Origin: Phyllobates terribilis
Taxonomy: Eukaryota
Assembly (NCBI RefSeq): GCF_046119375.1
Contig: NW_027362763.1
Location: 903,650,001-903,714,000 of the forward strand
Direction: 5' to 3'
DNA: 64,000 nt
Shown here piece after piece: positions 1 to 64,000 of the stretch. The notes beneath the pieces were generated by a model. The model saw nothing but the letters and a program-made list of their open reading frames with translations, did not search any database and had not been told where the DNA came from. Position numbers and translations under genes: made by a program. How positions within the stretch are numbered: the stretch's first letter is position 1; each line of letters starts with the position of its first letter.

Positions 1-793
1 CCTGCCCCTCCCCCCACCCCGCTGTACACTCAAACTGCGTATTAACATTAATTTTCATCATTACTGAGAAAAAATCCAGTTATGATTTTGGTGCACGAAC
101 AGTTATCGAACATAACCTCGAACAGCCGAATTTTTCTCAAATTGTTCGTGTTCGCCGAACGGCTCGAACACCGCCCAAAACAGCTCGAAATTGAGATTGG
201 CGAACAGTTCGAGTAGAACAACGCTCATCTCTACTCATTATCTTAAACCCTGACATTCTGTACACATCTTTTCTCTTCTTCTTTTTTATTACGTGGAAGA
301 ATTTCTTTTTCACGTGCAGAAATGTTCCTATTTTAACAGTAATTATGATGAATTAAGTCCTTAAGTCAGCGTATGAACGCAAATATTTAAATGACATTTA
401 GTCACGCACAGTCACATGTATAGCTGAGACATCTATAAAATTGACTCCAGCAGTGTATGTGAGTGCATCAATCCTTTCTTTTACTATGCATTCAGCTCTG
501 GGCTGTAAGAACACACCTAACCACTGTTTTATAACATAAATACATGGAAGGGACTTGTAAATACAACACACATCTTTCTTTATGTCACTTGCTCTATTTA
601 TTTTTTACATTTGTAAATTGTAGAAATATTTACAAAAAGCGATGAATCAAGTTATGAAGATGTGTTTACACGTATTGCAGATCCTTCTATATGCTTACTT
701 TACTTTCCTGCTACAACATAGGTGATGCAACTGGGGTGGCAAGTAAAGAAGATCATTAGTAAGCATTCAGAAAAATCTGCATTAAAACATTAA

Positions 794-2324
794 GGTTATG
801 TTCACACATCATGTTTTTTTTATGCCTTTTTTATGCAAATTTTCAGCTGCGTTTTCCAGAACCAGCAAAGTCTAAGAGATTCCAGAATTCTTAGTTCACA
901 TATCATGTTTTTTTTTTCGTTAAGGATTTTGTGCTTTGCATGGTTTTTTGAAAGATAGAGCTTGTCACTTCTTTCAGTGTTTTATTCAGAGTTTTTTCAC
1001 CCATTGGAAGTAATGGGTGATGAAAAAAACGCTGAAAAAAAAGCACCAAAAATGAAGGTATCAAGTTTTCAGCGTTTTTTCAGCGTTTTTTTGTGCCTAA
1101 ACCAGAATGAGATTTTTTTTTCACCGAACTTTATGTACTTGCATAACAGAGACAAAAGGACAGTGAAAAAAACGCTGAAAAAAGCATCAAAAATGCACCT
1201 AAAAAAGCAAAAACACAAGAAAACAGCAACAAAAATCCTGAACAACTTCCTGGCAACAGATCAGGTTTTGCTTCAGAAAATCGACGCAGAAAAAAACATG
1301 ATGTGTGAATGACGCGCCCCTGGGCCTGCTGTGTCGCGCAGCGTCTCGCGCACGGGGGCTTACCCGGAACCGGATCAGATGAGGGTTGTAGTCTCCGAGT
1401 GGCGGGGACCCGGTCCGTGCCCAGGGAGTCAAACTCAGTGTGTGGCAGTCTTGATAGATGTTATTTGAGTGTCGACTACGCCACCCGTTGATTTGCAGCT
1501 ATGGAGCTGCCGCTGCAGGGCAGACCGCTGAGGCCGGTGTAGAATTGTGCAGCGTGATAGTATAACCCCCAACGGGAGGGGTATGGCCTCAGGGCAGCCG
1601 ACGTGGAAGATGGGGGTAGCAGGAACCACTCAGAGACGGTGCAGTGTAATTCAGGGTCTTTACTGGTAACAACGATAGACCCTCCCGGAGTACTTGCTAG
1701 CGAACGGGGCCTGGTCAGTCCTTGAGCAGATGGGATCTCCCCTGGCCAGGCGGAGTTGTAGGCCTCCCAAACTGACTGTACTCTTCTGGCTACCTTGCTA
1801 GAAGCGGATATAAGTAGCCCACGTCCCTGAGTGTACCGTGTGGTGCTCACCCGTATGGCCGGTGACTCGGGGCCTTCTAATGGCTTCCGCTCCACGATGG
1901 CGGTGCTGGTCCCACGCGTGTGACCGTGCCTTCGGGTTTCTGGGCCTGAGGACCTGAAATCCCCTGCCGGTCGGCTTCTGCTGCTGGGTAAGAGTTAGTC
2001 CCCACAGCCTCGGACGCCGGGTCCGGTAAGAAAGCTTCTCAGTCAGGGCGAGCTCTGCAGCTGCCAGCCCCTGACTCGTAGTAGTATTGCTCCCACTGAG
2101 CTTCTGCTGTTTCTTCCTATGACTGTTTCTCGTCTCTACTTCTTCTCTACTCCTAACCCTGCCTCAGCCCCGGGTTTATATAGGGGAAGTTCTTCCCCTC
2201 CCAAGACTGGGCAGGAGGTGTGGCATGCACAGGATCCCTGACCAAAGGACCTCCCACCTGCTCTCAGACATAACATTACATTACTGTGGAAACCAGACCC
2301 CTGGGGTGCCACATGAACATAGCC
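794..2324. mobile_element. PIF/Harbinger-like MITE (about 520 bp) interrupted by a solo LTR
   Basis: TIRs GG(T/C)TATGTTCACAC / GTGAACATAGCC with a TAA 3-bp TSD. Confidence 0.7.
1310..2313 (-). mobile_element. Solo LTR (1,004 bp) of a related family
   Basis: Minus strand TGTGGCACCCC...GGCGCGTCA, TSD TGAA; U5 similar to elements A and B; nested in a MITE. Confidence 0.88.
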
Positions 2325-2890
2325 TAAAAGGTGGTTATTAAAGTGTTATAGTATACACCAGGTCCTAGCATATGCTATATGGATTTTAAAAAATATATAT
2401 ATTAATATCACCACCCTCAATTCATATACATTTCAGTAAAAATCAAACTACTACATTTGACAAGCTCAAATGCTGAGCCTGCTGTCAGTCAATGCACTGA
2501 AACCGTGCCAGCGCCACTCCTATGGCTGGAAGTCTGAGTTTGCCAGGGGGAATAAAGTTTATTTCCTCCCAGCAGCACGGCTCTCAGTGTCAGAACGCTG
2601 TCCTGTAAAATAACACTATTAATTTCTGCAGATTAACCCCATATCTGCAGGTTAGTAATGTTATTTTACATTACAGTCTCCCTTTGAAGCGATAGCACAT
2701 GTTCTCTTCTATAGATTATTGGTATCTTTTTGTGTGTATTGAAACCTGTTTTTGAGGATAACAACGCACACAAAAAAAATAATAAGATACATATTGTGAC
2801 AATTTAACACATTTACATAGTCAAAGAAATAATATGTCTATGCAAAAATATTTACAATATTTCTTAATGTTTGACTATGTATGAAATTAT

Positions 2891-3157
2891 ATAATAATCT
2901 TTATTTTTTAATATAGCGCCAACATATACCGCAGCGCTTTACATACTTTATCATGGCTGTCCCCATTGGGGCTCACAATCTACATTCCCTATCAGTATGT
3001 CTTTGGAGTGTGAGAGGAAACTGGAGAACCCAGAGGAAGCCCACGCAAACACGGGGAGAACATACAAACTCCTTGCAGATGTTGTCCTTGGTGGAATTTG
3101 AACCCAGGACCCCAGCGCTGCAAGGCTGCAGTGCTAACCACTGAGCCACCATGCATC
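2891..3157 (-). mobile_element. tRNA-derived SINE (V-SINE-like core, L2-like tail)
   Basis: A-box GGTGGCTCAGTGGTTAG, B-box GGGTTCAAATTCC, core GTATGTTCTCCCCGTGTTTGCGTGGG, tail GGCGCTATAT...(TTA)n. Confidence 0.8.
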
Positions 3158-4112
3158 CCATATGATTTTATTATTTGTTCTATTTTCATTTATTAGTGAT
3201 TTATCAAGTAAAATTGATATGAACTGACAGTAGTGTGATATAATCTATGCATCTAATAAAACCATCTATACATACAGTGGATTAATTGTGTAGACATTGG
3301 ATTCATAATATGCTATTCCACTATATAGCTGAGAGTCCATTTACACTGCAAGATTATTGTGAACACTCATTCACGATGCCTTTGCAGTATAAACTGGCTG
3401 CAGATCATCCAACGAAAAAGTAAAATGCTGTCAGCAATGCATCACGCTGTGTAAAAAAGGACCTGTCTGGCCAACAACAATGGCTGCCTATTGGCAATGA
3501 AAGATCTATTACAGATCATTCAGTCTGCAACTGAAGCAGCGTTGGCCTGCGTAAACTGGCTACTAAACAGGCTAGTGATCACCCAATGAACAAGCAAATT
3601 TCTCATTCATTGAATGAAATGATCTTTTGTGCTCCACAAAAGATCATCATCCTCAGCAGCATATTGTGCTGTGTAAACAGGACCTGTGCTGTCGAGAACA
3701 ATGGCGGCCTATGTGCACTGAACGTTAAGTTTTATAAGAACTCTCTTTCATTAAAAACACTATAGAATAAATAAATCTTGTGTATCTCTACAGTTTGGCT
3801 TAATTTGATGATGCTTTCATACAACACTGCCCTTAGGCAAACCTTGTTCTGAGCCTGTTCCAAAAATTGCTGTAACTACCAAAATGATGTTAAATGACTA
3901 ACAAGTAGTTCAACTTATTATAGAATTGTGAAACAATTTACAATTTCAATTGACCAATATTAAAATCTAAAAATTAGGAACTGGGAACAACTACTATGTA
4001 TAGGGCAGCAGAAATCATGTCCAATACTGAAAATTATGGGGCTATATGTAAGGAGCTATATGTGAGTAGGGATGTTTAGCACATTCTAAGCATTTCCATC
4101 TAACTAAAAAAC

Positions 4113-4376
4113 GGGCAGCACGGTGGCTCAGTGGTTAGCACTGTTGCTTTGCAGCACTGGGATTCTAGGTTATAATCCCGACAAGGACAACATCTGCAAG
4201 GAGTTTGTATGTTCTCCCCGTGTTTGCGTGGGTTTCCTCCGGGTTCTCCGGTTTCCTCCCACACTCCAAAGACATACTGATAGGATTGTGAGCCCCAGTG
4301 GGGACAGTGATGACAATATCTGTAAAGTGCTGTGGAATATGATGGTGGTTTATCAGTAAGAAAAATAAATAAATAA
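4113..4376 (+). mobile_element. tRNA-derived SINE, same family
   Basis: Inverted copy of 2891-3157. Confidence 0.8.
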
Positions 4377-4758
4377 CTAAAGCAAAATATTCTATGTACG
4401 TAATATGGCATAAAATGCGACATAATACTCAACTGCAAAAAAAAATTTGACATGGTGTCCAAACTTTGCAATCTCCTTATAAGTATATTAATGAATTTAA
4501 AAGTTACAACATATTACTTTTAGTGGAGAATTTACAGCAGAATCACAGCATAAATATTATCTAGTAGTTAATATTTATATTTAAGCACAATATAAGTGAT
4601 TTGATTAATTATTTTCTTAATAATATTGCATATCAATGCTACTTTTCTACTACAAACACTTTTAGTAGCACTAACATTTTCTTCAAGCAATCATCTATTG
4701 AGAAATATAATGACTATCATTAAGGGGGTGTCTAGTCTAGGAAGATACATCTACATAC

Positions 4759-7428
4759 TGCTGTTAACCTCCTGTCCACAGAAACAGGTAACATCAGACA
4801 GATGACTGCACGGGCAGAGCAGGTCTGGTGGAGCCAATGTAATTGCTTCAAATGATCCATTGCTAACAAGCTTTTGACTGGTGTTATTAAAGTAATCTTC
4901 TTGATGCGTAGGCTGATGTGAAAATCCAGTTTCAGAAACAAGAGAATTCTCCTTTATAAGATCTGTTGGTTTGGAGTCTGAAAATCCTAATGTGGCAAAA
5001 CTTTCAGAAAAATATTCGGTATCCATGCTTGTTAACACTTTTGTTCGTGTTTTTCCCATAATGCTGATTGACTTTCCTGGATTTTCAGGGAGAGTTGTAA
5101 TTTTCCAGTAATTCCATAGATTATTTATTATTGAGCTTGTAATCAGATGAGAAATCTGATCAGCATTTACATCACTCTGAGTCTTTATGTTTAAAGATGG
5201 TAACCTGGTGGTTGTTGATATTTGTTGAGCATTACTCATCAAATATGTTTCATATGTGGTTGATAAGAGATTATATTCCAGCGGGGGTGTTGCCATATAG
5301 GTGTTGTATCTTATTTCTAATGATTCTTCCTTACTGAGAAAATTACTTTGCTTTAATGAGTCATCATTAATGCCACTACTTGCTGTCAAGATACTGATTT
5401 CACTCGCTTGGAATGTTATATCTATAGTATGCAATGTACCCTGAGGTTTGATAAATTCTGGATGAGTATTTTCTTGTTGATGTTGTTGCTCAGGATTAAC
5501 CAAAACCTGAATAGTGCATGGCACAAGTTTAATTTTGTTAGCTTCATCAGATGACTTTTGACTACCAAAAGACTGTTGTAAGGAAAGAATGTCTACAGAA
5601 GTGCTGAGGTCAATTTCACCCATATTTTTTCCATCCTTTAACTGTGTTGTGGTTTCTAAATTTCTTATATCTAAATGGTTACTTGTTGTTATATTTGATT
5701 TAAAGTTATCATTACCTACTGGTTGGACAATAGATGTTGATAGCAAATAATTTGACAACGTCTTGGTTGGAGCCAGGTTAAATGTTGTGTTCATATGTGA
5801 AAGTCCTTCAATGGCATCAGTGGATTCAACTATATGACTCCTAGACACTAAATATAACTTTTCAGCTTCCAAAAAATCATCGTCACCAGAAAATTCCACT
5901 GCGTCAACATGTTTTTGATACTCATTGATCTCAACAGTTGGATGTGGGCTTACTATTTCAGTAGATGAAGTAGCAAATGGAAGTTCAGTGGTTGGACCAA
6001 CCATGTACAATTTTAAGTTCTCACTGGGTTTTCCATAGTTGAGTATAAAGTTCTTCCACTGGTTGTCTGACACATCATAACTTGTGGTCATCAAATGGTA
6101 TTGCTCTTCCCCCCTTGAATTCAGAATGCCAGTCTTTTTTGTTTCAGGGAAATATATAGATTGTCTATCTAAGGGCATACTATCCAGATTTAATACTGTA
6201 CTATATAATCCTTCATGATGTCTTGTTCTTGTTGGTAACAGCTCTTCTACCAGTGTTGGATATAAGGGATCCCTCATATTGTTGATACTTACATGATGCA
6301 TATTTGCTCGGTGAGCCAATAAACTTCCAAGAGACAGCTTGGATTGGGTAGGTAATATGTCGTATACTAAGGTACAACTGGAGACAGTATCACAAGACAC
6401 ACTGTCCGTAAATAAAATGTTCTGTGCATATACTGAGTCCATTACTTGATTCCTTAATAAAGAAGGAGCTAAATTATTTGGTTGAGGGCTTTGCACATCA
6501 GATGGAGATTCTGTAGATATACTAACATTATCCTCCTGAACATATTTTGCTTCTTCTGTGTTTTTCATACCATGTGTCCGATAACTACTTGGAGTTTGAA
6601 AACCATAAAACCTTTCAAGTCCTTTATAATTGGATCTTTCTGACTTGAATTCCTCTGTTGGTGTCACCACAGAAGTTAACATATATGAATCATTTATTAC
6701 AAATGGAAGTTTACGTGTCGCGTTGTTCCTTTTTTCAGATGTGTTTTCAGTATTATTGTCATGATTTCCACTTGCGTGATCACGAAAGTAATATTCTGAT
6801 GTCTTTTTGCTATACTCATTACTATACTTTACTACACTTTTAGCATTCAATGGTGGAGTAAAAATGTCAAAGTTATGCATAATCCATTGTGGCCACCATG
6901 TTTGATTTCTTTTCATGTTATTAGTATTGCTAATCTGTGTTCTACTGAAAGACATATTATCTGGTTCCATCACTGACATATTATGCCATTCATCTTCACT
7001 TCCAGATCCTGCTGTTCCCATTTTTGAGAATTCATCTTCTCCAAATAATAAAGATGATTTGCTTGAAACATTCTTTAAAATAGCTAAAACATTACTAGAT
7101 GATACTGTACTAGTGGACCTGTTTTCTTTGATTGCTTCACCCTCTGTACTGACCATTGTAGTTATCCTATGATTTATAGATGATGTCCAAATTGATGGGG
7201 TTGTCATTAACCAGAAGTTGATTGGTATTTTGCTTGTCGTACTCTTTTCAGAAGATGCTGGTCTCTGCTTCACTGGCCACACAATTGGGGTAGAAATAAT
7301 CCCTATACTTCGTACACCTTTTATTTTTGAGTCTTGCATTTGTTGCTGCCATCCTTCCCAAGGACGGGTAACTAGGTTTCTCTTCATTCTGATGGGAAAT
7401 GTAGCAGGAACTTTGAGTTCCTGCAGAT
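4759..7428 (-). CDS. Same gene, giant 2,670-bp stalk exon (890 codons, Ser/Thr/Asn-rich)
   Basis: Lies in the 899-aa ORF 4751..7450. Acceptor atatacag|ATCTG, donor AGCA|gtatgt, length divisible by 3, phase 1-1 like all other exons, and stop-free over 2.7 kb of AT-rich DNA. Attachment to this gene is inferred from strand, phase and position. Confidence 0.75.
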
Positions 7429-8590
7429 CTGTATATGTTATGCCATACAATAAATGGATTGAAAAAAAGCAGTTACTTGCAACAAAAATACATTTCTGTC
7501 AACTTGGTGCACAAAATTTTACTTGCAATATATGTGATTATAACATTACATTAATAATATACAGTAGTTCACTTCAGATATCTAAAAAAAACTAATTTTA
7601 CTTTGAACTTTGGTGAGCCTAAGTCGAACCTTCAGTTATATCTTAGACATTTGTATATGTAGAAATTTCCTTATATACTGTAGCATTAATGACAGAATGT
7701 CTCTGGCTTAGTTTTCAGTCTGTTTCAAGTTACATGTATTAATTGGAGGAATTCACAATAGTCATGCTATAAATATATTTCCTGACTATATAAGTGTAGG
7801 CTTTACTTTAGGTTACCAAACATGAACCTCACATAACTGCTTTCCAGAAATATAGACAACTTTAAGTCCTTCTACTAAAGACTAACCGTTGTTTTAAATG
7901 ATCAGTCCTGGCAGAGAAAGAAGCTGATTTCTCTGATAAGGTATATTACAAAGTTTCTTATGCTCATGTGTATTATTGCTTTATGAAATAAAAATCAAAG
8001 CGACGGTTACTCTTTAAAGACATATTTCCATCTCATTAAGTCATGGCATATCACTGGGATATGCCATCACTTATTGGTCAATGGAGGTTTGATTTCTGGC
8101 ACACTTACGAAGTCTAAGAATAAAGGGGCCACAACTCTGCTTCAGCACTGCATCACCTTTACAGTTCTTCCCGAATAGAGACACTTCTGGGTACCCGGCT
8201 ATGCTGGAAATGGCAGCTGACACCACTAATTTGGATGGAACTATGATGAAGAAGGTAACCCCTCTAAAAGGGACAAATTGTGAAGCAGTGCTACAGCTTC
8301 TTCATTCTCAGGATCAGTAGAGGTCCTAGAGGTCAAACCCGCGGCGATCATTAAGTAATGGCATATCTTAGTGAAATGCCATAATTTATGGAACAAGGAA
8401 TATGCCATTAATTAGTTAATGCTATTTCAGTCATTTTAAGTATTTAGATTATTTTCTAAGTAAATATAAGTTTCATAAATTAATAGAATTAATATTTAGA
8501 AGTCATGTTTAATTAAAGGGGGTTATCTGGTCTAGAATATCCATTTCAAACACTTTATTAGGGCATTCAGAACCCCCATCTATTAATCAT

Positions 8591-8982
8591 AAGGTTGTCC
8601 ACTACTTTTACATTGATGACCCATCCTTAGGATAGGTCATCAATGTCTGATCGGTCAGGGTCTGAAACCCGGTACCCCCACCAATCAGCTGTTATCGGTG
8701 GCGGCGACGGCCGCACAGAAGTACTCAATTGTCGAGCTGATCCATCTTCTGATAGCGGACACTGCAGGGTACTACACATCTGCCTCCTATTGATTTGAAT
8801 AGGAGGCGGATGTGCAGTAACAAGTCCCAGCCATTACCAGAAGACAGAGCAGCTCGACAGGTGAGTACTTCCCGCGGCCGCCTCCAACGACACCGATAGC
8901 AGCTGATCAGATGGCCGATCAGACATTGATGACCTATCCTTGGAATAGGTGATCAACGTAAAAGTAGTGGACCACCTCTTTG
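8591..8982. mobile_element. Palindromic MITE
   Basis: Long imperfect TIRs GTCCACTACTTTTACATTGATGACC / GGTGATCAACGTAAAAGTAGTGGAC; ends are approximate. Confidence 0.6.
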
Positions 8983-11149
8983 ACAGTGGTTAGAAGAACC
9001 AACTCTAGTTTACATCCCATTGATTTTATGAAAATGGTAAAATACTTTATTTACTACAAAATTTCCGCTGTATGATCTAGCAGTGGGACACCCTTTGAAC
9101 AGTTTATTGGCAGGGAACCTTTTTAATAAAAAGTCATTTTTCAAAGTTTAGAAATCTTTTGAATAAAAATTTGCTTCTGCAAATTTCTTCTGTCTGTAAA
9201 TGACTTGTAGGAAAATAAGTGGATTAATTTAGATTTGCATTTGATACAAAGGCCTTATTGCTGGAAACAAGCATTATACACAATATTAACAACACATTAA
9301 ACTTTCCAAAGAAAAAGTGCACAATGTCTATATTCTATACTGATATTATCCATCTTCCATGTGCAACGGATTCTATTCTATTTTCATAAGAGATATATAA
9401 TTCAGCATGTATGTGTGCAAATATAACATATTTTATGCTAATTCATGCTCTCACAAAATCGGCTTTCAAGCTGATCCATACAGAATATTTAGTTCGCAAT
9501 TTCTGATATATATCAAATGTAAACCATAAAATACATTAGCAGACATTATAATATGGGTTCCTTACCAGGCTCTGTGCTATCGACGGTGATATTAGTCATG
9601 TTAGTAGTTATCATAGTGGATGGTGAAGCTGTTACGATAGCTGGGAAGAACACAATAAAATGTGAGCTCGAATAGTGACACTGGGACCCATTAATCAGGT
9701 AAAGCATTGGTTGTGACAATAAATTCAGTAATCTAGGCGGGTAAGGTTATTGTGCAATAAAGCAATAGGTGCCATTCAATAATTTACATACTATACATAT
9801 GCACAAGGATGTGAACCATTGTGGATAGCAATGATCATTAGGCTATGTTCACTCAAGGAAGATTTTTTTGCACCAGTTCTGCCACTGTTTGATACATCTG
9901 ATTGGAGCTTCCAAAAATCCATGCACATGCTGCAGAACCTCTCTATTCAGACATATGAAAGTGGTTTTCAGTTTCAGAAATTCTGCTGTTTGTGAACATA
10001 CCCATATTGATATTGCATATTGTAGCCAAGTAATTAATTGCTGTGATTCATTATTTTGCAAGCCAGGCTTATAAAAAGTAATTCTAAAAGAAGCTTGCAA
10101 ACCACATTGAAGAATTATAAACCTTTGTAACAAAGGAACACATATAGAAATTCGGGATATTCAACAAATTGCTAACATTTCTACATATAACGGTAGATAA
10201 TAGCATAATGTTTTCTCCAAAATACCTTGTATATGCAAGTTACATTTACTTTGATGTGGTTTCAATAGATTCTAATTGTTGCTTCTGCCACTGCTTTGAC
10301 TTTTTGGGGCAACCTCCTTATAGGGATTATCCACTGCTTAGTAACACATTATTAATGGGTGCAGAGAGGTGAAAAATAAATGCAATTTACCTCCCGGACC
10401 AGCGCTGGTCCTTGGTAGTTAGCGCTGTGTCCCGCCACCGGTCTGCTGGGATCAACATTCAGAGGGAAGCATCACATGACTGCTGCAGCCAATCAATGGA
10501 TGTTGATCCCATTGGACCATTGGAGAACACAGTGGTGACTTTGGAAGAGTAATACATATACAGGATATATCTTCAGCAAATTTTTGCCTTTTGCTCTTTT
10601 TCCAGATCAATTGACAAGAATATGGAAAAAAAATTCAGTTGCTACCTGAAGATCATTATTTAACCCGAAACCAATTACTGTTCTTGAATATTATGACTGA
10701 TATGTATTTTACATAGTACAGTGACAAATATCTAAGGACGTGTGAAACTCAGCAATATTACAATTACTAAATATTTATTAATATGTATATTACACGAATA
10801 CATCAATAACATATGTGGTTGATAAAAAAATTAGAAAACAGAAGGAAAAAAGTCTACCTGAGAATAAATGACAGTGAAGGTGATAAATAATACAATGCTG
10901 CTTTAATGCCAGCACAGATAATAAACCTATGTAAGTAATAGATCCAACTTGGGATATAACCTTAGGGGATCACAAACAATAAAAACATGACAACGTAAAA
11001 GTAGTGAACAACCTCTTTGAGTGTGGTTAGAAGAACCAACTCTCGTTAACATCCCATTGATTTTATAAAAATGGTAAAATACTTTATTTCCTACAAAATT
11101 TCCGCTGTATGATCTAGCAGGGGGACACCCTTTGAACAGTTTATTGGCA
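8954..11149 (+). repeat. 159-bp direct repeat pair (8954-9112 and 10991-11149)
   Basis: Both copies read CAACGTAAAAGTAGTG...TTTATTGGCA at roughly 90% identity by eye. Confidence 0.85.
9566..9640 (-). CDS. Same gene, 75-bp Ser/Thr-rich exon (mini-exon c)
   Basis: Acceptor ttcttcccag| and donor |gtaagg. Encodes (A)IVTASPSTMITTNMTNITVDSTEP, a clear paralog of mini-exon b (shared ITTN motif and N-glycosylation sequons). Confidence 0.75.
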
Positions 11150-12417
11150 AGTTACCAAGACGCAAATAGCCTTCCTCACCTGATGCGCGTTTCACATTGT
11201 TTCATCTGGGGGTGAATGTTTTCCTCTGTTTTCTCATTTCACCACCCACATGTGGTCTTCATTTATTATCTTGGAGGGGTTTTCCACCTTTATAAAGTGG
11301 TCCCCAAATGATTGGATACTTGTAAGAGAACAAGCAGAGATCATATTCATTATTTCCCAGACCTGCACAGTATCCTAGTCAATACAGCACACATCACCAC
11401 TGCAGCCAGTCAGTGAGCTTGTCAGCTCATACCTTCTACAGTAGCAGAGCCCTTGAGCTTAGTGATTGGCTGCAGAAGTGATGTGAGTTGTAGTCATGCT
11501 GTCATCACTGCAGCCTAAGAAACAAGACAGGAGCAGCGGCAGGGATCCAGCACAGGCCCTGGGGAAGAATCTATTTATTTACAGGTATCCAATCCTGTGG
11601 GGACGGGACCACTTTTTTTAAAATGGGAAACATTTTTAAAGTATTTGTGTATCTTACTGCAAATATTACTAAAGATTTTGACATTTTAAGGTGTCCCACA
11701 CTTGGTGATTTTTGTTACTGTTATTCGGGAACTAAAAATAATTTTAGCAATAATTTGATTGGCGTTTTTTTACTTTACCTACATATAGGTACGTATAGTG
11801 CAGCTAAGTCTATTGAGTCATTATCATTAAAGATCAAATGTTCTCAAAGTATTCAATCTAAACAAAACCAATAATTTAGGTAAAACTGGAAAATTATCTT
11901 CAATACAAATATGTAAAAATTAGATAAATATGATGGCTATGCAGCAAATATTAATCAAACATTGAACTTAAATTGAAATGAAATGTTTAATTAGATGGCT
12001 TAATATAATCTTATGTGTTATAATATAAAGTCTCTAGATTTAATAGCTATAATTTTCTTGACTGCTTGATATAATAGGTGATAAAACACTGGGAAGGACG
12101 CTGATTGCTGGAGCCATCATTAATCCTATGCAGTTTTTATAGTTCCCATAAATTTCCAATGAAAAGAGAGATATACCCAAATGGTCAAACCTCCATATTA
12201 AATGCTTTATAACTCATCTGTCAGGATAAACTCTGCATACAGTAATACTTTTAGTTCCTTTTGACTTTTAATAACAAAAATTAAAAATACCAATTCTATA
12301 AAGATGGTGCATTTATAAATTCAAACAGTCTTGCTTGCCTTAAAAGAAATGAGTAATTTGCAGATTAATCTTCTTCAATCTCTATACAACTAGATAATTC
12401 ATGATATAAATTCTTAC

Positions 12418-12486
12418 CAGATACTGGACTATACGTGGTTATGTTAGTAGTGATCAAAGCGGATGACAAAGAGGGAGTTACAGTAG
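12418..12486 (-). CDS. Same gene, 69-bp Ser/Thr-rich exon (mini-exon b)
   Basis: Acceptor tttttgccag| and donor |gtaaga. Encodes (A)TVTPSLSSALITTNITTYSPVS, which resembles the ADGRG6 alternatively spliced exon ATVNSPSTTPPTVTTNM. Confidence 0.75.
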
Positions 12487-15124
12487 CTGGCAAAAATATA
12501 AACAAAACAAATGAAAGCATGAATGAAAAGACTGATAAAAAAGATGTATAATGTCAAATCGTACAATGTAAATAAGAATAATCATCATACTAGAGAATAG
12601 TAATTATTGTAATAATTGACAAAAGTTTAGATAATTATATGTTTGGTCTTATTTCTAGTGGAATCAAATCTGTACAACACATACTAAACTGATCTTCACC
12701 TTACATTCTAGAGCAAGGGATCTGAACTTTGGGAAGGTAGAAACCGATTATGGTAGATGGGATAGTAATTAAAGAAGATATTCTAATAAGAGATATTTAT
12801 GGCGCGTCTATGATCCATAAATGTCTCATAGGTAGGGCTACAAGATAGGGGAGAAGGAAAGGACTGTCCATACATGCATACATTGCTGATTACATGTAGA
12901 CACCTGAGAGTAAATGGCAAATATTAAAAGATCTTTACTAGATGGCAAATACAATAATATGTGGCAAATATATATTGTTTTATTCACTATCATTTGATGA
13001 CTTTCAACTTTTTTTAAAGTACTGTTTAAAGGTACTGAATAATGCTATACAATATTAATTTGACTCATAAGTTGGTCAAAAACTAGCAGTAAAAAAGCAA
13101 AAATGGAGCAGGTCTGAAATTTTCTGCATTCCCTGTTCCTATACTCTACAGGAACCAGGCTAGAGAATGCAGATTTATGGAAACGTGTTGCCTTTTCCTG
13201 GCCGAGTCAACACATTGGGGGAGAAGTATCAAAACGGGTGGAAATGAAAAATGAAGTAGTCATTGTACATCTCATTATTAAGAGGCACTTTTTTAAAATG
13301 GAACCATTAACATGATCATTACCAGGAGCAATTAATCCTGTTTTCTTTTACAACAGTTTCAATATACTTTTCCCATGGGCTGGGGTTCTTCAAACATGCC
13401 CTTCTGAATAACAGATATGTTATTATTTTTATCCATATTAATATAATTGATATTAAAGATAGATATATTATTCTAAACATATCTTCAAAGATTGTCTTGT
13501 GAATAGGAGAAAGCTTTTGATGCAATTTAGAGCCATTGCACAATATATGGAGCAATGCCACGTCTGGTGTGCAGTAGCTCCAAGAATTAGCTGATTGAAC
13601 CCCCAAAATCTGATATTGATGAGCTATCCTTGGGATTGCTCATTAAAGGGTTATTTCCAAATTACAAGTTATTGCTTATCTACAGGATATGGGTTAGCTT
13701 ACTAATCACTGGTGGTGTAAAACCAAGATTGGGGGCTCTGCAACTCCATCTTGAAAGGAGAGGCAGTGCATATGTTTGACCTCCATTCCATACATTGCCT
13801 ATGGGATTGTTGAAGAAAACAGAGCATAATACAATGAATGGAGTTGATATTGAGCATGCGCACCTCTTCCTCTTCCCACCAATCCATATTGAGCAGCGTA
13901 GACCAAATCCCAAGGTTCCACAACCCAGATGTCAGGATAGTTGACAGTCCCAGAGGTTAGACCCCCAGTGGTCAGTAAGTTTTACAAATCTTATAAATTG
14001 GGAATTACATGTGATTTTGGGAATAATCCTGTAATATTAAAGTCCCTAAAACACCTCTTATAAGAAAATCTTATTAAGAAAAAAAAACAGCATACTTAAA
14101 ATTTTAGCAGCAAACAAAGCAGTGAGGAACGTATGCATTTGTAATGCATAACAAGCAAATGATGATGGATATACAAAATATACAGATGGTTATTTGTAAG
14201 TGAATAGTTTGAATAAATTTGTTGTTTCCACTTTTATTCTATGATAGTATATGATTTACCTTTACAAATGATGGTTGATGATGAGGGTGTGACCAGCAGA
14301 GGCATAACACTAGGTAGCTTTTGACCGACTTCCCCACACACAGGAATGCTCAGCTTGGCTAAGTGCTCCTGTGTTCTCTATGAAAGAGCCACTGCCAGAC
14401 CTCTCCAGCAGTGGGTTATCTCCCGAAGTACAAAACAATCAGCTGTTAGACATCTAACATGCAGGGTCCTTCTCTTCCCTGACATCATCTGTTGGGTGAT
14501 GGAAGTCAGGTGGCCCCCATATACATTAGACTGTCGGCTGATCCTGCTGCGCCAATTTTACTCTAATGTGTAGGCTTTAAGAAACATCTTGATACTTATC
14601 TGATAACAAATGAAATTAAGGGTTATAATTAACCTAGCAATCAGACATGTATTAACGATTGAACTTGATGGTCCCATGTCGTTTTTCAACTACAGGGCAA
14701 AAATATAGTTTTGACTCCTCATGTAAAACTGTACTTTGTCCTAATGGCATCCATACATCATTGAATATCTAAGGCCCATAATATCCACCCTCTGCACCCT
14801 TAATTTTGATGAGTTATTTACAGGTTTATATCTGTTTTTTGGAACTCTATCAGGTGCTTGTTTAATCTAGTATGAGTTTTTTCATCCAGTTTTGGTTAAC
14901 AACCCTGCTACCTGAAGGCACGACTTTGTTATTGCACAGACGTCTATCTCAAACAACTTAGTTATGTTGCGTTGTAATCACTTAGTATATTGGTCTTCAA
15001 TCATTCATCTGTAGCATAAAGAATAGAGTTTATCTGTAGAGACTGATTCATTATCAGGGTTAGAAAGCATCAGGGTTATTGCCAATGCTCAAGGCCATGT
15101 TATAACTATGTATAGAGCCGTTAA

Positions 15125-15521
15125 AGGGAATCTGTCAGTGGGTTTTTGCTATGTAATCTGAAGACAGTGTGAGGTAGAGGCGGAAACACAGAATTCAGGG
15201 ATGTGTCACTTGTCAAAGTGCGAACTGTTGTTTACTAACTGTGAAGGATTTATCACTAAGAGATTAACATTGCTGGACTATACTAGTCCGGCAACGCCCC
15301 CTCCTGTGATAAGCATCTCACTGTCTATGGACTTTGTGCACATAAAGCCTGGTGTGGGCAGGGTTAGCTTTCTCAGCTCTGCTTTATTCTAAATATAAAA
15401 CCTCTTGTGTTAGAACCACTGCACTCAGTAAACTAAGTGATACATCACTGGATTCAGCTTCTCTTTACCTACATGATGCTGCGCTCAGATGAGGTAGCAA
15501 AAACCTGCTGACAGATTCCCT
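15125..15521. mobile_element. TTAA-flanked MITE (T2/Kolobok-like)
   Basis: TTAA|AGGGAATCTGTCAG ... CTGACAGATTCCCT|TTAA. Confidence 0.75.
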
Positions 15522-15856
15522 TTAAGATGGCACCAGCAGTAGCCTATCAGGCCATTTTTGCTTTCAGATTTCACATAATTCAGTTCATACTTCATCAAAT
15601 GCAGGGGTAAATCCTCTCATTTTGCCTATAAGAATGGTGGTAATTATGGGTGTCTACATCCCTTTTGGGTTCAGTCCTAACCCAACACATTTTCAGACTA
15701 TTGTCCGACTAACTAGGATAAGAAGCAAACATTTTTTTGGGAGGTTTTATGTCAACCATCTGAATATTTTAGAGTATAAATATAGAATGCATCTAAAGTT
15801 TTTGTCACTTTTTCAAGTGAAAAAACTCACATAATATGGAAGATGTGAAGTCTTAC

Positions 15857-16048
15857 CATACATGGTACTGGAAGCATTAAAACCAGGAGTATTAGTGGTG
15901 ACAATGGTTGGTGAGGTGGTAGTTGTATCGGGTGAAGAAGCTACAGTAGGTGGTGAGGTTACAGCAGGTGATGGAGATGAGGTTACTACAGTTGATGGTG
16001 AAGTTATAGCTGTTGTCATTATACTGGACGAGGACGCTACTGTAGATG
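15857..16048 (-). CDS. Same gene, 192-bp Ser/Thr/Pro-rich exon (mini-exon a)
   Basis: Acceptor ttaattag| and donor |gtaaga. 64 codons, phase 1-1, no stops: (A)STVASSSSIMTTAITSPSTVVTSSPSPAVTSPPTVASSPDTTTTSPTIVTTNTPGFNASSTMY. Confidence 0.8.
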
Positions 16049-16363
16049 CTAATTAACACAAGAAATAAGTAAACTAGGATAAATTAAATGGAAGCATCCT
16101 TACAGAGATAATATATCTGTTCACTAAAGCTCTGGAAACTTTAAGGTTAACAAAGACAGGACACTAAAATGAACCAGAATACTATGAAACATTTAAAACA
16201 TATGAATCAATTTCATTGCAAAATCAATATCATGGTGCTATAAATTAAAAATTTACTGTAATTCCAAAAACATGTCTTCAGTTTTGTACATCAAATAAAT
16301 GGTGACTATTTTGTTATAGACGATTCTCCAAGTCAAAAAAAGATATAATTACTTACCAACATA

Positions 16364-17993
16364 CAGTACAGACCAAAAGTTTGCACACACCTTCTCATTT
16401 AAAGATTTTTCTGTATTTTCATTACTATGAAAATTGTACATTCACACTGAAGGCATCAAAACTATGAATTAACACATGTGGAATTATATACTTAACAAAA
16501 AAGTGTGAAACAACTGAAAATATGTCTTATATTCTAGGTTCTTCAAAGTAGCCACCTTTTGCTTTGATGACTGCTTTGCACACTCTTGGCATTCTCTTGA
16601 TGAGCTTCAAGAGGTAGTCATCGGAAATGGTTTTCACTTCACAGGTGTGCCCTGTCAGCTTTAATAAGTGGGATTTCTTGCCTTATAAATGGGGTTGGGA
16701 CCATTAGTTGTGTTGTGCAGAAGTCAGGTGGATACACAGCTGATAGTCCTACTGAATAGACTGTTAGAATTTGTATTATGGCAAGAAAAAAGCAGCTAAG
16801 TAAAGAAAAACGAGTAGCCATCATTACTTTAAGAAATGACGGTCAGTCAGTCCGAAAAATTGGGCAAACTTTGAAAGTGTCCCCAAGTGCAGTTGCAAAA
16901 ACCATCAATCGCTACAAAGAAACTGGCTCACATGAGGACCGCCCCAGGAAAGGAAGACCAAGAGTCACCTCTGCTTCTGAGGATGAGTTTATCTGAGTCA
17001 CCAGCCTCAGAAATCACAGGTTAACAGCAGCTCAGATTAAAGACCAAGTCAATGCCACACAGAGTTCTAGCAGCAGACACATCTCTACAACAACTGTTAA
17101 GAGGAGACTTTGTGCAGCAGGCCTTCATGGTAAAATAGCTGCTAGGAAACCACTGCTAAGGACAGGCAACAAGCAGAAGAGACTTGTTTGGGCTAAAGAA
17201 CACAAGGAATGGACTTTAGACCAGTGGAAATCTGTGCTTTGGTCTGATGAGTCCAAATTTGAGATCTTTGGTTCCAACCACCGTGTCTTTGTGCGACGCA
17301 GAAAAGGTGAACGGATGGACTCTATATGCCTGGTTCCCACCATGAAGCATGGAGGAGGAGGTGTGATGGTGTGGGGGTGCTTTGCTGGTGACACTGCTGG
17401 GGATTTATTCAAAATTGAAGGCATAATGAACCAGCATGGCTACCACAGCATCTTGTAGTGGCATGCTATTCCATCCGGTTTGCGTTTAGTTGGACCATCA
17501 TTTATTTTTCAACAGAACAATGACCCCAAATGCACCTCCAGACTGTGTAAGGGCTATTTGACCAAGAAGGAGAGTGATGGGATGCTACGCCAGATGACAT
17601 GGCCTCCACAGTCACCAGACCTGAACCCAATCGAGATGGTTTGGGGTGAGCTGGACCGCAGAGTGAAGGCAAAAGGGCCAACAAGTGCTAAGCATCTCTG
17701 GGAACTCCTTCAAGATTGTTGGAAGACCATTTCCGGTGACTACCTCTTGAATCTCATCAAGAGAATGCCAAGAGTGTGCAAAGCAGTCATCAAAGAAAAA
17801 GGTGGCTACTTTGAAGAACCTAGAATATAAGACATATTTTCAGTTGTTTCACACTTTTTTGTTAAGTATATAATTCCACATGTGTTAATTCATAGTTTTG
17901 ATGCCTTCAGTGTGAATGAACAATTTTCCTAGTCATGAAAATACAGAAAAATCTTTAAATGAGAAGGTGTGTCCAAACTTTTGGTCTGTACTG
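16364..17993 (+). mobile_element. Tc1/mariner DNA transposon, DD38E (Intruder-type) spacing, 1,630 bp
   Basis: Long (about 200 bp) TIRs starting CAGTACAGACCAAAAGTTTG, TA TSD, transposase in between. Confidence 0.92.
16778..17830 (+). pseudogene. Tc1-like transposase pseudogene
   Basis: Single frame MARKKQLSKEKR...WSDESKF...FQQNNDPK...SPDLNPIE. In-frame stops at 16994-16996 (TGA) and 17456-17458 (TAG); second catalytic D changed to N; 38 residues between it and the E. Confidence 0.9.
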
Positions 17994-18796
17994 TAGGATA
18001 AATCATATTACAGTATTAGGATAAAATTATGCCACGGCTAAAAAAAATATCCATAAAATTGTATTGTCGATGTTAAATTCATGCAGAACTGGAGTTTGCC
18101 ATGACACAAAGGCCTCACGAGTAACGCAGTTCTGTAATAGTCTAGGCATCTAAGGTTGTCTTTCCCTGTTCCACAGAGTAAGCGAAAAATGTTTTATTTG
18201 TCTTGCTTTTCAAAATACAGGTCTCTCTGTACCTCGTCTACAACAATTACAATTCTCTGAAAAAGGAAACATTCCACTCCAACAAATATTAGCAGGCAGC
18301 CGTGGTCTATGTGCACTACCGCAGCTGTAATAATAAAGTGTAACCCCAGTGACTCTAAATAATGGGCGAGGATGGAAAAGGTCTCACAGCAAAGCTGCAT
18401 GATAGGTCAGAAACCCATTGTCCCACGTTGCTGCAATAATCTAGTGTATTCCTTGTACTGATCAAAGCATTTTTTAACTTCTACTTCACTTCTACTTTGG
18501 AGTTTTACAATGTGGCAAAACCAACATTTTTGCTCAACTATTTTAAAGCTCCGACTGGAAATGTAAAGTCCGAGTCTGGTCTCAAAAGCTTACTTTAAAA
18601 AAATGATAGCAAACACAAACTATTCCGCGGTTTTTAACATTTACCTGTACCTTGTGTTACTCCAGTCACTTCTCACAATTAACACTGGTGTTTGTACCAT
18701 AGTTTCACAATATCAAAATTTCTAATTCTAATAGTGAAAATTACATTATAAAATGTAAAAATGTTAAGAATGTTTTATATAGCCAGAGAGATAAAG

Positions 18797-18940
18797 TGGT
18801 GGCTTAGTAGGTAAGAGCCCTGGGTTCAAATCCAAGCAAAGACAATATTTGCATGGAGGTTATATGCTCTCATTGTGTTTGCATGGATTTAATCCCAGAA
18901 GGGCTATGGAATTTATTTTGTGATCCCCAGTGGGGACAAA
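18797..18940 (+). mobile_element. Degenerate SINE of the same family
   Basis: GGTGGCTTAGT...CTGGGTTCAAATCC...TGTGATCCCCAGTGGGGACA. Confidence 0.55.
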
Positions 18941-19500
18941 GGGCCTGATTCATTATTTGCATTTATTTTGACATATTTCTTTTTTTTGTTATCTTGTGCT
19001 TTTCGCTGATGTTTACTGTGCCAAATCCATCACAATATTGCACGCCGTTCATTAATTTTGCGCAATCAGAAATGGTCTTTTTTTCTGCCTTTAACCATTT
19101 TTTGCGACATTTAGAGCAAAAAGTCACATCTTTTTCAAAATGTCTTACAAATTGCTCCAAAATTTCTGGTGTATATAAATTCGCTTAAGGAGGTACATTG
19201 GCAACATTTTTTTTTTTTTGAAAAGTCGCAAACGATGAATCAGGCAAAAACATTTAGAAACCCTAAACCAGGCCCGCAATTGCAAACTAAAAAAAAAAGA
19301 AAAGAAAAAACAGGAGAGCAAATAAAGTTGACTTCAAACACAGCGCAAATGTAAAGATTAATTTGGTGGAAACCAAAAAGGCGCAAGACACCAAAAAAAC
19401 AAGTATAATAGATATGATAGGTAGATTCTAATATCCTAAGTCATAGAAAACACCATACAAATGGATACTTTAACACCTGACTCTCATAGTATTCTTGTAC

Positions 19501-19569
19501 CTTGACAAACACCTGCCAGCTTTTCACAAGTAGTTGGTTCTGTTGAAGCAGTTGTTGGCAAAAATGTAC
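19501..19569 (-). CDS. Same gene, 69-bp two-Cys linker exon
   Basis: Acceptor ggactttcag| and donor |gtacaa. Encodes (G)TFLPTTASTEPTTCEKLAGVCQ, which has the same C-x6-C-Q ending as the ADGRG6 exon after PTX ([23 protein letters not shown]). Confidence 0.85.
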
Positions 19570-19665
19570 CTGAAAGTCCAAAAATAAGGGATTCATTGTT
19601 AGAATTGTTTCTGTATTAAAAACGCAATAATGTCATGAGCAGCAAAATGCATATTAATTATATAC

Positions 19666-19827
19666 NNNNNNNNNNNNNNNNNNNNNNNNNNNNNNNNNNN
19701 NNNNNNNNNNNNNNNNNNNNNNNNNNNNNNNNNNNNNNNNNNNNNNNNNNNNNNNNNNNNNNNNNNNNNNNNNNNNNNNNNNNNNNNNNNNNNNNNNNNN
19801 NNNNNNNNNNNNNNNNNNNNNNNNNNN
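19666..19827. other. Assembly gap (162 N) flanked by TA-rich microsatellite
   Basis: Run of N between tatac and gtatatac. Confidence 0.99.
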
Positions 19828-20336
19828 GTATATACACCGTGTATATATATAGACACTCAAACCATTCTCTGTTCACCTTTTAGTGACAGGTTTAGTCTGA
19901 TTTATATAACCCATTAAGTTTTGAAATGGTAGAGGCAATATTTTTTCATCTTTTGCCTCAATACTTAATGATAGCCTTTTCATCTTCCTGTTCATGTATC
20001 ATTACCCTTTCAATGTACATATACATCGCAGTTATATTTTTTACTCCATCACCTAGAACAAATAACATGTTAACTCTATTGTAACAGTCAGTACCATTAT
20101 GGCAATACCAAGTATGGTTTCTGTGACCTGTCATGTAATAATCATTGCATTAGGTTTTTTTACAGGAAGGAACAACATTTCTGGTTAAAAACAGTCATTT
20201 TGTTCTCTAGAAGCCTTTTTTTTTTACTATTGAAACACATTATAACCAAGTCCTCATCTATATTGTACGCACCATGATTCAAACTGCTGTACACCAACTA
20301 AATGTTCTAATTCTATTTAATATTAATTAAACTTAA

Positions 20337-20842
20337 AGGAAACCTGTCACTGAAAAAACACTATTAACCTGCAGATGGGGGATTAATCTGAGAATTAATA
20401 GCGATCTGAACCTGCCCGACGCCAGCATTTAGAGCCCCGCTGCTGGAAGGAAAATAACTTTAGCCCCCCCCGGCAGCATTCCGGTTTCAGTTATGGGGGT
20501 GGCGCCAGCATTGGTTCATTCACCACGCTGTGTATAGAAAGCAACAGCTGTAACCGAGCACCTGGCACTGACTGACAGTCAACGCTAATGCTGAGCGAGC
20601 TGTCAGTCAGTGCAGGGGGCACGAATGCAGGCACCACTATACACTGAGCGGTGACTGAACCCGCTCTGGCATCACCCACATAACTGAAGGCCAAATGTTG
20701 CCAGGAAGAATAAAGTCCATTTCCTCCCAGCACCGGGGGACTAAGTGTTGGCGCCGGGCAGGTTGAGTCAGAACACTATTAACCTGCAGATTAACCCCAT
20801 ATTTGCATGCTAATAGCATTAATTTCACATGACAGGCTCCCT
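20337..20842. mobile_element. TTAA-flanked MITE (T2/Kolobok-like)
   Basis: TTAA|AGGAAACCTGTCA ... TGACAGGCTCCCT|TTAA with internal inverted repeats. Confidence 0.7.
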
Positions 20843-21190
20843 TTAAAGGAGTTGTCTCATCAAAGACAACACTTTCAGGATGTGACCTATTCGTGGCATC
20901 CCAGGTAATTAGCTATTTTTTTTTTTTTTAAATTCTGGGGAAAGACAAGTACAGCTATACATTTCCTCTGCAGTAGCAACATTACTATTAATAGCCAATC
21001 TTTTAATACAATGATGGCTAAAGTCTGCCAGAATAGGTATAAACAATAACGAGGGTCTCCCAATTCTGGTTCAAAGAGGTGGGACCCAAAAGAGGGATAC
21101 CCTTCTATAATGTCCATACTGTATTACCTAATAGGACAAATGAATAGGGGTTGTCTTCAATCAAAACTGCATGAGAGGATTTGGTACTAA

Positions 21191-22336
21191 TGACGCGCCC
21201 CCTGGGCCATGTTGTTAGGGATACCCGGAGCCGGATCAGATGGGGGTTGTAGTCTCCGAGTGGCTGTGACCCGGTCCGTGCCCAGGGTGTCAAACTCAGT
21301 GTGCGGCAGTCCTTGCAGATGTTATTAGTGTCGACTACGCCACCCGTTGATTTGCGGTCAAAAGGCCGCCGCTGCAGGATGGTCCGCTGAGGCTGGTGGT
21401 GTGTGTGCAGCTGTGGTAGTATAACCCCCAACGGGAGGGGTATAGCCTCAGGGGGTCAGACGTGGAGGATGGTGGTTGTGAAGGTGCAGCAAGGAGACTC
21501 AGAGGCATGAAATGCAGTTCAGGGTTTTTACTCACTGGTGTTGCTCGGGTCACTCTGTACAGCAGTGACCACCCAAGCCGTGCTGCGTCCACCAGGTGCG
21601 GGACTCGGTCAACTCCCGGGCAATTCCTGAGTATGGTCCTGAGCTCCCTTCTTCTCTCTCTCTCTGGCCGTTCCCACCAGGGATCCACCTGTGTCCGGCT
21701 CCCTCGGGTCTCTTGGTGGTTGAACCTTCTCTGGCTTCCCTGACCCTATGCTCGGTGTGCCATTCTGGTGGATTTGGTGAGGGTCGTGGCAAATCTTGCC
21801 CACGGCCTCCGGTTCCTGGCTAAGGTTTGCTTTGGCCTCCGCCAGCTTGGGATCCGGTACCCTTTTGCCGACCCTTCACCCTTATCAGTTCTCATACGGG
21901 CTCTTGGGGTCCCCTCTCGTCCTGCGCCTCTGGGTCCCTCTTCCTTCTCCTCTCCTGGAGTTACTGCTGACTCACAGACTGACTGACTGACTGACCCTGT
22001 CCTAAGATGGTGCCCACCTTATATACTCCCTCTATGTGTGAGCTCAGGTGACCAGCACCCAATGAGCTCCTACATTTACCCAGACTACTCCCCCTATCTG
22101 CCCCTACACTACTGGGATGTTCCACCCCCCTCCCACTCCAGCCAGGGACAGACGCTGTCGTACCTGCACATATACTGGTGGGAGTACCGTTGTTCTGTCC
22201 CCCAGAAATGGGATGTATGTAGTGCATGCAGCCTACTAGCTCAGTTCCATACTCCATCCTTACCCGGGAGTGGAATACCACACCTCTGGGTTGAGGTGCA
22301 ATACCCCTGTAGCAGCCGAATCCTCAGGGTGCTACA
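21191..22336 (-). repeat. 3' LTR of element A
   Basis: Direct repeat of 24693-25838 with about 5 substitutions seen by eye; preceded on the minus strand by the PPT CCAGGGGGGAA. Confidence 0.92.
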
Positions 22337-22780
22337 TTCCCCCCTGGTAAATCACAGCACGTCCTCGGGCTGTAAAAGAATAAAAACATCCAAAAACATA
22401 CGATTTTTTTTCATAACATAAACATATAAAACATATAAACATTATCAGCAGCATAAACTTTTCATATAAACCTTCTTGTTCCTCCGGCCACGGTGCAACT
22501 TGTGACCGGGTAAAGTGCAACAGTCTCTTCTGGAAAAACACAGTTCCTTACAAAACCAGTAGGGGGCGCCTTAGAAAGCGCAACTATGTACAAAAGGGGA
22601 ATATGGCCGCTCTCAGTCCTCGGCCAGTGGGGAAAAAGAATGGCTGTTCACAGTCCTCAGCCTGTTAGGGGATAGGGACACACGGGTATTCACTTGCTGG
22701 TCCCGACGGGGACTACACTTTGGTAGCAGCAGTTTTTGTACCCACACGGGTAACTATTTACATATTCTATTTACAGTTCA

Positions 22781-24712
22781 TCAGTGGCGGTATGCTCTTG
22801 GCTGAGGGTAATCTTTAGACCCGTCCGGGTCCTCTTGATCCTCCTCACCCCGTAGCTCCTCCTCAGTCAGTCTATGCACATGCAGGGCATACGGGCCCTT
22901 GGCGCACTGATGCCGGGTGAAGGTGACCTCATCACCCAGGTATAGGTCACGACCTCTGTGTCCCTCCGGTAGGTGGGACTCGACATCACTTCTGGTCACG
23001 AAGACGTCGCCGGGGGTGTGATGGTCTCTGATGAAGCCCCAACCGTGCTGCAACTGGAATTTAATTACAGTCCCGGTGGCACGGGGACCGTGGGCTGCAC
23101 GGGGGTTCCTTCGGGTCCGGCTCTTTTGTTCTGCACTCTTTACTTGCAGCCGCTCCTCGCAGACCCGCCTCTCTTTCCTCTCTCTGTCGAAGACCTCTAA
23201 CTGCTGCCGGCAGCACTCCGCACGCTCAGCTGCGGCCGCCCGGGTCTCCTCGGTGAATCCCATTAGGTCCTCACCGGTAAAGTCCCACTCGAACTGGGCT
23301 TCCTCCAACGAGAGTGGGGTGATCTTGGCGGGCGCCGGAGCCGGGATCAGGGGCTCATCCATGGGTCTTTCTTTCCGGAGTCGGGGATGGTGGTACTCCG
23401 GTGGCCACACAGGGGGCTGCCCATCCGGGCAGGTGTCTTCACCCAGGTGTGGCGCTGTGGACGTTGAGGGCGCGGTGGTGGTAACGGCGCCCGGGCTCAC
23501 CAGGCCTTGCGACCAGGCCTGGGGCACCCTGAAGGTGAAGGGCACCGTGAAGACGGCGGCGCCCGGGGTTACTCGGCCCAGCGACCAGGCCGGTGGCATG
23601 ATGGTGGTAGAGGGCGCAGTGAAGACGGCGGCGCCCGGGGGTACTCGGCCCTGCGACCAGGCCGGTGGCGCTTCCTGCTTGGCCGCGCTCAGGGTTGAGG
23701 CGCGTGACGTTACAGGGGGCGTGGCCGCAGCTCCGGCCGCTTGAGGCCTAGCTTGGAGCGATGACGCAGCGGCTACGGGAACGGTGAGTGGGGCTTCGGG
23801 CTCTGCGACGGGGAGCTGGGGCAGGTTTACGGCTTCTGGGCACGGCATGTTGTCGTCCCCATTACCTGCCTTCATCTCTTCGGCTCCCTCCGCGGCGTCG
23901 TCTCCGGCCGTCGTCCATCCTTCGCCGTCCTCAGAGGTGGACCTGCTCCTCGCTGCGGGTGGCATGCTTCACTGGCGGGCTCCGGCCTGCCGGGCCATCT
24001 CTCGGGTCCACTCCGCCAGTGTTTCCTGCTGCACCCGGGCCATCCTTCGTGCTAGGCCCTCCAGCGCGGTCTGTGCACGCTCCCGATCTCCGGGGAGCTG
24101 CGCCAGGATCTCCAGCAGGCCTTCTGGAGTGGCGGCCTGCAACAGGCTCCTGACCACTGGGTCAGTGCTGCCTGACTCTCCCTCCATCTCCGGGTGTGTT
24201 CTCTCTAGACTCTTCCAAGCTGCTCCCATCTTCACTCTTTTGTTCTGTATCCGCCCACATTGGGGGTCGTCCTGGGGCAACTTTGTGATTGCCAGTTCCA
24301 GGGGCAGTTCCCTCACGCTGATGGACATATCAATCATCACAGTCTCTGCTGGTGGGGGCGGTTTCCACTTTTGGCGCCATTTTCGGTCCTGGCCCACGAT
24401 GTGAGGTGGCCTCTTGCCATCCTTTGGCACGCCCATAATGGCGTCCGCTCTGCAAAGGCGGGAAATCTTCTCTGATGGCGGGAATCGCTTCCCAGTGGCG
24501 GGAAACACTGCAGATGGCGGGAAAAGACTGCAGATGACGGGCAAATGGCGGGAACTGATCCGAGATGGCGTCCGATGGCGGGGACCCTCTGGAACCGGCG
24601 GGAGACTTCTTTTTGAGGTAAATGCGAACTTTTCTTCAGGCACGCAGTACCCGGTGGTTGCGGGCACGTGATCCTGCCGACTACGCCAAAGTTGACGCGC
24701 CCCCTGGGCCAT
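22781..24712 (-). pseudogene. Element A ORF: Pro/Ala-rich and coiled-coil protein with C-terminal cold-shock domain, split by one in-frame TGA
   Basis: ORFs 23969..24712 and 22781..23965 are in the same frame, separated by TGA at 23969-23971, and colinear with the 701-aa ORF of element B. The cold-shock domain GTVIKFQLQHGWGFIRD...GDVFVT...LYLGDEVTF...KGPYALHV lies at 22868-23074. Confidence 0.85.
24671..24688 (-). promoter_or_regulatory. Primer-binding site (tRNA-Ser) of element A
   Basis: Minus strand TGGCGTAGTCGGCAGGAT, complementary to the 3' end of vertebrate tRNA-Ser(AGA/TGA) (...ATCCTGCCGACTACG-CCA), located 4 nt after the LTR. Confidence 0.88.
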
Positions 24713-25838
24713 GTTGTTAGGGATACCCGGAGCCGGATCAGATGGGGGTTGTAGTCTCCGAGTGGCTGTGACCCGGTCCGTGCCCAGGGTGTCAAACTCA
24801 GTGTGCGGCAGTCCTTGCAGATGTTCTTAGTGTCGACTACGCCACCCGTTGATTTGCGGTCAAAAGGCCGCCGCTGCAGGATGGTCCGCTGAGGCTGGTG
24901 GTGTGTGTGCAGCTGTGGTAGTATAACCCCCAACGGGAGGGGTATAGCCTCAGGGGGTCAGACGTGGAGGATGGTGGTTGTGAAGGTGCAGCAAGGAGAC
25001 TCAGAGGCATGAAATGCAGTTCAGGGTTTTTACTCACTGGTGTTGCTCGGGTCACTCTGTACAGCAGTGACCACCCAAGCCGTGCTGCGTCCACCAGGTG
25101 CGGGACTCGGTCAACTCCCGGGCAATTCCTGAGTATGGTCCTGAGCTCCCTTCTTCTCTCTCTCTCTGGCCGTTCCCACCAGGGATCCACCTGTGTCCGG
25201 CTCCCTCGGGTCTCTTGGTGGTTGAACCTTCTCTGGCTTCCCTGACCCTATGCTCGGTGTGCCATTCTGGTGGATTTGGTGAGGGTCGTGGCAAATCTTG
25301 CCCACGACCTCCGGGTCCTGGCTAAGGTTTGCTTTGGCCTCCGCCAGCTTGGGATCCGGTACCCTTTTGCCGACCCTTCACCCTTATCAGTTCTCATACG
25401 GGCTCTTGGGGTCCCCTCTCGTCCTGCGCCTCTGGGTCCCTCTTCCTTCTCCTCTCCTGGAGTTACTGCTGACTCACAGACTGACTGACTGACTGACCCT
25501 GTCCTAAGATGGTGCCCACCTTATATACTCCCTCTATGTGTGAGCTCAGGTGACCAGCACCCAATGAGCTCCTACATTTACCCAGACTACTCCCCCTATC
25601 TGCCCCTACACTACTGGGATGTTCCACCCCCCTCCCACTCCAGCCAGGGACAGACGCTGTCATACCTGCACATATACTGGTGGGAGTACCGTTGTTCTGT
25701 CCCCCGGAAATGGGATGTATGTAGTGCATGCAGCCTACTAGCTCAGTTCCATACTCCATCCTTACCCGGGAGTGGAATACCACACCTCTGGGTTGAGGTG
25801 CAATACCCCTGTAGCAGCCGAATCCTCAGGGTGCTACA
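24693..25838 (-). repeat. 5' LTR of element A
   Basis: TG...CA termini, TATATAA box and AGTAAA polyA-like signal on the minus strand; followed by ACTT and the PBS. Confidence 0.92.
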
Positions 25839-26836
25839 CTAACATCACAGAACACTTGGAGAACAATTTGCATACTGCGCAGAAGTTGTTAAAACTTGTT
25901 TTTTTTTATAGAGTTTTTATTACTGTTGCTATGCAAAGATGTGTTATGAAATGTCTTTTTAGCCCCAATAAAGCTGTTATAGCATACAGGGTCATGAAAA
26001 GTGATGACAGGTTCCTGTTAAGGAAAGATAAAAATGTTATAGTCACAAGCTCCGTCATATGAGTCACACAAAATAAAAATACCACGGATAGAACCTATTA
26101 GCTTCTTCTTTACCCTACAGCGTTTACTGAAACAATACATTCCCTGCACACAAAAAACAATTGAAACTGACAGCAAATGGGCAACATTCAAAAAGCTTTG
26201 GAAATATTTATCATACTCAGATATGACACAACCTAATTGGCTACAATTAGATTTAACGCTACATCCATGTTATTGAGTTGCTTCATCTACCTTGTCATTA
26301 TTTGGGACATGCATCTTGTGCAGCAGCTGCAGGATGGTGCAGGGGCTTATGTGAACCTTACTAGGGTTATGCCAAAACAGTTCCACCAATCACACACACA
26401 ACCAGGCTCAGACTGACCCACAGGGCACAAGTGAATACCCCGGTCGGTCTCTGTGTAGGAATAAACTCTCAGTCCCTCACCCCTCTACAAGAGCAGTGCT
26501 TGGCAAAGTACATTTAATGCAATATATAAAGAGGGAATGTAGAGCATGTAATCATTTATTTAATAAATTACCAAGTTTATTAAAATGTAGATGCATATAG
26601 TAAAGTGGCAGACCATGTTGTATCCACCCTCCCAGACGCCATTTACTTGATATTGCCACAGTGGTCCCTTCCTCCCTAATCATCTGGCAGCTTCTTGCTG
26701 TTGCCTAAAGTGACTGTCCAGTACTGATATTAATAGCCTATCCTGAGGAAAGTTCATCAATACAGATTGGCAGTGGGTGAGACACCCACAGTTCCGTCCA
26801 TATTCATCTAAAGCTAGTTACCCGAAAACTTCAAAT

Positions 26837-27917
26837 TTGTACGCTGATGACACCCAGATCTACCTCTCTGGCCCAGACGTCACCTCTCTGCTATCCAGAA
26901 TCCCAGCATGTCTAGCAGCCATATCCTCCTCCTTCTCCTCTCGCTTCCTCAAGCTCAATGTGGAAAAAACTGAACTCATCCTCTTTCCTCCATCTCACAT
27001 ATCTTCTCCACCTGATCTTTCTATCACAATAAATGACATCACACTTTCCCCTGTAACGGCAATCCGCTGCATCGGAGTAACCCTTGACTCTGCCCTGTCC
27101 TTCAAACCCCACATCCAAGCTCTCACCACCTCCTGTCGCCTCCAGCTTAAAAATATTTCCACAATTCATCCTTTCCTCAACCCTCACTCTACTAAACTGC
27201 TTGTGCATGCCCTCATCATCTCCCACCTCGACTACTGCAACATCCTCCTTTGTGGCCTACCTGCTAACACTCTCACACCCCTCCAGTCCATCCTTAACTC
27301 TGCTGCGCGACTGGTTCAAATCTAGCCTCGCTACTCCTCTGCTACTCCCCTTTGCAAATCTGTCCACTGGCTCCCAATTGCCCAGCGTAACCAGTTCAAA
27401 CTACTAACACTGACCTACAAAGTCATCCATAACCTCTCTCCTCCGTACATCTCTGAACTAATCTCTCGATACATTCCCTTACATAATCTCCGGTCCTCCC
27501 AAGACCTCCTTCTCTCCTCCACACTTATTCATTCCTCACCCAATCGCTTCCAAGATTTCTCCCGAACATCCCCCATCCTATGGAATTCTGTGCCTCAACA
27601 AGTCTGATTATGTGCTACATTTGAATCCTTCAGACGGAACCTGAAAACCCATCTCTTCAAACAAGCTTACAGCCTGCCATGACCTTGCTTGCTGCCACCT
27701 AAACAACACCGGAACTACTGCAACCCCTCAACCTACTGTCTCCTTCTCTGTTCCTGTAGATTGTAAGCCCGCAAGGGCAGGGCCCTCTTCCCCCTGTATC
27801 AGTCAATCATTGATAGTTTGTTTACTGTAAGAGATATTTGTAATTGGTATGTAACCCTTTCTTATGTACAGAACCATGGAATCAATGGCGCTATATAAAT
27901 AAATAATAATAATAATA
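26837..27917 (+). mobile_element. 5'-truncated L2/CR1-clade LINE (RT C-terminus and 3' tail)
   Basis: LYADDTQIYL...FLKLNVEKTELILFP...ISHLDYCN RT motifs, in-frame TAG at 27323-27325, 3' end GGCGCTATATAAATAAA(TAA)n. Confidence 0.88.
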
Positions 27918-29286
27918 AAAAGAAAAACCACAACGAGGATTTCTTCAATAAAGTTATTGACTTATTCTGTATATCAGCACTATTATGGTCATGCCTTTAC
28001 TTCACATTGGTAAAAAATGCTGACAGGTTCTCGTTAAAAACAACTGTTACAGAATGGGGAGCTAATTTTTAAATGTATTTTAACTATCCTTTGTGGTCAT
28101 ACATAAAACAAATGGTTAAAACAGACAACTATTTCTCTTATTTTCCCTCTGATGTTACCCTATATCAGCAAAAAAATAAATAAGGAGAACATGAAAGTGA
28201 CAAAAAAATGAAGCACTGTGTATCACGAAAAAAAGATGCAAAAATTACTTGAATATCCAAATGAGAAAAAAAAATTCAGATCTTTAAACTGCACATACGT
28301 ACAAAAAACAAAAACAAAATGCGCCTGGTCAAAAATGGGGTTAAATGGTTCAATCTTGATTTCGTTAAGGGTGTGAATATCTATGCAACCACATTAATTT
28401 AGATCTTTATTTTACCACCTGAAAAGAATTCAGTTTATTTTTCAGTTGAATTGTACAGATTATGTGAGCTACTTAAACTCAGATTCAGGAGTGTACTTAT
28501 CTGATCTGGATCTTGTACTTGTCTGATTTGGGCACTTGCATCAACAAGTGCCAGCAGATTTTATACCTTCCTAAGAGACGTGCTCTCAGTGTGTTAGAGC
28601 ACAGCAAGATCATTAATTGGTGGAGCAGCCTCTGCTGACTGCCGCGTACCAATTAGTGCTGTATACAATTGGCAACGTAGAAAAGACAACTCATCTCTCT
28701 CCATCGCTTTCTGATAACAGCAATGTTGGGGTTCCCTTTCACCATGACAAGCATTGATCTAGAGGAAGGCCAGAGAGTGCGAGGGGATTGAAAGAGGTGA
28801 TAAAAATGCATGATTCTTTTTGGAAAAGGCTCGTTCCACCTCACACGCTATGCCGCCCTAGGCACTTGACCTCTAGTGTCTAATGACAAATACAGCTGTG
28901 TCTTTAGACACTCCATGTGCCATTGGGTAGTGGTGTCACTATGAGGCACTGTATTCTTACTAAAAGCATTGTGATACAACATGCATTAGAGCATGAGACA
29001 ATTTGGTTAGGAATTCCATAACTATGTGCATCTATGCCAAATCAAAGTAATTTAAATGTTTACTATAGAACTTTATTAGCTTGCTGGATTCAAATTATCT
29101 CTCTATAGTCACTTTTATGGCTTCCACTATCCCCTTCAAACAGTTGATTGTTTGCATGGAAGAATCATCCTGCCATGCATTATTCTTGTAATGGCAGCTT
29201 TAGGAGAAGTGTAGCATTAAATGATGGTCATTCTGGCTCCTAGAATGGAGTCCTGAGGTGGAGACCCTGTTCTGCGATGTTTATAA

Positions 29287-29528
29287 GTAGTGTTGAGTGA
29301 ATTTGTTCGGCATTTCAAATTCGGGATCGTGATCAGGATTCCGGCTTGTTCGCGCAAAAAAATCGGCTCCGCCCCAGAACATCTCTGATTTGTCACAAAG
29401 ATTACATCTGTGTGACAGCGTGGCAAATCAGGGATGTTCATGGGCGGAGCCAATTTTTTGGCGCAAACAAGCCGGAGCCCGGAACACGAACCCGAATTTG
29501 AAATGCCAAACAAATTCGCTCAACACTA
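29287..29528. mobile_element. Short MITE with TAGTGTTGAG TIRs
   Basis: TAGTGTTGAGTGAATTTGTTCGGCATTTCAAATTCGG ... CCGAATTTGAAATGCCAAACAAATTCGCTCAACACTA. Confidence 0.65.
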
Positions 29529-30134
29529 TTTATAAGCCTTAGTAGGGCATGTGGGCAGGTGATATTATTTTGGGACAAACCTTTATAAAAAAAAAAAACC
29601 AGATGCCCGGCCTTGGGAATAATAAATTAAATTAAAAAATAATTACTAAAATTCTAAAACAGTCACATATTTAGAAAGATTAACAGGTGTCAAGTCAGAA
29701 ATGTGAAAAATGTTATTTGGCTTTTTCAAAACACAGTAACATAGCATAAGACAAGCAAAATACATCTACAATCACTACACTTTGCATTATAAACATTATG
29801 TATGCCAACCTATGGTAATGCACAATCTGGCTTTGCTCCCAGTAAATGTATGCTTCACAAGGGATAGTTTAATGGAAGTGACTGAATAGACTGAATTAAC
29901 AGGTCTATTCATTTTCAGACAACTTATTTCAGTTTTAGATGTTGCTCATGCTAAGGCTATGTTCACACATCATATTTTTTTTTGCGTCACAAATCTGCAG
30001 CAAAACCTGATCACTCCAGGGAGGTTTGCTGCAGATTTTTCTGCCAGTTTTAGTGCTTTTTTTATGCATTTTGGTGCATTTTTTCAGCGTTTTTTTCACT
30101 GTTCTTCTTGTCCTTCTGTCTCCTTTTATGCATG

Positions 30135-31339
30135 TGTAGCACCCTGAGGATTCGGCTGCTACAGGGGTATTGCACCTCAACCCAGAGGTGTGATATTCCA
30201 CTCCCGGGTAAGGAAGGAGTGTGGAACTGAGCTCAGATAGACTGCATGCACTACATACATCCCATTCCAGAGGAGCAGGCCGACGGTACTCCCACTTAGA
30301 AATGTGCAGGTACAACCGAGCCTGTTCCTGGCTGGAGTGGGAGGGGGGTGGTACATCCCATGTAGTGTAGGGGCAGATAGGGGGAGCAGTCTGGGTAGTG
30401 ATAGGAGCTCATTGGGTGCTGGTCACCTGAGCTCACACATAGAGGGATATATAAGGAGGGCACCAACTTAGATCAGGGTCAGACGCTGAGAACAAGTCAG
30501 TTGGAGAGGAGAGAGAAGGAAACAGCAGCCCTGGAGAGAGAGAGAGTGGAGCAGAGAAAGACCCAGAGGGGGAAGACTGAAGGGACCCAAGAACCCAAAT
30601 TAGAGCACCGGGTGAGGAGTCAGCAAGAGGGTACCGGAACCCAAGCTGGTGGGGGCAAAGACATTCCCCAGCCAGAGACCGGAGACCGTGGGCAGTGTCT
30701 GTCACGGTCACCCACCACATTCACCCCGAAGGCACACCACATGAAGGGTCAGGGAACCCAGGGCCAAGGGTGTCCCAAAAGAAGGCCCGAGGGAGCTGGA
30801 CCTAGGTGAATCACTGGTGGGGACGGCTGAAGAAAGGACAGAGGGAGAGCTCAGGGCCACGCTCTGGACTTGTTTGGGGGTTGGCCGGATCCAGGACCTG
30901 GTGGACGCAGCACGGCTCGGGTGGTCACTAGCAGCTGGAGTGACCAGTACAACATCAGCAGTAAGTAAACACCCTTAACTGCACAACCCGAGTCTGTCTT
31001 CATTGCCGGCTGCATCGCACCACCACAACCCCCATCCTCTGCGCCTGTCCCCTCTGAGGCTATACCCCTCCCGTTGGGGGTTATCTCACCAAGCTGCGCA
31101 CCCACCATCAGCCTCAGCGGACCCTGCAGCAGCGGCGGCCACAGTGACCGCATCACAACGGGTGGCGTAGTCGACACAAAAGAACTTTAGTAACATCTGT
31201 AAAGCTGCCACATCACACTGAGCTTGACGCCCTGGGCACGGGACCGGGTCACAGCCGCTCGGAGACTACAACCCCCCATCTGATCCGGTGCCGGGTATTC
31301 CCCTCAAAAAAAAAGGAATATGTCCCAGGGGGCGCGTCA
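30135..31339 (+). repeat. 5' LTR of element B
   Basis: TG...CA termini, TATA-like GATATATAAGG near 30445 and AGTAAA near 30964. Appears identical to the 3' LTR (the ORF-track translations of both copies are identical). Confidence 0.93.
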
Positions 31340-33425
31340 ACTTTGGCGTAGTCGGCAGGATTACGTGCCCGCAACACCCGGGTACTGCGTGCCTGAAGAA
31401 AAGTGCAAGTTTACCTCAGAAAGAAGTCTCCCGCCGGTTCCGGAGGGTCCACGCCATCGGACTCCATCACCAGTCATTTCCCGCCGATTGTCCGCCATTT
31501 CCAGCTTGTTCCCGCCATCTGCAGAGTTTCCCGCCACTGGGCGACGCTTCCCGCCAAAACCGCAGATTTCCCGCCTTGGAAGAGCAGCGGACGCCATTAT
31601 GGGCGTGCCAAAGGAGGGCAAGAGGCCACCTCCCATCGTGGGCCAGGACAGAAAATGGCGCCAAAAGTGGAAACCGCCCCCACCAACAGAGACTGTGATG
31701 CTGGAGGTGTCTGTCAGCGTGAAAGAACTCCCCCTGGAGCTGACAGTCACCGAGTTGCCCCGGGACCGCCCTCGAAGTGGGAGGAGACGAAAGAGAAGAG
31801 AAAAGATGGGTGTCGCTTGGAGCAGTCTGGAGCGAGCGCACCCGGAGGCAAGAGGTCTAACAAGGAGTAGCGGAGAAGCTCACCCGGAGATGGAAAGCAA
31901 GCAGGACAGCACCGGCCCGCTGGCCAGGAGTCTGCTAGAGACCGAGGAAGGAGGGCAGAGCAGCACCGGCCCGCTGGCCAGGAGCCTGCCGGAAGCCGAG
32001 CAGAGCAGCACCGACCCGATGGTCAGGAGCCTGCTAGAGTCCACAACCCCGCTAGGTCTAGCGGAGATCCTAGCGCAGCTCCCCCGAGACCGGGAGTGTG
32101 CACAAACTGCCCTGGAGGGCCTCGCAAGGAGGATGGCCCGGGTACAGCGCGAGATACTGGCGGAGTGGGGCCGGGAGAGGACCCAGCAAGCAAAGACCAG
32201 TCAACGGAGCACGCTACCCTGGAAGAGGAAGCAGACCGCCTCTGAGGATGGCGCAGGAGGACCCAAGGCCGGAGACGGCGCCGAGGAGGGAGCCGAACGC
32301 ATGGAGGCAGGTAAAGGGGACGCCTATACCCCAAGCCGTGACACCGCTTACCTGCCCCAGCTCCCCGTCGCAGAGCCCGAAAGTCCCCCTGCTGTGCCCG
32401 TAGCCGCCAGGTCACCGCCATGGACTAGGCCCCGACCGGAAGCCGCCGCAGCGACCCCTGTGACGTCACGCGCCCCGACCCGGGGCGTGACCAAGCAGGA
32501 AGTACCACCAGCCTGGTCGCAAGGCCTAGTACCCCCGGGCGCCGCAATACCAACAGCGCCCCCTACCTCCGCGGAGCCTCCGGCCTGGCCGCAAGGCCAG
32601 GTAGCCCAGGGCGCCGCCGTCCTAACGGTGCCCTTCACCTTCCAGGTGCCCCAGGCCTGGCCGCAAGGCCTGGGCAACCCGGGCGCCACCACCACCGCGC
32701 CCGCGCCCGCAATACCTAGGGTGCCACACCTGGGGGAGGACCTCTTCGGCCAGCTCACATGGCCGGACGGGCGGCCCTTCATCTGGCCCGAAGGGTACCC
32801 TGAGCTGGAGCGGCAGCAAAGACTAGGGCCCTTGTGTGAGCCCCTAATCCCGGCTCCGAAGCCCGTGGCTCGGGTCTCGCCTCCTCTAGCAGAAGCCCAA
32901 TTCGTGTGGGACCCCACGGGAGAAGATTTGATGGGGTTCACCGGAGAAACTCGGGCAGCCGCAGCTGAACGTACAGAGTGTTGCCGTCAACAGCTGGCAG
33001 AGTTTAAGAGAGAACGGGAGGAGAGGCGGGTCAGAGAACAACAGGCCCAAATCCAGAGCGCGGAGCAGAAGAGCCGGACTAGGAGGAACCCCCGTGCAGC
33101 GCATTGTCCCCGCACCATCGGGACAGTGATAAAGTTCAACCCGCAGCATGGGTGGGGCTTTATTCGGGACCGTAACAACCGCGGTGACGTTTTTGTGACC
33201 CGCAGAGACGTCGAGTCCCACCTGCCGGAAGGTCACAAAGGCCGTGACCTCTACGTCGGAGACGAGGTCACTTTCACCCGGCACAAGTGTGCCAAAGGAC
33301 CTTACGCCCTCCACGTACACCGCTTGACGGAGGAGGAGTTGCGGTACGGGGAGGAGGAGTCAGAGGACCCGGACGGGTCTGAAGAAACATCATATCAAGA
33401 AAGAGCAGGAGGAAGACGCCGTTGA
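31320..33425 (+). CDS. Element B ORF (701 aa, or 608 aa from the internal ATG at 31599): basic N-terminal region, helical segments, three 24-aa Pro/Ala repeats, coiled coil, C-terminal cold-shock domain and acidic tail
   Basis: Uninterrupted ORF. Residues GTVIKFNPQHGWGFIRDRNNRGDVFVTRRDV...LYVGDEVTF...KGPYALHV (33120-33326) align with the cold-shock consensus GTVKWFN..KGFGFI...DVFVH...L.EG..VEF....KGP.A.NV. Confidence 0.9.
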   Translation: MSQGARQLWRSRQDYVPATPGYCVPEEKCKFTSERSLPPVPEGPRHRTPSPVISRRLSAISSLFPPSAEFPATGRRFPPKPQISRLGRAADAIMGVPKEGKRPPPIVGQDRKWRQKWKPPPPTETVMLEVSVSVKELPLELTVTELPRDRPRSGRRRKRREKMGVAWSSLERAHPEARGLTRSSGEAHPEMESKQDSTGPLARSLLETEEGGQSSTGPLARSLPEAEQSSTDPMVRSLLESTTPLGLAEILAQLPRDRECAQTALEGLARRMARVQREILAEWGRERTQQAKTSQRSTLPWKRKQTASEDGAGGPKAGDGAEEGAERMEAGKGDAYTPSRDTAYLPQLPVAEPESPPAVPVAARSPPWTRPRPEAAAATPVTSRAPTRGVTKQEVPPAWSQGLVPPGAAIPTAPPTSAEPPAWPQGQVAQGAAVLTVPFTFQVPQAWPQGLGNPGATTTAPAPAIPRVPHLGEDLFGQLTWPDGRPFIWPEGYPELERQQRLGPLCEPLIPAPKPVARVSPPLAEAQFVWDPTGEDLMGFTGETRAAAAERTECCRQQLAEFKREREERRVREQQAQIQSAEQKSRTRRNPRAAHCPRTIGTVIKFNPQHGWGFIRDRNNRGDVFVTRRDVESHLPEGHKGRDLYVGDEVTFTRHKCAKGPYALHVHRLTEEELRYGEEESEDPDGSEETSYQERAGGRRR
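31344..31362 (+). promoter_or_regulatory. Primer-binding site (tRNA-Ser) of element B
   Basis: TGGCGTAGTCGGCAGGATT is a 19-nt complement of the tRNA-Ser 3' end, with an ACTT spacer after the LTR CA. Confidence 0.9.
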
Positions 33426-33893
33426 GTGCGGCAGAGCAGGAGCTGTAAATAGTTACCCAATCGGGGTATATAGAAACTGAAACTGTTGCTGCTAAAATAG
33501 TCCCCGTTGGGACCAGGGAACTGTTTACCCGTTAACCCCTTCATCCTACAGGCTGAGGACTGTGAGCAGCCATTCCCTACCCTCTACCTGGCCGAGGACT
33601 GAGAGCGGCCAACTTTCAACTTCCCCTGTATATAGTTGCGCTTCCTAAAGCGCCCCCTACCGGTTTTATAGAAAACCAGTTTTTCTAAGAGACTGTCGCA
33701 CTTTTCCCGGACACACGTTGCACAGTGTCCGGAGGAGGAACCAGAGACAAGAGAAGTCTACGAGAATGTTTATATAAAAAGTTTTATATATATATAATGT
33801 TTATATGTTTTATATGTTCATATAAAAATTTTGTATGTTTTGGTGTTTTATGTCTTACAGCCCGAGGACGTGCTGTGATTTACCAGGGGGGAA

Positions 33894-35098
33894 TGTAGCA
33901 CCCTGAGGATTCGGCTGCTACAGGGGTATTGCACCTCAACCCAGAGGTGTGATATTCCACTCCCGGGTAAGGAAGGAGTGTGGAACTGAGCTCAGATAGA
34001 CTGCATGCACTACATACATCCCATTCCAGAGGAGCAGGCCGACGGTACTCCCACTTAGAAATGTGCAGGTACAACCGAGCCTGTTCCTGGCTGGAGTGGG
34101 AGGGGGGTGGTACATCCCATGTAGTGTAGGGGCAGATAGGGGGAGCAGTCTGGGTAGTGATAGGAGCTCATTGGGTGCTGGTCACCTGAGCTCACACATA
34201 GAGGGATATATAAGGAGGGCACCAACTTAGATCAGGGTCAGACGCTGAGAACAAGTCAGTTGGAGAGGAGAGAGAAGGAAACAGCAGCCCTGGAGAGAGA
34301 GAGAGTGGAGCAGAGAAAGACCCAGAGGGGGAAGACTGAAGGGACCCAAGAACCCAAATTAGAGCACCGGGTGAGGAGTCAGCAAGAGGGTACCGGAACC
34401 CAAGCTGGTGGGGGCAAAGACATTCCCCAGCCAGAGACCGGAGACCGTGGGCAGTGTCTGTCACGGTCACCCACCACATTCACCCCGAAGGCACACCACA
34501 TGAAGGGTCAGGGAACCCAGGGCCAAGGGTGTCCCAAAAGAAGGCCCGAGGGAGCTGGACCTAGGTGAATCACTGGTGGGGACGGCTGAAGAAAGGACAG
34601 AGGGAGAGCTCAGGGCCACGCTCTGGACTTGTTTGGGGGTTGGCCGGATCCAGGACCTGGTGGACGCAGCACGGCTCGGGTGGTCACTAGCAGCTGGAGT
34701 GACCAGTACAACATCAGCAGTAAGTAAACACCCTTAACTGCACAACCCGAGTCTGTCTTCATTGCCGGCTGCATCGCACCACCACAACCCCCATCCTCTG
34801 CGCCTGTCCCCTCTGAGGCTATACCCCTCCCGTTGGGGGTTATCTCACCAAGCTGCGCACCCACCATCAGCCTCAGCGGACCCTGCAGCAGCGGCGGCCA
34901 CAGTGACCGCATCACAACGGGTGGCGTAGTCGACACAAAAGAACTTTAGTAACATCTGTAAAGCTGCCACATCACACTGAGCTTGACGCCCTGGGCACGG
35001 GACCGGGTCACAGCCGCTCGGAGACTACAACCCCCCATCTGATCCGGTGCCGGGTATTCCCCTCAAAAAAAAAGGAATATGTCCCAGGGGGCGCGTCA
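33894..35098 (+). repeat. 3' LTR of element B
   Basis: Immediately follows the PPT, ends GCGCGTCA and is followed by TSD CATG. Confidence 0.93.
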
Positions 35099-36867
35099 CA
35101 TGTACATAAAGTTTCCCAAAAAGAACCCCATTCTATTTGGCATCAAAAACGCTGAAACAAATTTTGATGCATTTTTGGTGCGTTTTTTAAGCGTTTTTTT
35201 TCACCATCCATTACTTCCTATGGGTGAAAAAACACAGAAAAAATGTTAAAAGAAGTGACATGCTCTATTTTCCAAAAACAATGCAAGGCACAAAATCCTG
35301 AACAAAAAAAAACCATGATGTGTGAACTAAGAATTCTGAAATCTGGTACTGCAAAAGGCAGCAGAAAATTTGCATAAAAAAAGGCATTAAAAAACGTTGA
35401 AAAACCATGACGTGTGAATATAGCCTAATGGTCTTTGCACAGTGTTCTCTGAAGGGACAAGAGTCTGTTCTTTGAATCTCTATATAGTACGTATTCCTAT
35501 CAGATATATTATTTTTTATTCACTTTCTGGAGTTTGTAGGGTTAGGAAACCTATGAGTTATATACAGCCACGAATGCCAAATCAATTGATGGGTTACAAC
35601 TCCTAGACAAAGAGTCAACATTTATATAGTAATTTCAAACCACCTGATCTCATTATATAAAGAGCTAAGTAGGCAAGCTGCTAAAATATGTACTCTTACC
35701 CATTCAAAGTGCCAACCACTACTTCTCCCTTGTGTCTAACCTGGTGCTTACTGCCTGTTGTTAAGTGTAATCTATCAAGCAGTGAAGATACCAAAACAGA
35801 TTACAGAAAGTAGGGATGGGTCATTGTCTATCTGCTTCTTCTTTCCTTTCTGTCAAACTGCATACAGTTGTAACAGGGATGCTGGCTATTAGTTTGAGCC
35901 TTTCAAACTACTAATCAAACCTTGTGTAATGCATGATAGAAAGTTAAGGAAAGAAAATTTCAGCACCTATAGTGCTAGAGGACAGGGATGAAAACTAGTA
36001 TGTGCTCCAAAAGTAATTTTAAATTATTGTTGATGAGGGCAGCATGCTACAAGTGTTATGTGAAAAGGCAGGTATGTGTAATATCTAGTGATGAGAGAGC
36101 ATGCTCGTTACTCCAGATTTACGAGCATGCTCGGGTGTTTTCCAAGTATCTTCAGCGTGCTCGGGTATTATGTTTTAGTCACTCTGCGCTCATGATTTGC
36201 GACTGTTTGACAGCTTTAATACATGTGAGGAATGCCTGTTTCTTAGGCATTTCTCACATGTATTAAAGCTGTCAAACAGTCGCAAATCATGAGCACGGAG
36301 TGACTGAAACATAACACCCAAGCACGCTGAAGATACTCGGCGAGCACCCGAACATGCTCGCTGAAAGGGTTAATAGAACATACTCGCTCATCACTAGTTA
36401 AAACTTCTGCAGAAGAGGAAAAGCCATTAAACCCCCTCAAGTGGTAGGGCCTGGTTGTGACCACAGCTCCTGTTGCCCCTATTTGTACACCTCTGCCTGG
36501 ATCAGGAACTGGACTGAAGAAATAAAGATGCTAAACTATATGTTTGTTGTAAGTTTTATGTTCTGTACACTTTAGGAAATGACTTTGTAAACACATTAAA
36601 CAGCTGCAGGAGAATACCCACTGAACCTAACAAGCACCCATATTACAGCATGGCGTCACTCCACTTTAATGGAACAGAGAAATTGGTGAAAAAACAAGAA
36701 TAATCTTACACATTAATAGCTTCCTTGTCTCTCATTGCAATTTTAACATTCCAACATATGTTGTCAATAAGAAACACATGAGTTATTTGTTCTTACAGAT
36801 GAACAATAGTCTAAATGATACCAGAGGGAGAAAAATGACAGAAGAACATTTGTGAAACCATACTCAC

Positions 36868-37488
36868 CACAACTAAGGTTGCTTTCTGCTTTTCTTGCCC
36901 ATGGTGGGATGTTCCATAAGTCGTTTTCCCAATTTATAACATTTCCCTTTATTTCACAGCTGAGGTTTGCAAGAGTACGTGAATCCATTGCAAAGTCCCA
37001 AAGACGGAAGTTGTAAATATCCCCTTGTAGTGGCTCTATTCCAGAACTGCAGGAGCCCAGTGTTAAATTCCCATTACCTGGAATGGAAAGGTCTTTCGCG
37101 TCTGGACAGGAAACGGCTTTGTAGCTATTTTTTGTGCTCACAAATACATGATCTGAACTACTATTCCAGATAACACACAGCTGTTGAAATGATTCTGTAA
37201 AGAAGTCTGTACTGCCATCTAAAAGCAGGGCAGGATCAAGAATGCATGGAACATCCAAGACAGTCAACACATGTCCATAAGCTTCTTTTCCAAAGCTTAA
37301 ACGGTCTTTGTTTGAGGTTTGGTAAGAAAAAGCCTTCCAGTTCTCTTTGCTATTGTTCGTTTTGGTAGCCTCAAAGCAAATAGTTAATTGTTTTAAAAGG
37401 GGAACAGATACTTTCGATGACAAAGAGACAAGACCTGAACTTTGGTTTTGTGGAATAGTGACTTTTTGGTTTTGCAACGACACAGCGA
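36868..37488 (-). CDS. Same adhesion GPCR, pentraxin/LamG-like (PTX) exon (621 bp, phase 1-1)
   Basis: Acceptor ttttttcatag| and donor |gtgagt. Translates as VAVSLQNQKV...LTICFEATK...WKAFSY...QQLCVIWN...GDIYNFRLWDF...KGNVINWENDLWNIP...KAESNLSCG, matching the ADGRG6 PTX exon (VAVSLRNQKV...GDIYNFRLWNF...KAESNLSCG). Confidence 0.93.
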
Positions 37489-39803
37489 CTATGAAAAAAA
37501 AAAGAAAATAGAAATTAATTCCAAAATCATGAAGCAAATTAACATTACATTTTCAGGAATAATCTATCAATTGGTGGTGAAGCAATATGAATAAATCCTT
37601 ATATTAATTAACAAACAACTTATATGTTCACCATAGAATATTCTTTTAATTGATATACTTATAGAGAAGGTATTGCTACTTCTTTAAAGGGGTTGTACTA
37701 TTAGGACAATTATAGCTCATATGTCCCATTTGTCCAAATGAACATCATAGTGATGGTCCTTTGCTCCGGCTAACCATCTATTAATAAAAGTGAGGAGCTG
37801 CTGTAAAAGAGGACTATGGAATAAAACATTTCTCCAGCAGTGACTGATGTAGATGAAATGTGCTTCTGGAGAGATAACAGTTGATTGCGGGGGATTTCAG
37901 ACTTTGAACCTCTAAGGTCCAAGCAAATTTTACTCTTAAGAACCACACATAATTGTTTTCTACATCAAGATTGTTACAATACAATGGTGTGCAGACTAAG
38001 AGCTCATGCAAGATATATTATTTTAGTGGATTGTCTTCCGTATATTACAATATTATAAAATTATTACATCAAGCTCTCGGCAGATCTTAAAGAGGTTGTC
38101 TCAAGCTCTTAATTGGTTAAAATGTCAAATAACTTGTAAAAACAAGCAACTTTGCAATCTACTTCATAGTAAAAATCGTTTCCACTCTCGACAGAGGGAT
38201 TTTTAATTTTATAGATTACTGCACGTTGACTAGGTTATTTGCCGCCCTGTAGTGGCCAGTTACCTAAGTAAGGAGCATGCAGCACTTATATGATCTATGT
38301 TAAAGAGCATGCATGTGCTGCTCTAAATCAGGCTGGTGAGAGCGTGGGACGGTGCTCAAGTTGACAAAAGCAGTTCAGCTATCTGCTGGTCTGATCTGTC
38401 AATCTTCACGAGTGCACTGCTCCCTGCAACCAGGAAGTCAGGAATTTGGGGAGCAGTGCGCTCATGAAGAAGAAGATTGGAACACTCCTTTAAAGGGGTT
38501 GTCCAGAAAAAATAATCTTTGTCCATGGGATGAAATATGTAAAAAATAACAAACTTAGCCATAATCACCTACCAGCATCTATCTGGATACATAGCAGGCC
38601 TCTCCATAGTCTGCACAGAGTGGGTGACGATTGGTGAGTATGGCCGAACTGACCTTTTTTTATCTTGCTCAGACAACCCGTTTAACTGCTGTGACGTGTG
38701 ACATTTACAACATAGGTTGTTAAGGAAAGTATGAAGCTGGCTCAGGAGCTGAACCTTTTTCATACCAAGCAGATGCCAGCTGTGTTTCATAGCTGGCATC
38801 TGCCTTTAACAGCAGCGACCATAATCTGCTGTGATCACTGCAGCTTAACCACTTATTAATTATTATGCCACTATTAATCTATGATGACGCGATTATGGTG
38901 AACCATATGAGGACTGGTGAAGGTACTGAAACTACCATCTAGGCCCTCCTAAGCTATCAAACTATTGCAAGCACAAGTCAATGACAAGACAAAAAAATAC
39001 AGTAAAAGTAAAAAAAAAGTTATAAAAAATAAAAAAAGTTAAACAACCCTGTTATTTCCCAATCAAAAGTAAAGAAATAAAAATAAATAAACATGTGTGG
39101 TATCATGATATAAAAAAGTCCAGTCTATTAAAATTTAAAATGGTTTAAATCAGATGTTAAACAAAAAAGAAAATAAAACGGAAGCGCTAGAATTTTCGTT
39201 CACTGCACTTTGCAAAAAAAATGCAAATAATAACATTCAAACTGTCAGATGTATCCCATAATTGTATCACTAAAAACATCAGCTCAGGGCCCCCAAAAAA
39301 GCCCCGACACATGGATAGATTTTTATTTTTCAACAAATTTCATAATTTTTTTCACAACTAATATGTAAAAAAAAATGGGACCAGTTTGGTATTGCTGTAA
39401 TCATACTAATCTGAAGAATCAGGTTGCCAGTTTATTTTTTCTATATAATGAATGTTGTAGAAACAAAACCCAATAAAAACAACTACTACTTTTTTTTTCA
39501 CAATTTCACTGCACTTGGATTTTTTTTTCCCGCTTTCCATTACATCCTATGGTAAAATGAATGCCAATATTCAAAACTGCAACTTGTCCTGCAAGAAAAA
39601 GCCTTCATATGGCTATGTCGATGGAAAAATATAAAACCGTTTTGGCTCTTGGAAAAAGGGGGAGAAAAAAAACAAAGGTGCTAAAAAGAAAAATTCCTGA
39701 GTCCTTAACGGCTTAACTTATATGTTGCCTTTTAGCAAACTTTTTCTTCAGTAATCTCAGGTAAGGTAAAGTAAATTCACAAACTGAATCCATTCATACT
39801 TAC

Positions 39804-40145
39804 CGATATTATATGTGATTGAAAATCCTTTCTTCTGAATGCTAAAGTCACTTACAAAAGTAATGATCATCACATCTCCAGTTGAATTAAAGGAGAGACC
39901 TTTAGCTGTAATTCCGCAAAATTTTGAAATAGTTTCCCCGTTGTTTATTGAGAGAGAATCGTACATGCAGTTCTGAGCTTCTTCAACTTCAAAGTCCACA
40001 AACGTGATATGTATTATAAATCCAATCGGTGCACGTATTACCCACCGGCAATCCTGACTGTTGGGGTACATTTCAGGGTAGCATGGTGAGTTGAAGGATC
40101 CGGAAGGGGCAGTAAGTTCTAACTTACAATTGGCACAGCCTAATA
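39804..40145 (-). CDS. Adhesion GPCR (ADGRG6/GPR126- or ADGRG2-type), CUB-domain exon (342 bp, phase 1-1)
   Basis: Minus-strand acceptor ttatccaacag| and donor |gtaagt. Translates as [40 protein letters not shown]...[16 protein letters not shown]...[10 protein letters not shown], closely matching the ADGRG6 CUB domain as I recall it (GCANC...SPCYP..YPNSQ...[12 protein letters not shown]...[10 protein letters not shown]). Symbol withheld because orthology (adgrg6 vs non-mammalian adgrg2) cannot be settled here. Confidence 0.93.
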
Positions 40146-43100
40146 CTGTTGGATAAAAAAAAGATATAAAAATATGTTAGATAGATCAATATATATGAAA
40201 TACAGGCATAAAAGAAACATCAAATATTCTCAAAAATGGATGCATTACTTGTATACAACTAAAGCTGTGTTGCATCCATAATACAGTCGTATTCTGCTTT
40301 GGACCCATATTGTGCTTTTTATGTGTGCCTCACATTTTACATAGAGGTACAGAGAATTTTTTTCTCAAGAATTCTGTGAGACTGTGCCAGAACTAAATAG
40401 TGGCATGCAACATCACATGCTGTTGTACTTAGATTTTCTCCCCTAGAAGCAAAGCCTAGAGAAATATATGGTGCCTCAAGAGGCACCATACAGAGGACCA
40501 TCATGCTCTGTTCATAAGCACTTTGCCTGCAGTTTTGTTACGTAAGAAGGAGAATACCATATATAAATATACAGGAGTTTAGTGAAACAAAGGATTTCCA
40601 GTTATAAGGTACCTACGTAATGAAGCACCCAACAACATATGCCAGAATCCAGATGTCACGGGCACGATTAAGACGCACAACAAACTTGGCTACTCTCCAA
40701 TTTATGTGTTTTAGACTTTCTTTTTGGTTTATAGTGCTTTATGTGTCTTGCTCCCTTCAAAACCCTTTTAGATAGGTAGCAACCATATTCTTTTTTATTA
40801 TTTCTATAGTCTGTTGGCAGGGGCATAACTATAATGCGTGCAAGGGTTGCAATCGCACCTGGGCCCTAGAGCTTATGGTGCCCAAAGAGTCCCAAGGGCC
40901 CATATGGAAAGACAACTACTATTAAAGACTTGCAATAGTTGGGAGTCCTGTTGGAGCTTTTGGATTGGGGCCCACAAGCTTCAAGTTATTCAACTGTCTG
41001 TTGGTACTGTACAGTATATGGAAGATTTTCCATTTTTGCCCTGTTTATATCAACAGTACATGAACCTTTCCATCACAGATGCAGCAAAACAAATGCCTAT
41101 CTCTGAATACAAATAGCATTATCTAGGCTCATTTTATCCCATGCTGAAAACTGCCTAAACTCGTCTGACAGCAGTGTTCACAAAAAAAGGGACAAAAATA
41201 CAGCAAGGCAATATGACATTAACAGAAGTTATTAGAAGGCATATTCATGTAAAGATACAGGGTATGTCACACATAACCCACATATGTCAATATGCCTAGG
41301 GGCCTCGAAGAATGAACATCCTCGCACGTATAAGTACTTTAATATTTTCTCTGATCACACATCAGGTCATAAAAACACATTTATTACAACCGCATATCAC
41401 AAAGTAGTACATATCGCAATATAGTAAAAAAAAAAAAAAGCCACAACTTCTCGGTTTCTAAAAATTCAGTTAAGTATGCAATAGTCAGTAAAACATGGTT
41501 TCCAAAATCCAAATTTTCTTTCTAATTTTCACATGACTAGAGATTGGTAAATTTATTAGAATGGAATCGAATTCTACTCAAATATTACAAAAAACTGCTT
41601 TCGACAACATGCAGATTTCTGATAATTCGCCTCCACGCGGATTCAGCAAAAGTTGTGGCTGGCTAGCCACCATTTTACTCCTGTAAAGGGCCATCAAAAG
41701 GTTAAAAATAAAAAAAGAAACTTATACTCCCCTTATTACTCACCTCTTCTGGTCCTCCACTCTTCACCAACTCTCGTTCGGTCCTTGAAATATATTATTA
41801 GCATTACTGCGGAACGCAGAATCCCAGTGCCCCTCACACTAGGCTGGGACTTCCGGCTCTAGTAGGGCCTGAGACGTTTACACACATGCACGCACAAGGT
41901 AAGAACATCAGGAATTGTGATCTTACACAGAAACGTCCCAGGACACATCAGAGACACAAGTCCAGTACTAGTATGAATATGCCTGGGGATTCAGTGATCG
42001 GCGGCGGTGATAAGAAGTTGCAAAGAGGACCAAAAGGGGGCAGTGAAGAGTGGATTGGCCGAAGTGATCAGTGAGATGAGTATAAGGATTTTTTTTCATT
42101 TTCTACATCTTATTTTTATTATACTCTGCAGTCAGGAGAGACCCCAGCAAGTAAGGGACATTCAATTCACAGGGAATAACTTTTACTGCAAAGAGAATTT
42201 CTCTGGAAGATCCACGCAATTTGACGAATTCAAATTTTGTCAGATCCACTCATCTCTACACATGAAATTAAATAATAATAATAATAATTTTATTTATGTA
42301 GAGCCAACATATTTTACAGTTAAGCGGGGACATGTACAGACAATAAAGACATTACAAAGTAATACATAGTTCAACAGCTACAGTAGGAGTGAGGGTCCAG
42401 CTCACAAGTTTACAATCTATAATGAAATATGGATAGGTAGAACATGCACGTTATGTATGGTCCAGACCCCATTAATATTATGAAATATGAAATAATAATA
42501 TTATTATTAATTATTATGCAATTGAGTATATTTTTTTTAGATATAAAGTCTTATGAAAAAGTATTTTCACCATTACAATTGGTTGGTTTACTTCAGTTTT
42601 GTCACAGTAAAGAATTTATGATCAGGTTATTTCCCCTCTTTAAGGTTATTGCATTCTACGCTCTTCAAAATTCAGAGTCAAAAGCAAACTCCAACTAGTA
42701 GTTTATTGTGGGTTTATAATACAGCATCTGTCAAGTTATTAAAAGCTCAGAACTAACTAATAGCAGTCCTATTGCATTTACACAGAATGTTCTGATTATG
42801 TGACAACACGATTCCTTTCCAAATAGGATCAAAAGTGTTCGCAAATATAACAGCATGTTCATATGGTTCATGAAAAAAAAGGCACATTAAAACAATGTGA
42901 GCCAGAAGTAGTGGAAAAAAAATTATCGAGAGGCCTTCTCTAAAACTATGCTTTGTGCGAACCTGGCACTGTTTTTTCTAAAATTAAATTACCTAGAATA
43001 TGAAAATTTTTTAAATATCTGCCATGGAAAGTAACGAATCTTGGCCAGGGCTGGGAGAAATGCTTTTAATAAAATTGTTACAGACGTCTTCAGGGTATAT

Positions 43101-45734
43101 ATAAATGGATAAACAATAAATGGCATTTTCCTCTGGTATGTAGGCTGGTAATGACATTTTAATATTTGCGTGAATATTGTATTAACATTGTCATTCATTT
43201 CAATAGACCTTTCCTTATAAGTCCGATTTCCAGTGACAAAAAGTTTGGCGCAGTGCCTAAAGGGTCTGAGTGCTTTCTATAGCCCTTTAATTCTGAAAAG
43301 TAGTGAAAATGAATGATGGTCCACATTCTCAGACTAACAATATGGTCTTTTCCACTGTGTGTGTTATACATTAGAGAATAATTTTAAATGGATTTCACCT
43401 TGAAAAGGGTTGTCCGATCTTAAGCTACAAAGTCTTCAAGCATTCTACGTGACTACAGACTTGTGAATCCTCACAGTGCGTGCCCCAGTGCCAGTGCGGA
43501 AGCGGCAGGCGCATGACAGCAAGTTTGCGATTTGTATACATGCGGTCACATGCCGACTAGAAGGGCGCAGCCTCTCTCAATGCAGATGTATTGAGCGAGG
43601 CTGGACACAGTCTAGTCGGAATGTGACGGGAAGTAAGAAAATCACATACTTGTGATCACATGAGTGCCCAATCCTTAAGCACACAATGCCCTTGTAATGT
43701 GAGAATTCACAGCTGCAGAAAGAATAGAACTTCATTTTCTCATTGCAGACACATTTTCAATAGTACTGGTGCATGTGTTTAAAATGCCATTTACCAGTAG
43801 ATCACCACTAAGGATGGAGGTAAATACCACTTTTTTCTTGTTCCCAGGTTCCCTATAATATGGAGAATATTCCGAAATGACCTTTAAAATGTATCTGTCA
43901 CCTGCTAAACTATCTATATGGGCATGCAGCTCTTTCAGAGAAAAGTAGAGTAATACCTTTAAATGGCCAGTTCATTCCTCCATCACTGAGAAATCAGAGT
44001 TTGAATTGATATGCAAATGAGGCTGAAGGACTCTGTCACTCCAGCTCTTTACACCACCTCCTCCTCCTGCTTGACTGACAGCCTCCATGCTGTGCAACTA
44101 GACGTGTACTTTCTGTATGATCCACCCAATAGGAACATCATCTGTAACCAGCAAGTCATAGCTGACTACTGCGGTAGATATTCAAAGCAGAGCGATGTCT
44201 TTGCATAAACACAGGGTACAATGAAGTTTACTACCACAAGCCTATTGTTTTGTTAACCACAGATAGATTCACATGATGCAAATTCTGTATTTACTAACCT
44301 TCATGCGGCTACTACTACTTTTTCATCAGGTTGGATTAATATTTGATAACCTGAATATAACAGTAAAGATTCTTATCCAGTGAACCCTTGTCATGCCACT
44401 GAGCATATATCATTTGAACATATCTACACATAAAATTCTTTCTGCTGAAGCATATCAAAATTATATATTAAAAGTAAAAATGAATTTTCGAACAAAAAAC
44501 ATTTTTTGGAATTTTATATATTAGGGCAGGTGCAGACAATATTACTTAAGGTCCGACAAAACATCGTTAGTCTATGGGACATGTTCGAGTTTTTACTCAG
44601 ACAGAATCTGCCAGAGGAAAAAATCTCTGCATGCCCAAGTTTGATCCAATAGTCTGAGTCTGTGGAAACTATTGGACAGAACTTGATTGACATCTGAGTG
44701 CAGTCCAATTTCCACAGACTGACATAATGGAGAAGATGGAGAATTTTTTTTTGCAGATTTCTGCTCCTATTAGCTAAATTTGGTTACTTGCACTTTTCCA
44801 TTGCGCTTTTGGGTGCGTTTTTTTTTACATGTTGTTTTATGGCATTTTTTACATTTTTTGTCTCTTCTTGGTATGTTCTATTTTAAATCAGCTGCTTTGT
44901 TTTTGATACTTCATGGTATTTGGCATTCACAAAACTTTACGTATACAGTCGTGTGCGGATTGCGATTTCCTCAGCAACAATGCAGTAAAAACACATATGC
45001 ATTTTTTACCTGCAGATTTTCCACATATAATTTAATAGAGAAAATCTGCAAATAAAACTCAGCGTACCTGCAAGACAGGTTGACATTGTGGATTTTAAAA
45101 ATGCACCGCAGGTCAGTACATGCAGCATAAAAAAAACACAGAGGGCATGAGATTTCGATAAATCCTATCCACTTAGCTGGAAAAGTAACACGCTGCATTT
45201 TTTCCACAACAAAAGTACGCAGCTTCAAAACCTTCATACTCTGCCTGAATTTAAATCATGTTTTATGGAAATAAAATTAATTTTTGGCTAACTTTCTAAT
45301 TTTTCCTACCAGATAACAACATGGGAATTGTTTTTTTGGGCGAAACAAGTTGTATTTTATTTTGGAACCATGTTGGGGTACATATTATTTGATTTGTATA
45401 GTTACTATTTATAGAGAAATGGGGGGAAAAAACACATTTTTCACAATTTTTTGTGAAACTTTTTGGGCTATTTCAAAAATGTCAACCTTTTCCTTACAAA
45501 AAAAAATAATGAGGCCCTTGTGGTGCAGAGTTTTGTTATACTACGTTTTCTTACTTGAATTCAAGTTTATGTTGTCCTCTTAAGGGACTAGAAGCTGCGA
45601 TCCTTAGATCACTTATATACTGCTTTGGAATATATTGCACTTTGACATGACGTGAAAGGTAGATGCCTCCAGCAGACCTGGTACCATTGTCAGGCTTTGG
45701 ACTGTCATAATAAAACATCAGTCCCCAGCGATTA

Positions 45735-47238
45735 CCGTATTTTTCAGACCATAAGACGCACTTTTTTCCTCCAAAATTTTGGAGGAAAATTGGGGGTGCG
45801 TCTTATGGTCCGAATGTTGGGGGGGGGTATATATTTATGTGTGGTGTGGGGGGGAGCGGTAGCGGTGGAGGAGCGGGGCACAGGAGGCAGCAGCCGCCTG
45901 CTGCAGCCTTCACTGTCCCCGCTGCTAAAGAAAATGAATATTCACTGCTCCCCACACCCATGGGGCGTGGGGAGCACTGAATATTCATGCTCCTTAATAG
46001 CGGTATACAGTGTAGCCACGCTGAGGCTGCTGCTGCTGCCGGCTATCTCCTGTGCCCGCTGTTAAAGGGCATGAATATTCAACCTCTCTCCACACCCATG
46101 GGTGTGGGGAGGGGGTGAATATTCATGCCCTTTAATGAGCGGGCACAGGAGATAGCCGGCAGTAGCAGCAGCCGCAGCGCAGCTCCGCTGTGTGCCGGCT
46201 ATGAAGGAGAGTGAAGTCACTGCTCCCCGCACACACATACCCAGCGTGGGGAGCAGTGACTTCCGGCAGGTGAGCTCTCCTTGTGAGCCACGCATGGCAG
46301 TGACGTCATGCGTGGCTCACATGGAGAGAACAGTGCAGGCAGACCGAACGCAGCGCTGGAGGAGAGAAGAAAGGTGAGTAGGAGTGTTTATTTTTTTTAA
46401 TGTGCAGCCTGATGGGGATTAGGAGTGCCATGCATACTAGGCAGGGATTAGGGGTGCCATGCATACCAGGACAGGGATGAGGGGTGCCATGCATACTAGG
46501 ACAGGGATTAGGGGTGCCATGCATACCAGGACAGGGATGAGGGGTGCCATGCATACTAGGACAGGGATTAGGGGTGCCATGCATACCAGGACAAGGATGA
46601 GGGGTGTCATGCATACCAGGACAGGGATTAGGGGTGCCAAGCATACCAGGACAGGGATGAGGGGTGCCATACATACCAGGACAGGGATGAGGGGTGCCAT
46701 GCATACCAGGACAGGGATGAGGGGTGTCATGCATACCAGGACAGGGATGAGGGGTGCCATGCATACCAGGACAGGGATGAGGGGTGTCATGCATACCAGG
46801 ACAGGGATGAGGGGTGCCATGCATACCAGGACAGGGATGAGGGGTGCCATGCATACCAGGATAGGGATGATGGGTGCCATGCATACCAGGACAGGGATTA
46901 GGGGTGCCATGCATACCAGGACAGGGATAAGGGGTGCCATGCATATCAGGATAGGTATGAGGGGTGCCATGCATACCAGGATGGAGGGATGCCAGGCATA
47001 CCAGGATGAGGATGGGGACCACATATAAAAGAAAGGAGGGCGGCATATATACCAGGATGGGGGATATTGTCAGAATTGGGGGACATTACCCCTATACCAG
47101 TGTCAGCAGAAGACCCCCTCCCCCTTAAAAGTGCATCATGACCACATTTTTTGCTTCAATTTTTATTTTTTTATTTTCCTCCTCTAAAACCTAGGTGCGT
47201 CTTATGGTCCGGTGCGTCTTATAGTCCGAAAAATACGG
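45735..47238. mobile_element. Non-autonomous Tc1/mariner-superfamily (pogo-like) element, 1,504 bp
   Basis: TIRs CCGTATTTTTC(A/G)GAC(C/T)ATAAGACGCAC with TA TSD; no transposase; internal hairpins and a minisatellite. Confidence 0.75.
46420..46995. repeat. 30-bp minisatellite, about 19 copies
   Basis: Unit GCATACCAGGACAGGGAT(G/T)AGGGGTGCCAT repeated in tandem. Confidence 0.92.
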
Positions 47239-48919
47239 TATGTTACAGGGAGCAACAGGTTGACAGAAGGAGTCCCCTTCCCTCTCCCAAACTCCTTTTT
47301 CCTAACAGAAAGTGCAGGTATGGTCCTTCAGAGAGGTCCTCAACTTTGTAAACTCTCTGCACTTTGGCCAACAGACGAGGATCCTCAACAAAGGACCTCC
47401 TCTTTTTATTATAACAAATGGATTTTCTTAGCCGGACAGCAACTCTACGTATGGCTTCACCAACTTCATTAATGAAGCTACTATTACTTTGGAATAGAAC
47501 ACAATATGCATAAACACATGGAGATAAAGTTACATTTAAGCAAATATTTTATTTGGCACCACAATAGTGTCTCCTGTCTGCCGTGAACATGCTGTACTCT
47601 AGTTATGTAAAGAGACATTAAATAAAGCCAGTAGACCTTACAGGATCATACTGAGGTGTATCCATATGTTTATGAAGTGTTACTTTTCATGTTTGCAGAA
47701 ATCAATAATTATATTAAAGTGAGGCTTCACCACAAACCTAATAACTGCTCTCAATACCCATCAAAAAGTGACCTATCTGCAGTTTTCCCCAGAATGCTAC
47801 CATTCTATGGTAGCCTCTAGTCTGAGGTTAGAATGCACAATACAGACTGTCTCTTCTGCCCAGGCTCCATATTTTTCTTTAGACAACTTGGGGGCACATT
47901 ATGGGCATGAAGAATGTCTTTGAGTCAGATTTTTACTGGTTTAACATGTAGACAATTTATGTGCAAACATGTAGATGAAACAATTTATGGCTCTGTTGTT
48001 TAGAGAGCTGATTGAATTAATCCAATTTTCATGGCCCACAAAATGCACTTCTACCATACAGCAGAATTTATATGATGCTTGAGATTGAAGCCTGGATGAA
48101 TACAACTTAAAGTATTAGGTGGAACATCATTCTTTGCTTTTCTTACCAAACCATTTAATCCTGTGAAAAAATAGCTGCAAGCAATATTACACATATTATT
48201 AAATTTTATTCTGGCTGAAAACAAGACACTTAAAAGCTAAAACAATATCACCCGGAAGGTGAATGTGTTGGCACCATTTTTCTCTTGTAGTAATGTTCTA
48301 ATTGAAAATGTTAAAGCTGTGCTGTACATACTGTCTGTAATAGCTATCCAATATATACTGGTTTCCAGTATCAGCATGTCACCTCACTAATACAAGAGGG
48401 AAGATTTATCAAGACTGGGGCAACTGGGGAAAAGTTGTTTTTTTTGCAGTGAAAATATTCAACTGCAAAAATCACCAAAAACCCATTATGGAAACGTATC
48501 CATATAGTTTATAACGCTATTCATTTTACTATATTGGGTATTGAAAAAAACAAACATTTTTCAAGTGGGTTAAAATTGTGAAAAAAGCTGCAATCCTACC
48601 ATTTTTTTTCAGGTTTTGTTATTATAGAGTTCAATGTGCGTAAAATTGATCTGGCAACATGATTCATCAGGCCAGTATGATTACAATGATAACAAACATT
48701 GTTTTTTAGTTTTGCTAGTGTTTTTTTTTTATTGTTTTTATATTTTAGTGGTAAAAAAAATTCTCAAATTTCTATAAAAAAAAAATGTTGTTTACGCCGC
48801 CCATTTCTGAGACACATAACTTTTTTTATTTTTCTATCTATTGAGTTGTGTGAGGGCTAATTTTTAGAGTACCTAACAGTAATTTTTATTTACACCATTT
48901 TGAGATACATACAACATGT

Positions 48920-49718
48920 TAAACGGGTGGTCCAAAGGCAAAGTCATTTTCCTCCTAAATCCCTATCTATTTAGTATCATAATCTAAACAATTTTCTAAT
49001 ATACCTGCATTAAAATTCATTATCGTTTCATAAATATACTGCTATTCTATTTTGCTTCCATATTTCTTTTCTGATGATGCTTCCTGGGATACTCAAACAA
49101 AGCCTCATCAGGGGGCAGAGGCTGCAATCACTGTCTTCTCCCTTAAAGGAAGTGTCATCAGTGACGCTCATTTCAGAGGCTGGGCTAGTCCTGCGCACTG
49201 TACACTATGCGATGTGCACAGTAACAGTGCGCACTCAGTTGACGGCTCAGATCAGCAGTAATGAGCTGGCAACAGAGCGGTGTCACAGTACCCGGTCTGC
49301 AGAGATCAGCGACCTCACCTGCGTCGGCACTAATCTCTGCACGCTGGAAATACTGCCACAGCTCTTTTGCAGGCTCGTTACTGCTGATCAGAGCCAACAA
49401 TAGATTGTGAGATTGTGCGCTGTTACTGTGCACATCATTCAGGGACTAGCCAAGCCCCTGAAATAAGCATTATTGATGACGCTTCATTCCAGTGAGGGGA
49501 CAGAGGCTACAGCAGTGACCACAACCACTGACACTTCATTTGACTGTCCCAGCATGCACAATAATTTCATCAGAAAGGAAACATTGAAAAAAATAGGACA
49601 GCAGCTAGTGTAGTTAGGGAACATTAGGGAATTTTTAATGGAAGTATATTAGAAAATTGTTTAGATTATGGTAATAAATAGGTAGAAAATGTATTTGCCT
49701 TCAAACCACTGCTTTAAT
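48920..49718. mobile_element. TTAA-flanked long imperfect-palindromic MITE
   Basis: TTAAACGGGTGGTCCAAAGGC ... GCCTTCAAACCACTGCTTTAA with mirrored interior; ends are approximate. Confidence 0.5.
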
Positions 49719-49842
49719 CACTTTTTATTGCAATTTTTTAAATTGAAAAATCATTTTCTTTTTTTTTTCGGTGTTGAACGTATGTTTTAAATAATTTTAT
49801 ATTTTGACAGACTGGAGATTTATGGGTGCAGTGTGTTTATAC

Positions 49843-50867
49843 TGTGGCACCCCAGGTCTGGTTGCCACAAATGTGATTAATCTTCGTCTGAGAGCAGGAG
49901 GGAGGTTCCCTGGTTAGGGACAATTAGCATGCAGCACCTCCTGTCCCAGGCCAGTAGGGGGAGCTGGCTGCCCTATAAAAGCTGGAACTGGGGCAGGGTT
50001 AGAGAGACCAGAACCCACTTCTGAAGTGACCAGAAGGGTTTCTTAGAGGAAGGGACAGGTCAGCAGCAGCTGAGGAGTCCGGGAGGCAGAGGAGAGACTG
50101 CAAGCCAGGGACAGAGGCGACGAGAGCCGGTCCTGGCAGAGAATCAATATAACCGGACATTGGGGTCCGAGGCTGTCCGGGTTATCATTCCCAGCAGCAA
50201 AGAACCAATCCGCGAGGGATTTCAGGTCCCTTGGCCTAAGAAGCCTGGAGGCTCCGCCACACAGAGGGACCAGTACCGCGAGGAGGAAGCAAAAGGTACC
50301 CAAGGCCCGAGTCGCAAGCCATACAGGCGAGAAATACACGGCCAGCTCAGGGACGTGGGCTATTACACCACGAAGAGGGGGATAGTCAGAAAGAGCATAG
50401 AGAGAACGGTAGGCCTACATACTCACCCTGACCAGTGGGGCTTCCCCGAATGCTCTCAGACACCCAGGCCCATTCCTAACCGGTACTACTGTTGGGTCAT
50501 TAATAACATCTACAATAAAGACCCAGAAATGTTTTGAAACGGGCTCTGAACTTTTACTATTGTGGCAGGCACTATCACCCCCAGCATCCACCTACACTGC
50601 CCTGAGGCCACACTCCTCCCGTGGGGAGTTATCCTACCCTAGAGCTGCACACCAACACCAGCCTCAGAGGTCTGCCTAGCAGCGGCGGTTATCCCTGACC
50701 GCAATCCATGGGTGGCGTAGTCGGACATTCACAAATCTATAAATAGGCTGCCACAACATTGGTCTGACCACCCTGAGCCACCGGACCGGGTTGCCACTAC
50801 TACCCCAATCAGCACCGTACACCAGAAGACCCGGTTTCGAGTACCCCACGGCCCAGGGGGTGAGTCA
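49843..50867 (+). mobile_element. Solo LTR (1,025 bp) of a related family
   Basis: TGTGGCACCCC...GGGGGTGAGTCA, TSD ATAC, TATAAAA and AATAAA present; U5 similar to the other LTRs. Confidence 0.88.
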
Positions 50868-53800
50868 ATACCATATGTCATCTCTAATATTCCTTTTTCT
50901 ATTTTTCGAACTCTCTCTTTTATGCATTGAGAATTTCTGGGCTCTTGAATATATTTTCTTAAGTATGCATCCTAAATGCAGAATGTTATTATAATATATC
51001 ATTATAATCCTTAAAGCAGGATTTCACACCCCAAAATATTTATATGTGCATGTAACTCTTTCAAAGACAAGTCCAACAATGCCTTTACATGGCCAGTCTG
51101 TTCCTTTATTATTGAGAAATCAGGATGTGAATTGATATGCAAATGAGGTTGTAGATCTGAAGCCTGTGTCACTCCAGCTCTATTCCCCACCCAGTGCCGG
51201 TAATTTTATTTAAAGGGTTATTCCCATCTTTACATATTATTTTTTGATTAGTTTGTGTCAGACTGCAGGGTGCCACAGGAATCCTGTGAACAGGCCTCTA
51301 AAAAGTCCTTTCTGAATGGAGAGGTAGCTGAGTATGATGAGCACCACAGCTCAAGTCATTCTCTATGGTTCTACCAGAAAAAGTCAAGTGCTCTACTTCA
51401 CTATCTCCAGCAGATACATAGAGAATTAATGGTACAGTGGTGCACATGTCCACATTCAGACAGGGCTTTACAAAGCTCCTTTACTGGGATGGTGGAACCT
51501 CTAGTGATTAGGAAGTTATAACATATCTAATAGGTGATAACATATAAAGATATAAATGCCCTTTTATTTTCATTTTCAAACAATATATTAACTATTTCTG
51601 TAGGTCCAGTAAGTGGGTTTGATGGAAGACTCAATATTTCTACCTTTTAAGTCAGTAAAAGCAGAATAAACAAAAAGACAAAATGCCAAACCTTAAAGCT
51701 TTAAAGTTTATTTTTTACCAGGGTTTTTTAAAATACTAGAAAATATCTTTAAGATTCTGATAGTTTCAGATTCCTGACAAAAAGGTAATTATTCCTCCAC
51801 TTGTTTCTATTTTAGTAATATCCCGCTTGAGATATCATAAGTCTGCATGCCCACAATCAGGATTACTAGTGTTCTGGACGCAGCGTATTTTTGCTGCTTC
51901 CATAATGCTGTGTTGTACAGTACAAGCACATTGGATGTGATTAATAGAAAACCCACTGTGCTTCTGTTTTTAAGCTACGTAAAATCACCTGTGGTACAGA
52001 TTTCCGAGCCACAGCATGTCAATTTCTCTTGCGTGAATATTCAGTCTTCTGTGTGGAATTTCCCTATAGACTTGCATTGGATGCGGTAAATACGCAGTTT
52101 ACAAAAAAGCACATGCGTTGTAAGTGAATATAGCATGTGTTTTAAGCCTGGTTTAACCTAATAAAACATTTTAAAAAATGGTGTGGGGTCCCCCCTGTTC
52201 TTGATAACCAGCTCAGGTAAACCAGACAGCTTACATTATTAGGCTGCGAAGGTCCAAGGTTATTGGGCCCTTCCCAGTCTAAAAGTACAAGCCCGCAGCC
52301 GCCCCAGAATTGGTGCATCACATTCTGGCACTTTTTCCCTACCGCTCTTCTCGATTGCCCTGGTGTGGTGGCAATGGCAGTTGGGGTTGATGACAGCTGT
52401 GAATTGTCAAAAAACACAGCTGCCAACAATCCCTGGAGTTAGTAATAGAGAGGTGTTCCTGTGAAAATGTAAATTAGCAAGCTGCTCTAGCTTAGTGATG
52501 CAAAGATTGGCCACCTACCTGCCAAATGTCTGAGAGCACAATGCAGAATGAGTCTAGTGATGGTTGACCATTTAGTACACAATATACACTTAAAAAACAT
52601 TTACAGACTACATGAAATTTAGTAATGTGTACAAGTTTCTGATGGTTGTCAATGACTATTGAGTATATGTCATGTATTTCGTGAGTCTATCCAAAGAGTA
52701 GTTTTGTGTTTACTCATGATTTCTGGCGAAGCAGTTCTAGGGGATTTCTAATCTGCAAGGTAACTGTTGCCACACAGCCTTTTATTAATTAGGTTTTCAG
52801 GTTCAGAAAACACAAATTCCATGGCTGCAGCTTGTTTTCTAAAAAAAATAACTGCACTTTATTTACCCTCCCTGGGTTCAGAGTGGAGTATCTGCTGTGG
52901 CTTCCAGTTTCTGGTATTGTCTTCTGTGCTGACATCATGTTGGCAGCACTGCAGCCAATCAAAGAGCCTAGCGGCTCTGAGCGACTTGTGACATCAACTC
53001 TGGCAGAGCAGCTGAGCTCACTTATTGGCTGGGATATTCGATTCACTAGCCCAGTTAAATTGAATACATTTTTCTAACATTTTGATGGCCTTTTATGGTT
53101 CATCAAAATAGCAGTCAGCTGGACAACATTTTGCTGAATCTACACAGAAGCGAATTACAAAAAAATCTGTTCCACTTTGCTCAACTCCCGACAGTTTCTT
53201 TTTTCCACAACCCAATTTGACAGTTTTGTGTTTTTCCACAAAAAAAAAACTTTTAACTAATAAGACCCAATTCATCAAGATAGGCTTTGTTCACACAGGT
53301 CTTAATGAGGGGACATGCTGGAGTCAGAGGTGCACGCCACCTAATGAATTAGACACGTCTGAAAGTGGTGTGCAACTCGCCGCAAATATTGCTCCAGTCA
53401 CATTATATATGTGTATGTCATGTTATATTAACTCTGAAACTAAACAAATAATTATAAAGCCAAAAATATAATAGTCATTAGTTTGTCCAGGTAAATTTAT
53501 ATAAATATAATAATCTTCTATTCAGTAAAATAAATGTAACAAATGAAATGAAATGAAAAAAAAACTTATGTTGAATAAAAGCCAATGGTGAAGCGGACTT
53601 CCCTTACCCAAGATTGTCAATACACTCTTATTAATTAAAATGGATTTACTGTGAGTAAATACATATGGAGACAGCACAGGTTTCTTGCTTAGCAGTAATA
53701 ACAAGGAAAGGCTGCAAATGGAAGCAGGCTTGTCAGGTTTTACAGTGCAATAATCAGATCATTTTGTTGCACGCCACCCTCTAATTGGCAAATAAATGAA

Positions 53801-54823
53801 TGACATCATATGTAAATGCTCATTTTAAAAGCTGACAGATGGCGGAAAACCTATAAATGTTGCAATTCTATTTTTGAAAGAAAAAAGTGTAATTTTCTTG
53901 GTTCATTTAAAGCATAAAAATATTTTATTTGAGTGTAAGTGATTTATTGTATAGGACAAGGACAAACGAGTTGCAGGTGATAAAGATAATCAAAAACCTT
54001 AACATAAAATAAGTTGCTTTTTGGAAGTGTTTATGATCTCTGTAAGAAACTTAGGCTTTCCAGGAATGACACATATAGAGAGATTTGTCAATCAAAGTTG
54101 GAAATATCATTCTGTATCAACTCAACTCACAAATGCCTATATGCCTCTAGTTTTGAAATTTGTGGAATAACATACATTGTTTATAAAGAGAAACAGAATC
54201 AATGTTACTTTACAGATTTTCAGATGCAATGTTGTAAGTGAACACAGAATGTGTATCACAGTACTGTTGCTGTTCTTTGGGAAAGGGGCTCCATCTCTAT
54301 TCCTCACACTAGGGGATGCCCAAGTCTATCCATGAATATTGAAATTTGTATAAATCCGATATTGATGAAAGATATATTTTCAGTGGCAGGGAGAACCAGG
54401 GAAGAAGATGCATATTATCTCATAATTGTAACCCCTGCCTATAAGCCACAAATCAATAGTGGACAGATAACTGACAACAGACATGTCTTGATTGGCCTCT
54501 AGGTAATGGTAAAATCCAAATAAAAAATATGGTGGTGAACTCGAGTGAAGTTATCGCATAAGTTGGGGATTTCATAAAATCCTGAAAGGCTGAGGACAGC
54601 CCACAACCCAGCCCATGTGGGGTGTGTGGGTAGAATTCAGGTGCTAATTAAAGATCAATCCAAATTATGATCCGTGTTCCTCTAGAGAGATACACATCGT
54701 GTATGCATGATACCCATTCACTGGACATCTCAACTCGAAGTGCTCTACTTCGGCTAAGTTGACTCATCTCTGTGAGTGCCTTAGTAAGTTTCTCTTGTTA
54801 TTCCTTTTCATTTTATGTAACTA

Positions 54824-56371
54824 CACTGCTCAAAAAAATAAAGGGAACACTTAAACAACAGAATATAACTCCAAGTAAATCAAACTTCTGTGAAATCAAA
54901 CTGTCCACTTAGGAAGCAACACTGATTGACAATCAATTTCACATGCTGTTGTGCAAATGGAATAGACAATAGATGGAAATTATTGTCAATTATCAAGACC
55001 CACAAAATAAAGGAGTGGTTCTGCAGGTGGGGACCACAGACTACATCTCAGTGCCAATGCTTTCTGGCTGATGTTTTGGTCACTTTTGAATATTGGTTGT
55101 GCTTTCACACTCGTGGTAGCATGAGACGGACTCTACAACCCACAGAAGTTGCTCAGGTAGTGCAGCGAATCCAGGATGGCACATCAATGCGAGCTGTGGC
55201 AAGAAGGTTTGCTGTGTCTGTCAGCGTAGTGTCCAGAGGCTGGAGGCGCTGCCAGGAGACAGGCCAGTACACCAGGAGACGTGGAGGGGGCCGTAGGAGG
55301 GCAACAACCCAGCAGCAGGACCTCTACCTCTGCCTTTGTGCAAGGAGGAACAGGAGAAGCACTGCCAGAGCCCTGCAAAATGACCTCCAGCAGGCCACAA
55401 ATATGCATGTGTCTGCACAAACGGTTAGAAGCCGACTCCATGAAGGTGGTATGAGGGCCCGACGTCCACAGATGGGGGTTGTGCTCACAGCCCAACACCG
55501 TGCAGGTCGTTTGGCATTTGCCACAGAACACCAGGATTGGCAAAGTCGCCACTGGTGCCCTGTGCTCTTCACAGATGAAAGCAGGTTCACACTGAGCACA
55601 TGTGACAGACGTGACAGAGTCTGGAGACGCTGTGGAGAGCGATCTGCTCCCTGCAACATCCTTCAGCATGACCGGTTTGGCAGTGGGTCAGTAATGGTGT
55701 TGGGTGGCATTTCTTTGGAGGGCCGCATAGCCCTCCATGTGCTCGCCAGAGGTAGCCTGACTGCCATTGGGTACCGAGATGAGATCCTCAGACGCCTTGT
55801 GAGACCATATGATGGAGCGATTGGCCCTGGGTTCCTTCTAATGCAGGACAATGCCAGACCTCATGTGGCTCATGAAGCTATGGACTGGTCCGCCCGTTCC
55901 CCAGACCAGAATCCGATTGAGCACATCTGGGACATCATGTCTCGCTCCATCCACCAACGTCACATTGCACCACAGACTGTCCAGGAGTTGGCGGATGTTT
56001 TAGTCCAGGTCTGGGAGGAGATACCACAGGAGACCATCCGCAACCTCATCAGGAGCATGCCCAGGTGTTGTAGGGAGGTCACACAGGCACGTGGAGGCCA
56101 CACACAATACTGTGCCTCATTTTGACTTGTTATAAGGACATTACATCAAAGTTGGATCAGCATGTAGTGTGTTTTTCCACTTTAATTTTGGGGGTGACTC
56201 CAAATCCAGGCCTCCATTGGTTAATAAATTTGATTTCCATTGATGATTTTTGTGTCATTTTGTTGTCAGCACATTCAACTTTTTATAGAACAAAGTATTC
56301 AATGAGAATATTTCATTCATTCAGATCTAGGATGTGTTATTTGAGTGTTCCCTTTATTTTTTTGAGCAGTG
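54824..56371 (+). mobile_element. Tc1/mariner DNA transposon, 1,548 bp, short TIRs
   Basis: 28-bp TIR CACTGCTCAAAAAAATAAAGGGAACACT with TA TSD. Confidence 0.92.
55121..56125 (+). CDS. Tc1-like transposase, open frame but with an apparent in-frame deletion in the catalytic domain
   Basis: [12 protein letters not shown]...LFTDESRF...LMQDNARPH...SPDQNPIE. Only 23 residues lie between the second D and the E, versus about 34 in typical Tc1 transposases. Confidence 0.8.
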
Positions 56372-56462
56372 TATATATGCTGTATTGCTTTGTCCCCTTT
56401 GTAAAATCTTTTGTATATTTATTTTGTAAACATTGCCTCCCTTTTGGATTAAATATAAAATA

Positions 56463-59400
56463 CTGGATGGTGGCCCGATTCTAATGCATCGGGTATTCTA
56501 GAATAGGTATGCGGCCGACCGGGCGCAATCAGCAGAGCTGTGTTTAAATTTGGGGCCAAAATCGCTGATTGGTCGCGTTCGGCAACCGCGACCAATCAGC
56601 AAAGCGGTGTTTAAATTTGGGGGCAATATCGATGATTGGTCGCGGGCGGCGGCCGCGACCAATCAGCGAACCGTGTTAGTGAGGACTGGAGAGCGTGTTT
56701 AAATTTGGCACCAAAATCGCTGATTAGTCGCGACCAATCAGCAGAGCGGTGTTTAAATTTGGCGCCAATACTGCTGACTGGTCGCGGCCGCCGACCGCGA
56801 CCAATCAGCAGAGCGATGCAGAGCGGGGTTTAAATTTGGCGCCAAAATCGCTGATTGGTCGCCGGCCGCGCCCAAACAGCAGAGTGTTGTTTAAATTTGG
56901 CGCCAAAATCGCTGATTGGTCGAGGCCGGCGACCGCGACCAATCAGCAGAGCGTTGTTTAAATTTGGCGCCAATCTCGCTGATTGGTCGCGGATGGCGGC
57001 CGCGACCAATCAGCAGTGCGGTGTTTAAATTTGGCACCAAAATCGCTGATTAGTCGCGACCAATCAGCAAAGAGGTGTTTCAATTTGGCGACAATAGTGC
57101 TGATTGGTCGCGGCCAGCGACTGCGACCAATCAGCAGAGCGGGGTTTAAATTTGGCGCTAAAATCGCTGATTGGTCACCGGCCGCGACCAATCAGCAGAG
57201 CGGTGTTTAAATTTGGCACAAAAAGCGCAGATTGGTCGCGGCCGGTGGTTGCGACCAATCAGCAGAGTGAGGTTTACATTTGGCGCCAATACTGCTGATT
57301 GGTCACGGCCGACAACCGCGACCAATCAGCAGAGCGGTGTATAAATTTTGCGCCAATACTGCTGATTGATCTCGACCAGCGACCGCGATCAATCAGCAGA
57401 GCGTTGCTTAAATTTGGCGCCAATCTCGTTGATTGGTCGCGGCTGGAGTCCGCAACCAATCAGCAGAGCGTTGTTTAAATTTGGCGCCAATCTCGCCTGC
57501 GTCCGCGTCCAATCAGCACCGCAGTGTTTAAATGTGGCGGCAAGATCGGTGATTGGTCGCGGCCGCTATTTAAATGTGGCGCCCAAATCGGTGATTGGTT
57601 GCGGGCAGCGGCCGCGACCAATCAGCTGAGCGGTGTTTAACTTTAGCGCCAAGATCACTGATTGGTCGGGTGTGGAGAGCGCGACCAATCAGCGAATCGT
57701 ATTGGTGAGGAGCAGGGAGCGGAATCGTATTAGTGAGGACCGGGGAGCGCTGCTGCCTGTGCGGCTACTTCCGCTGCGAGAACCCGGGACATGAGCGGGC
57801 GCTCGGAGCAGAAGTATCCCGACCCGCAGCGCCGCTCCCCGGTCCTCCCTTCACACCCTAGCTGCTGATGTCCCCACAGTATCCGCATGGTGTTACAAAG
57901 GTCCGGACATTTGTGCTAAAAATCGCTGATTGGTCGCTGGCGCTGCTCGCGACCAATCACCGATTTGGGCGCCAAATTTAAATATCGGCCGCGACCAATC
58001 ACCGATCTTGGCTCCACATTTAAACACCGCTGTGCTGATTGGTCGCCGACGCTGGGCGCGACCAATCACCGATTTTGGCGCCACATTTAAATTTAAATAG
58101 CGGCCGCGACCAATTGGACCCGCAGCGCCACTCCCTGGTCCTCCCTTCACGCCCTAGCCGCATGGATGTCAGCGCCGCTGTGTGTGCGGATAGTTCCGCT
58201 GCAAGAACCCGGGACATGAGCGGGCGCTCGCAGCAGAAGTGTCCCGACCCGCAGCGCCGCTCCCCGTCCTCCCTTCACACCCTAGCCGCTGATGTCCCCA
58301 CAGTATCCGCATGGTGTTACAAAGATCCGGACATTTGTGTTAAAAATCGCTGGTTGGTCGCTGGCGCTGCCCGCGACCAATCACCGATTTGGGCGCCAAA
58401 TTTAAATATCGGCCGCGACCAATCACCGATCTTGGCTTCACATTTAAACACCGCTGTGCTGATTGGTCGCCGACGCTGTGCGCGACCAATCACCGATTTT
58501 GGCGGCACATTTAAATAGCGTCCGCGACCAATCAGTACAGCGGTGTTTAAATGTGGAGCCAAGATCGGTGATTGGTCGCGGCCGATATTTAAATTTGGCG
58601 CCCAAATCGGTGATTGGTCGCGGGCAGCGCCAGCGACCAATCAGCGATTTTTAACACAAATGTCCGGATCTTTGTAACACCATGCGGATACTGTGGGGAC
58701 ATCAGCGGCTAGGGTGTGAAGGGAGGACCGGGGAGCGGCGCTGCGGGTCGGGATACTTCAGCTCCGAGCGCCCGCTCATGTCCCGGGTTCTCGGAGTGGA
58801 AGTATCCGCACAGGCAGCGGCGCTGACATCCATGCGGCTAGGGCGTGAAGGGAGGACCGGGGAGCGGCGCTGACATCCAATTGGTCGCGGCCGCTATTTA
58901 AATGTGCCGCACAAATCGGTGATTGGTCTCCGACTTGGCCCGCGACCAATCACTGATCTTGCGGCCAAAGTTAAACAGTACTGTGCTGATTGGTCGCGGA
59001 TGCTGCCCGCGACCAATCACCGATTTGGGCGCCAAATTTAAATATCGGCCGCGACCAATCACCGATCTTGGCTCCACATTTAAACATCGCTGTGCTGATT
59101 GGTCGCCGACGCTGGGCGCGACCAATCACCGATTTTGGCGCCACATTTAAATAGCGTCCGCGACCAATCCGCACAGCAGTGTTTAAATGTGGAGCCAAGA
59201 TCGGTGATTGGTCGCGGCCGATATTTGAATGTCACGCCCAAATCGGTGATTGGTCGCGGGCAGAGTCCGCGACCAATCAGCACCGTAGTGTTTAACTTTT
59301 GCGGCAAGATCCGTGATTGGTCGTGGGCCAAGACCGCGACCAATCACCGATTTGTGCTGCAGATTTAAATAGCGGCCGCGACCAATTGGATGTCAGCGCC

Positions 59401-60329
59401 ACTCCCCCGTCCCCTAGCCGCATGGATGTCAGCGGCGCTGCCTGTGCGGATACTTCCGCTGCGAGAACCCGGGACATGAGCGGGCGCTCGCAGCAGAAGT
59501 ATCCCGACCCGCAGCGCCGCTCCCCAGTCCTCCCTTCACACCCTAGCCGCTGTTGTCCCCACAGTATCCACATGGTGTTACAAAGGTCCGGACATTTGTG
59601 TTAAAAATCGCTGATTGGTCGATGGCGCTGCCCGCGACCAATCACCGATTTGGGCGCCAAATTTAAATATCGGCCGCGACCAATCACCGATCTTGGCTCC
59701 ACATTTAAACACCGCTGTGCTGATTGGTCGCTGCCGATATTTAAATTTGGCGCCCAAATAGGTGATTGGTCGCGGGCAGCGTCGGCGACCAATCAGCACA
59801 GCGGTGTTTAAGTTTTGCGCTAAGATCAGTGATTGGTCGGGTCCGAAGACCGCGACCAATCATCGAATCGTCTTGGTGAGGACCGGGGAGCGGCGCTGCC
59901 TGTGCGGCTACTTACGCTGCGAGAACCCGGGACATCACGGGCGCTCGCAGCAGAAGTATCCTGACCCGCAGCGCCGCTCCCCGGTCCTCCCTTCCGCATG
60001 GAGGTCAGCGGCGCCGGCGGTCCGTCCGCTGATACCGGTCGGGAGATGAGCGCCTCGCGCCGCTCATCTCCCGGCTGCATCTCCGTCCCGCAGATGGGTC
60101 CGGCTGTCGGGTTCCTTCTGCTGTTGCCGGCCGGGAGATGAGGGCCTCGCGGCGCTCATCTCCCGGCTGCATCGCCGCTCAGCTCCGTCCCGCAGATGAG
60201 CCGCTAAAGGCCGCCATCTTTTTTTTAGAAATCCCCCTGCGCTGATTGGCCGCTGCCGGACCAATGAGCGACGCGGGATTTCCTGGACAGACAGACAGAC
60301 AGATGGGATAAGACGATTATATATATAGA
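56463..60329 (-). mobile_element. Non-autonomous Helitron-like element (3,867 bp) filled with CCAAT-containing hairpin repeats
   Basis: Minus strand starts A|TCTATATATATAATCGTC, has a subterminal hairpin CCCGAT-N8-ATCGGG and ends CCAG|T (canonical CTRR). Inserted in an AT dinucleotide with no TSD; no Rep/helicase ORF. Confidence 0.7.
56510..59880. repeat. Complex CpG-rich tandem/inverted repeat array built on TGATTGGTCGC...GCGACCAATCA
   Basis: Dozens of degenerate units of about 40-70 bp with ATTTAAAT and GGCGCC spacers, plus repeated GC-rich cassettes of about 150 bp. Confidence 0.9.
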
Positions 60330-61549
60330 TAATAGTTTTATTCCTTTTGTTCTATAATCCGCGCCTCAAAGCCATACGCTACCAGAAATCAGGCCTCCAG
60401 TCAGCCTATAAAAAAACTACTGGTGGTGTCAGCTAATAATCTTTCTTGGGATACCGTGGAATTCGTAGTGACCGTATCGGAGGTATATACATATAATCCA
60501 GGAGTTGGAATCAGAGATGTATATAATATACACTCACTGTTAGTGCAAACAGTATGCTACCTACTCCGTTAATCATCGGCCAATTGTGTAATTGTCCAGA
60601 CAATAGGGGACAGCAGAGAGCGGTTCGCTCCAAAGATAACAGCATGGTGGATCTGTGTGAACTCCCAGGCTGATATTCTTGACAACCGTAAACGAAAAAA
60701 ATTCAAGAACACCAAAATTTAGGTTTTTTTGGTCGCTACAATACCAGAAGAAATGCTGTAACAAGCTATCAAAACGTCACATCTAGCCCAACATGGTATC
60801 AATAAAAACATCATTTCGCCCCACAAAATATTAGTTGTCACACAGCTCCATCAACTGAAAAATAAAAATGTTACGAGTGTCAGAAAATGGCAACACAACC
60901 CCAAATTTTTTTGCAAACTTCTGATTTCTTTTCCCACTAAAATAATAAAAAAAATAGACATGTTTGGTATTGCTGCAATTGAACTGATAAGCAGAATAAT
61001 ACTACAAGGTCATTTTTACCACAAAATGTACAATGTAAAAACAATGCCCCAAAAACAATGTCAGAATTGCGTTTTTTCACAATTTTTCCCTACTTGGAAT
61101 TTTTTCCTGCTTTCCAGTACATTATGTGGTAAAACTAATTGTGTCATTCAATACAAGCTGTCGTGCAAAAACAAACACTCATATATCTATGTAGACAGAA
61201 AAATAAAGACATTATGGTTCTGGGAAGAAGGGGAGGAAAAAACGAAAATGCAGAAATGGAAATTGGTTGTGTCTTGAAGGGGTTAAAGATGAAATATTAC
61301 CAAAATTGTAATTCAGCCTTTACATTTCACAGCAGGTTTGGTAAATACAAAGGTTTAAAAGACAAAGAATTCTATGCATGATGTAAAGGACAGTTTATCC
61401 TCATGATGAAATGAAAAGTAAAAAATAAACTTGACATTCCACTTACAAATTTCATTATGATGCATCTTTAAGTGATACTACCTGTTATGCAGCTATTACT
61501 CAAAGTAACTCATAATTAACTTCTCCAAGTTTCTGGTAGTCAAGTAATG

Positions 61550-62567
61550 TGACTCGCCCCCTGGGCCGTAGGGCACCCGGAACCGGGCTTCAGTGCAATG
61601 TTGGGGGTAGTAGTGGCAACCCGATCCCGTGGCTCACGGTGGTCAGACCAGATGCTGTGGCAGTCTATTTGTAGGGTTTTGAATGTCTGACTACGCCACC
61701 CGTGGATTGCGGTCAGGGATGACCGCCGCTGCAAGGCAGACCGCTGTGGCTGATGTTGGTATGCAGCACAGGGATAGGATAACTCCCCACGAGAAGAGTG
61801 TAACCTCAGGGCAATGTAATAGGATGCTGTGGGTGATGGTGCAAGCCGCAATAATAAGGGTTCAGAGTCTGCTTCAAACAGTCCAGGGTCTTTATTGTAG
61901 TTAGTACTAATGACCCAACAGGAGTACAGGGTAGGAATGGGCCTGGGTGTCTGAGCGCATTCGGGCGAGCCCCACTGGTCAGGGTGAGTGGGTAGGCCTA
62001 CCGTTCTCTCTCTGCCCTTGCTGACTATCCCCCTTTTCGTGGTGTGATAGCCCACGTCCCTGAGCTGGCCATGGACTACGCCTGCATGGCTTGCGACTCG
62101 GGTCTTAGGTACCTGTTGCTTCTCCGTGCTGTACCAGTCCCTCTGTGTGGCGGAGCCTCCAGGCTTCTCAGGCCAAGGGACCTGAAATCCCTCGCAGGTT
62201 GGTTATCTGCTGCCGGGCTTGCAACCCTGACAGCCTCGGAACCCAGTGTCCGGTTGTGTAGTTCTCTCTCAGCCAGGAACGGCTCTCGTCGCCTCTGTCC
62301 GTGGCTTGCTGTTCCTCCTCTGCCTCCCGGACTCCTCAGCTGCTGCTGACCTGTCCCTTTCCTCTGGGAACCCTTCTGGATGCTTCAGAAGTGGGTCCTG
62401 GTCTCTCTAACCCTGCCCTCAGTTCCAGCTTTTATAGGGGCAGCCTGCTCCCCCTACTGGCCTGGGACAGGAGGTGCTGCATGCTAATGGTCCCTAACCA
62501 GAGAACGTCCCTCCTGCTCTCAGACACAGCCTTTAATATTTGTGGCATCCAGGCCTGAGGTGACACA
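61550..62567 (-). mobile_element. Solo LTR (1,018 bp), same subfamily as 49843-50867
   Basis: Minus strand TGTGTCACC...GGGCGAGTCA, TSD AATG; long similarity to the 49843 copy. Confidence 0.88.
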
Positions 62568-64000
62568 AATGCAATGAAATATCTTAGGTGGCTGAAAGGG
62601 TCAAAGAGAGCTGAAAAGGGCTATAATAATGACACTAACCAAATATGTTAAACTGGACATATCTAGCTGTAATGCAAATTGTCCTCCATTTAGAAGAAAA
62701 CATATTCTTCTTAGTCCAATATTGATGAGATACTTTCTAATTGTGTCAAACTGTGTGTTTTAAAACAAATTTTCAATTTTTGGCCTTTGATGTTGAAAAT
62801 TTTTAGTTTTATAAAAATAGATTATGGTTACCAAAGAATGGATGTAAACATTAGAGTCTAAGCTACTCTGAACTTTGACTACAGGAAAGCACCTAAAATG
62901 TCTAAAATCGGGCGAGTCTTCATAGTATGTGAAAATGAACAAAGGCTGCCAAATCAAATTTTATTTTAGTGTGTTCCCATCACATCATCAGCACTAGATG
63001 ATTCCATCTGCCTTTTAGCTTCTCAAAGAAAATAGCAAAAAACTAAATGGATCCATTGTATCTCTGTGCAAATTAATCAAGTGGTCATAGTTTCTGAATG
63101 TAGGATACAATGAAAGCCCTATTGAAAAGCCTGGTTGAATAATTTGCCCACACCAAGCTGTCATTCTTTGAGCTCTCGTCATTTCTTTCTTCTTTGGAGT
63201 CAGAGATCTGGCTGACCAAGTAAGAAATATGGAGATGTCATCATTAGTGGCATCTTTCTCTAGCATTTCTGTAGTGTTAAGGCAGTTTCGAAATGTTACT
63301 CTTTTTCCGTTTTCAAGCGGTCAACATGTCTTCTCTCAGCTTTTATTTTGAGTCAACATACTGGAAAATAGTAATTAAAATATAACCGGAACAGAAGAAC
63401 CTTAGTAGAATGTATAATAATGATTCAATTGGATTATAATAAAATTAGAGACCTCTTAATACTACATGTAATGCTCCATGAAAGTTGTTTTCACTGCTGA
63501 GAGTGTGCACTCCATGGGTTACATCCTAGAATCCAATGAAAGTCTAACAGAATTTAATAATTTTGCCCAAAACATTAAAAATACAAACCATAGAAAAACA
63601 GTAAATATCCTGCTGTTGTATTTAATTGACTTATTTTGCAGTATATGTTTTGTTAATCTTGCCAACAATTTGTACACATAACAAAAATTATGCATTATAA
63701 ACTTATAATAGCAAAACCTGGCAATCATTTATAAATCTTTAGAAAACTTTGGAGGCATTCGTTGGAAACTCAGAATCATTGAGGCACAGTGATGCATTGA
63801 CATTTTTTTCCCCTTTTTTTATATACATAACTTGTTTCTGAAAAGGAAAATCATAAAAGGAGCAATCTGTGATTATCAGCAGGGGCGTATCAATCGCAGT
63901 CGCATAGGGTGTGAACGCGACTGGGTTGTGCAGTTTGGGGGCTCACTGATGCCAGCATCTATTTTAGGTGGATGTATGTCTGGGTATACACATTCAGCTG

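Follow-up and report, generated by a model that had tools for sequence, protein, structure and literature searches.

Two LTR elements of Phyllobates terribilis whose only gene encodes a protein with a cold-shock domain under purifying selection

We describe a family of LTR elements, so far known only from poison frogs (Dendrobatoidea), in which the single gene encodes a protein ending in a cold-shock domain (CSD). Two copies, A and B, were found in the window, that is, the whole 64-kb stretch of Phyllobates terribilis DNA that was analysed. The CSD and the charged helix preceding it are under strong purifying selection in lineages that were still transposing, and it seems that the element itself needs the CSD. 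On balance, the sequence evidence favours a non-autonomous LTR family whose lone CSD protein would act as an RNA chaperone or packaging adaptor in helper-driven spread.

Results

Structure of the elements

Elements A and B have direct LTRs with TG..CA ends and short target-site duplications, the structural signature of an LTR element (Table 1). The two are inverted relative to each other and separated by 4.3 kb, differ in 20-25% of their sequence, and form two GC-rich islands (56-60% G+C) within the AT-rich window. The paired LTRs are 99.56% identical in A and 100% identical in B, so both insertions are recent, as had been claimed from the sequence. Between A and B the LTRs are 77% identical by BLAST, or 80% over the aligned columns of a global alignment, and the proteins are 71% identical; this agrees with the expectation of at least two subfamilies. 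A third variant of the family is present in P. terribilis.

The DNA flanking element B on both sides is one continuous older repeat, which also occurs, reversed, at the beginning of the window. This paralogue contains one copy of the 4-bp target of B, with one mismatch, and thus confirms both the ends of B and its duplication. The original prediction that we are dealing with a replicating element, and not with duplicates of a host gene, is well supported: A and B are independent insertions, each bounded by LTRs and a target-site duplication of its own, the orientations are opposite, and an empty-site paralogue of B exists.

The PBS-like 18-mers of A and B consist of the same letters, beginning with TGG; they lie 4 nt past the 5' LTR and inside the ORF. 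ARAGORN found no tRNA gene in the 64-kb window. The polypurine tract is G-rich and identical in A and B, and so are the final ~40 nt before the 3' LTR. The LTRs contain no canonical AATAAA or TATAAA, and the sole LTR signal common to A and B is TATATA at about position 313. The window contains no Rfam match, and no helper element was found in it.

Table 1. Positions of the LTR elements and of their parts in the window
Feature	Position	Strand	Basis and remarks
Element A, whole LTR element (4648 bp)	21191..25838	-	self-BLAST and junction reading
Element A, target-site duplication TTAG (element orientation)	25839-25842 and 21187-21190
Element A, 5' LTR (1146 bp, TG..CA)	24693..25838	-	self-BLAST and junction reading
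Element A, PBS-like 18-mer	24671..24688	-	junction reading
Element A, sole ORF, one in-frame stop, no frameshift	22781..24712	-	collinear and in frame with the ORF of B
Element A, counterpart of the tandem repeat of B	23485-23669
Element A, CSD block (75 codons)	22850..23074	-	Pfam and alignment
Element A, polypurine tract, abutting the 3' LTR	22337..22345	-	junction reading
Element A, 3' LTR (1146 bp)	21191..22336	-	self-BLAST and junction reading
Element B, whole LTR element (4964 bp)	30135..35098	+	self-BLAST and junction reading
Element B, target-site duplication CATG	30131-30134 and 35099-35102
Element B, 5' LTR (1205 bp, TG..CA)	30135..31339	+	self-BLAST
Element B, PBS-like 18-mer	31344..31361	+	junction reading
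Element B, sole ORF, 701 codons, uninterrupted	31320..33425	+	ORF and stop counts
Element B, helical segment, residues 233-295	32016..32204	+	AlphaFold2; helix 258-295 with pLDDT about 80-87
Element B, 72-nt (24-residue) tandem repeat	32511..32670	+	within the proline-rich part of the ORF, which is disordered and nearly neutral
Element B, long charged helix, residues 542-589	32943..33086	+	AlphaFold2, pLDDT 66-92; directly N-terminal of the CSD
Element B, CSD block, residues 601-675, five-stranded barrel	33120..33344	+	Pfam, AlphaFold2, Foldseek
Element B, polypurine tract, abutting the 3' LTR	33885..33893	+	junction reading
Element B, 3' LTR (1205 bp)	33894..35098	+	self-BLAST
Uninterrupted paralogue of the older repeat that received element B	815..1309	-	self-BLAST

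Coding capacity

The 2.5-kb internal region contains one long ORF of about 700 codons and nothing further. The 5' LTR contributes the ATG, which falls within its final 20 nt, and the frame continues across the PBS-like site. Base composition predicts 17-18 internal stops in an ORF of this kind; B has none and A has one. The remaining five frames have 9-25 stops over both copies (11-23 in B). From the divergence of the LTR pair, about four substitutions are expected in the ORF of A since its insertion, and its single stop fits this number.

Pfam detected no gag, protease, reverse transcriptase, RNase H, integrase or env domain and no CCHC zinc knuckle in either copy; the CSD is the only domain. 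The gag and pol frames that define an autonomous LTR retrotransposon or ERV are thus absent, and only 468 bp separate the stop codon of B from its 3' LTR. Therefore the element is non-autonomous and cannot transpose alone.

The encoded protein

The AlphaFold2 model of the B protein, for which the seven available relatives served as input, has a mean pLDDT of 50 and is disordered for the most part; three parts are confidently folded, namely the helical segment, the charged helix and the CSD. A coiled coil had been considered for the charged helix and was dropped, as the segment is rich in E, R, K and Q; it may be a single stable helix.

The CSD is recognised by the PF00313 profile with 35.1 bits in B and 35.0 bits in A (cut-off 27). 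In the model it forms a barrel with strands at residues 598-607, 612-617, 623-627, 649-657 and 660-668 (pLDDT 83-89). All Foldseek matches in the PDB are cold-shock domains, including CspA (TM 0.88, rmsd 1.6-1.9), YB-1, YBX2, CRHSP-24, Lin28 and Unr, and the matches in BFVD are CSD and S1-like proteins only. A Gag-like or capsid fold was rejected, because neither database returned anything other than CSD and S1-like folds.

The RNP1-equivalent motif GWGFI aligns with GFGFI of solved cold-shock domains, and the RNP2-equivalent motif is VFVT where these have VFVH, the histidine being replaced. The aromatic positions of the RNP motifs are invariant, or W/Y, across the seven family members. The CSD keeps its aromatic nucleic-acid-binding face.

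Among solved structures the best profile match is to YBX1/YBX2: the family profile scores 35.8 bits against vertebrate Y-box proteins and 32.9 bits against bacterial CspA, and the beta3-beta4 loop is long, as in eukaryotic domains. Y-box proteins bind single-stranded RNA. Unlike them, the frog domain lacks the RNP2-equivalent histidine, has its own invariant loop residues and resides in a mobile element. It does not qualify as a member of the Y-box family, with about 30% identity, a score of 23.7 bits for the single sequence, and no N- and C-terminal Y-box regions. Identity to any solved CSD is likewise only about 30%.

Relatives

HMMER, run exhaustively against 1.84 billion representatives, yielded 29 matches, of which the convincing ones are five poison-frog proteins. 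One of them, P0001 of P. terribilis, is 85% identical to B (96% in the CSD and 75-90% elsewhere). The others, P0002 of Ranitomeya variabilis, P0004 of Ranitomeya imitator, and P0003 and P0006 of Anomaloglossus baeobatrachus, have 47-57% identity in the CSD. All five share the architecture of the element-encoded proteins, with the CSD as the sole Pfam domain (PF00313, 23.7-36.9 bits), and four of the five gene models are single-exon. Across the seven family members, 22 of the 75 columns of the CSD show no variation; among them are the aromatic positions as well as five residues of the family-specific loop. Beyond poison frogs, HMMER and word-index protein searches found only distant multi-CSD proteins of protists, and there is no YBX protein among the 29 HMMER matches. 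Residues 1-271 of B have no relative among the 1.84 billion representatives, and an exact look-up did not find the protein of B itself.

Selection along the reading frame

The original prediction of selection on the CSD came from an alignment of 75 codons with 65 identical residues and 10 replacements, 36 of the identical residues being encoded by different synonymous codons. Aligning A (minus strand, 23074 to 22850) to B (33120-33344) without gaps reproduced all these counts exactly. The interval given for A, 22868-23074, covers 69 of the 75 codons, and the block continues to 22850. Five replacements had been placed in one loop; four do fall in the beta2-beta3 loop (B residues 618-621), whereas the fifth, S/R, follows strand 3, where the long beta3-beta4 loop of the AlphaFold2 model begins. 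As for the other replacements, two are in the beta1-beta2 turn, and only one lies well inside a strand. Nucleotide identity over the block is 172/225, with 10, 5 and 38 differences at codon positions 1, 2 and 3.

Selection was estimated pairwise from the two DNA copies, with the CSD block taken as residues 599-673 in the register of the local alignment, two codons off the register above. In this block pN is 0.09 and pS is 0.72 (Fisher p 2e-18). The resulting pN/pS of 0.12 (bootstrap 0.06-0.21), together with omega of 0.07 by LWL85 and 0.01-0.04 by GY94-ML, bears out strong purifying selection on the CSD.

The charged helix is as constrained as the CSD, whereas residues 1-160 and 301-520 show little or no selection. 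In the numbering of B, pN/pS is 0.62 at the N-terminus (residues 1-160; codon positions 1/2/3 differ at 15/12/16%, without periodicity), 0.32 in the moderately constrained helical segment (161-300; 23/17/37%), 0.64 in the proline-rich repeats (301-520; 25/25/31%, without periodicity) and 0.14 in the charged helix (521-598). Over residues 521-675 the three codon positions differ at 17/10/52% (position 3 against positions 1 and 2, p 8e-18), and omega of the helix and CSD together is 0.04 by GY94-ML and 0.07 by LWL85. The silent sites are near saturation, the estimates of dS (1.5-7) are unstable, and NG86 and YN00 were unusable; hence we relied on the proportions.

All eight indels between A and B that fall inside the ORF have lengths divisible by three; elsewhere 8 of 50 do (p 7e-6). 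Thus the frame is kept over the whole ORF, even where residues drift. Residues 1-160, which have no codon periodicity, may serve as an RNA leader and not as protein; the gene model of P. terribilis starts only at the position matching residue 272 of B.

As the LTR pairs are near-identical, at most about 1% of the differences between A and B post-date insertion. It follows that the constraint acted on lineages still transposing.

Excess silent divergence of the helix and CSD block

The silent sites of the helix and CSD block have diverged about twice as much as the neighbouring non-coding DNA (p-values from 7e-10 to 6e-5). Between A and B, 52% of the third codon positions and 50% of the fourfold sites of the block differ, compared with 24% of the adjacent 3' UTR and 20% of the LTRs. 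Third positions differ in 31% of cases in the proline-rich part and in 16% over residues 1-160. Divergence is also higher, at 33-40%, in the weakly constrained flanks of the block, namely residues ~473-538, the tail of the ORF and the initial ~100 nt of the UTR. The LTR ends, the leader and the polypurine-tract region have 90-97% identity between A and B in 100-nt windows. A and B are collinear across and around the block, with no indels and no junction scars. An excess of silent divergence in the module is also expected from its repeated import out of a selected host gene.

Two sources of the excess were rejected: CpG hypermutation, as non-CpG third positions of the block still differ in 48% of cases, and a shift of codon or base composition between A and B, as GC3 and the composition of fourfold sites are alike.

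The simplest reading would be a mosaic, in which an older block of ~0.8 kb, swapped between related elements by recombination, is embedded in a backbone that is either younger or homogenised and whose LTR ends, leader and polypurine-tract region would be conserved as cis-signals. Alternatively, the excess may reflect a contrast with non-coding parts that are under strong constraint at the nucleotide level. We believe that the helix and CSD module probably predates the rest of the element and was passed between subfamilies by recombination. The suggestion that the domain had been selected over a long period thus applies to the helix and CSD block, which is apparently the older part of the element.

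Discussion

Proposed role of the protein

If the lone CSD protein is indeed an RNA chaperone or packaging adaptor, the cycle of the element could be as follows. The reverse transcriptase and integrase of a helper would act on the LTR ends, the PBS-like site and the polypurine tract. The ORF protein would bind single-stranded RNA, most likely the transcript of the element itself, and, as a chaperone or packaging adaptor, might favour this transcript for reverse transcription by the helper. By analogy, it would fill the role played elsewhere by the Gag nucleocapsid or LINE-1 ORF1p. Retroviral nucleocapsid proteins have CCHC zinc knuckles, and ORF1p consists of a coiled coil, an RRM and a CTD. 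The likeness would lie in a protein with a helix and a nucleic-acid-binding domain that coats or chaperones the RNA of its own element; there is no relationship to the frog CSD protein in sequence or fold. A non-autonomous element needs no protein in principle, and this counts against the chaperone or adaptor role.

More tentatively, one may imagine a vertebrate LTR lineage without Gag and Pol, dependent on a helper and equipped with a CSD RNA chaperone only, in which an old, exchangeable helix and CSD cassette, shuffled among subfamilies, outlives the LTRs around it. This would be a strategy similar to that of ORF1p, of independent origin. We hold such an extended scenario to be rather doubtful.

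Comparison with known elements

Non-autonomous LTR elements that lack pol and keep an ORF include plant LARDs, gag-only derivatives and mammalian MaLR-type elements. They resemble the frog element in having LTRs, a PBS or PBS-like site, a polypurine tract, an internal region without pol, and dependence on a helper. However, their ORFs are gag-derived, degenerate or of unknown fold, whereas the frog ORF ends in a constrained CSD and has no Gag fold. The 4-bp duplication would presumably fit an ERV1-type element, although without pol the frog element is not classifiable. In one dendrobatid genome, elements of the ERV1 type have been reported to be the youngest of the LTR elements (PMC11152451).

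Capture of CSDs by retroelements has already been published: ERVs of birds carry captured CSDs, and the repeated acquisition was interpreted by the authors as adaptive for the virus (PMC12287698). Both systems are LTR retroelements with a PF00313 domain, but the bird ERVs keep gag, pol and env and the position of the CSD in them varies, while in the non-autonomous frog element the CSD protein is the sole ORF. What is new here is the CSD as the sole gene of a non-autonomous LTR element of frogs. We found no paper on a CSD in a frog LTR element or in a non-autonomous one.

Alternative explanations

In the main alternative, the CSD protein would be accessory cargo, once captured from a host and selected in the element for its action on the host cell, for instance on translation, mRNA stability or silencing; a role of this kind has been proposed for the captured CSDs of bird ERVs. 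Bird ERVs of several groups have captured CSDs many times (PMC12287698), the profile fits vertebrate Y-box proteins best, the beta3-beta4 loop is of the eukaryotic type, and a Gag-like fold is absent, all of which would be natural for such an accessory gene. Still, the CSD protein is the only gene, occupies the usual place of gag and begins at the edge of the LTR, and no close host donor is apparent, given about 30% identity to YB-1 and the 29 matches in 1.84 billion representatives. We therefore regard an accessory role as unlikely, though sequence data alone cannot tell an effect in cis from one on the host.

Alternatively, a host gene or another family of elements might have been the main site of the selection, the helix and CSD having been imported from it separately into A and B by recombination or gene conversion. 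The conserved protein and the diverged silent sites would then record the past of the donor and not a need of these elements. Separate import would account for silent divergence over residues 521-675 about twice that of the 3' UTR, the LTRs and the third positions of the proline-rich part, and intronless CSD genes of the same architecture are indeed annotated in Ranitomeya and Anomaloglossus. However, separate imports sit poorly with the collinearity of A and B around the block, and the raised divergence of its flanks fits homologous exchange between related elements better. Moreover, the CSDs of the annotated relatives are far below the 87% identity of A and B. Separate import is thus improbable. 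Least of all do we expect that the two loci are domesticated or duplicated host genes, immobile and flanked by LTRs by chance. The annotation of the relatives as ordinary uncharacterised protein genes would agree with that, but the LTR pairs are identical or nearly so, the target-site duplications are intact and differ between the loci, and the site of B has an empty paralogue. Local duplicates 4.3 kb apart would also hardly be inverted and yet so different in sequence, with a stop in one of them. We consider this explanation very improbable, and helper-driven spread with the CSD protein as an RNA chaperone or packaging adaptor remains our preferred reading.

Significance

Non-autonomous retroelements are usually seen as protein-free hitch-hikers or as carriers of a decaying gag. 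If the proposed role is true, parasites of parasites can invest in an RNA-handling factor of their own, a selected RNA-binding protein other than Gag. It would also be a second, independent recruitment of a CSD by retroelements, after that in the bird ERVs. For the study of genome growth in poison frogs, the elements provide a concrete, datable and currently active family.

Sequences around the elements

Three stand-alone fragments of LTR sequence were observed in the window. They are 71-85% identical, and all correspond to one segment of approximately 260 bp close to the 3' end of the LTR of the element. Either these fragments are what is left of old solo LTRs, or they represent a distinct short repeat which the LTR took up.

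Two unrelated palindromic units, each of about 240-255 bp, have arms of 116 nt that are 87-91% complementary and are separated by spacers of 7-23 nt. In appearance they resemble repeats of the foldback or MITE type. The window also holds an ORF encoding a Tc1/mariner-type transposase (HTH_Tnp_Tc3_2, 80.7 bits, and DDE_3) and a weak reverse transcriptase fragment, whose RVT_1 score of 20.7 bits falls short of the cut-off and which lies in the 4.3 kb separating elements A and B, outside both. A run of 162 N is an assembly gap or a mask.

An open frame of 899 codons, rich in Ser, Thr and Asn and situated within AT-rich DNA, has no Pfam match and probably represents a single host gene exon of very large size. 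Immediately downstream of element B, a further open frame contains a pentraxin domain (PF00354, 37.9 bits) and is likely a host gene exon.

Features of the window
Feature	Positions	Strand
LTR-segment fragment	1355-1617	
LTR-segment fragment	50569-50791	
LTR-segment fragment	61550-61811	
Palindromic unit	29281-29535	
Palindromic unit	36122-36360	
Transposase ORF	54926-56122	+
Reverse transcriptase fragment	26777-27322	+
Run of N	19666-19827	
899-codon frame	4754-7450	-
Pentraxin frame	36767-37537	-
Codons 1-160 of the B ORF (counterpart present in A)	31320-31799	+

Uneven divergence within the elements

The stretch encoding residues 1-160 is the internal DNA best conserved between A and B (86%). 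The frame is open in both elements, with no codon periodicity (differences of 15, 12 and 16% at codon positions 1, 2 and 3), and the annotated P. terribilis gene model starts only downstream, at residue 272. Besides coding for protein, this stretch may serve to the same degree as a leader or packaging region of the RNA.

The region 32735-33535, in and around the block formed by the charged helix and the cold-shock domain, was compared with the remainder of element B, together with the corresponding part of A. Here the divergence of silent and unconstrained sites between A and B is approximately double that seen in the LTRs, in the leader and over most of the 3' UTR. From this uneven divergence, the element looks like a mosaic.

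Follow-up and report, generated by a model that had tools for sequence, protein, structure and literature searches.

Non-autonomous LTR elements that keep their cis-acting signals but lack pol are known from mammals (MaLR/THE1/ORR1, ETn, and VL30) and from plants (LARD, TRIM, and the gag-only BARE-2), and the usual view of such elements is that they are non-coding or hold leftovers of gag. The Phyllobates terribilis locus described in this study differs from that view, as it encodes a protein of a different fold that is under strong selection. It lies in a window of 64 kb, the whole stretch of DNA that was analyzed and to which all coordinates refer. No LTR element with a cold-shock cargo was found in the literature searched, nor was a cold-shock domain (CSD) reported there for any retroelement protein, which agrees with the first-pass annotation, whose reader knew of no vertebrate LTR family with this cargo.

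Anatomy of two related LTR elements

Element A (30135-35098, plus strand) is a complete LTR element and a recent insertion, flanked by the 4-bp target-site duplication CATG at 30131-30134 and 35099-35102. Its 5' LTR (30135-31339) and 3' LTR (33894-35098), each of 1,205 bp, start with TG, end with CA and are identical at 1205/1205 bases, with 0 differences. The 5' LTR holds a TATATAA (30448-30454) and an AGTAAA (30964-30969), both kept in a second family member, element B, as well as a primer-site-like TGGCGTAGTCGACA at 31163-31176. The primer binding site itself (19 nt, 31344-31362, plus strand) starts 4 bases past the LTR and is perfectly complementary to the 3'-terminal 19 nt, CCA included, of tRNA-Ser-AGA/TGA, the tRNA used for this match being the mammalian sequence (PMC10359600). 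A polypurine tract, ACCAGGGGGGAA (33882-33893, plus strand), adjoins the 3' LTR, and the interior of 2,554 bp contains a single long open reading frame (ORF). These LTRs, the CATG duplication, the tRNA-Ser primer site and the polypurine tract had all been reported in the first-pass annotation, and each was recovered at its position.

Element B (21191-25838, minus strand; 4,648 bp) has the same layout, likewise without gag or pol, with DNA that is ~25% diverged from that of A. Between its two LTRs of 1,146 bp (24693-25838 and 21191-22336) there are 5 differences (1141/1146 identical), and its target duplication is TTAG (4 bp). It has the primer site of A, here complementary to tRNA-Ser over 18 nt at the 3' terminus, and a polypurine tract identical to that of A. 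The element B ORF runs from 24712 to 22781 on the minus strand, is interrupted by a single TGA in frame (23971-23969) and contains a CSD at 23077-22874. DNA identity between the two elements is 87-97% at the LTR tips, U5, the primer site and leader, and the polypurine tract, and 60-80% elsewhere. Both A and B therefore carry the structural features by which LTR retrotransposons are recognized, namely LTRs, a target duplication, a primer site and a polypurine tract.

Three related solo LTRs are also present. C1 (TGTGGCACC...GAGTCA; 49843-50867, plus strand) has the target duplication ATAC, C2 (61550-62567, minus strand), which is 86% identical to C1, has CATT, and C3 (1310-2313, minus strand), of which the U5 part is 84% identical to the element B LTR, has TTCA. 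The window thus holds five insertions from this LTR superfamily, each with a target duplication of its own.

The Ty3/Gypsy-like label of the first-pass annotation is tentative, as element A has no pol on which to base a classification, and its target duplication of 4 bp fits both Ty3/Gypsy, where 4-5 bp is usual, and ERV1. The 18-nt tRNA-Ser primer site also occurs in two true Ty3/gypsy loci from metagenome data, L005 and L006, but neither has LTR or leader similarity to A and B, which rules them out as the autonomous partner.

No capsid, zinc knuckle, protease, reverse transcriptase (RT) or integrase was detected in element A. In Pfam, the ORF matched the CSD alone, with no other family at E 0.1; its N-terminal 540 aa had no PDB sequence match at E<=10; Foldseek against PDB and BFVD returned CSD folds only and no Gag or Pol; and hhalign gave a probability of 0.1% against bona fide Ty3/gypsy Gag, with no similarity to PNMA-type gypsy Gag. 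The earlier description of a single ORF free of capsid, CCHC, protease, RT and integrase motifs is upheld by these searches, which also answer the matter of a remote gag in the N-terminal part, where none was detectable over 540 aa. The absence of Gag and Pol and the 2,554-bp interior rule out an autonomous LTR retrotransposon or endogenous retrovirus. A one-off internal deletion is ruled out by the existence of a ~25% diverged copy with the same layout lacking gag and pol, together with purifying selection on the CSD, and a LARD or TRIM type with a non-coding interior is ruled out by an ORF under such selection.

The encoded protein, its relatives and its constraint

Most of the ORF product, which is rich in proline, is predicted to be disordered; its structured parts are a single helical segment that is conserved, a long helix of charged residues and, at the C-terminus, the CSD. 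The conserved segment (aa 230-295; 32007-32204, plus strand) has a pLDDT of ~80 at aa 260-290 and a lower one before. The middle part of the ORF, which is disordered and rich in proline, contains a tandem repeat of 72 nt, or 24 aa (32511-32670, plus strand), with the peptide motif P-[PQ]-A-W-[SP]-Q-G. The Arg/Glu/Lys-rich long helix (aa 542-589; 32943-33086, plus strand) stands directly before the CSD, with AF2 pLDDT means for 10-residue blocks mostly of 81-92.

The CSD (aa 598-668; 33111-33323, plus strand) is modeled by AF2 as a five-stranded antiparallel OB-type beta-barrel with pLDDT 80-92. Residues 601-667 match Pfam CSD PF00313 with E 1.2e-8 and 35.1 bits, the threshold being 27 bits, and the element B ORF reaches 35.0 bits. 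Foldseek aligned the model to CspE/CspA/CspC with TM up to 0.90 and E ~2e-7, to YB-1/YBX2 with TM 0.62-0.83 (YB-1 0.77-0.83), and to CRHSP-24 with 0.61-0.67; PDB sequence matches also support a CSD, with YB-1 at E 3e-4. The first-pass annotation had recognized this domain from its HGWGFI and DVFVT motifs, and a Pfam match above threshold, an OB-type barrel in the model and the Foldseek results all bear it out. The RNP1-like G-[WY]-G-F-I and the V-F-V are invariant or nearly so in the family. When aligned with bacterial Csp, however, two classical nucleic-acid stacking positions are substituted, with the Trp before RNP1 replaced by K in A and by K/A/D/S in the family, and the RNP2 His replaced by T/N/A.

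The only relatives found for this protein come from dendrobatoid frogs (Phyllobates, Ranitomeya, and Anomaloglossus). Four of the five (P0001, P0002, P0003, and P0006) are intronless, single-exon gene models from four species, whilst P0004 extends over about 20 kb, and the N-terminal regions of distant relatives are wholly different. Beyond this frog family, the best matches are to multi-CSD proteins from dinoflagellates and metagenomes, which are 26-38% identical. It is therefore very improbable, and disfavored here, that the interior represents a CSD gene of the host, recently transduced by retrocopying or read-through capture and carried as a passive passenger. Cellular sequence capture does occur in retroviruses and LTR elements, and the beta3-beta4 loop is of eukaryotic Y-box length (gapless against YB-1, with a 5-residue gap against bacterial Csp), but no host paralogue of close similarity was found, the only close sequences being dendrobatoid TE-like ORFs, and neither the identities outside frogs nor the YB-1 E-value points to a close homologue. 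A passenger would also be expected to decay, whereas this ORF is under purifying selection in two ~25% diverged subfamilies.

That selection is strong over the module formed by the helix and the CSD. For the one pair of copies on which the estimate rests, A and B, pN/pS was lowest over aa 541-672, at 0.14 (Fisher p=8e-31), with values of 0.30 in aa 230-295 and 0.50 in aa 94-540, and differences by codon position in the CSD were 0.125/0.069/0.514. Constraint on this module whilst the subfamilies diverged ~25% in DNA suggests that the element depends on this protein to propagate itself.

The same constraint could be read as that of an accessory or counter-defense cargo, which would protect or stabilize transcripts, modulate translation or interfere with silencing, or of a protein heading to host domestication. 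Host Y-box CSD proteins act in mRNA storage and stabilization in frog oocytes, the long disordered region repeats its Trp-containing P-x-A-W-x-Q-G motifs, and the single-exon annotation of four of the five relatives would also fit. Both copies in the window, however, are young and belong to LTR elements that are intact and flanked by target duplications, so that the selection seen acts on transposing lineages, and the complete difference in N-terminal regions among distant relatives also counts against this explanation, which is judged unlikely.

The leader and the start of the ORF

The sole long ORF of element A (31320-33425, plus strand; 701 aa) opens at an ATG in U5, within the last 20 nt of the 5' LTR. 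Codons 1-93 show no coding signature when A and B are compared, the region overlying the primer site and leader, and none of the frames has a further ATG between that of U5 and Met94. As these codons look uncoded and overlie both the primer site and six conserved TCCCGCC motifs, the functional start is probably Met94 (31599, GCCATTATGG), giving a protein of 608 aa. The intact ORF of the first-pass annotation consequently stands, but its protein length of 701 aa is too high, as codons 1-93 overlie a cis-acting leader. ATG is depleted in the leaders of both elements, with 1 against 9.7 expected in A and 3 against 8.9 expected in B.

The six TCCCGCC motifs are exact (31429-31575, plus strand), are spaced 50/31/19/20/20 nt apart and occupy all three codon phases in A. 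The leader of element B has the same motifs and spacing with differing spacers, and these two arrays account for 12 of the 13 TCCCGCC matches in the window, for the whole of which 3.5 would be expected. Folding of the leader RNA is near ordinary (z = +0.6 and -0.3). As TTTCCCGC is also compatible with a DNA site of the E2F type, the array may work in transcription and not on RNA.

The position of the ORF raises the possibility that it is the Gag of an unseen autonomous family, with a CSD in place of a CCHC nucleocapsid, and that A and B form a stable gag-only branch which has lost pol, for which BARE-2 of barley is a comparable case. The ORF is in the exact gag position, opening in U5 or the leader directly past the primer site, and in Ty1 the Gag ORF also begins in the LTR and includes the primer site; the putative nucleic-acid-binding domain is C-terminal, as a nucleocapsid would be, with the conserved helical segment ahead of it. 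No capsid-like helical domain is predicted, however, as the model has ~60 aa of helix in the first 540 residues, with the rest at pLDDT <50, although this model was built from an alignment only 7 sequences deep and a novel fold could be missed. There is likewise no Gag similarity in Pfam, PDB or BFVD, nor to PNMA-type gypsy Gag, and no CSD protein fused to or adjoining an RT or integrase was found in 1.84 billion representative proteins, a set in which TE genes have usually been masked before annotation. Taken with these results, the Gag explanation seems improbable.

A candidate RNA-binding protein in a probable non-autonomous lineage

The explanation preferred here, which is considered reasonably probable, is that A and B represent a recently active, stable, non-autonomous dendrobatoid LTR lineage that keeps a candidate nucleic-acid-binding protein of its own and obtains RT and integrase in trans. 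Both elements have retained every cis part for reverse transcription and integration (conserved LTR termini, primer site, polypurine tract, and a conserved, ATG-poor leader), with a single gene, that for the CSD protein, standing where gag-pol would be. As capsid, protease, RT and integrase are absent, they must be supplied in trans, presumably by an autonomous element that recognizes the same LTR ends; no such partner was found among the sequences accessible to the analysis. The most likely role of the CSD protein would be that of a single-stranded nucleic-acid binder or chaperone that coats or marks the genomic RNA of the element, by analogy the job of the nucleocapsid in Gag or of ORF1p in LINE-1. 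The six UCCCGCC repeats just 3' of the primer site are a candidate docking site, and docking there would help the element's RNA to compete for the particles and RT of its partner. More tentatively, and with some doubt, the CSD protein may be an independently arisen Gag substitute that recognizes its own UCCCGCC array and either loads RNA into foreign particles or forms a ribonucleoprotein of its own. In that case an LTR element would have taken up a 'bring your own RNA chaperone' strategy like that of ORF1p, together with a packaging array to match, and such parasites of parasites may add to the genome size of poison frogs, which is very large.

These findings suggest that a parasitic element may improve its access to the machinery of a partner by encoding its own putative nucleic-acid-binding protein. 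If true, a single protein, a candidate RNA array of six repeats and a set of young copies would make a compact test system for the choice of RNA in retroelement packaging. The lineage also bears on the abundance of young LTR elements in dendrobatid genomes (6-12 Gb).

In comparison with known systems, A and B are like other non-autonomous LTR elements in keeping LTRs, primer site and polypurine tract, in having no RT or integrase, in their presumed dependence on an autonomous relative, and in persisting as a stable lineage and not as sporadic deletion copies. The interiors of LARD and TRIM are non-coding, however, ETn and VL30 are without a conserved protein, and the Gag of BARE-2 is recognizable, whereas A and B have a selected ORF with a CSD as its only recognizable domain. 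The two Ty3/gypsy loci mentioned above share the primer site, placed a few bases past a CA-ending LTR, but they code for a Gag that is PNMA-like and includes a CCHC knuckle, and for a complete Pol (RT-RNaseH-integrase).

Amongst proteins, the likeness to the Gag nucleocapsid lies in the position as first ORF after the primer site, in a putative nucleic-acid-binding module at the C-terminus after basic residues, and in a presumed role in RNA chaperoning and packaging; the ORF of A differs in having no CCHC or capsid fold and an unrelated OB-type beta-barrel instead. Y-box and cold-shock proteins (YB-1, YBX2/FRGY2, LIN28, and CARHSP1/CRHSP-24) share the fold, the Y-box loop length and the RNP1-like G-[WY]-G-F-I, but identity to them is only ~30%, neither the first stacking Trp nor the RNP2 His is conserved, the flanks are unrelated, and the gene here is intronless and inside a mobile element. 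LINE-1 ORF1p, described in PMC6428221 as coating its own RNA, offers a functional analogy, as it too is encoded by a retroelement and joins a disordered N-terminal part and a long helix to an RNA-binding domain, which in A and B is putative. ORF1p, on the other hand, belongs to a non-LTR element and has a trimeric coiled coil and, besides its RRM, a C-terminal domain, whereas A and B combine a CSD and an Arg/Glu/Lys-rich helix in an LTR element.

Anatomy of the two elements and their related LTRs

The LTR element at 30135–35098 (+), hereafter element A, has a single ORF ending in a cold-shock domain (CSD), and the structural parts described for it in the first-pass annotation are all present. 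Its LTRs (30135–31339 and 33894–35098) agree at every one of their 1,205 bp and run from TG to CA, and the CATG target duplication is found on both flanks, the insertion being recent. The tRNA-Ser primer site, TGGCGTAGTCGGCAGGATT, lies 4 bases past the 5' LTR and, read as the reverse complement, matches exactly the 3'-terminal 19 nt, including CCA, of tRNA-Ser-AGA/TGA as printed in PMC10359600, a mammalian reference to which the frog tRNA is assumed to be identical; no tRNA genes or Rfam families were found in the 64-kb window. The polypurine tract, ACCAGGGGGGAA, directly adjoins the 3' LTR, and the 2,554-bp interior carries one long ORF (31320–33425, 701 aa). Having all the structural features of an LTR retrotransposon and none of the coding ones, element A is therefore non-autonomous.

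A second family member, element B (21191–25838, -), is flanked by a TTAG target duplication and has LTRs of 1,146 bp that differ at 5 sites (0.44%); it shares the primer site and polypurine tract of element A and carries a homologous ORF in which the Pfam CSD is present. DNA identity between the two is only 74–79%, and protein identity 70%. The frame of element B is open throughout except for a single in-frame TGA (CGG in element A), which plausibly arose by mutation after insertion, as the LTR pair differs so little. Since these distant subfamilies have a common layout lacking gag and pol, and each has a young copy, they represent a stable lineage and not occasional internally deleted copies of an autonomous element.

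Identity between elements A and B is highest, at 87–97%, in the 5' tip of the LTR, the stretch before the TATA box, the final 300 nt of U5, the primer site plus leader and the polypurine tract, compared with 60–80% away from these cis signals. The LTR tips of this lineage read TGT[AG]GCACC ... CCCAGGGGGCGCGTCA, and three related solo LTRs, C1 (49843–50867), C2 (61550–62567) and C3 (1310–2313), have the termini TGT[AG/GG/GT]CACC ... CCCAGGGG[G]NGNGTCA and part of U5 in common, a separate 4-bp duplication flanking each. Such shared termini would be expected if all of these LTRs depended on one integrase/RT system. A primer-site-like motif, TGGCGTAGTCG(A/G)CA, is also present in U5, approximately 165–180 nt upstream of the LTR 3' end, in element A (31163–31176, 34922–34935), element B (21329–21342, 24831–24844), C3 (1470–1483) and, in degenerate form, C1 (50713–50726). 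Corresponding to 11–12 nt at the 3' end of tRNA-Ser, it is found 8 times where 0.28 would be expected, and could be what is left of an earlier boundary between LTR and primer site, or a second tRNA contact.

An adhesion-GPCR-like gene appears to span both elements within a large intron, element A lying antisense to it and element B in sense. A pentraxin-domain host exon at 36764–37537 (-) has its best PDB match in adhesion GPCR G6 (E 5e-28), with weaker matches to ADGRG4 and C-reactive protein, and downstream, at 4751–7450 (-), is a host-gene exon with an 899-codon Ser/Thr-rich open frame and no Pfam match. Other features of the window include a weak RVT_1 fragment about 0.9 kb past element B (26777–27325, +; E 3.6e-4, under the Pfam cut-off), which is probably a decayed LINE separate from that element, and an open Tc1/mariner transposase frame of 399 codons (54926–56125, +), listed from a TTG, with HTH_Tnp_Tc3_2 (E 1e-22) and DDE_3 (E 6e-10) domains. 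Directly downstream of the latter, at 56471–59906, direct repeats based on 67 nt are packed densely together with long inverted repeats, whose arms reach 435 nt and are 93–98% complementary; the repeats are built on GACCAATCAGC / TTTAAATTTGGCGCC motifs. A G+C-rich minisatellite at 46322–47101 (30-bp unit, ~26 units, core identity 93–96%) yields spurious ORFs of 190–246 aa on both strands, and 162 N at 19666–19827 mark an assembly gap or masked stretch.

Leader, start codon and TCCCGCC array

The first ATG of the 701-aa ORF (31320) falls within the final 20 nt of the 5' LTR of element A, and codons 1–93 traverse the primer site. Across these codons, differences between elements A and B are spread evenly over the codon positions (0.13/0.11/0.15) and synonymous divergence is very low, the constraint here being at the nucleotide rather than the protein level. 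Counted from 30 nt past the conserved TATATAA (LTR position 314) to this U5 ATG, ATG is rare on the sense strand, occurring once in element A and three times in element B (9.7 and 8.9 expected, respectively), and in no frame does another occur between the U5 ATG and the internal candidate start, Met94 (31599). Met94 has a good initiation context in both elements (GCCATTATGG), and the position of the U5 ATG reads ACG or CAG in the three related solo LTRs. Given the non-coding-like first codons, the ATG-poor leader, this context and the solo LTRs, Met94 seems the likelier start, giving a product of 608 aa, with an N-terminally extended isoform possible. The intact 701-aa ORF of the first-pass annotation stands as an open frame, but its first 93 codons are better read as leader. 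N-myristoylation at Met94-Gly was considered and rejected, as Glu at position 6 disagrees with the consensus.

Six exact TCCCGCC motifs lie at 31429–31575 in element A and at matching positions in element B, with spacing of 50/31/19/20/20 nt in both and diverged spacers. The two arrays hold 12 of the 13 TCCCGCC matches in the entire window, where 3.5 would be expected, and the occurrence of the motif in all three codon phases indicates repetition of the nucleotides rather than of a peptide. As the array sits in the usual place of packaging signals, and the sole protein of the element is a predicted single-strand binder, we hypothesise that it is a candidate binding site of the CSD protein. The motif is also compatible with an E2F-type TTTCCCGC DNA site. 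Folding revealed no unusually stable RNA structure in the leader (z +0.59 in element A, -0.34 in element B).

Fold, constraint and relatives of the CSD protein

The CSD proposed for the C-terminus was recovered in the Pfam scan at residues 601–667 (E 1.2e-8; 35.1 bits, cut-off 27), with no other Pfam domain in the ORF of element A. Sequence searches of the PDB matched bacterial Csp and YB-1/YBX2; the alignment to YB-1 is without gaps and that to a bacterial Csp has a 5-residue gap in the beta3-beta4 loop, which is thus of eukaryotic Y-box length. In an AlphaFold2 model of the 701-aa protein, built on a family alignment of seven sequences, the chain is mostly disordered (pLDDT <50 in 490 of 701 residues), with predicted helices at aa 234–294, a long charged helix at aa 542–589 and, as anticipated, a five-stranded barrel at aa 598–668, for which pLDDT rises to 80–92 when the C-terminal 172 aa are modelled alone. 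Foldseek with the predicted structure returned CSDs only (CspE, CspA and CspC at TM up to 0.90, and YB-1/YBX2, CRHSP-24 and Lin28), and against viral models phage CSDs only. A Sas-6 oligomerisation match (E 0.4) was set aside as weak, generic charged-helix similarity.

The possibility that the ORF is a known gag was also pursued; the first 540 residues have no match among PDB sequences at E<=10 and no profile similarity to a genuine PNMA-type Ty3/gypsy Gag. On both counts named in the first-pass annotation as refuting it, a known gag or a C-terminus that does not model as a CSD, the outcome favours that annotation. Beside these results, a novel CSD-bearing Gag from an autonomous family not yet seen is a reading we consider unlikely. 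Within the disordered part, a 24-aa tandem repeat (32511–32670, +) holds a conserved P-[PQ]-A-W-[SP]-Q-G, its Trp between small residues, common to elements A and B and the Phyllobates homologue, which might be a protein-interaction motif. Antisense ORFs opposite the proline-rich middle (32348–32941, -, in element A; 23031–23744, +, in element B) are an expected product of G+C-rich composition.

Selection was estimated by Nei-Gojobori from the one pair of copies, with Fisher p. Constraint is strongest in the helix and CSD (aa 541–672, pN/pS 0.14, p 8e-31), followed by the conserved helices (aa 230–295, 0.30, p 3e-6) and aa 94–540 (0.50, p 2e-11); aa 1–93 give 0.59 (p 0.11). Differences between the two CSDs by codon position (0.125/0.069/0.514) bear the expected mark of constraint on the protein. 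Synonymous diversifying selection in the CSD region (pS >0.75) was rejected, as Nei-Gojobori counts inflate pS when transitions dominate. Raw third-position divergence (CSD at 33111–33323, remaining ORF at 31599–32939) is nevertheless 0.50–0.51 in the helix and CSD against 0.27–0.36 in other parts of the ORF and ~0.23 in the LTRs, an excess that may reflect mosaic ancestry through recombination between subfamilies; alternatively, nucleotide-level constraint could possibly lower divergence in the 5' half of the ORF. The cargo is an unusual one and evidently functional, and it is doubtful that this constrained protein serves an accessory, counter-defence or domesticating role.

Among 1.84 billion representative proteins, HMMER gave 29 matches, of which just five belong to the family. 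All five come from Dendrobatoidea, namely Phyllobates terribilis (84–85% identity), Ranitomeya variabilis, R. imitator and two from Anomaloglossus baeobatrachus. Four of the five have intronless gene models, with no RT or integrase gene in the listed 10 kb to either side of these. The other matches, all multi-CSD proteins, come from dinoflagellates and metagenomes, with similarity confined to the CSD, and the N-terminal 516 residues matched only the close frog relative P0001. With family matches restricted to dendrobatoids and all others to the CSD, it is unlikely that a host Y-box gene was captured recently, and that the ORF is a passive captured host gene is highly improbable. In word-indexed searches of proteins by whole ORF, by CSD region and by C-terminal profile, the only matches were P0001 or P0004, another frog relative, and none was a transcriptome or Logan fragment. 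Searches of the literature on CSDs in retrotransposon proteins and on such elements in poison frogs turned up no cargo of this kind, in agreement with the first-pass annotation.

Partner candidates and proposed mobilisation in trans

We think it somewhat probable that transcription would start from the U3 promoter, that the CSD protein would be translated after the long ATG-poor leader and would bind the RNA of its own element, perhaps via the UCCCGCC array, in a role likened to that of nucleocapsid or LINE-1 ORF1p, and that enzymes from another element would carry out tRNA-Ser-primed reverse transcription and integration in trans. These steps are inferred; what the analysis shows directly is the anatomy, the lack of gag and pol, the recent insertion, the CSD fold, the selection on the protein and the motif array. 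Of six loci found in a metagenome scan with the LTR end and primer site, some are true Ty3/gypsy, and all six were rejected as partners of elements A and B, the similarity being at the primer site only. Two of the six, L005 and L006, are true Ty3/gypsy elements and have PNMA-like Gag with CCHC, RT-RNaseH-integrase and the same tRNA-Ser primer site, with no LTR or leader similarity to elements A and B. Element A has no pol by which to classify it, and for the Ty3/Gypsy label it was given, this shared primer site is a weak hint of affiliation.

The metagenome contig L002 has at 7761–10746 a small gypsy derivative whose 217-bp LTRs stand 2,769 bp apart and which keeps a PNMA-like Gag piece and integrase, without RT. 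The proposed mechanism is open to direct testing and should be of interest to transposon biologists. Elements A and B belong to a kind already known, the non-autonomous LTR elements, and no new category of element is called for; they differ, however, from the ordinary internal-deletion type that the L002 derivative represents.

Follow-up and report, generated by a model that had tools for sequence, protein, structure and literature searches.

A non-autonomous Gypsy-type LTR element of Phyllobates terribilis carrying a cold-shock domain probably captured from a host YBX mRNA

An open reading frame with a cold-shock domain (CSD) close to its end, found in a 64,000-nucleotide stretch of the Phyllobates terribilis genome (the window), raises the question of what kind of genetic unit encodes it, where the domain came from and what it does there. 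The first-pass annotation had proposed either a captured YBX domain or a substitute for a retroelement nucleocapsid. The frame lies within a 4,964-bp LTR element (hereafter the first element) with 100% identical LTRs, a primer-binding site (PBS) for tRNA-Ser, a polypurine tract (PPT) and a 4-bp target site duplication (TSD):

30131..30134 (+), 5' TSD CATG, with the second copy at 35099-35102
30135..31339 (+), 5' LTR, 1205 bp, TG...CA, 100% identity with the 3' LTR
31160..31173 (+), LTR-internal duplicate of the PBS start, GGGTGGCGTAGTCG, found in autonomous relatives too
31340..31598 (+), leader, with a non-coding homologue in the autonomous Gypsy
31344..31362 (+), PBS, 19 nt complementary to the 3' end plus CCA of tRNA-Ser(TGA) (tRNA gene L171)
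31599..33425 (+), the only long ORF, in place of gag-pol, 608 codons from ATG 31599
33885..33893 (+), PPT AGGGGGGAA, identical in autonomous relatives
33894..35098 (+), 3' LTR, 1205-bp copy of the 5' LTR

Two TG...CA LTRs, PBS, PPT and TSD in the absence of reverse transcriptase (RT) and integrase are the features of a non-autonomous LTR element. TRIM/Helenus elements are defined as shorter than 1 kb, non-coding and having a tRNA-derived LTR (PMC10886601). The first element is much longer and coding, and no tRNA was found in the 64-kb window, so a TRIM/Helenus identity was rejected, as was Helenus/Ajax.

Autonomous relatives do exist. L142 and L145 match the first element in their PBS and encode a PNMA Gag, RT, RNase H and integrase, with a 4-bp TSD in L142 and a CCHC knuckle in L145. 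They share 70% identity with the first element over 517 nt of U5/PBS/leader and 79% identity with the subfamily L072 over 390 nt of this region. The 3' part of the first element's 5' LTR is ~70% similar to the LTR of L142. Ten PNMA-Gag Ty3/Gypsy loci (L101-L108, L142, L145) resemble the CSD element in LTR size, 4-bp TSD, tRNA-Ser-type PBS, LTR-internal PBS-like motif, leader and PPT, but differ from it in having Pol and a Gag with a CCHC knuckle and in lacking the CSD (0/10 loci). The CSD element is an LTR element devoid of gag and pol, having its U5, PBS, leader and PPT in common with PNMA-Gag Gypsy relatives. For the backbone of the first element, an autonomous family with common cis signals is thus present at the lineage level; since pol of both L142 and L145 is broken into pieces, they mark the helper lineage and not an active helper. 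CSD elements appear to be mobilised in trans by a helper Gypsy, judging by their identical LTRs, their TSDs and the many scattered copies. The leader of the autonomous Gypsy is interrupted by a stop in the ORF frame; that of the first element is open, from an ATG at 31320 within U5. Conservation of the WRSRQD peptide across the PBS was rejected as coding evidence, because this stretch consists of PBS and leader sequence that does not code for protein in the helper.

Stop to stop, the ORF of the first element has 713 codons, counted from 31284. Its middle part is low-complexity and weakly constrained; the C-terminal part includes:

32907..33095 (+), segment with the conserved motif WD..GE.LMGF, a long charged helix and an Arg-rich end, pN/pS 0.12-0.38 against 10 other copies
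33069-33095 (+), Arg-rich stretch KSRTRRNPR at the end of the helix segment
33111..33323 (+), CSD, with RNP1 at 33147-33164, RNP2 at 33186-33200 and a 19-residue loop 3-4
33324..33422 (+), acidic tail, 33 residues (12 D/E, 5 K/R), replacing the YBX C-terminal extension and basic tail

In this ORF, Pfam, helper-Gag tblastn and motif searches detected nothing resembling Gag, Pol or a CCHC knuckle, and helper Gag and Pol queries matched none of nine CSD elements. The segment upstream of the CSD is predicted to be a continuous 45-residue helix, 45% E/R/K. It was earlier taken for a coiled coil, but no heptad pattern is present (in the best register 5/14 a/d positions are hydrophobic), and a charged single helix fits the prediction better. 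Dimer prediction for the helix plus CSD scored 0.00, from which we draw no verdict. A viral-structure fold search with the same segment returned CSD matches only, with no Gag or nucleocapsid (NC) among the 50 matches listed.

The identity of the domain itself is clear. Translation of 33120-33326 (+) gives the CSD sequence reported at first pass, GTVIKFNPQHGWGFIR...DVFVTRRDVESHLPEGHKGRDLYVGDEVTF, and the altered signatures described there (IKF for KWF, FVT for FVH) are seen in the alignment to YBX1. Its C-terminal placement after KSRTRRNPR was also confirmed for the first element, 33 residues remaining after the CSD. The domain scores 35 bits against Pfam CSD (PF00313; gathering cut-off 27). 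The best NCBIfam match, a retron Se72 effector (40 bits, cut-off 82), was discarded as generic CSD likeness. AlphaFold2 models the domain as a five-stranded OB-type barrel (pLDDT 94.1), whose top fold matches, with Z of 12-13, are the CSDs of Csp and YBX proteins: CspC with Z 13.3 and rmsd 1.3 A across 66 residues, YB-1 with Z 12.3 and rmsd 1.6 A across 67 residues.

The source of the CSD is best approached through its loops. Loop 3-4, measured from the RNP2 His column to the GE/GD column, has 19 residues in the first element, near the 18 of YBX and longer than in LIN28 (14) or bacteria (12-15), as the Y-box-length loop of the first-pass annotation implied. It has 18 residues in both host YBX proteins and all four invertebrate YBX-like domains, 14 in both host LIN28 proteins and 12-13 in all four CSDE1 domains; all nine bacterial domains have 12-15 and none has 18, a length reached by 2/9 protist-like domains. 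Among 28 domains of the element family, loops L12/L23/L34 are 6/7/18 in ten (the deep lineages) and 6/7/19 in 16, including the first element, while two have deletions. Among the host's CSDs, YBX alone has the 6/7/18 pattern besides the family. The family profile gives YBX 55-57 bits, bacterial domains at most 41, LIN28B 20, CARHSP1 20 and CSDE1 18; in its broad version YBX is ahead of bacterial domains by 16 bits, a margin for which loop length by itself accounts in part. YBX is the best of three host CSD classes for 28/28 family domains. Host YBX has its CSD spread over four exons and the element CSD is intronless, as predicted for capture via mRNA.

Other comparisons are less partial to YBX. 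Bacterial Csp come equal or first in single-sequence and fold searches, and an ESM Atlas search returned bacterial CSD clusters only, with lead-level scores. In pairwise scoring of the 28 family rows against comparators chosen as top matches to the element profile, the best class was bacterial for 13, YBX for nine and protist-like for six, the "protist-like" and most "bacterial" labels being assigned by motif (only P0004/P0157 carry names). Trees, built without CARHSP1/CSDC2 and, in the first case, without four truncated or degenerate rows (L116, L095, L051, P0003), placed the family as a long-branched clade (support 99/98) with no supported sister, and AU tests rejected none of the donors (YBX p 0.24, LIN28 0.24, bacteria 0.18, CSDE1 0.54, protist-like 0.47). 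Limiting the tree to short-loop lineages grouped YBX with the element at 19/0 support, with p 0.34 for a bacterial donor. These search ranks and p values, together with the two protist-like domains with an 18-residue loop, would suit horizontal transfer of a bacterial (or protist) cold-shock gene whose YBX-length loop is convergent. We consider such a transfer unlikely, given the absence of this loop length from the bacterial domains and the 16-bit profile margin; in addition, no close non-frog single-domain relative is present among the best 150 of 1.84 billion proteins (at least 70.5 bits), and abundant germline host mRNA would be a simpler source. Word-index protein searches returned poison-frog relatives only, which does not bound the range of the family. 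Overall, loop lengths and the family profile point to a CSD that was probably captured from host YBX. To this extent the earlier proposal of a captured YBX domain stands, with the trees naming no donor and bacterial Csp competing in the searches. A tandem cluster (C4) considered as a functional donor gene is unsupported (pN/pS 0.70).

In common with YBX1/2/3 and FRGY2 (PF00313), which are its best profile match, the element CSD has the fold, the 6/7/18(19) loops and residues F74, F85, D83, R101 and K118. It differs from them in sequence (~32% identity) and in the surroundings of the domain: a long N-terminal helix stands where YBX has its Ala/Pro domain, and host YBX exon 5 continues past the CSD as GPGGVPVQGSKYAAD, in place of which the element has its acidic tail. 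Lacking the C-terminal extension and basic tail, the product can be regarded as YBX-derived but not as a YBX protein.

The binding face has also changed. Stacking residues of YB-1 are W65, F74, F85 and H87 (PMC7498358). The first element keeps F74, F85 and K118 and lacks W65 and H87. Across the 28 family domains F74 is found in 27 and F85 (as F/Y) in 28, W65 in none and H87 in two. Arginines at YBX positions 88/89 and an aromatic residue at 121 have been gained. Since two of the four base-stacking residues are lost family-wide, nucleic-acid binding is probably remodelled. The position of YBX S102 is occupied by D in the first element, and in YB-1 the S102D substitution cuts ssDNA affinity more than 40-fold (PMC7498358). 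Given this substitution and the loss of W65/H87, binding by the CSD may be weak or different.

The domain is nevertheless maintained. A second element, of a sister subfamily, lies in the same window:

21191..25838 (-), second element, LTRs 1141/1146 identical, TSD TTAG, same PBS as the first
22874..23077 (-), CSD of the second element, 83% identity and pN/pS 0.13 against the CSD of the first

The ORF of the second element has one in-frame stop, mid-ORF. Purifying selection acts on the CSD as well as on the helix preceding it: CSD dN/dS has a median of 0.15 and a maximum of 0.40 and never reaches 1 in the 61 of 231 non-independent pairs from 22 copies that fall within the usable dS range of 0.15-1.2, and pN/pS is 0.12-0.29 in 22/22 pairs drawn from three other LTR backbones. 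In all, the CSD cassette occurs in four LTR backbones that have no detectable LTR similarity and use Ser or Ile primers (one lineage primes with tRNA-Ile), and the family was found in four dendrobatoid species of two frog families. L094-type elements have the CSD in the middle of the ORF, and in the L065 type the ORF begins with it. The CSD is the unit that is retained: in one subfamily the N-terminal ORF has been lost, and the start ATG lies immediately upstream of strand 1. The CSD element has amplified recently, with the CSD 100% identical in 150/150 scored matches, of which 137 lie in frames open for at least 700 codons. A loose first look gave 36,811 candidates, which is not a copy number. 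No sequencing run recorded as RNA was listed as containing the stretch. Contigs from four runs (one guessed to be RNA, two of unknown type, one guessed to be DNA) cover the element, compared without the 3' end of its internal region, and in three of the runs a contig differs from the CSD at 0-1 positions, with no GT-AG joint among 15 listed; contigs cannot prove transcription. A single-copy intact relative lies at G000:C9:374.39 Mb beside an astacin gene, at a locus common to Ranitomeya.

What, then, could the domain do for the element? We suggest, with about an even chance for the reading as a whole, that a host YBX mRNA was captured into a Gypsy-type LTR element, a single unrelated CSD-bearing ORF taking the place of gag-pol, and that the CSD protein likely binds the transcript that encodes it, mainly in cis, stabilising it for copying by a helper Gypsy particle. 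Translation of the ORF and RNA binding through the remodelled surface are what we infer. Most likely the CSD would serve the element's RNA as a chaperone or an aid to packaging, an accessory factor and not a nucleocapsid; YB-1 is known to support HIV RNA metabolism (PMC6040738). Action mainly in cis is suggested because dispersed copies would stay intact only if the domain favoured the RNA encoding it or its close kin. On the other hand, trans action by a few source copies could also give purifying selection.

A wider trans role would be that of a factor countering silencing or the host (small RNAs, host mRNAs, competition with YBX/FRGY2 in germ cells) to the benefit of the whole Gypsy family, helpers included. 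Family-wide retention of the remodelled binding face and the spread of the cassette over dissimilar backbones with different primers could be expected of such a generally useful factor, and poison-frog ova express Gypsy at high levels (PMC6278860). Yet a pure trans benefit could be exploited by copies with a broken ORF, autonomous relatives do without the CSD and no target is known, which makes this role unlikely. The nucleocapsid substitute of the first-pass annotation, a Gag-like ORF packaging RNA and annealing tRNA-Ser with the CSD replacing zinc knuckles, finds a parallel in the C-terminal position of the CSD after a basic stretch in the first element's subfamily. This proposal is already largely refuted and highly improbable: neither CCHC nor capsid, PNMA or Pol similarity was found in the ORF by Pfam, helper-Gag tblastn and motif searches, a knuckle is already present in the helper Gag, other types place the CSD in the middle or at the start of the ORF, and one lineage uses tRNA-Ile. 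Oocyte transcripts are masked by FRGY2 (PMC7825780), and this precedent, together with the YBX-type loop pattern, is what the also suggested masking mimic, a protein coating element RNA and storing it in oocytes as a translationally silent particle, would build on. The analogy is weak and we hold it very unlikely: a short acidic tail stands where YBX has a C-terminal extension and a basic tail, and W65 and H87 are lost. Masking requires the YBX basic tail. The C-terminal extension, for its part, is required for stability and binding of YBX (PMC7498358). It is just as improbable that the CSD binds ss or ds DNA of the element (reverse-transcription intermediates, LTR promoter) instead of RNA; YB-1 does bind ssDNA, but neither a DNA motif nor a nuclear role is shown here, and NC and integrase are provided by the helper.

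Capture of a CSD by LTR elements is already known from bird ERVs, 46 of which carry CSDs originating from several captures (PMC12287698). As in the frog element, a host CSD was taken up by an LTR retroelement, and two table rows (PMC12287698) span 210 nt (70 codons), which would equal the YBX length. The bird elements are retroviruses with RT, few copies and a variable CSD position, with no selection or function given in the accessible text of the report (PMC12287698). The frog element differs in being a highly amplified Gypsy derivative with the CSD ORF in gag-pol's place, and its CSD has diverged to ~32% identity with a remodelled binding face. Like the CSD element, BARE2, Dasheng and soybean SNRE/SARE lack pol, have an autonomous family with the same cis signals, exceed 1,000 copies and exchange LTR backbones (PMC4079214); unlike it, they have no captured RNA-binding domain under selection named in the accessible text (PMC4079214). 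Xenopus 1A11 and Xretpos, expressed in embryos, are likewise pol-less LTR elements of frogs with a single ORF (PMC4585706), but 1A11 is Gag-like, copies number tens to hundreds and a CSD goes unmentioned in the text accessible to us (PMC4585706). We found no report of a CSD in frog or Gypsy LTR elements in the open-licence literature.

Gene capture by LTR elements usually dead-ends. Here the captured CSD appears to give the element a measurable advantage, because purifying selection keeps it in passengers that encode nothing else, in four LTR backbones and two frog families. The CSD element gives access to the question of how helper machinery is contested among non-autonomous elements and bears on the repeated capture of CSDs, as in bird ERVs. 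More tentatively, and with considerable doubt, a YBX domain might have been captured once in a poison-frog ancestor and become a retrotransposon-specific RNA-binding family with a new face, a hitchhiker gene that moves between unrelated Gypsy LTR backbones and primer tRNAs, lets pol-less passengers beat helpers to particles, contributed to the inflation of these 7-10 Gb genomes and underwent host domestication at least once (the astacin-side locus). The element is also relevant to the unclassified repeats of giant poison-frog genomes, with 39% unclassified in Dendrobates tinctorius (10.1101/2023.11.06.565769). For annotation it is a warning, as thousands of CSD "genes" in poison-frog genomes are copies of the element. 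Some copies have been merged into models of host genes (P0002, P0158).

The stretch at 33120-33326 scores 35 bits as a Pfam cold-shock domain (CSD), above the cut-off of 27, and its translation is the sequence quoted in the first-pass annotation. The domain closes the ORF of an LTR-type element of 4,964 bp. The element has a CATG TSD and a PPT, and its 19-nt PBS corresponds to a tRNA-Ser(TGA) gene in the 10.57 billion base P. terribilis genome. The window contains the following features:

30135-31339 and 33894-35098, LTRs of the element, 100% identical to each other
21191-25838, sister-subfamily copy of the element
1355-1617 (-), 50602-50723 (+) and 61677-61809 (-), LTR fragments or solo LTRs of the same Gypsy group
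4751-7498 (-), Ser/Thr-rich exon-like frame of 915 codons
36764-37552 (-), pentraxin-like exon (Pfam, 37.9 bits)
54926-56125 (+), 16997-17458 (+) and 26747-27325 (+), Tc1/mariner transposase (intact-looking and fragment) and LINE RT fragment

The 4751-7498 and 36764-37552 frames are probably parts of a minus-strand host gene with the elements in its introns. The nearest named protein is from Phyllobates terribilis (89% identical). The CSD was 100% identical in all 150 scored genome matches, and 137 of these lie in frames open for at least 700 codons; the 150 were chosen for identity from 36,811 loose candidates, a figure that is not a copy number.

In an AlphaFold2 model (17-row alignment, pLDDT 94.1) the CSD folds into a five-stranded barrel that resembles bacterial Csp (Z 13.3) and YB-1 (Z 12.3) equally in a fold search, as well as in Foldseek. 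The long loop, the Arg-rich stretch and the replacement of KWF by IKF and of FVH by FVT, all pointed out earlier, are real. What had been taken for a coiled coil before the CSD is instead predicted to be a charged helix of 45 residues (45% E/R/K, heptads absent).

The element shares LTR size, 4-bp TSD, PPT, an LTR-internal PBS-like motif and leader motifs with the autonomous Gypsy loci L101-L108, which encode a PNMA-type Gag, protease, RT, RNase H and integrase. Two further autonomous loci, L142 and L145, have a PBS identical to that of the element; their U5/PBS/leader region is 70% identical to the window element over 517 nt and 79% identical to the CSD-element subfamily L072 over 390 nt. As their pol is in pieces, these two mark the helper lineage only. 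Likeness to the helper leader stops near the ATG at 31599, and the frame that the element keeps open is interrupted by a stop in the helper, so the element protein is likely to start at this ATG and to have 608 residues. None of the ten autonomous Gypsy loci searched contains a CSD. Each LTR also contains, some 165 nt short of its end, a copy of the initial 11 nt of the PBS (31160-31173 and 34919-34932 of the window; also in L102 and L142), and this copy co-varies with PBS type in autonomous elements.

The CSD is under purifying constraint. Among 22 copies, its median dN/dS is 0.15 and the maximum 0.40 (61 of 231 pairs with usable dS), and in three other LTR backbones its pN/pS is 0.12-0.29 in 22 of 22 pairs. 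Along the ORF, ten comparisons (uncorrected ratios, saturated at larger distances) place the strongest constraint in the CSD (0.13-0.52) and in the WD motif and helix preceding it (0.12-0.38), with about 0.5-0.85 in the N-terminal and low-complexity parts. One subfamily retains just a 135-codon ORF from an ATG immediately ahead of strand 1. Judged by these patterns, the CSD is the kept unit of the ORF.

The element is thus a passenger lacking pol and gag, with helper-type cis signals and a CSD under selection. We consider its most likely role, with about even confidence, to be binding of its own transcript by the CSD protein, which would stabilise the transcript or bring it to helper particles: dispersed copies would keep the CSD only if it favoured the RNA encoding it, or near kin. 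Silencing of the elements might instead be countered in trans by the CSD protein, a possibility we regard as distinctly weaker. FRGY2-like masking and DNA binding both seem improbable, to a similar degree. The proposal that the CSD substitutes for a nucleocapsid is very hard to maintain: Gag of the helper lineage has its own CCHC knuckle (L102, L106 and L145; degenerate in L142), and helper Gag and Pol matched none of nine CSD elements searched.

Any of these roles involving nucleic acid would use an altered binding face. In YB-1, according to the excerpted text of PMC7498358, bases stack on W65, F74, F85 and H87, with contributions from K64, R69, K118 and the C-terminal extension, and S102D weakens binding more than 40-fold. 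The element family retains F74 in 27 and F85 (F/Y) in all of 28 rows, W65 in none and H87 in two. It gains R88 (21/28), R89 (20/28) and an aromatic residue at 121 (26/28), and an acidic tail stands where YBX has the C-terminal extension. Nucleic-acid binding of an altered kind is plausible.

The first-pass annotation also suggested a captured YBX domain. Loop lengths (L12/L23/L34) are 6/7/18 in YBX, 6/14/14 in LIN28, 5/7/12-13 in CSDE1 and 6/7/12-15 in bacteria. Of the 28 family rows, the 10 from deep lineages show 6/7/18 and another 16 show 6/7/19. The 17-row family profile gives YBX1/2 55-57 bits, the best bacterial Csp 41, LIN28B and CARHSP1 20 each and CSDE1 18. The host YBX CSD is spread over four exons, while that of the element is unsplit, and host YBX outscores the other two host classes in 28/28 rows. 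These observations favour capture, and YBX origin is quite probable. Trees and tests single out no donor: on 70 columns the sister group is not resolved, and AU tests rejected none. Horizontal acquisition from bacteria, which concerns the origin only, is unlikely. A narrower profile gives YBX 47 bits and bacterial Csp 44, and the single sequence gives 24 and 26. Over all classes, the best scorer per row is bacterial in 13, YBX in 9 and protist-like in 6 of 28, comparators having been pre-selected by likeness to the element.

Other CSD loci lie outside the family. L111 (G000:C3:249519471, -) and L116 (G000:C2:926456089, -) are degenerate intronless CSDs with KW kept that look YBX-derived and fall outside the element clade; L111 is 38% identical to host YBX, with an 18-residue loop. 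L051 is a decayed YBX retrocopy, and L031-L036 (G000:C1:734.43-734.45 Mb, -) make up a processed CSDE1 retrocopy that is duplicated in part and has open frames 350-500 codons long.

Divergent-query searches found many CSD-element lineages, which form one clade (26 rows, support 99/98). Four LTR groups (that of the window, L094, L191 and L195) carry the cassette, each with 4-bp TSDs and without BLAST similarity between them. PBS types comprise tRNA-Ser(TGA), tRNA-Ile(AAT) and two that we take to be further Ser-like primers; L094, L191, L195 and L065 (CSD first in the ORF) are backbones with differing PBS. Identity within LTR pairs runs from 89% to 100%, which means that activity is ancient as well as ongoing. 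Of the 150 top-scoring entries among 1.84 billion representative proteins, 145 contain several CSDs and owe their scores to summing over domains; the five single-domain matches are all from Phyllobates terribilis, Ranitomeya variabilis, R. imitator or Anomaloglossus baeobatrachus. The family thus spans at least Dendrobatidae and Aromobatidae. A young window-subfamily copy, L196 (G000:C1:39.86 Mb; LTRs 99.9% alike), lacks the CSD region through an internal deletion and sits within an older Ile-primer element, directly after that element's CSD.

Capture of a CSD by LTR retroelements has been described for 46 bird ERVs (PMC12287698, excerpt). Single-ORF frog LTR elements without pol (PMC4585706, excerpt) and high-copy passenger/helper LTR pairs (PMC4079214, excerpt) are also known. 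In the open-licence literature, with Repbase outside its scope, no Gypsy or frog LTR element with a CSD came to light. This analysis newly contributes a test for YBX origin, four backbones that differ in primer, evidence of selection within each of them, and one copy that is a candidate for domestication.

That copy, L176 (G000:C9:374391463-374391744, +), is single-copy with an intact 261-codon frame; its next best match among the 150 scored is at most 55%. An astacin gene follows it on that strand, 41-44 kb downstream, and in the Ranitomeya imitator gene model P0158 a CSD segment of 73% identity is joined to the corresponding astacin. L176 is an old orthologous insertion and a candidate for domestication, though it may also have evolved neutrally.

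Three CSD ORFs (L061, L089, L090) form a tandem cluster at G000:C4:791.48-791.52 Mb (-), the deepest branch of the family and alone in retaining the RNP2 His. Its flanks lack Gypsy cis signals. One ORF is broken, and CSD pN/pS between the two intact ones is 0.70. The Phyllobates gene model P0002, in which an element CSD is fused to R3HCC1, likely reflects mis-annotation or exonisation.
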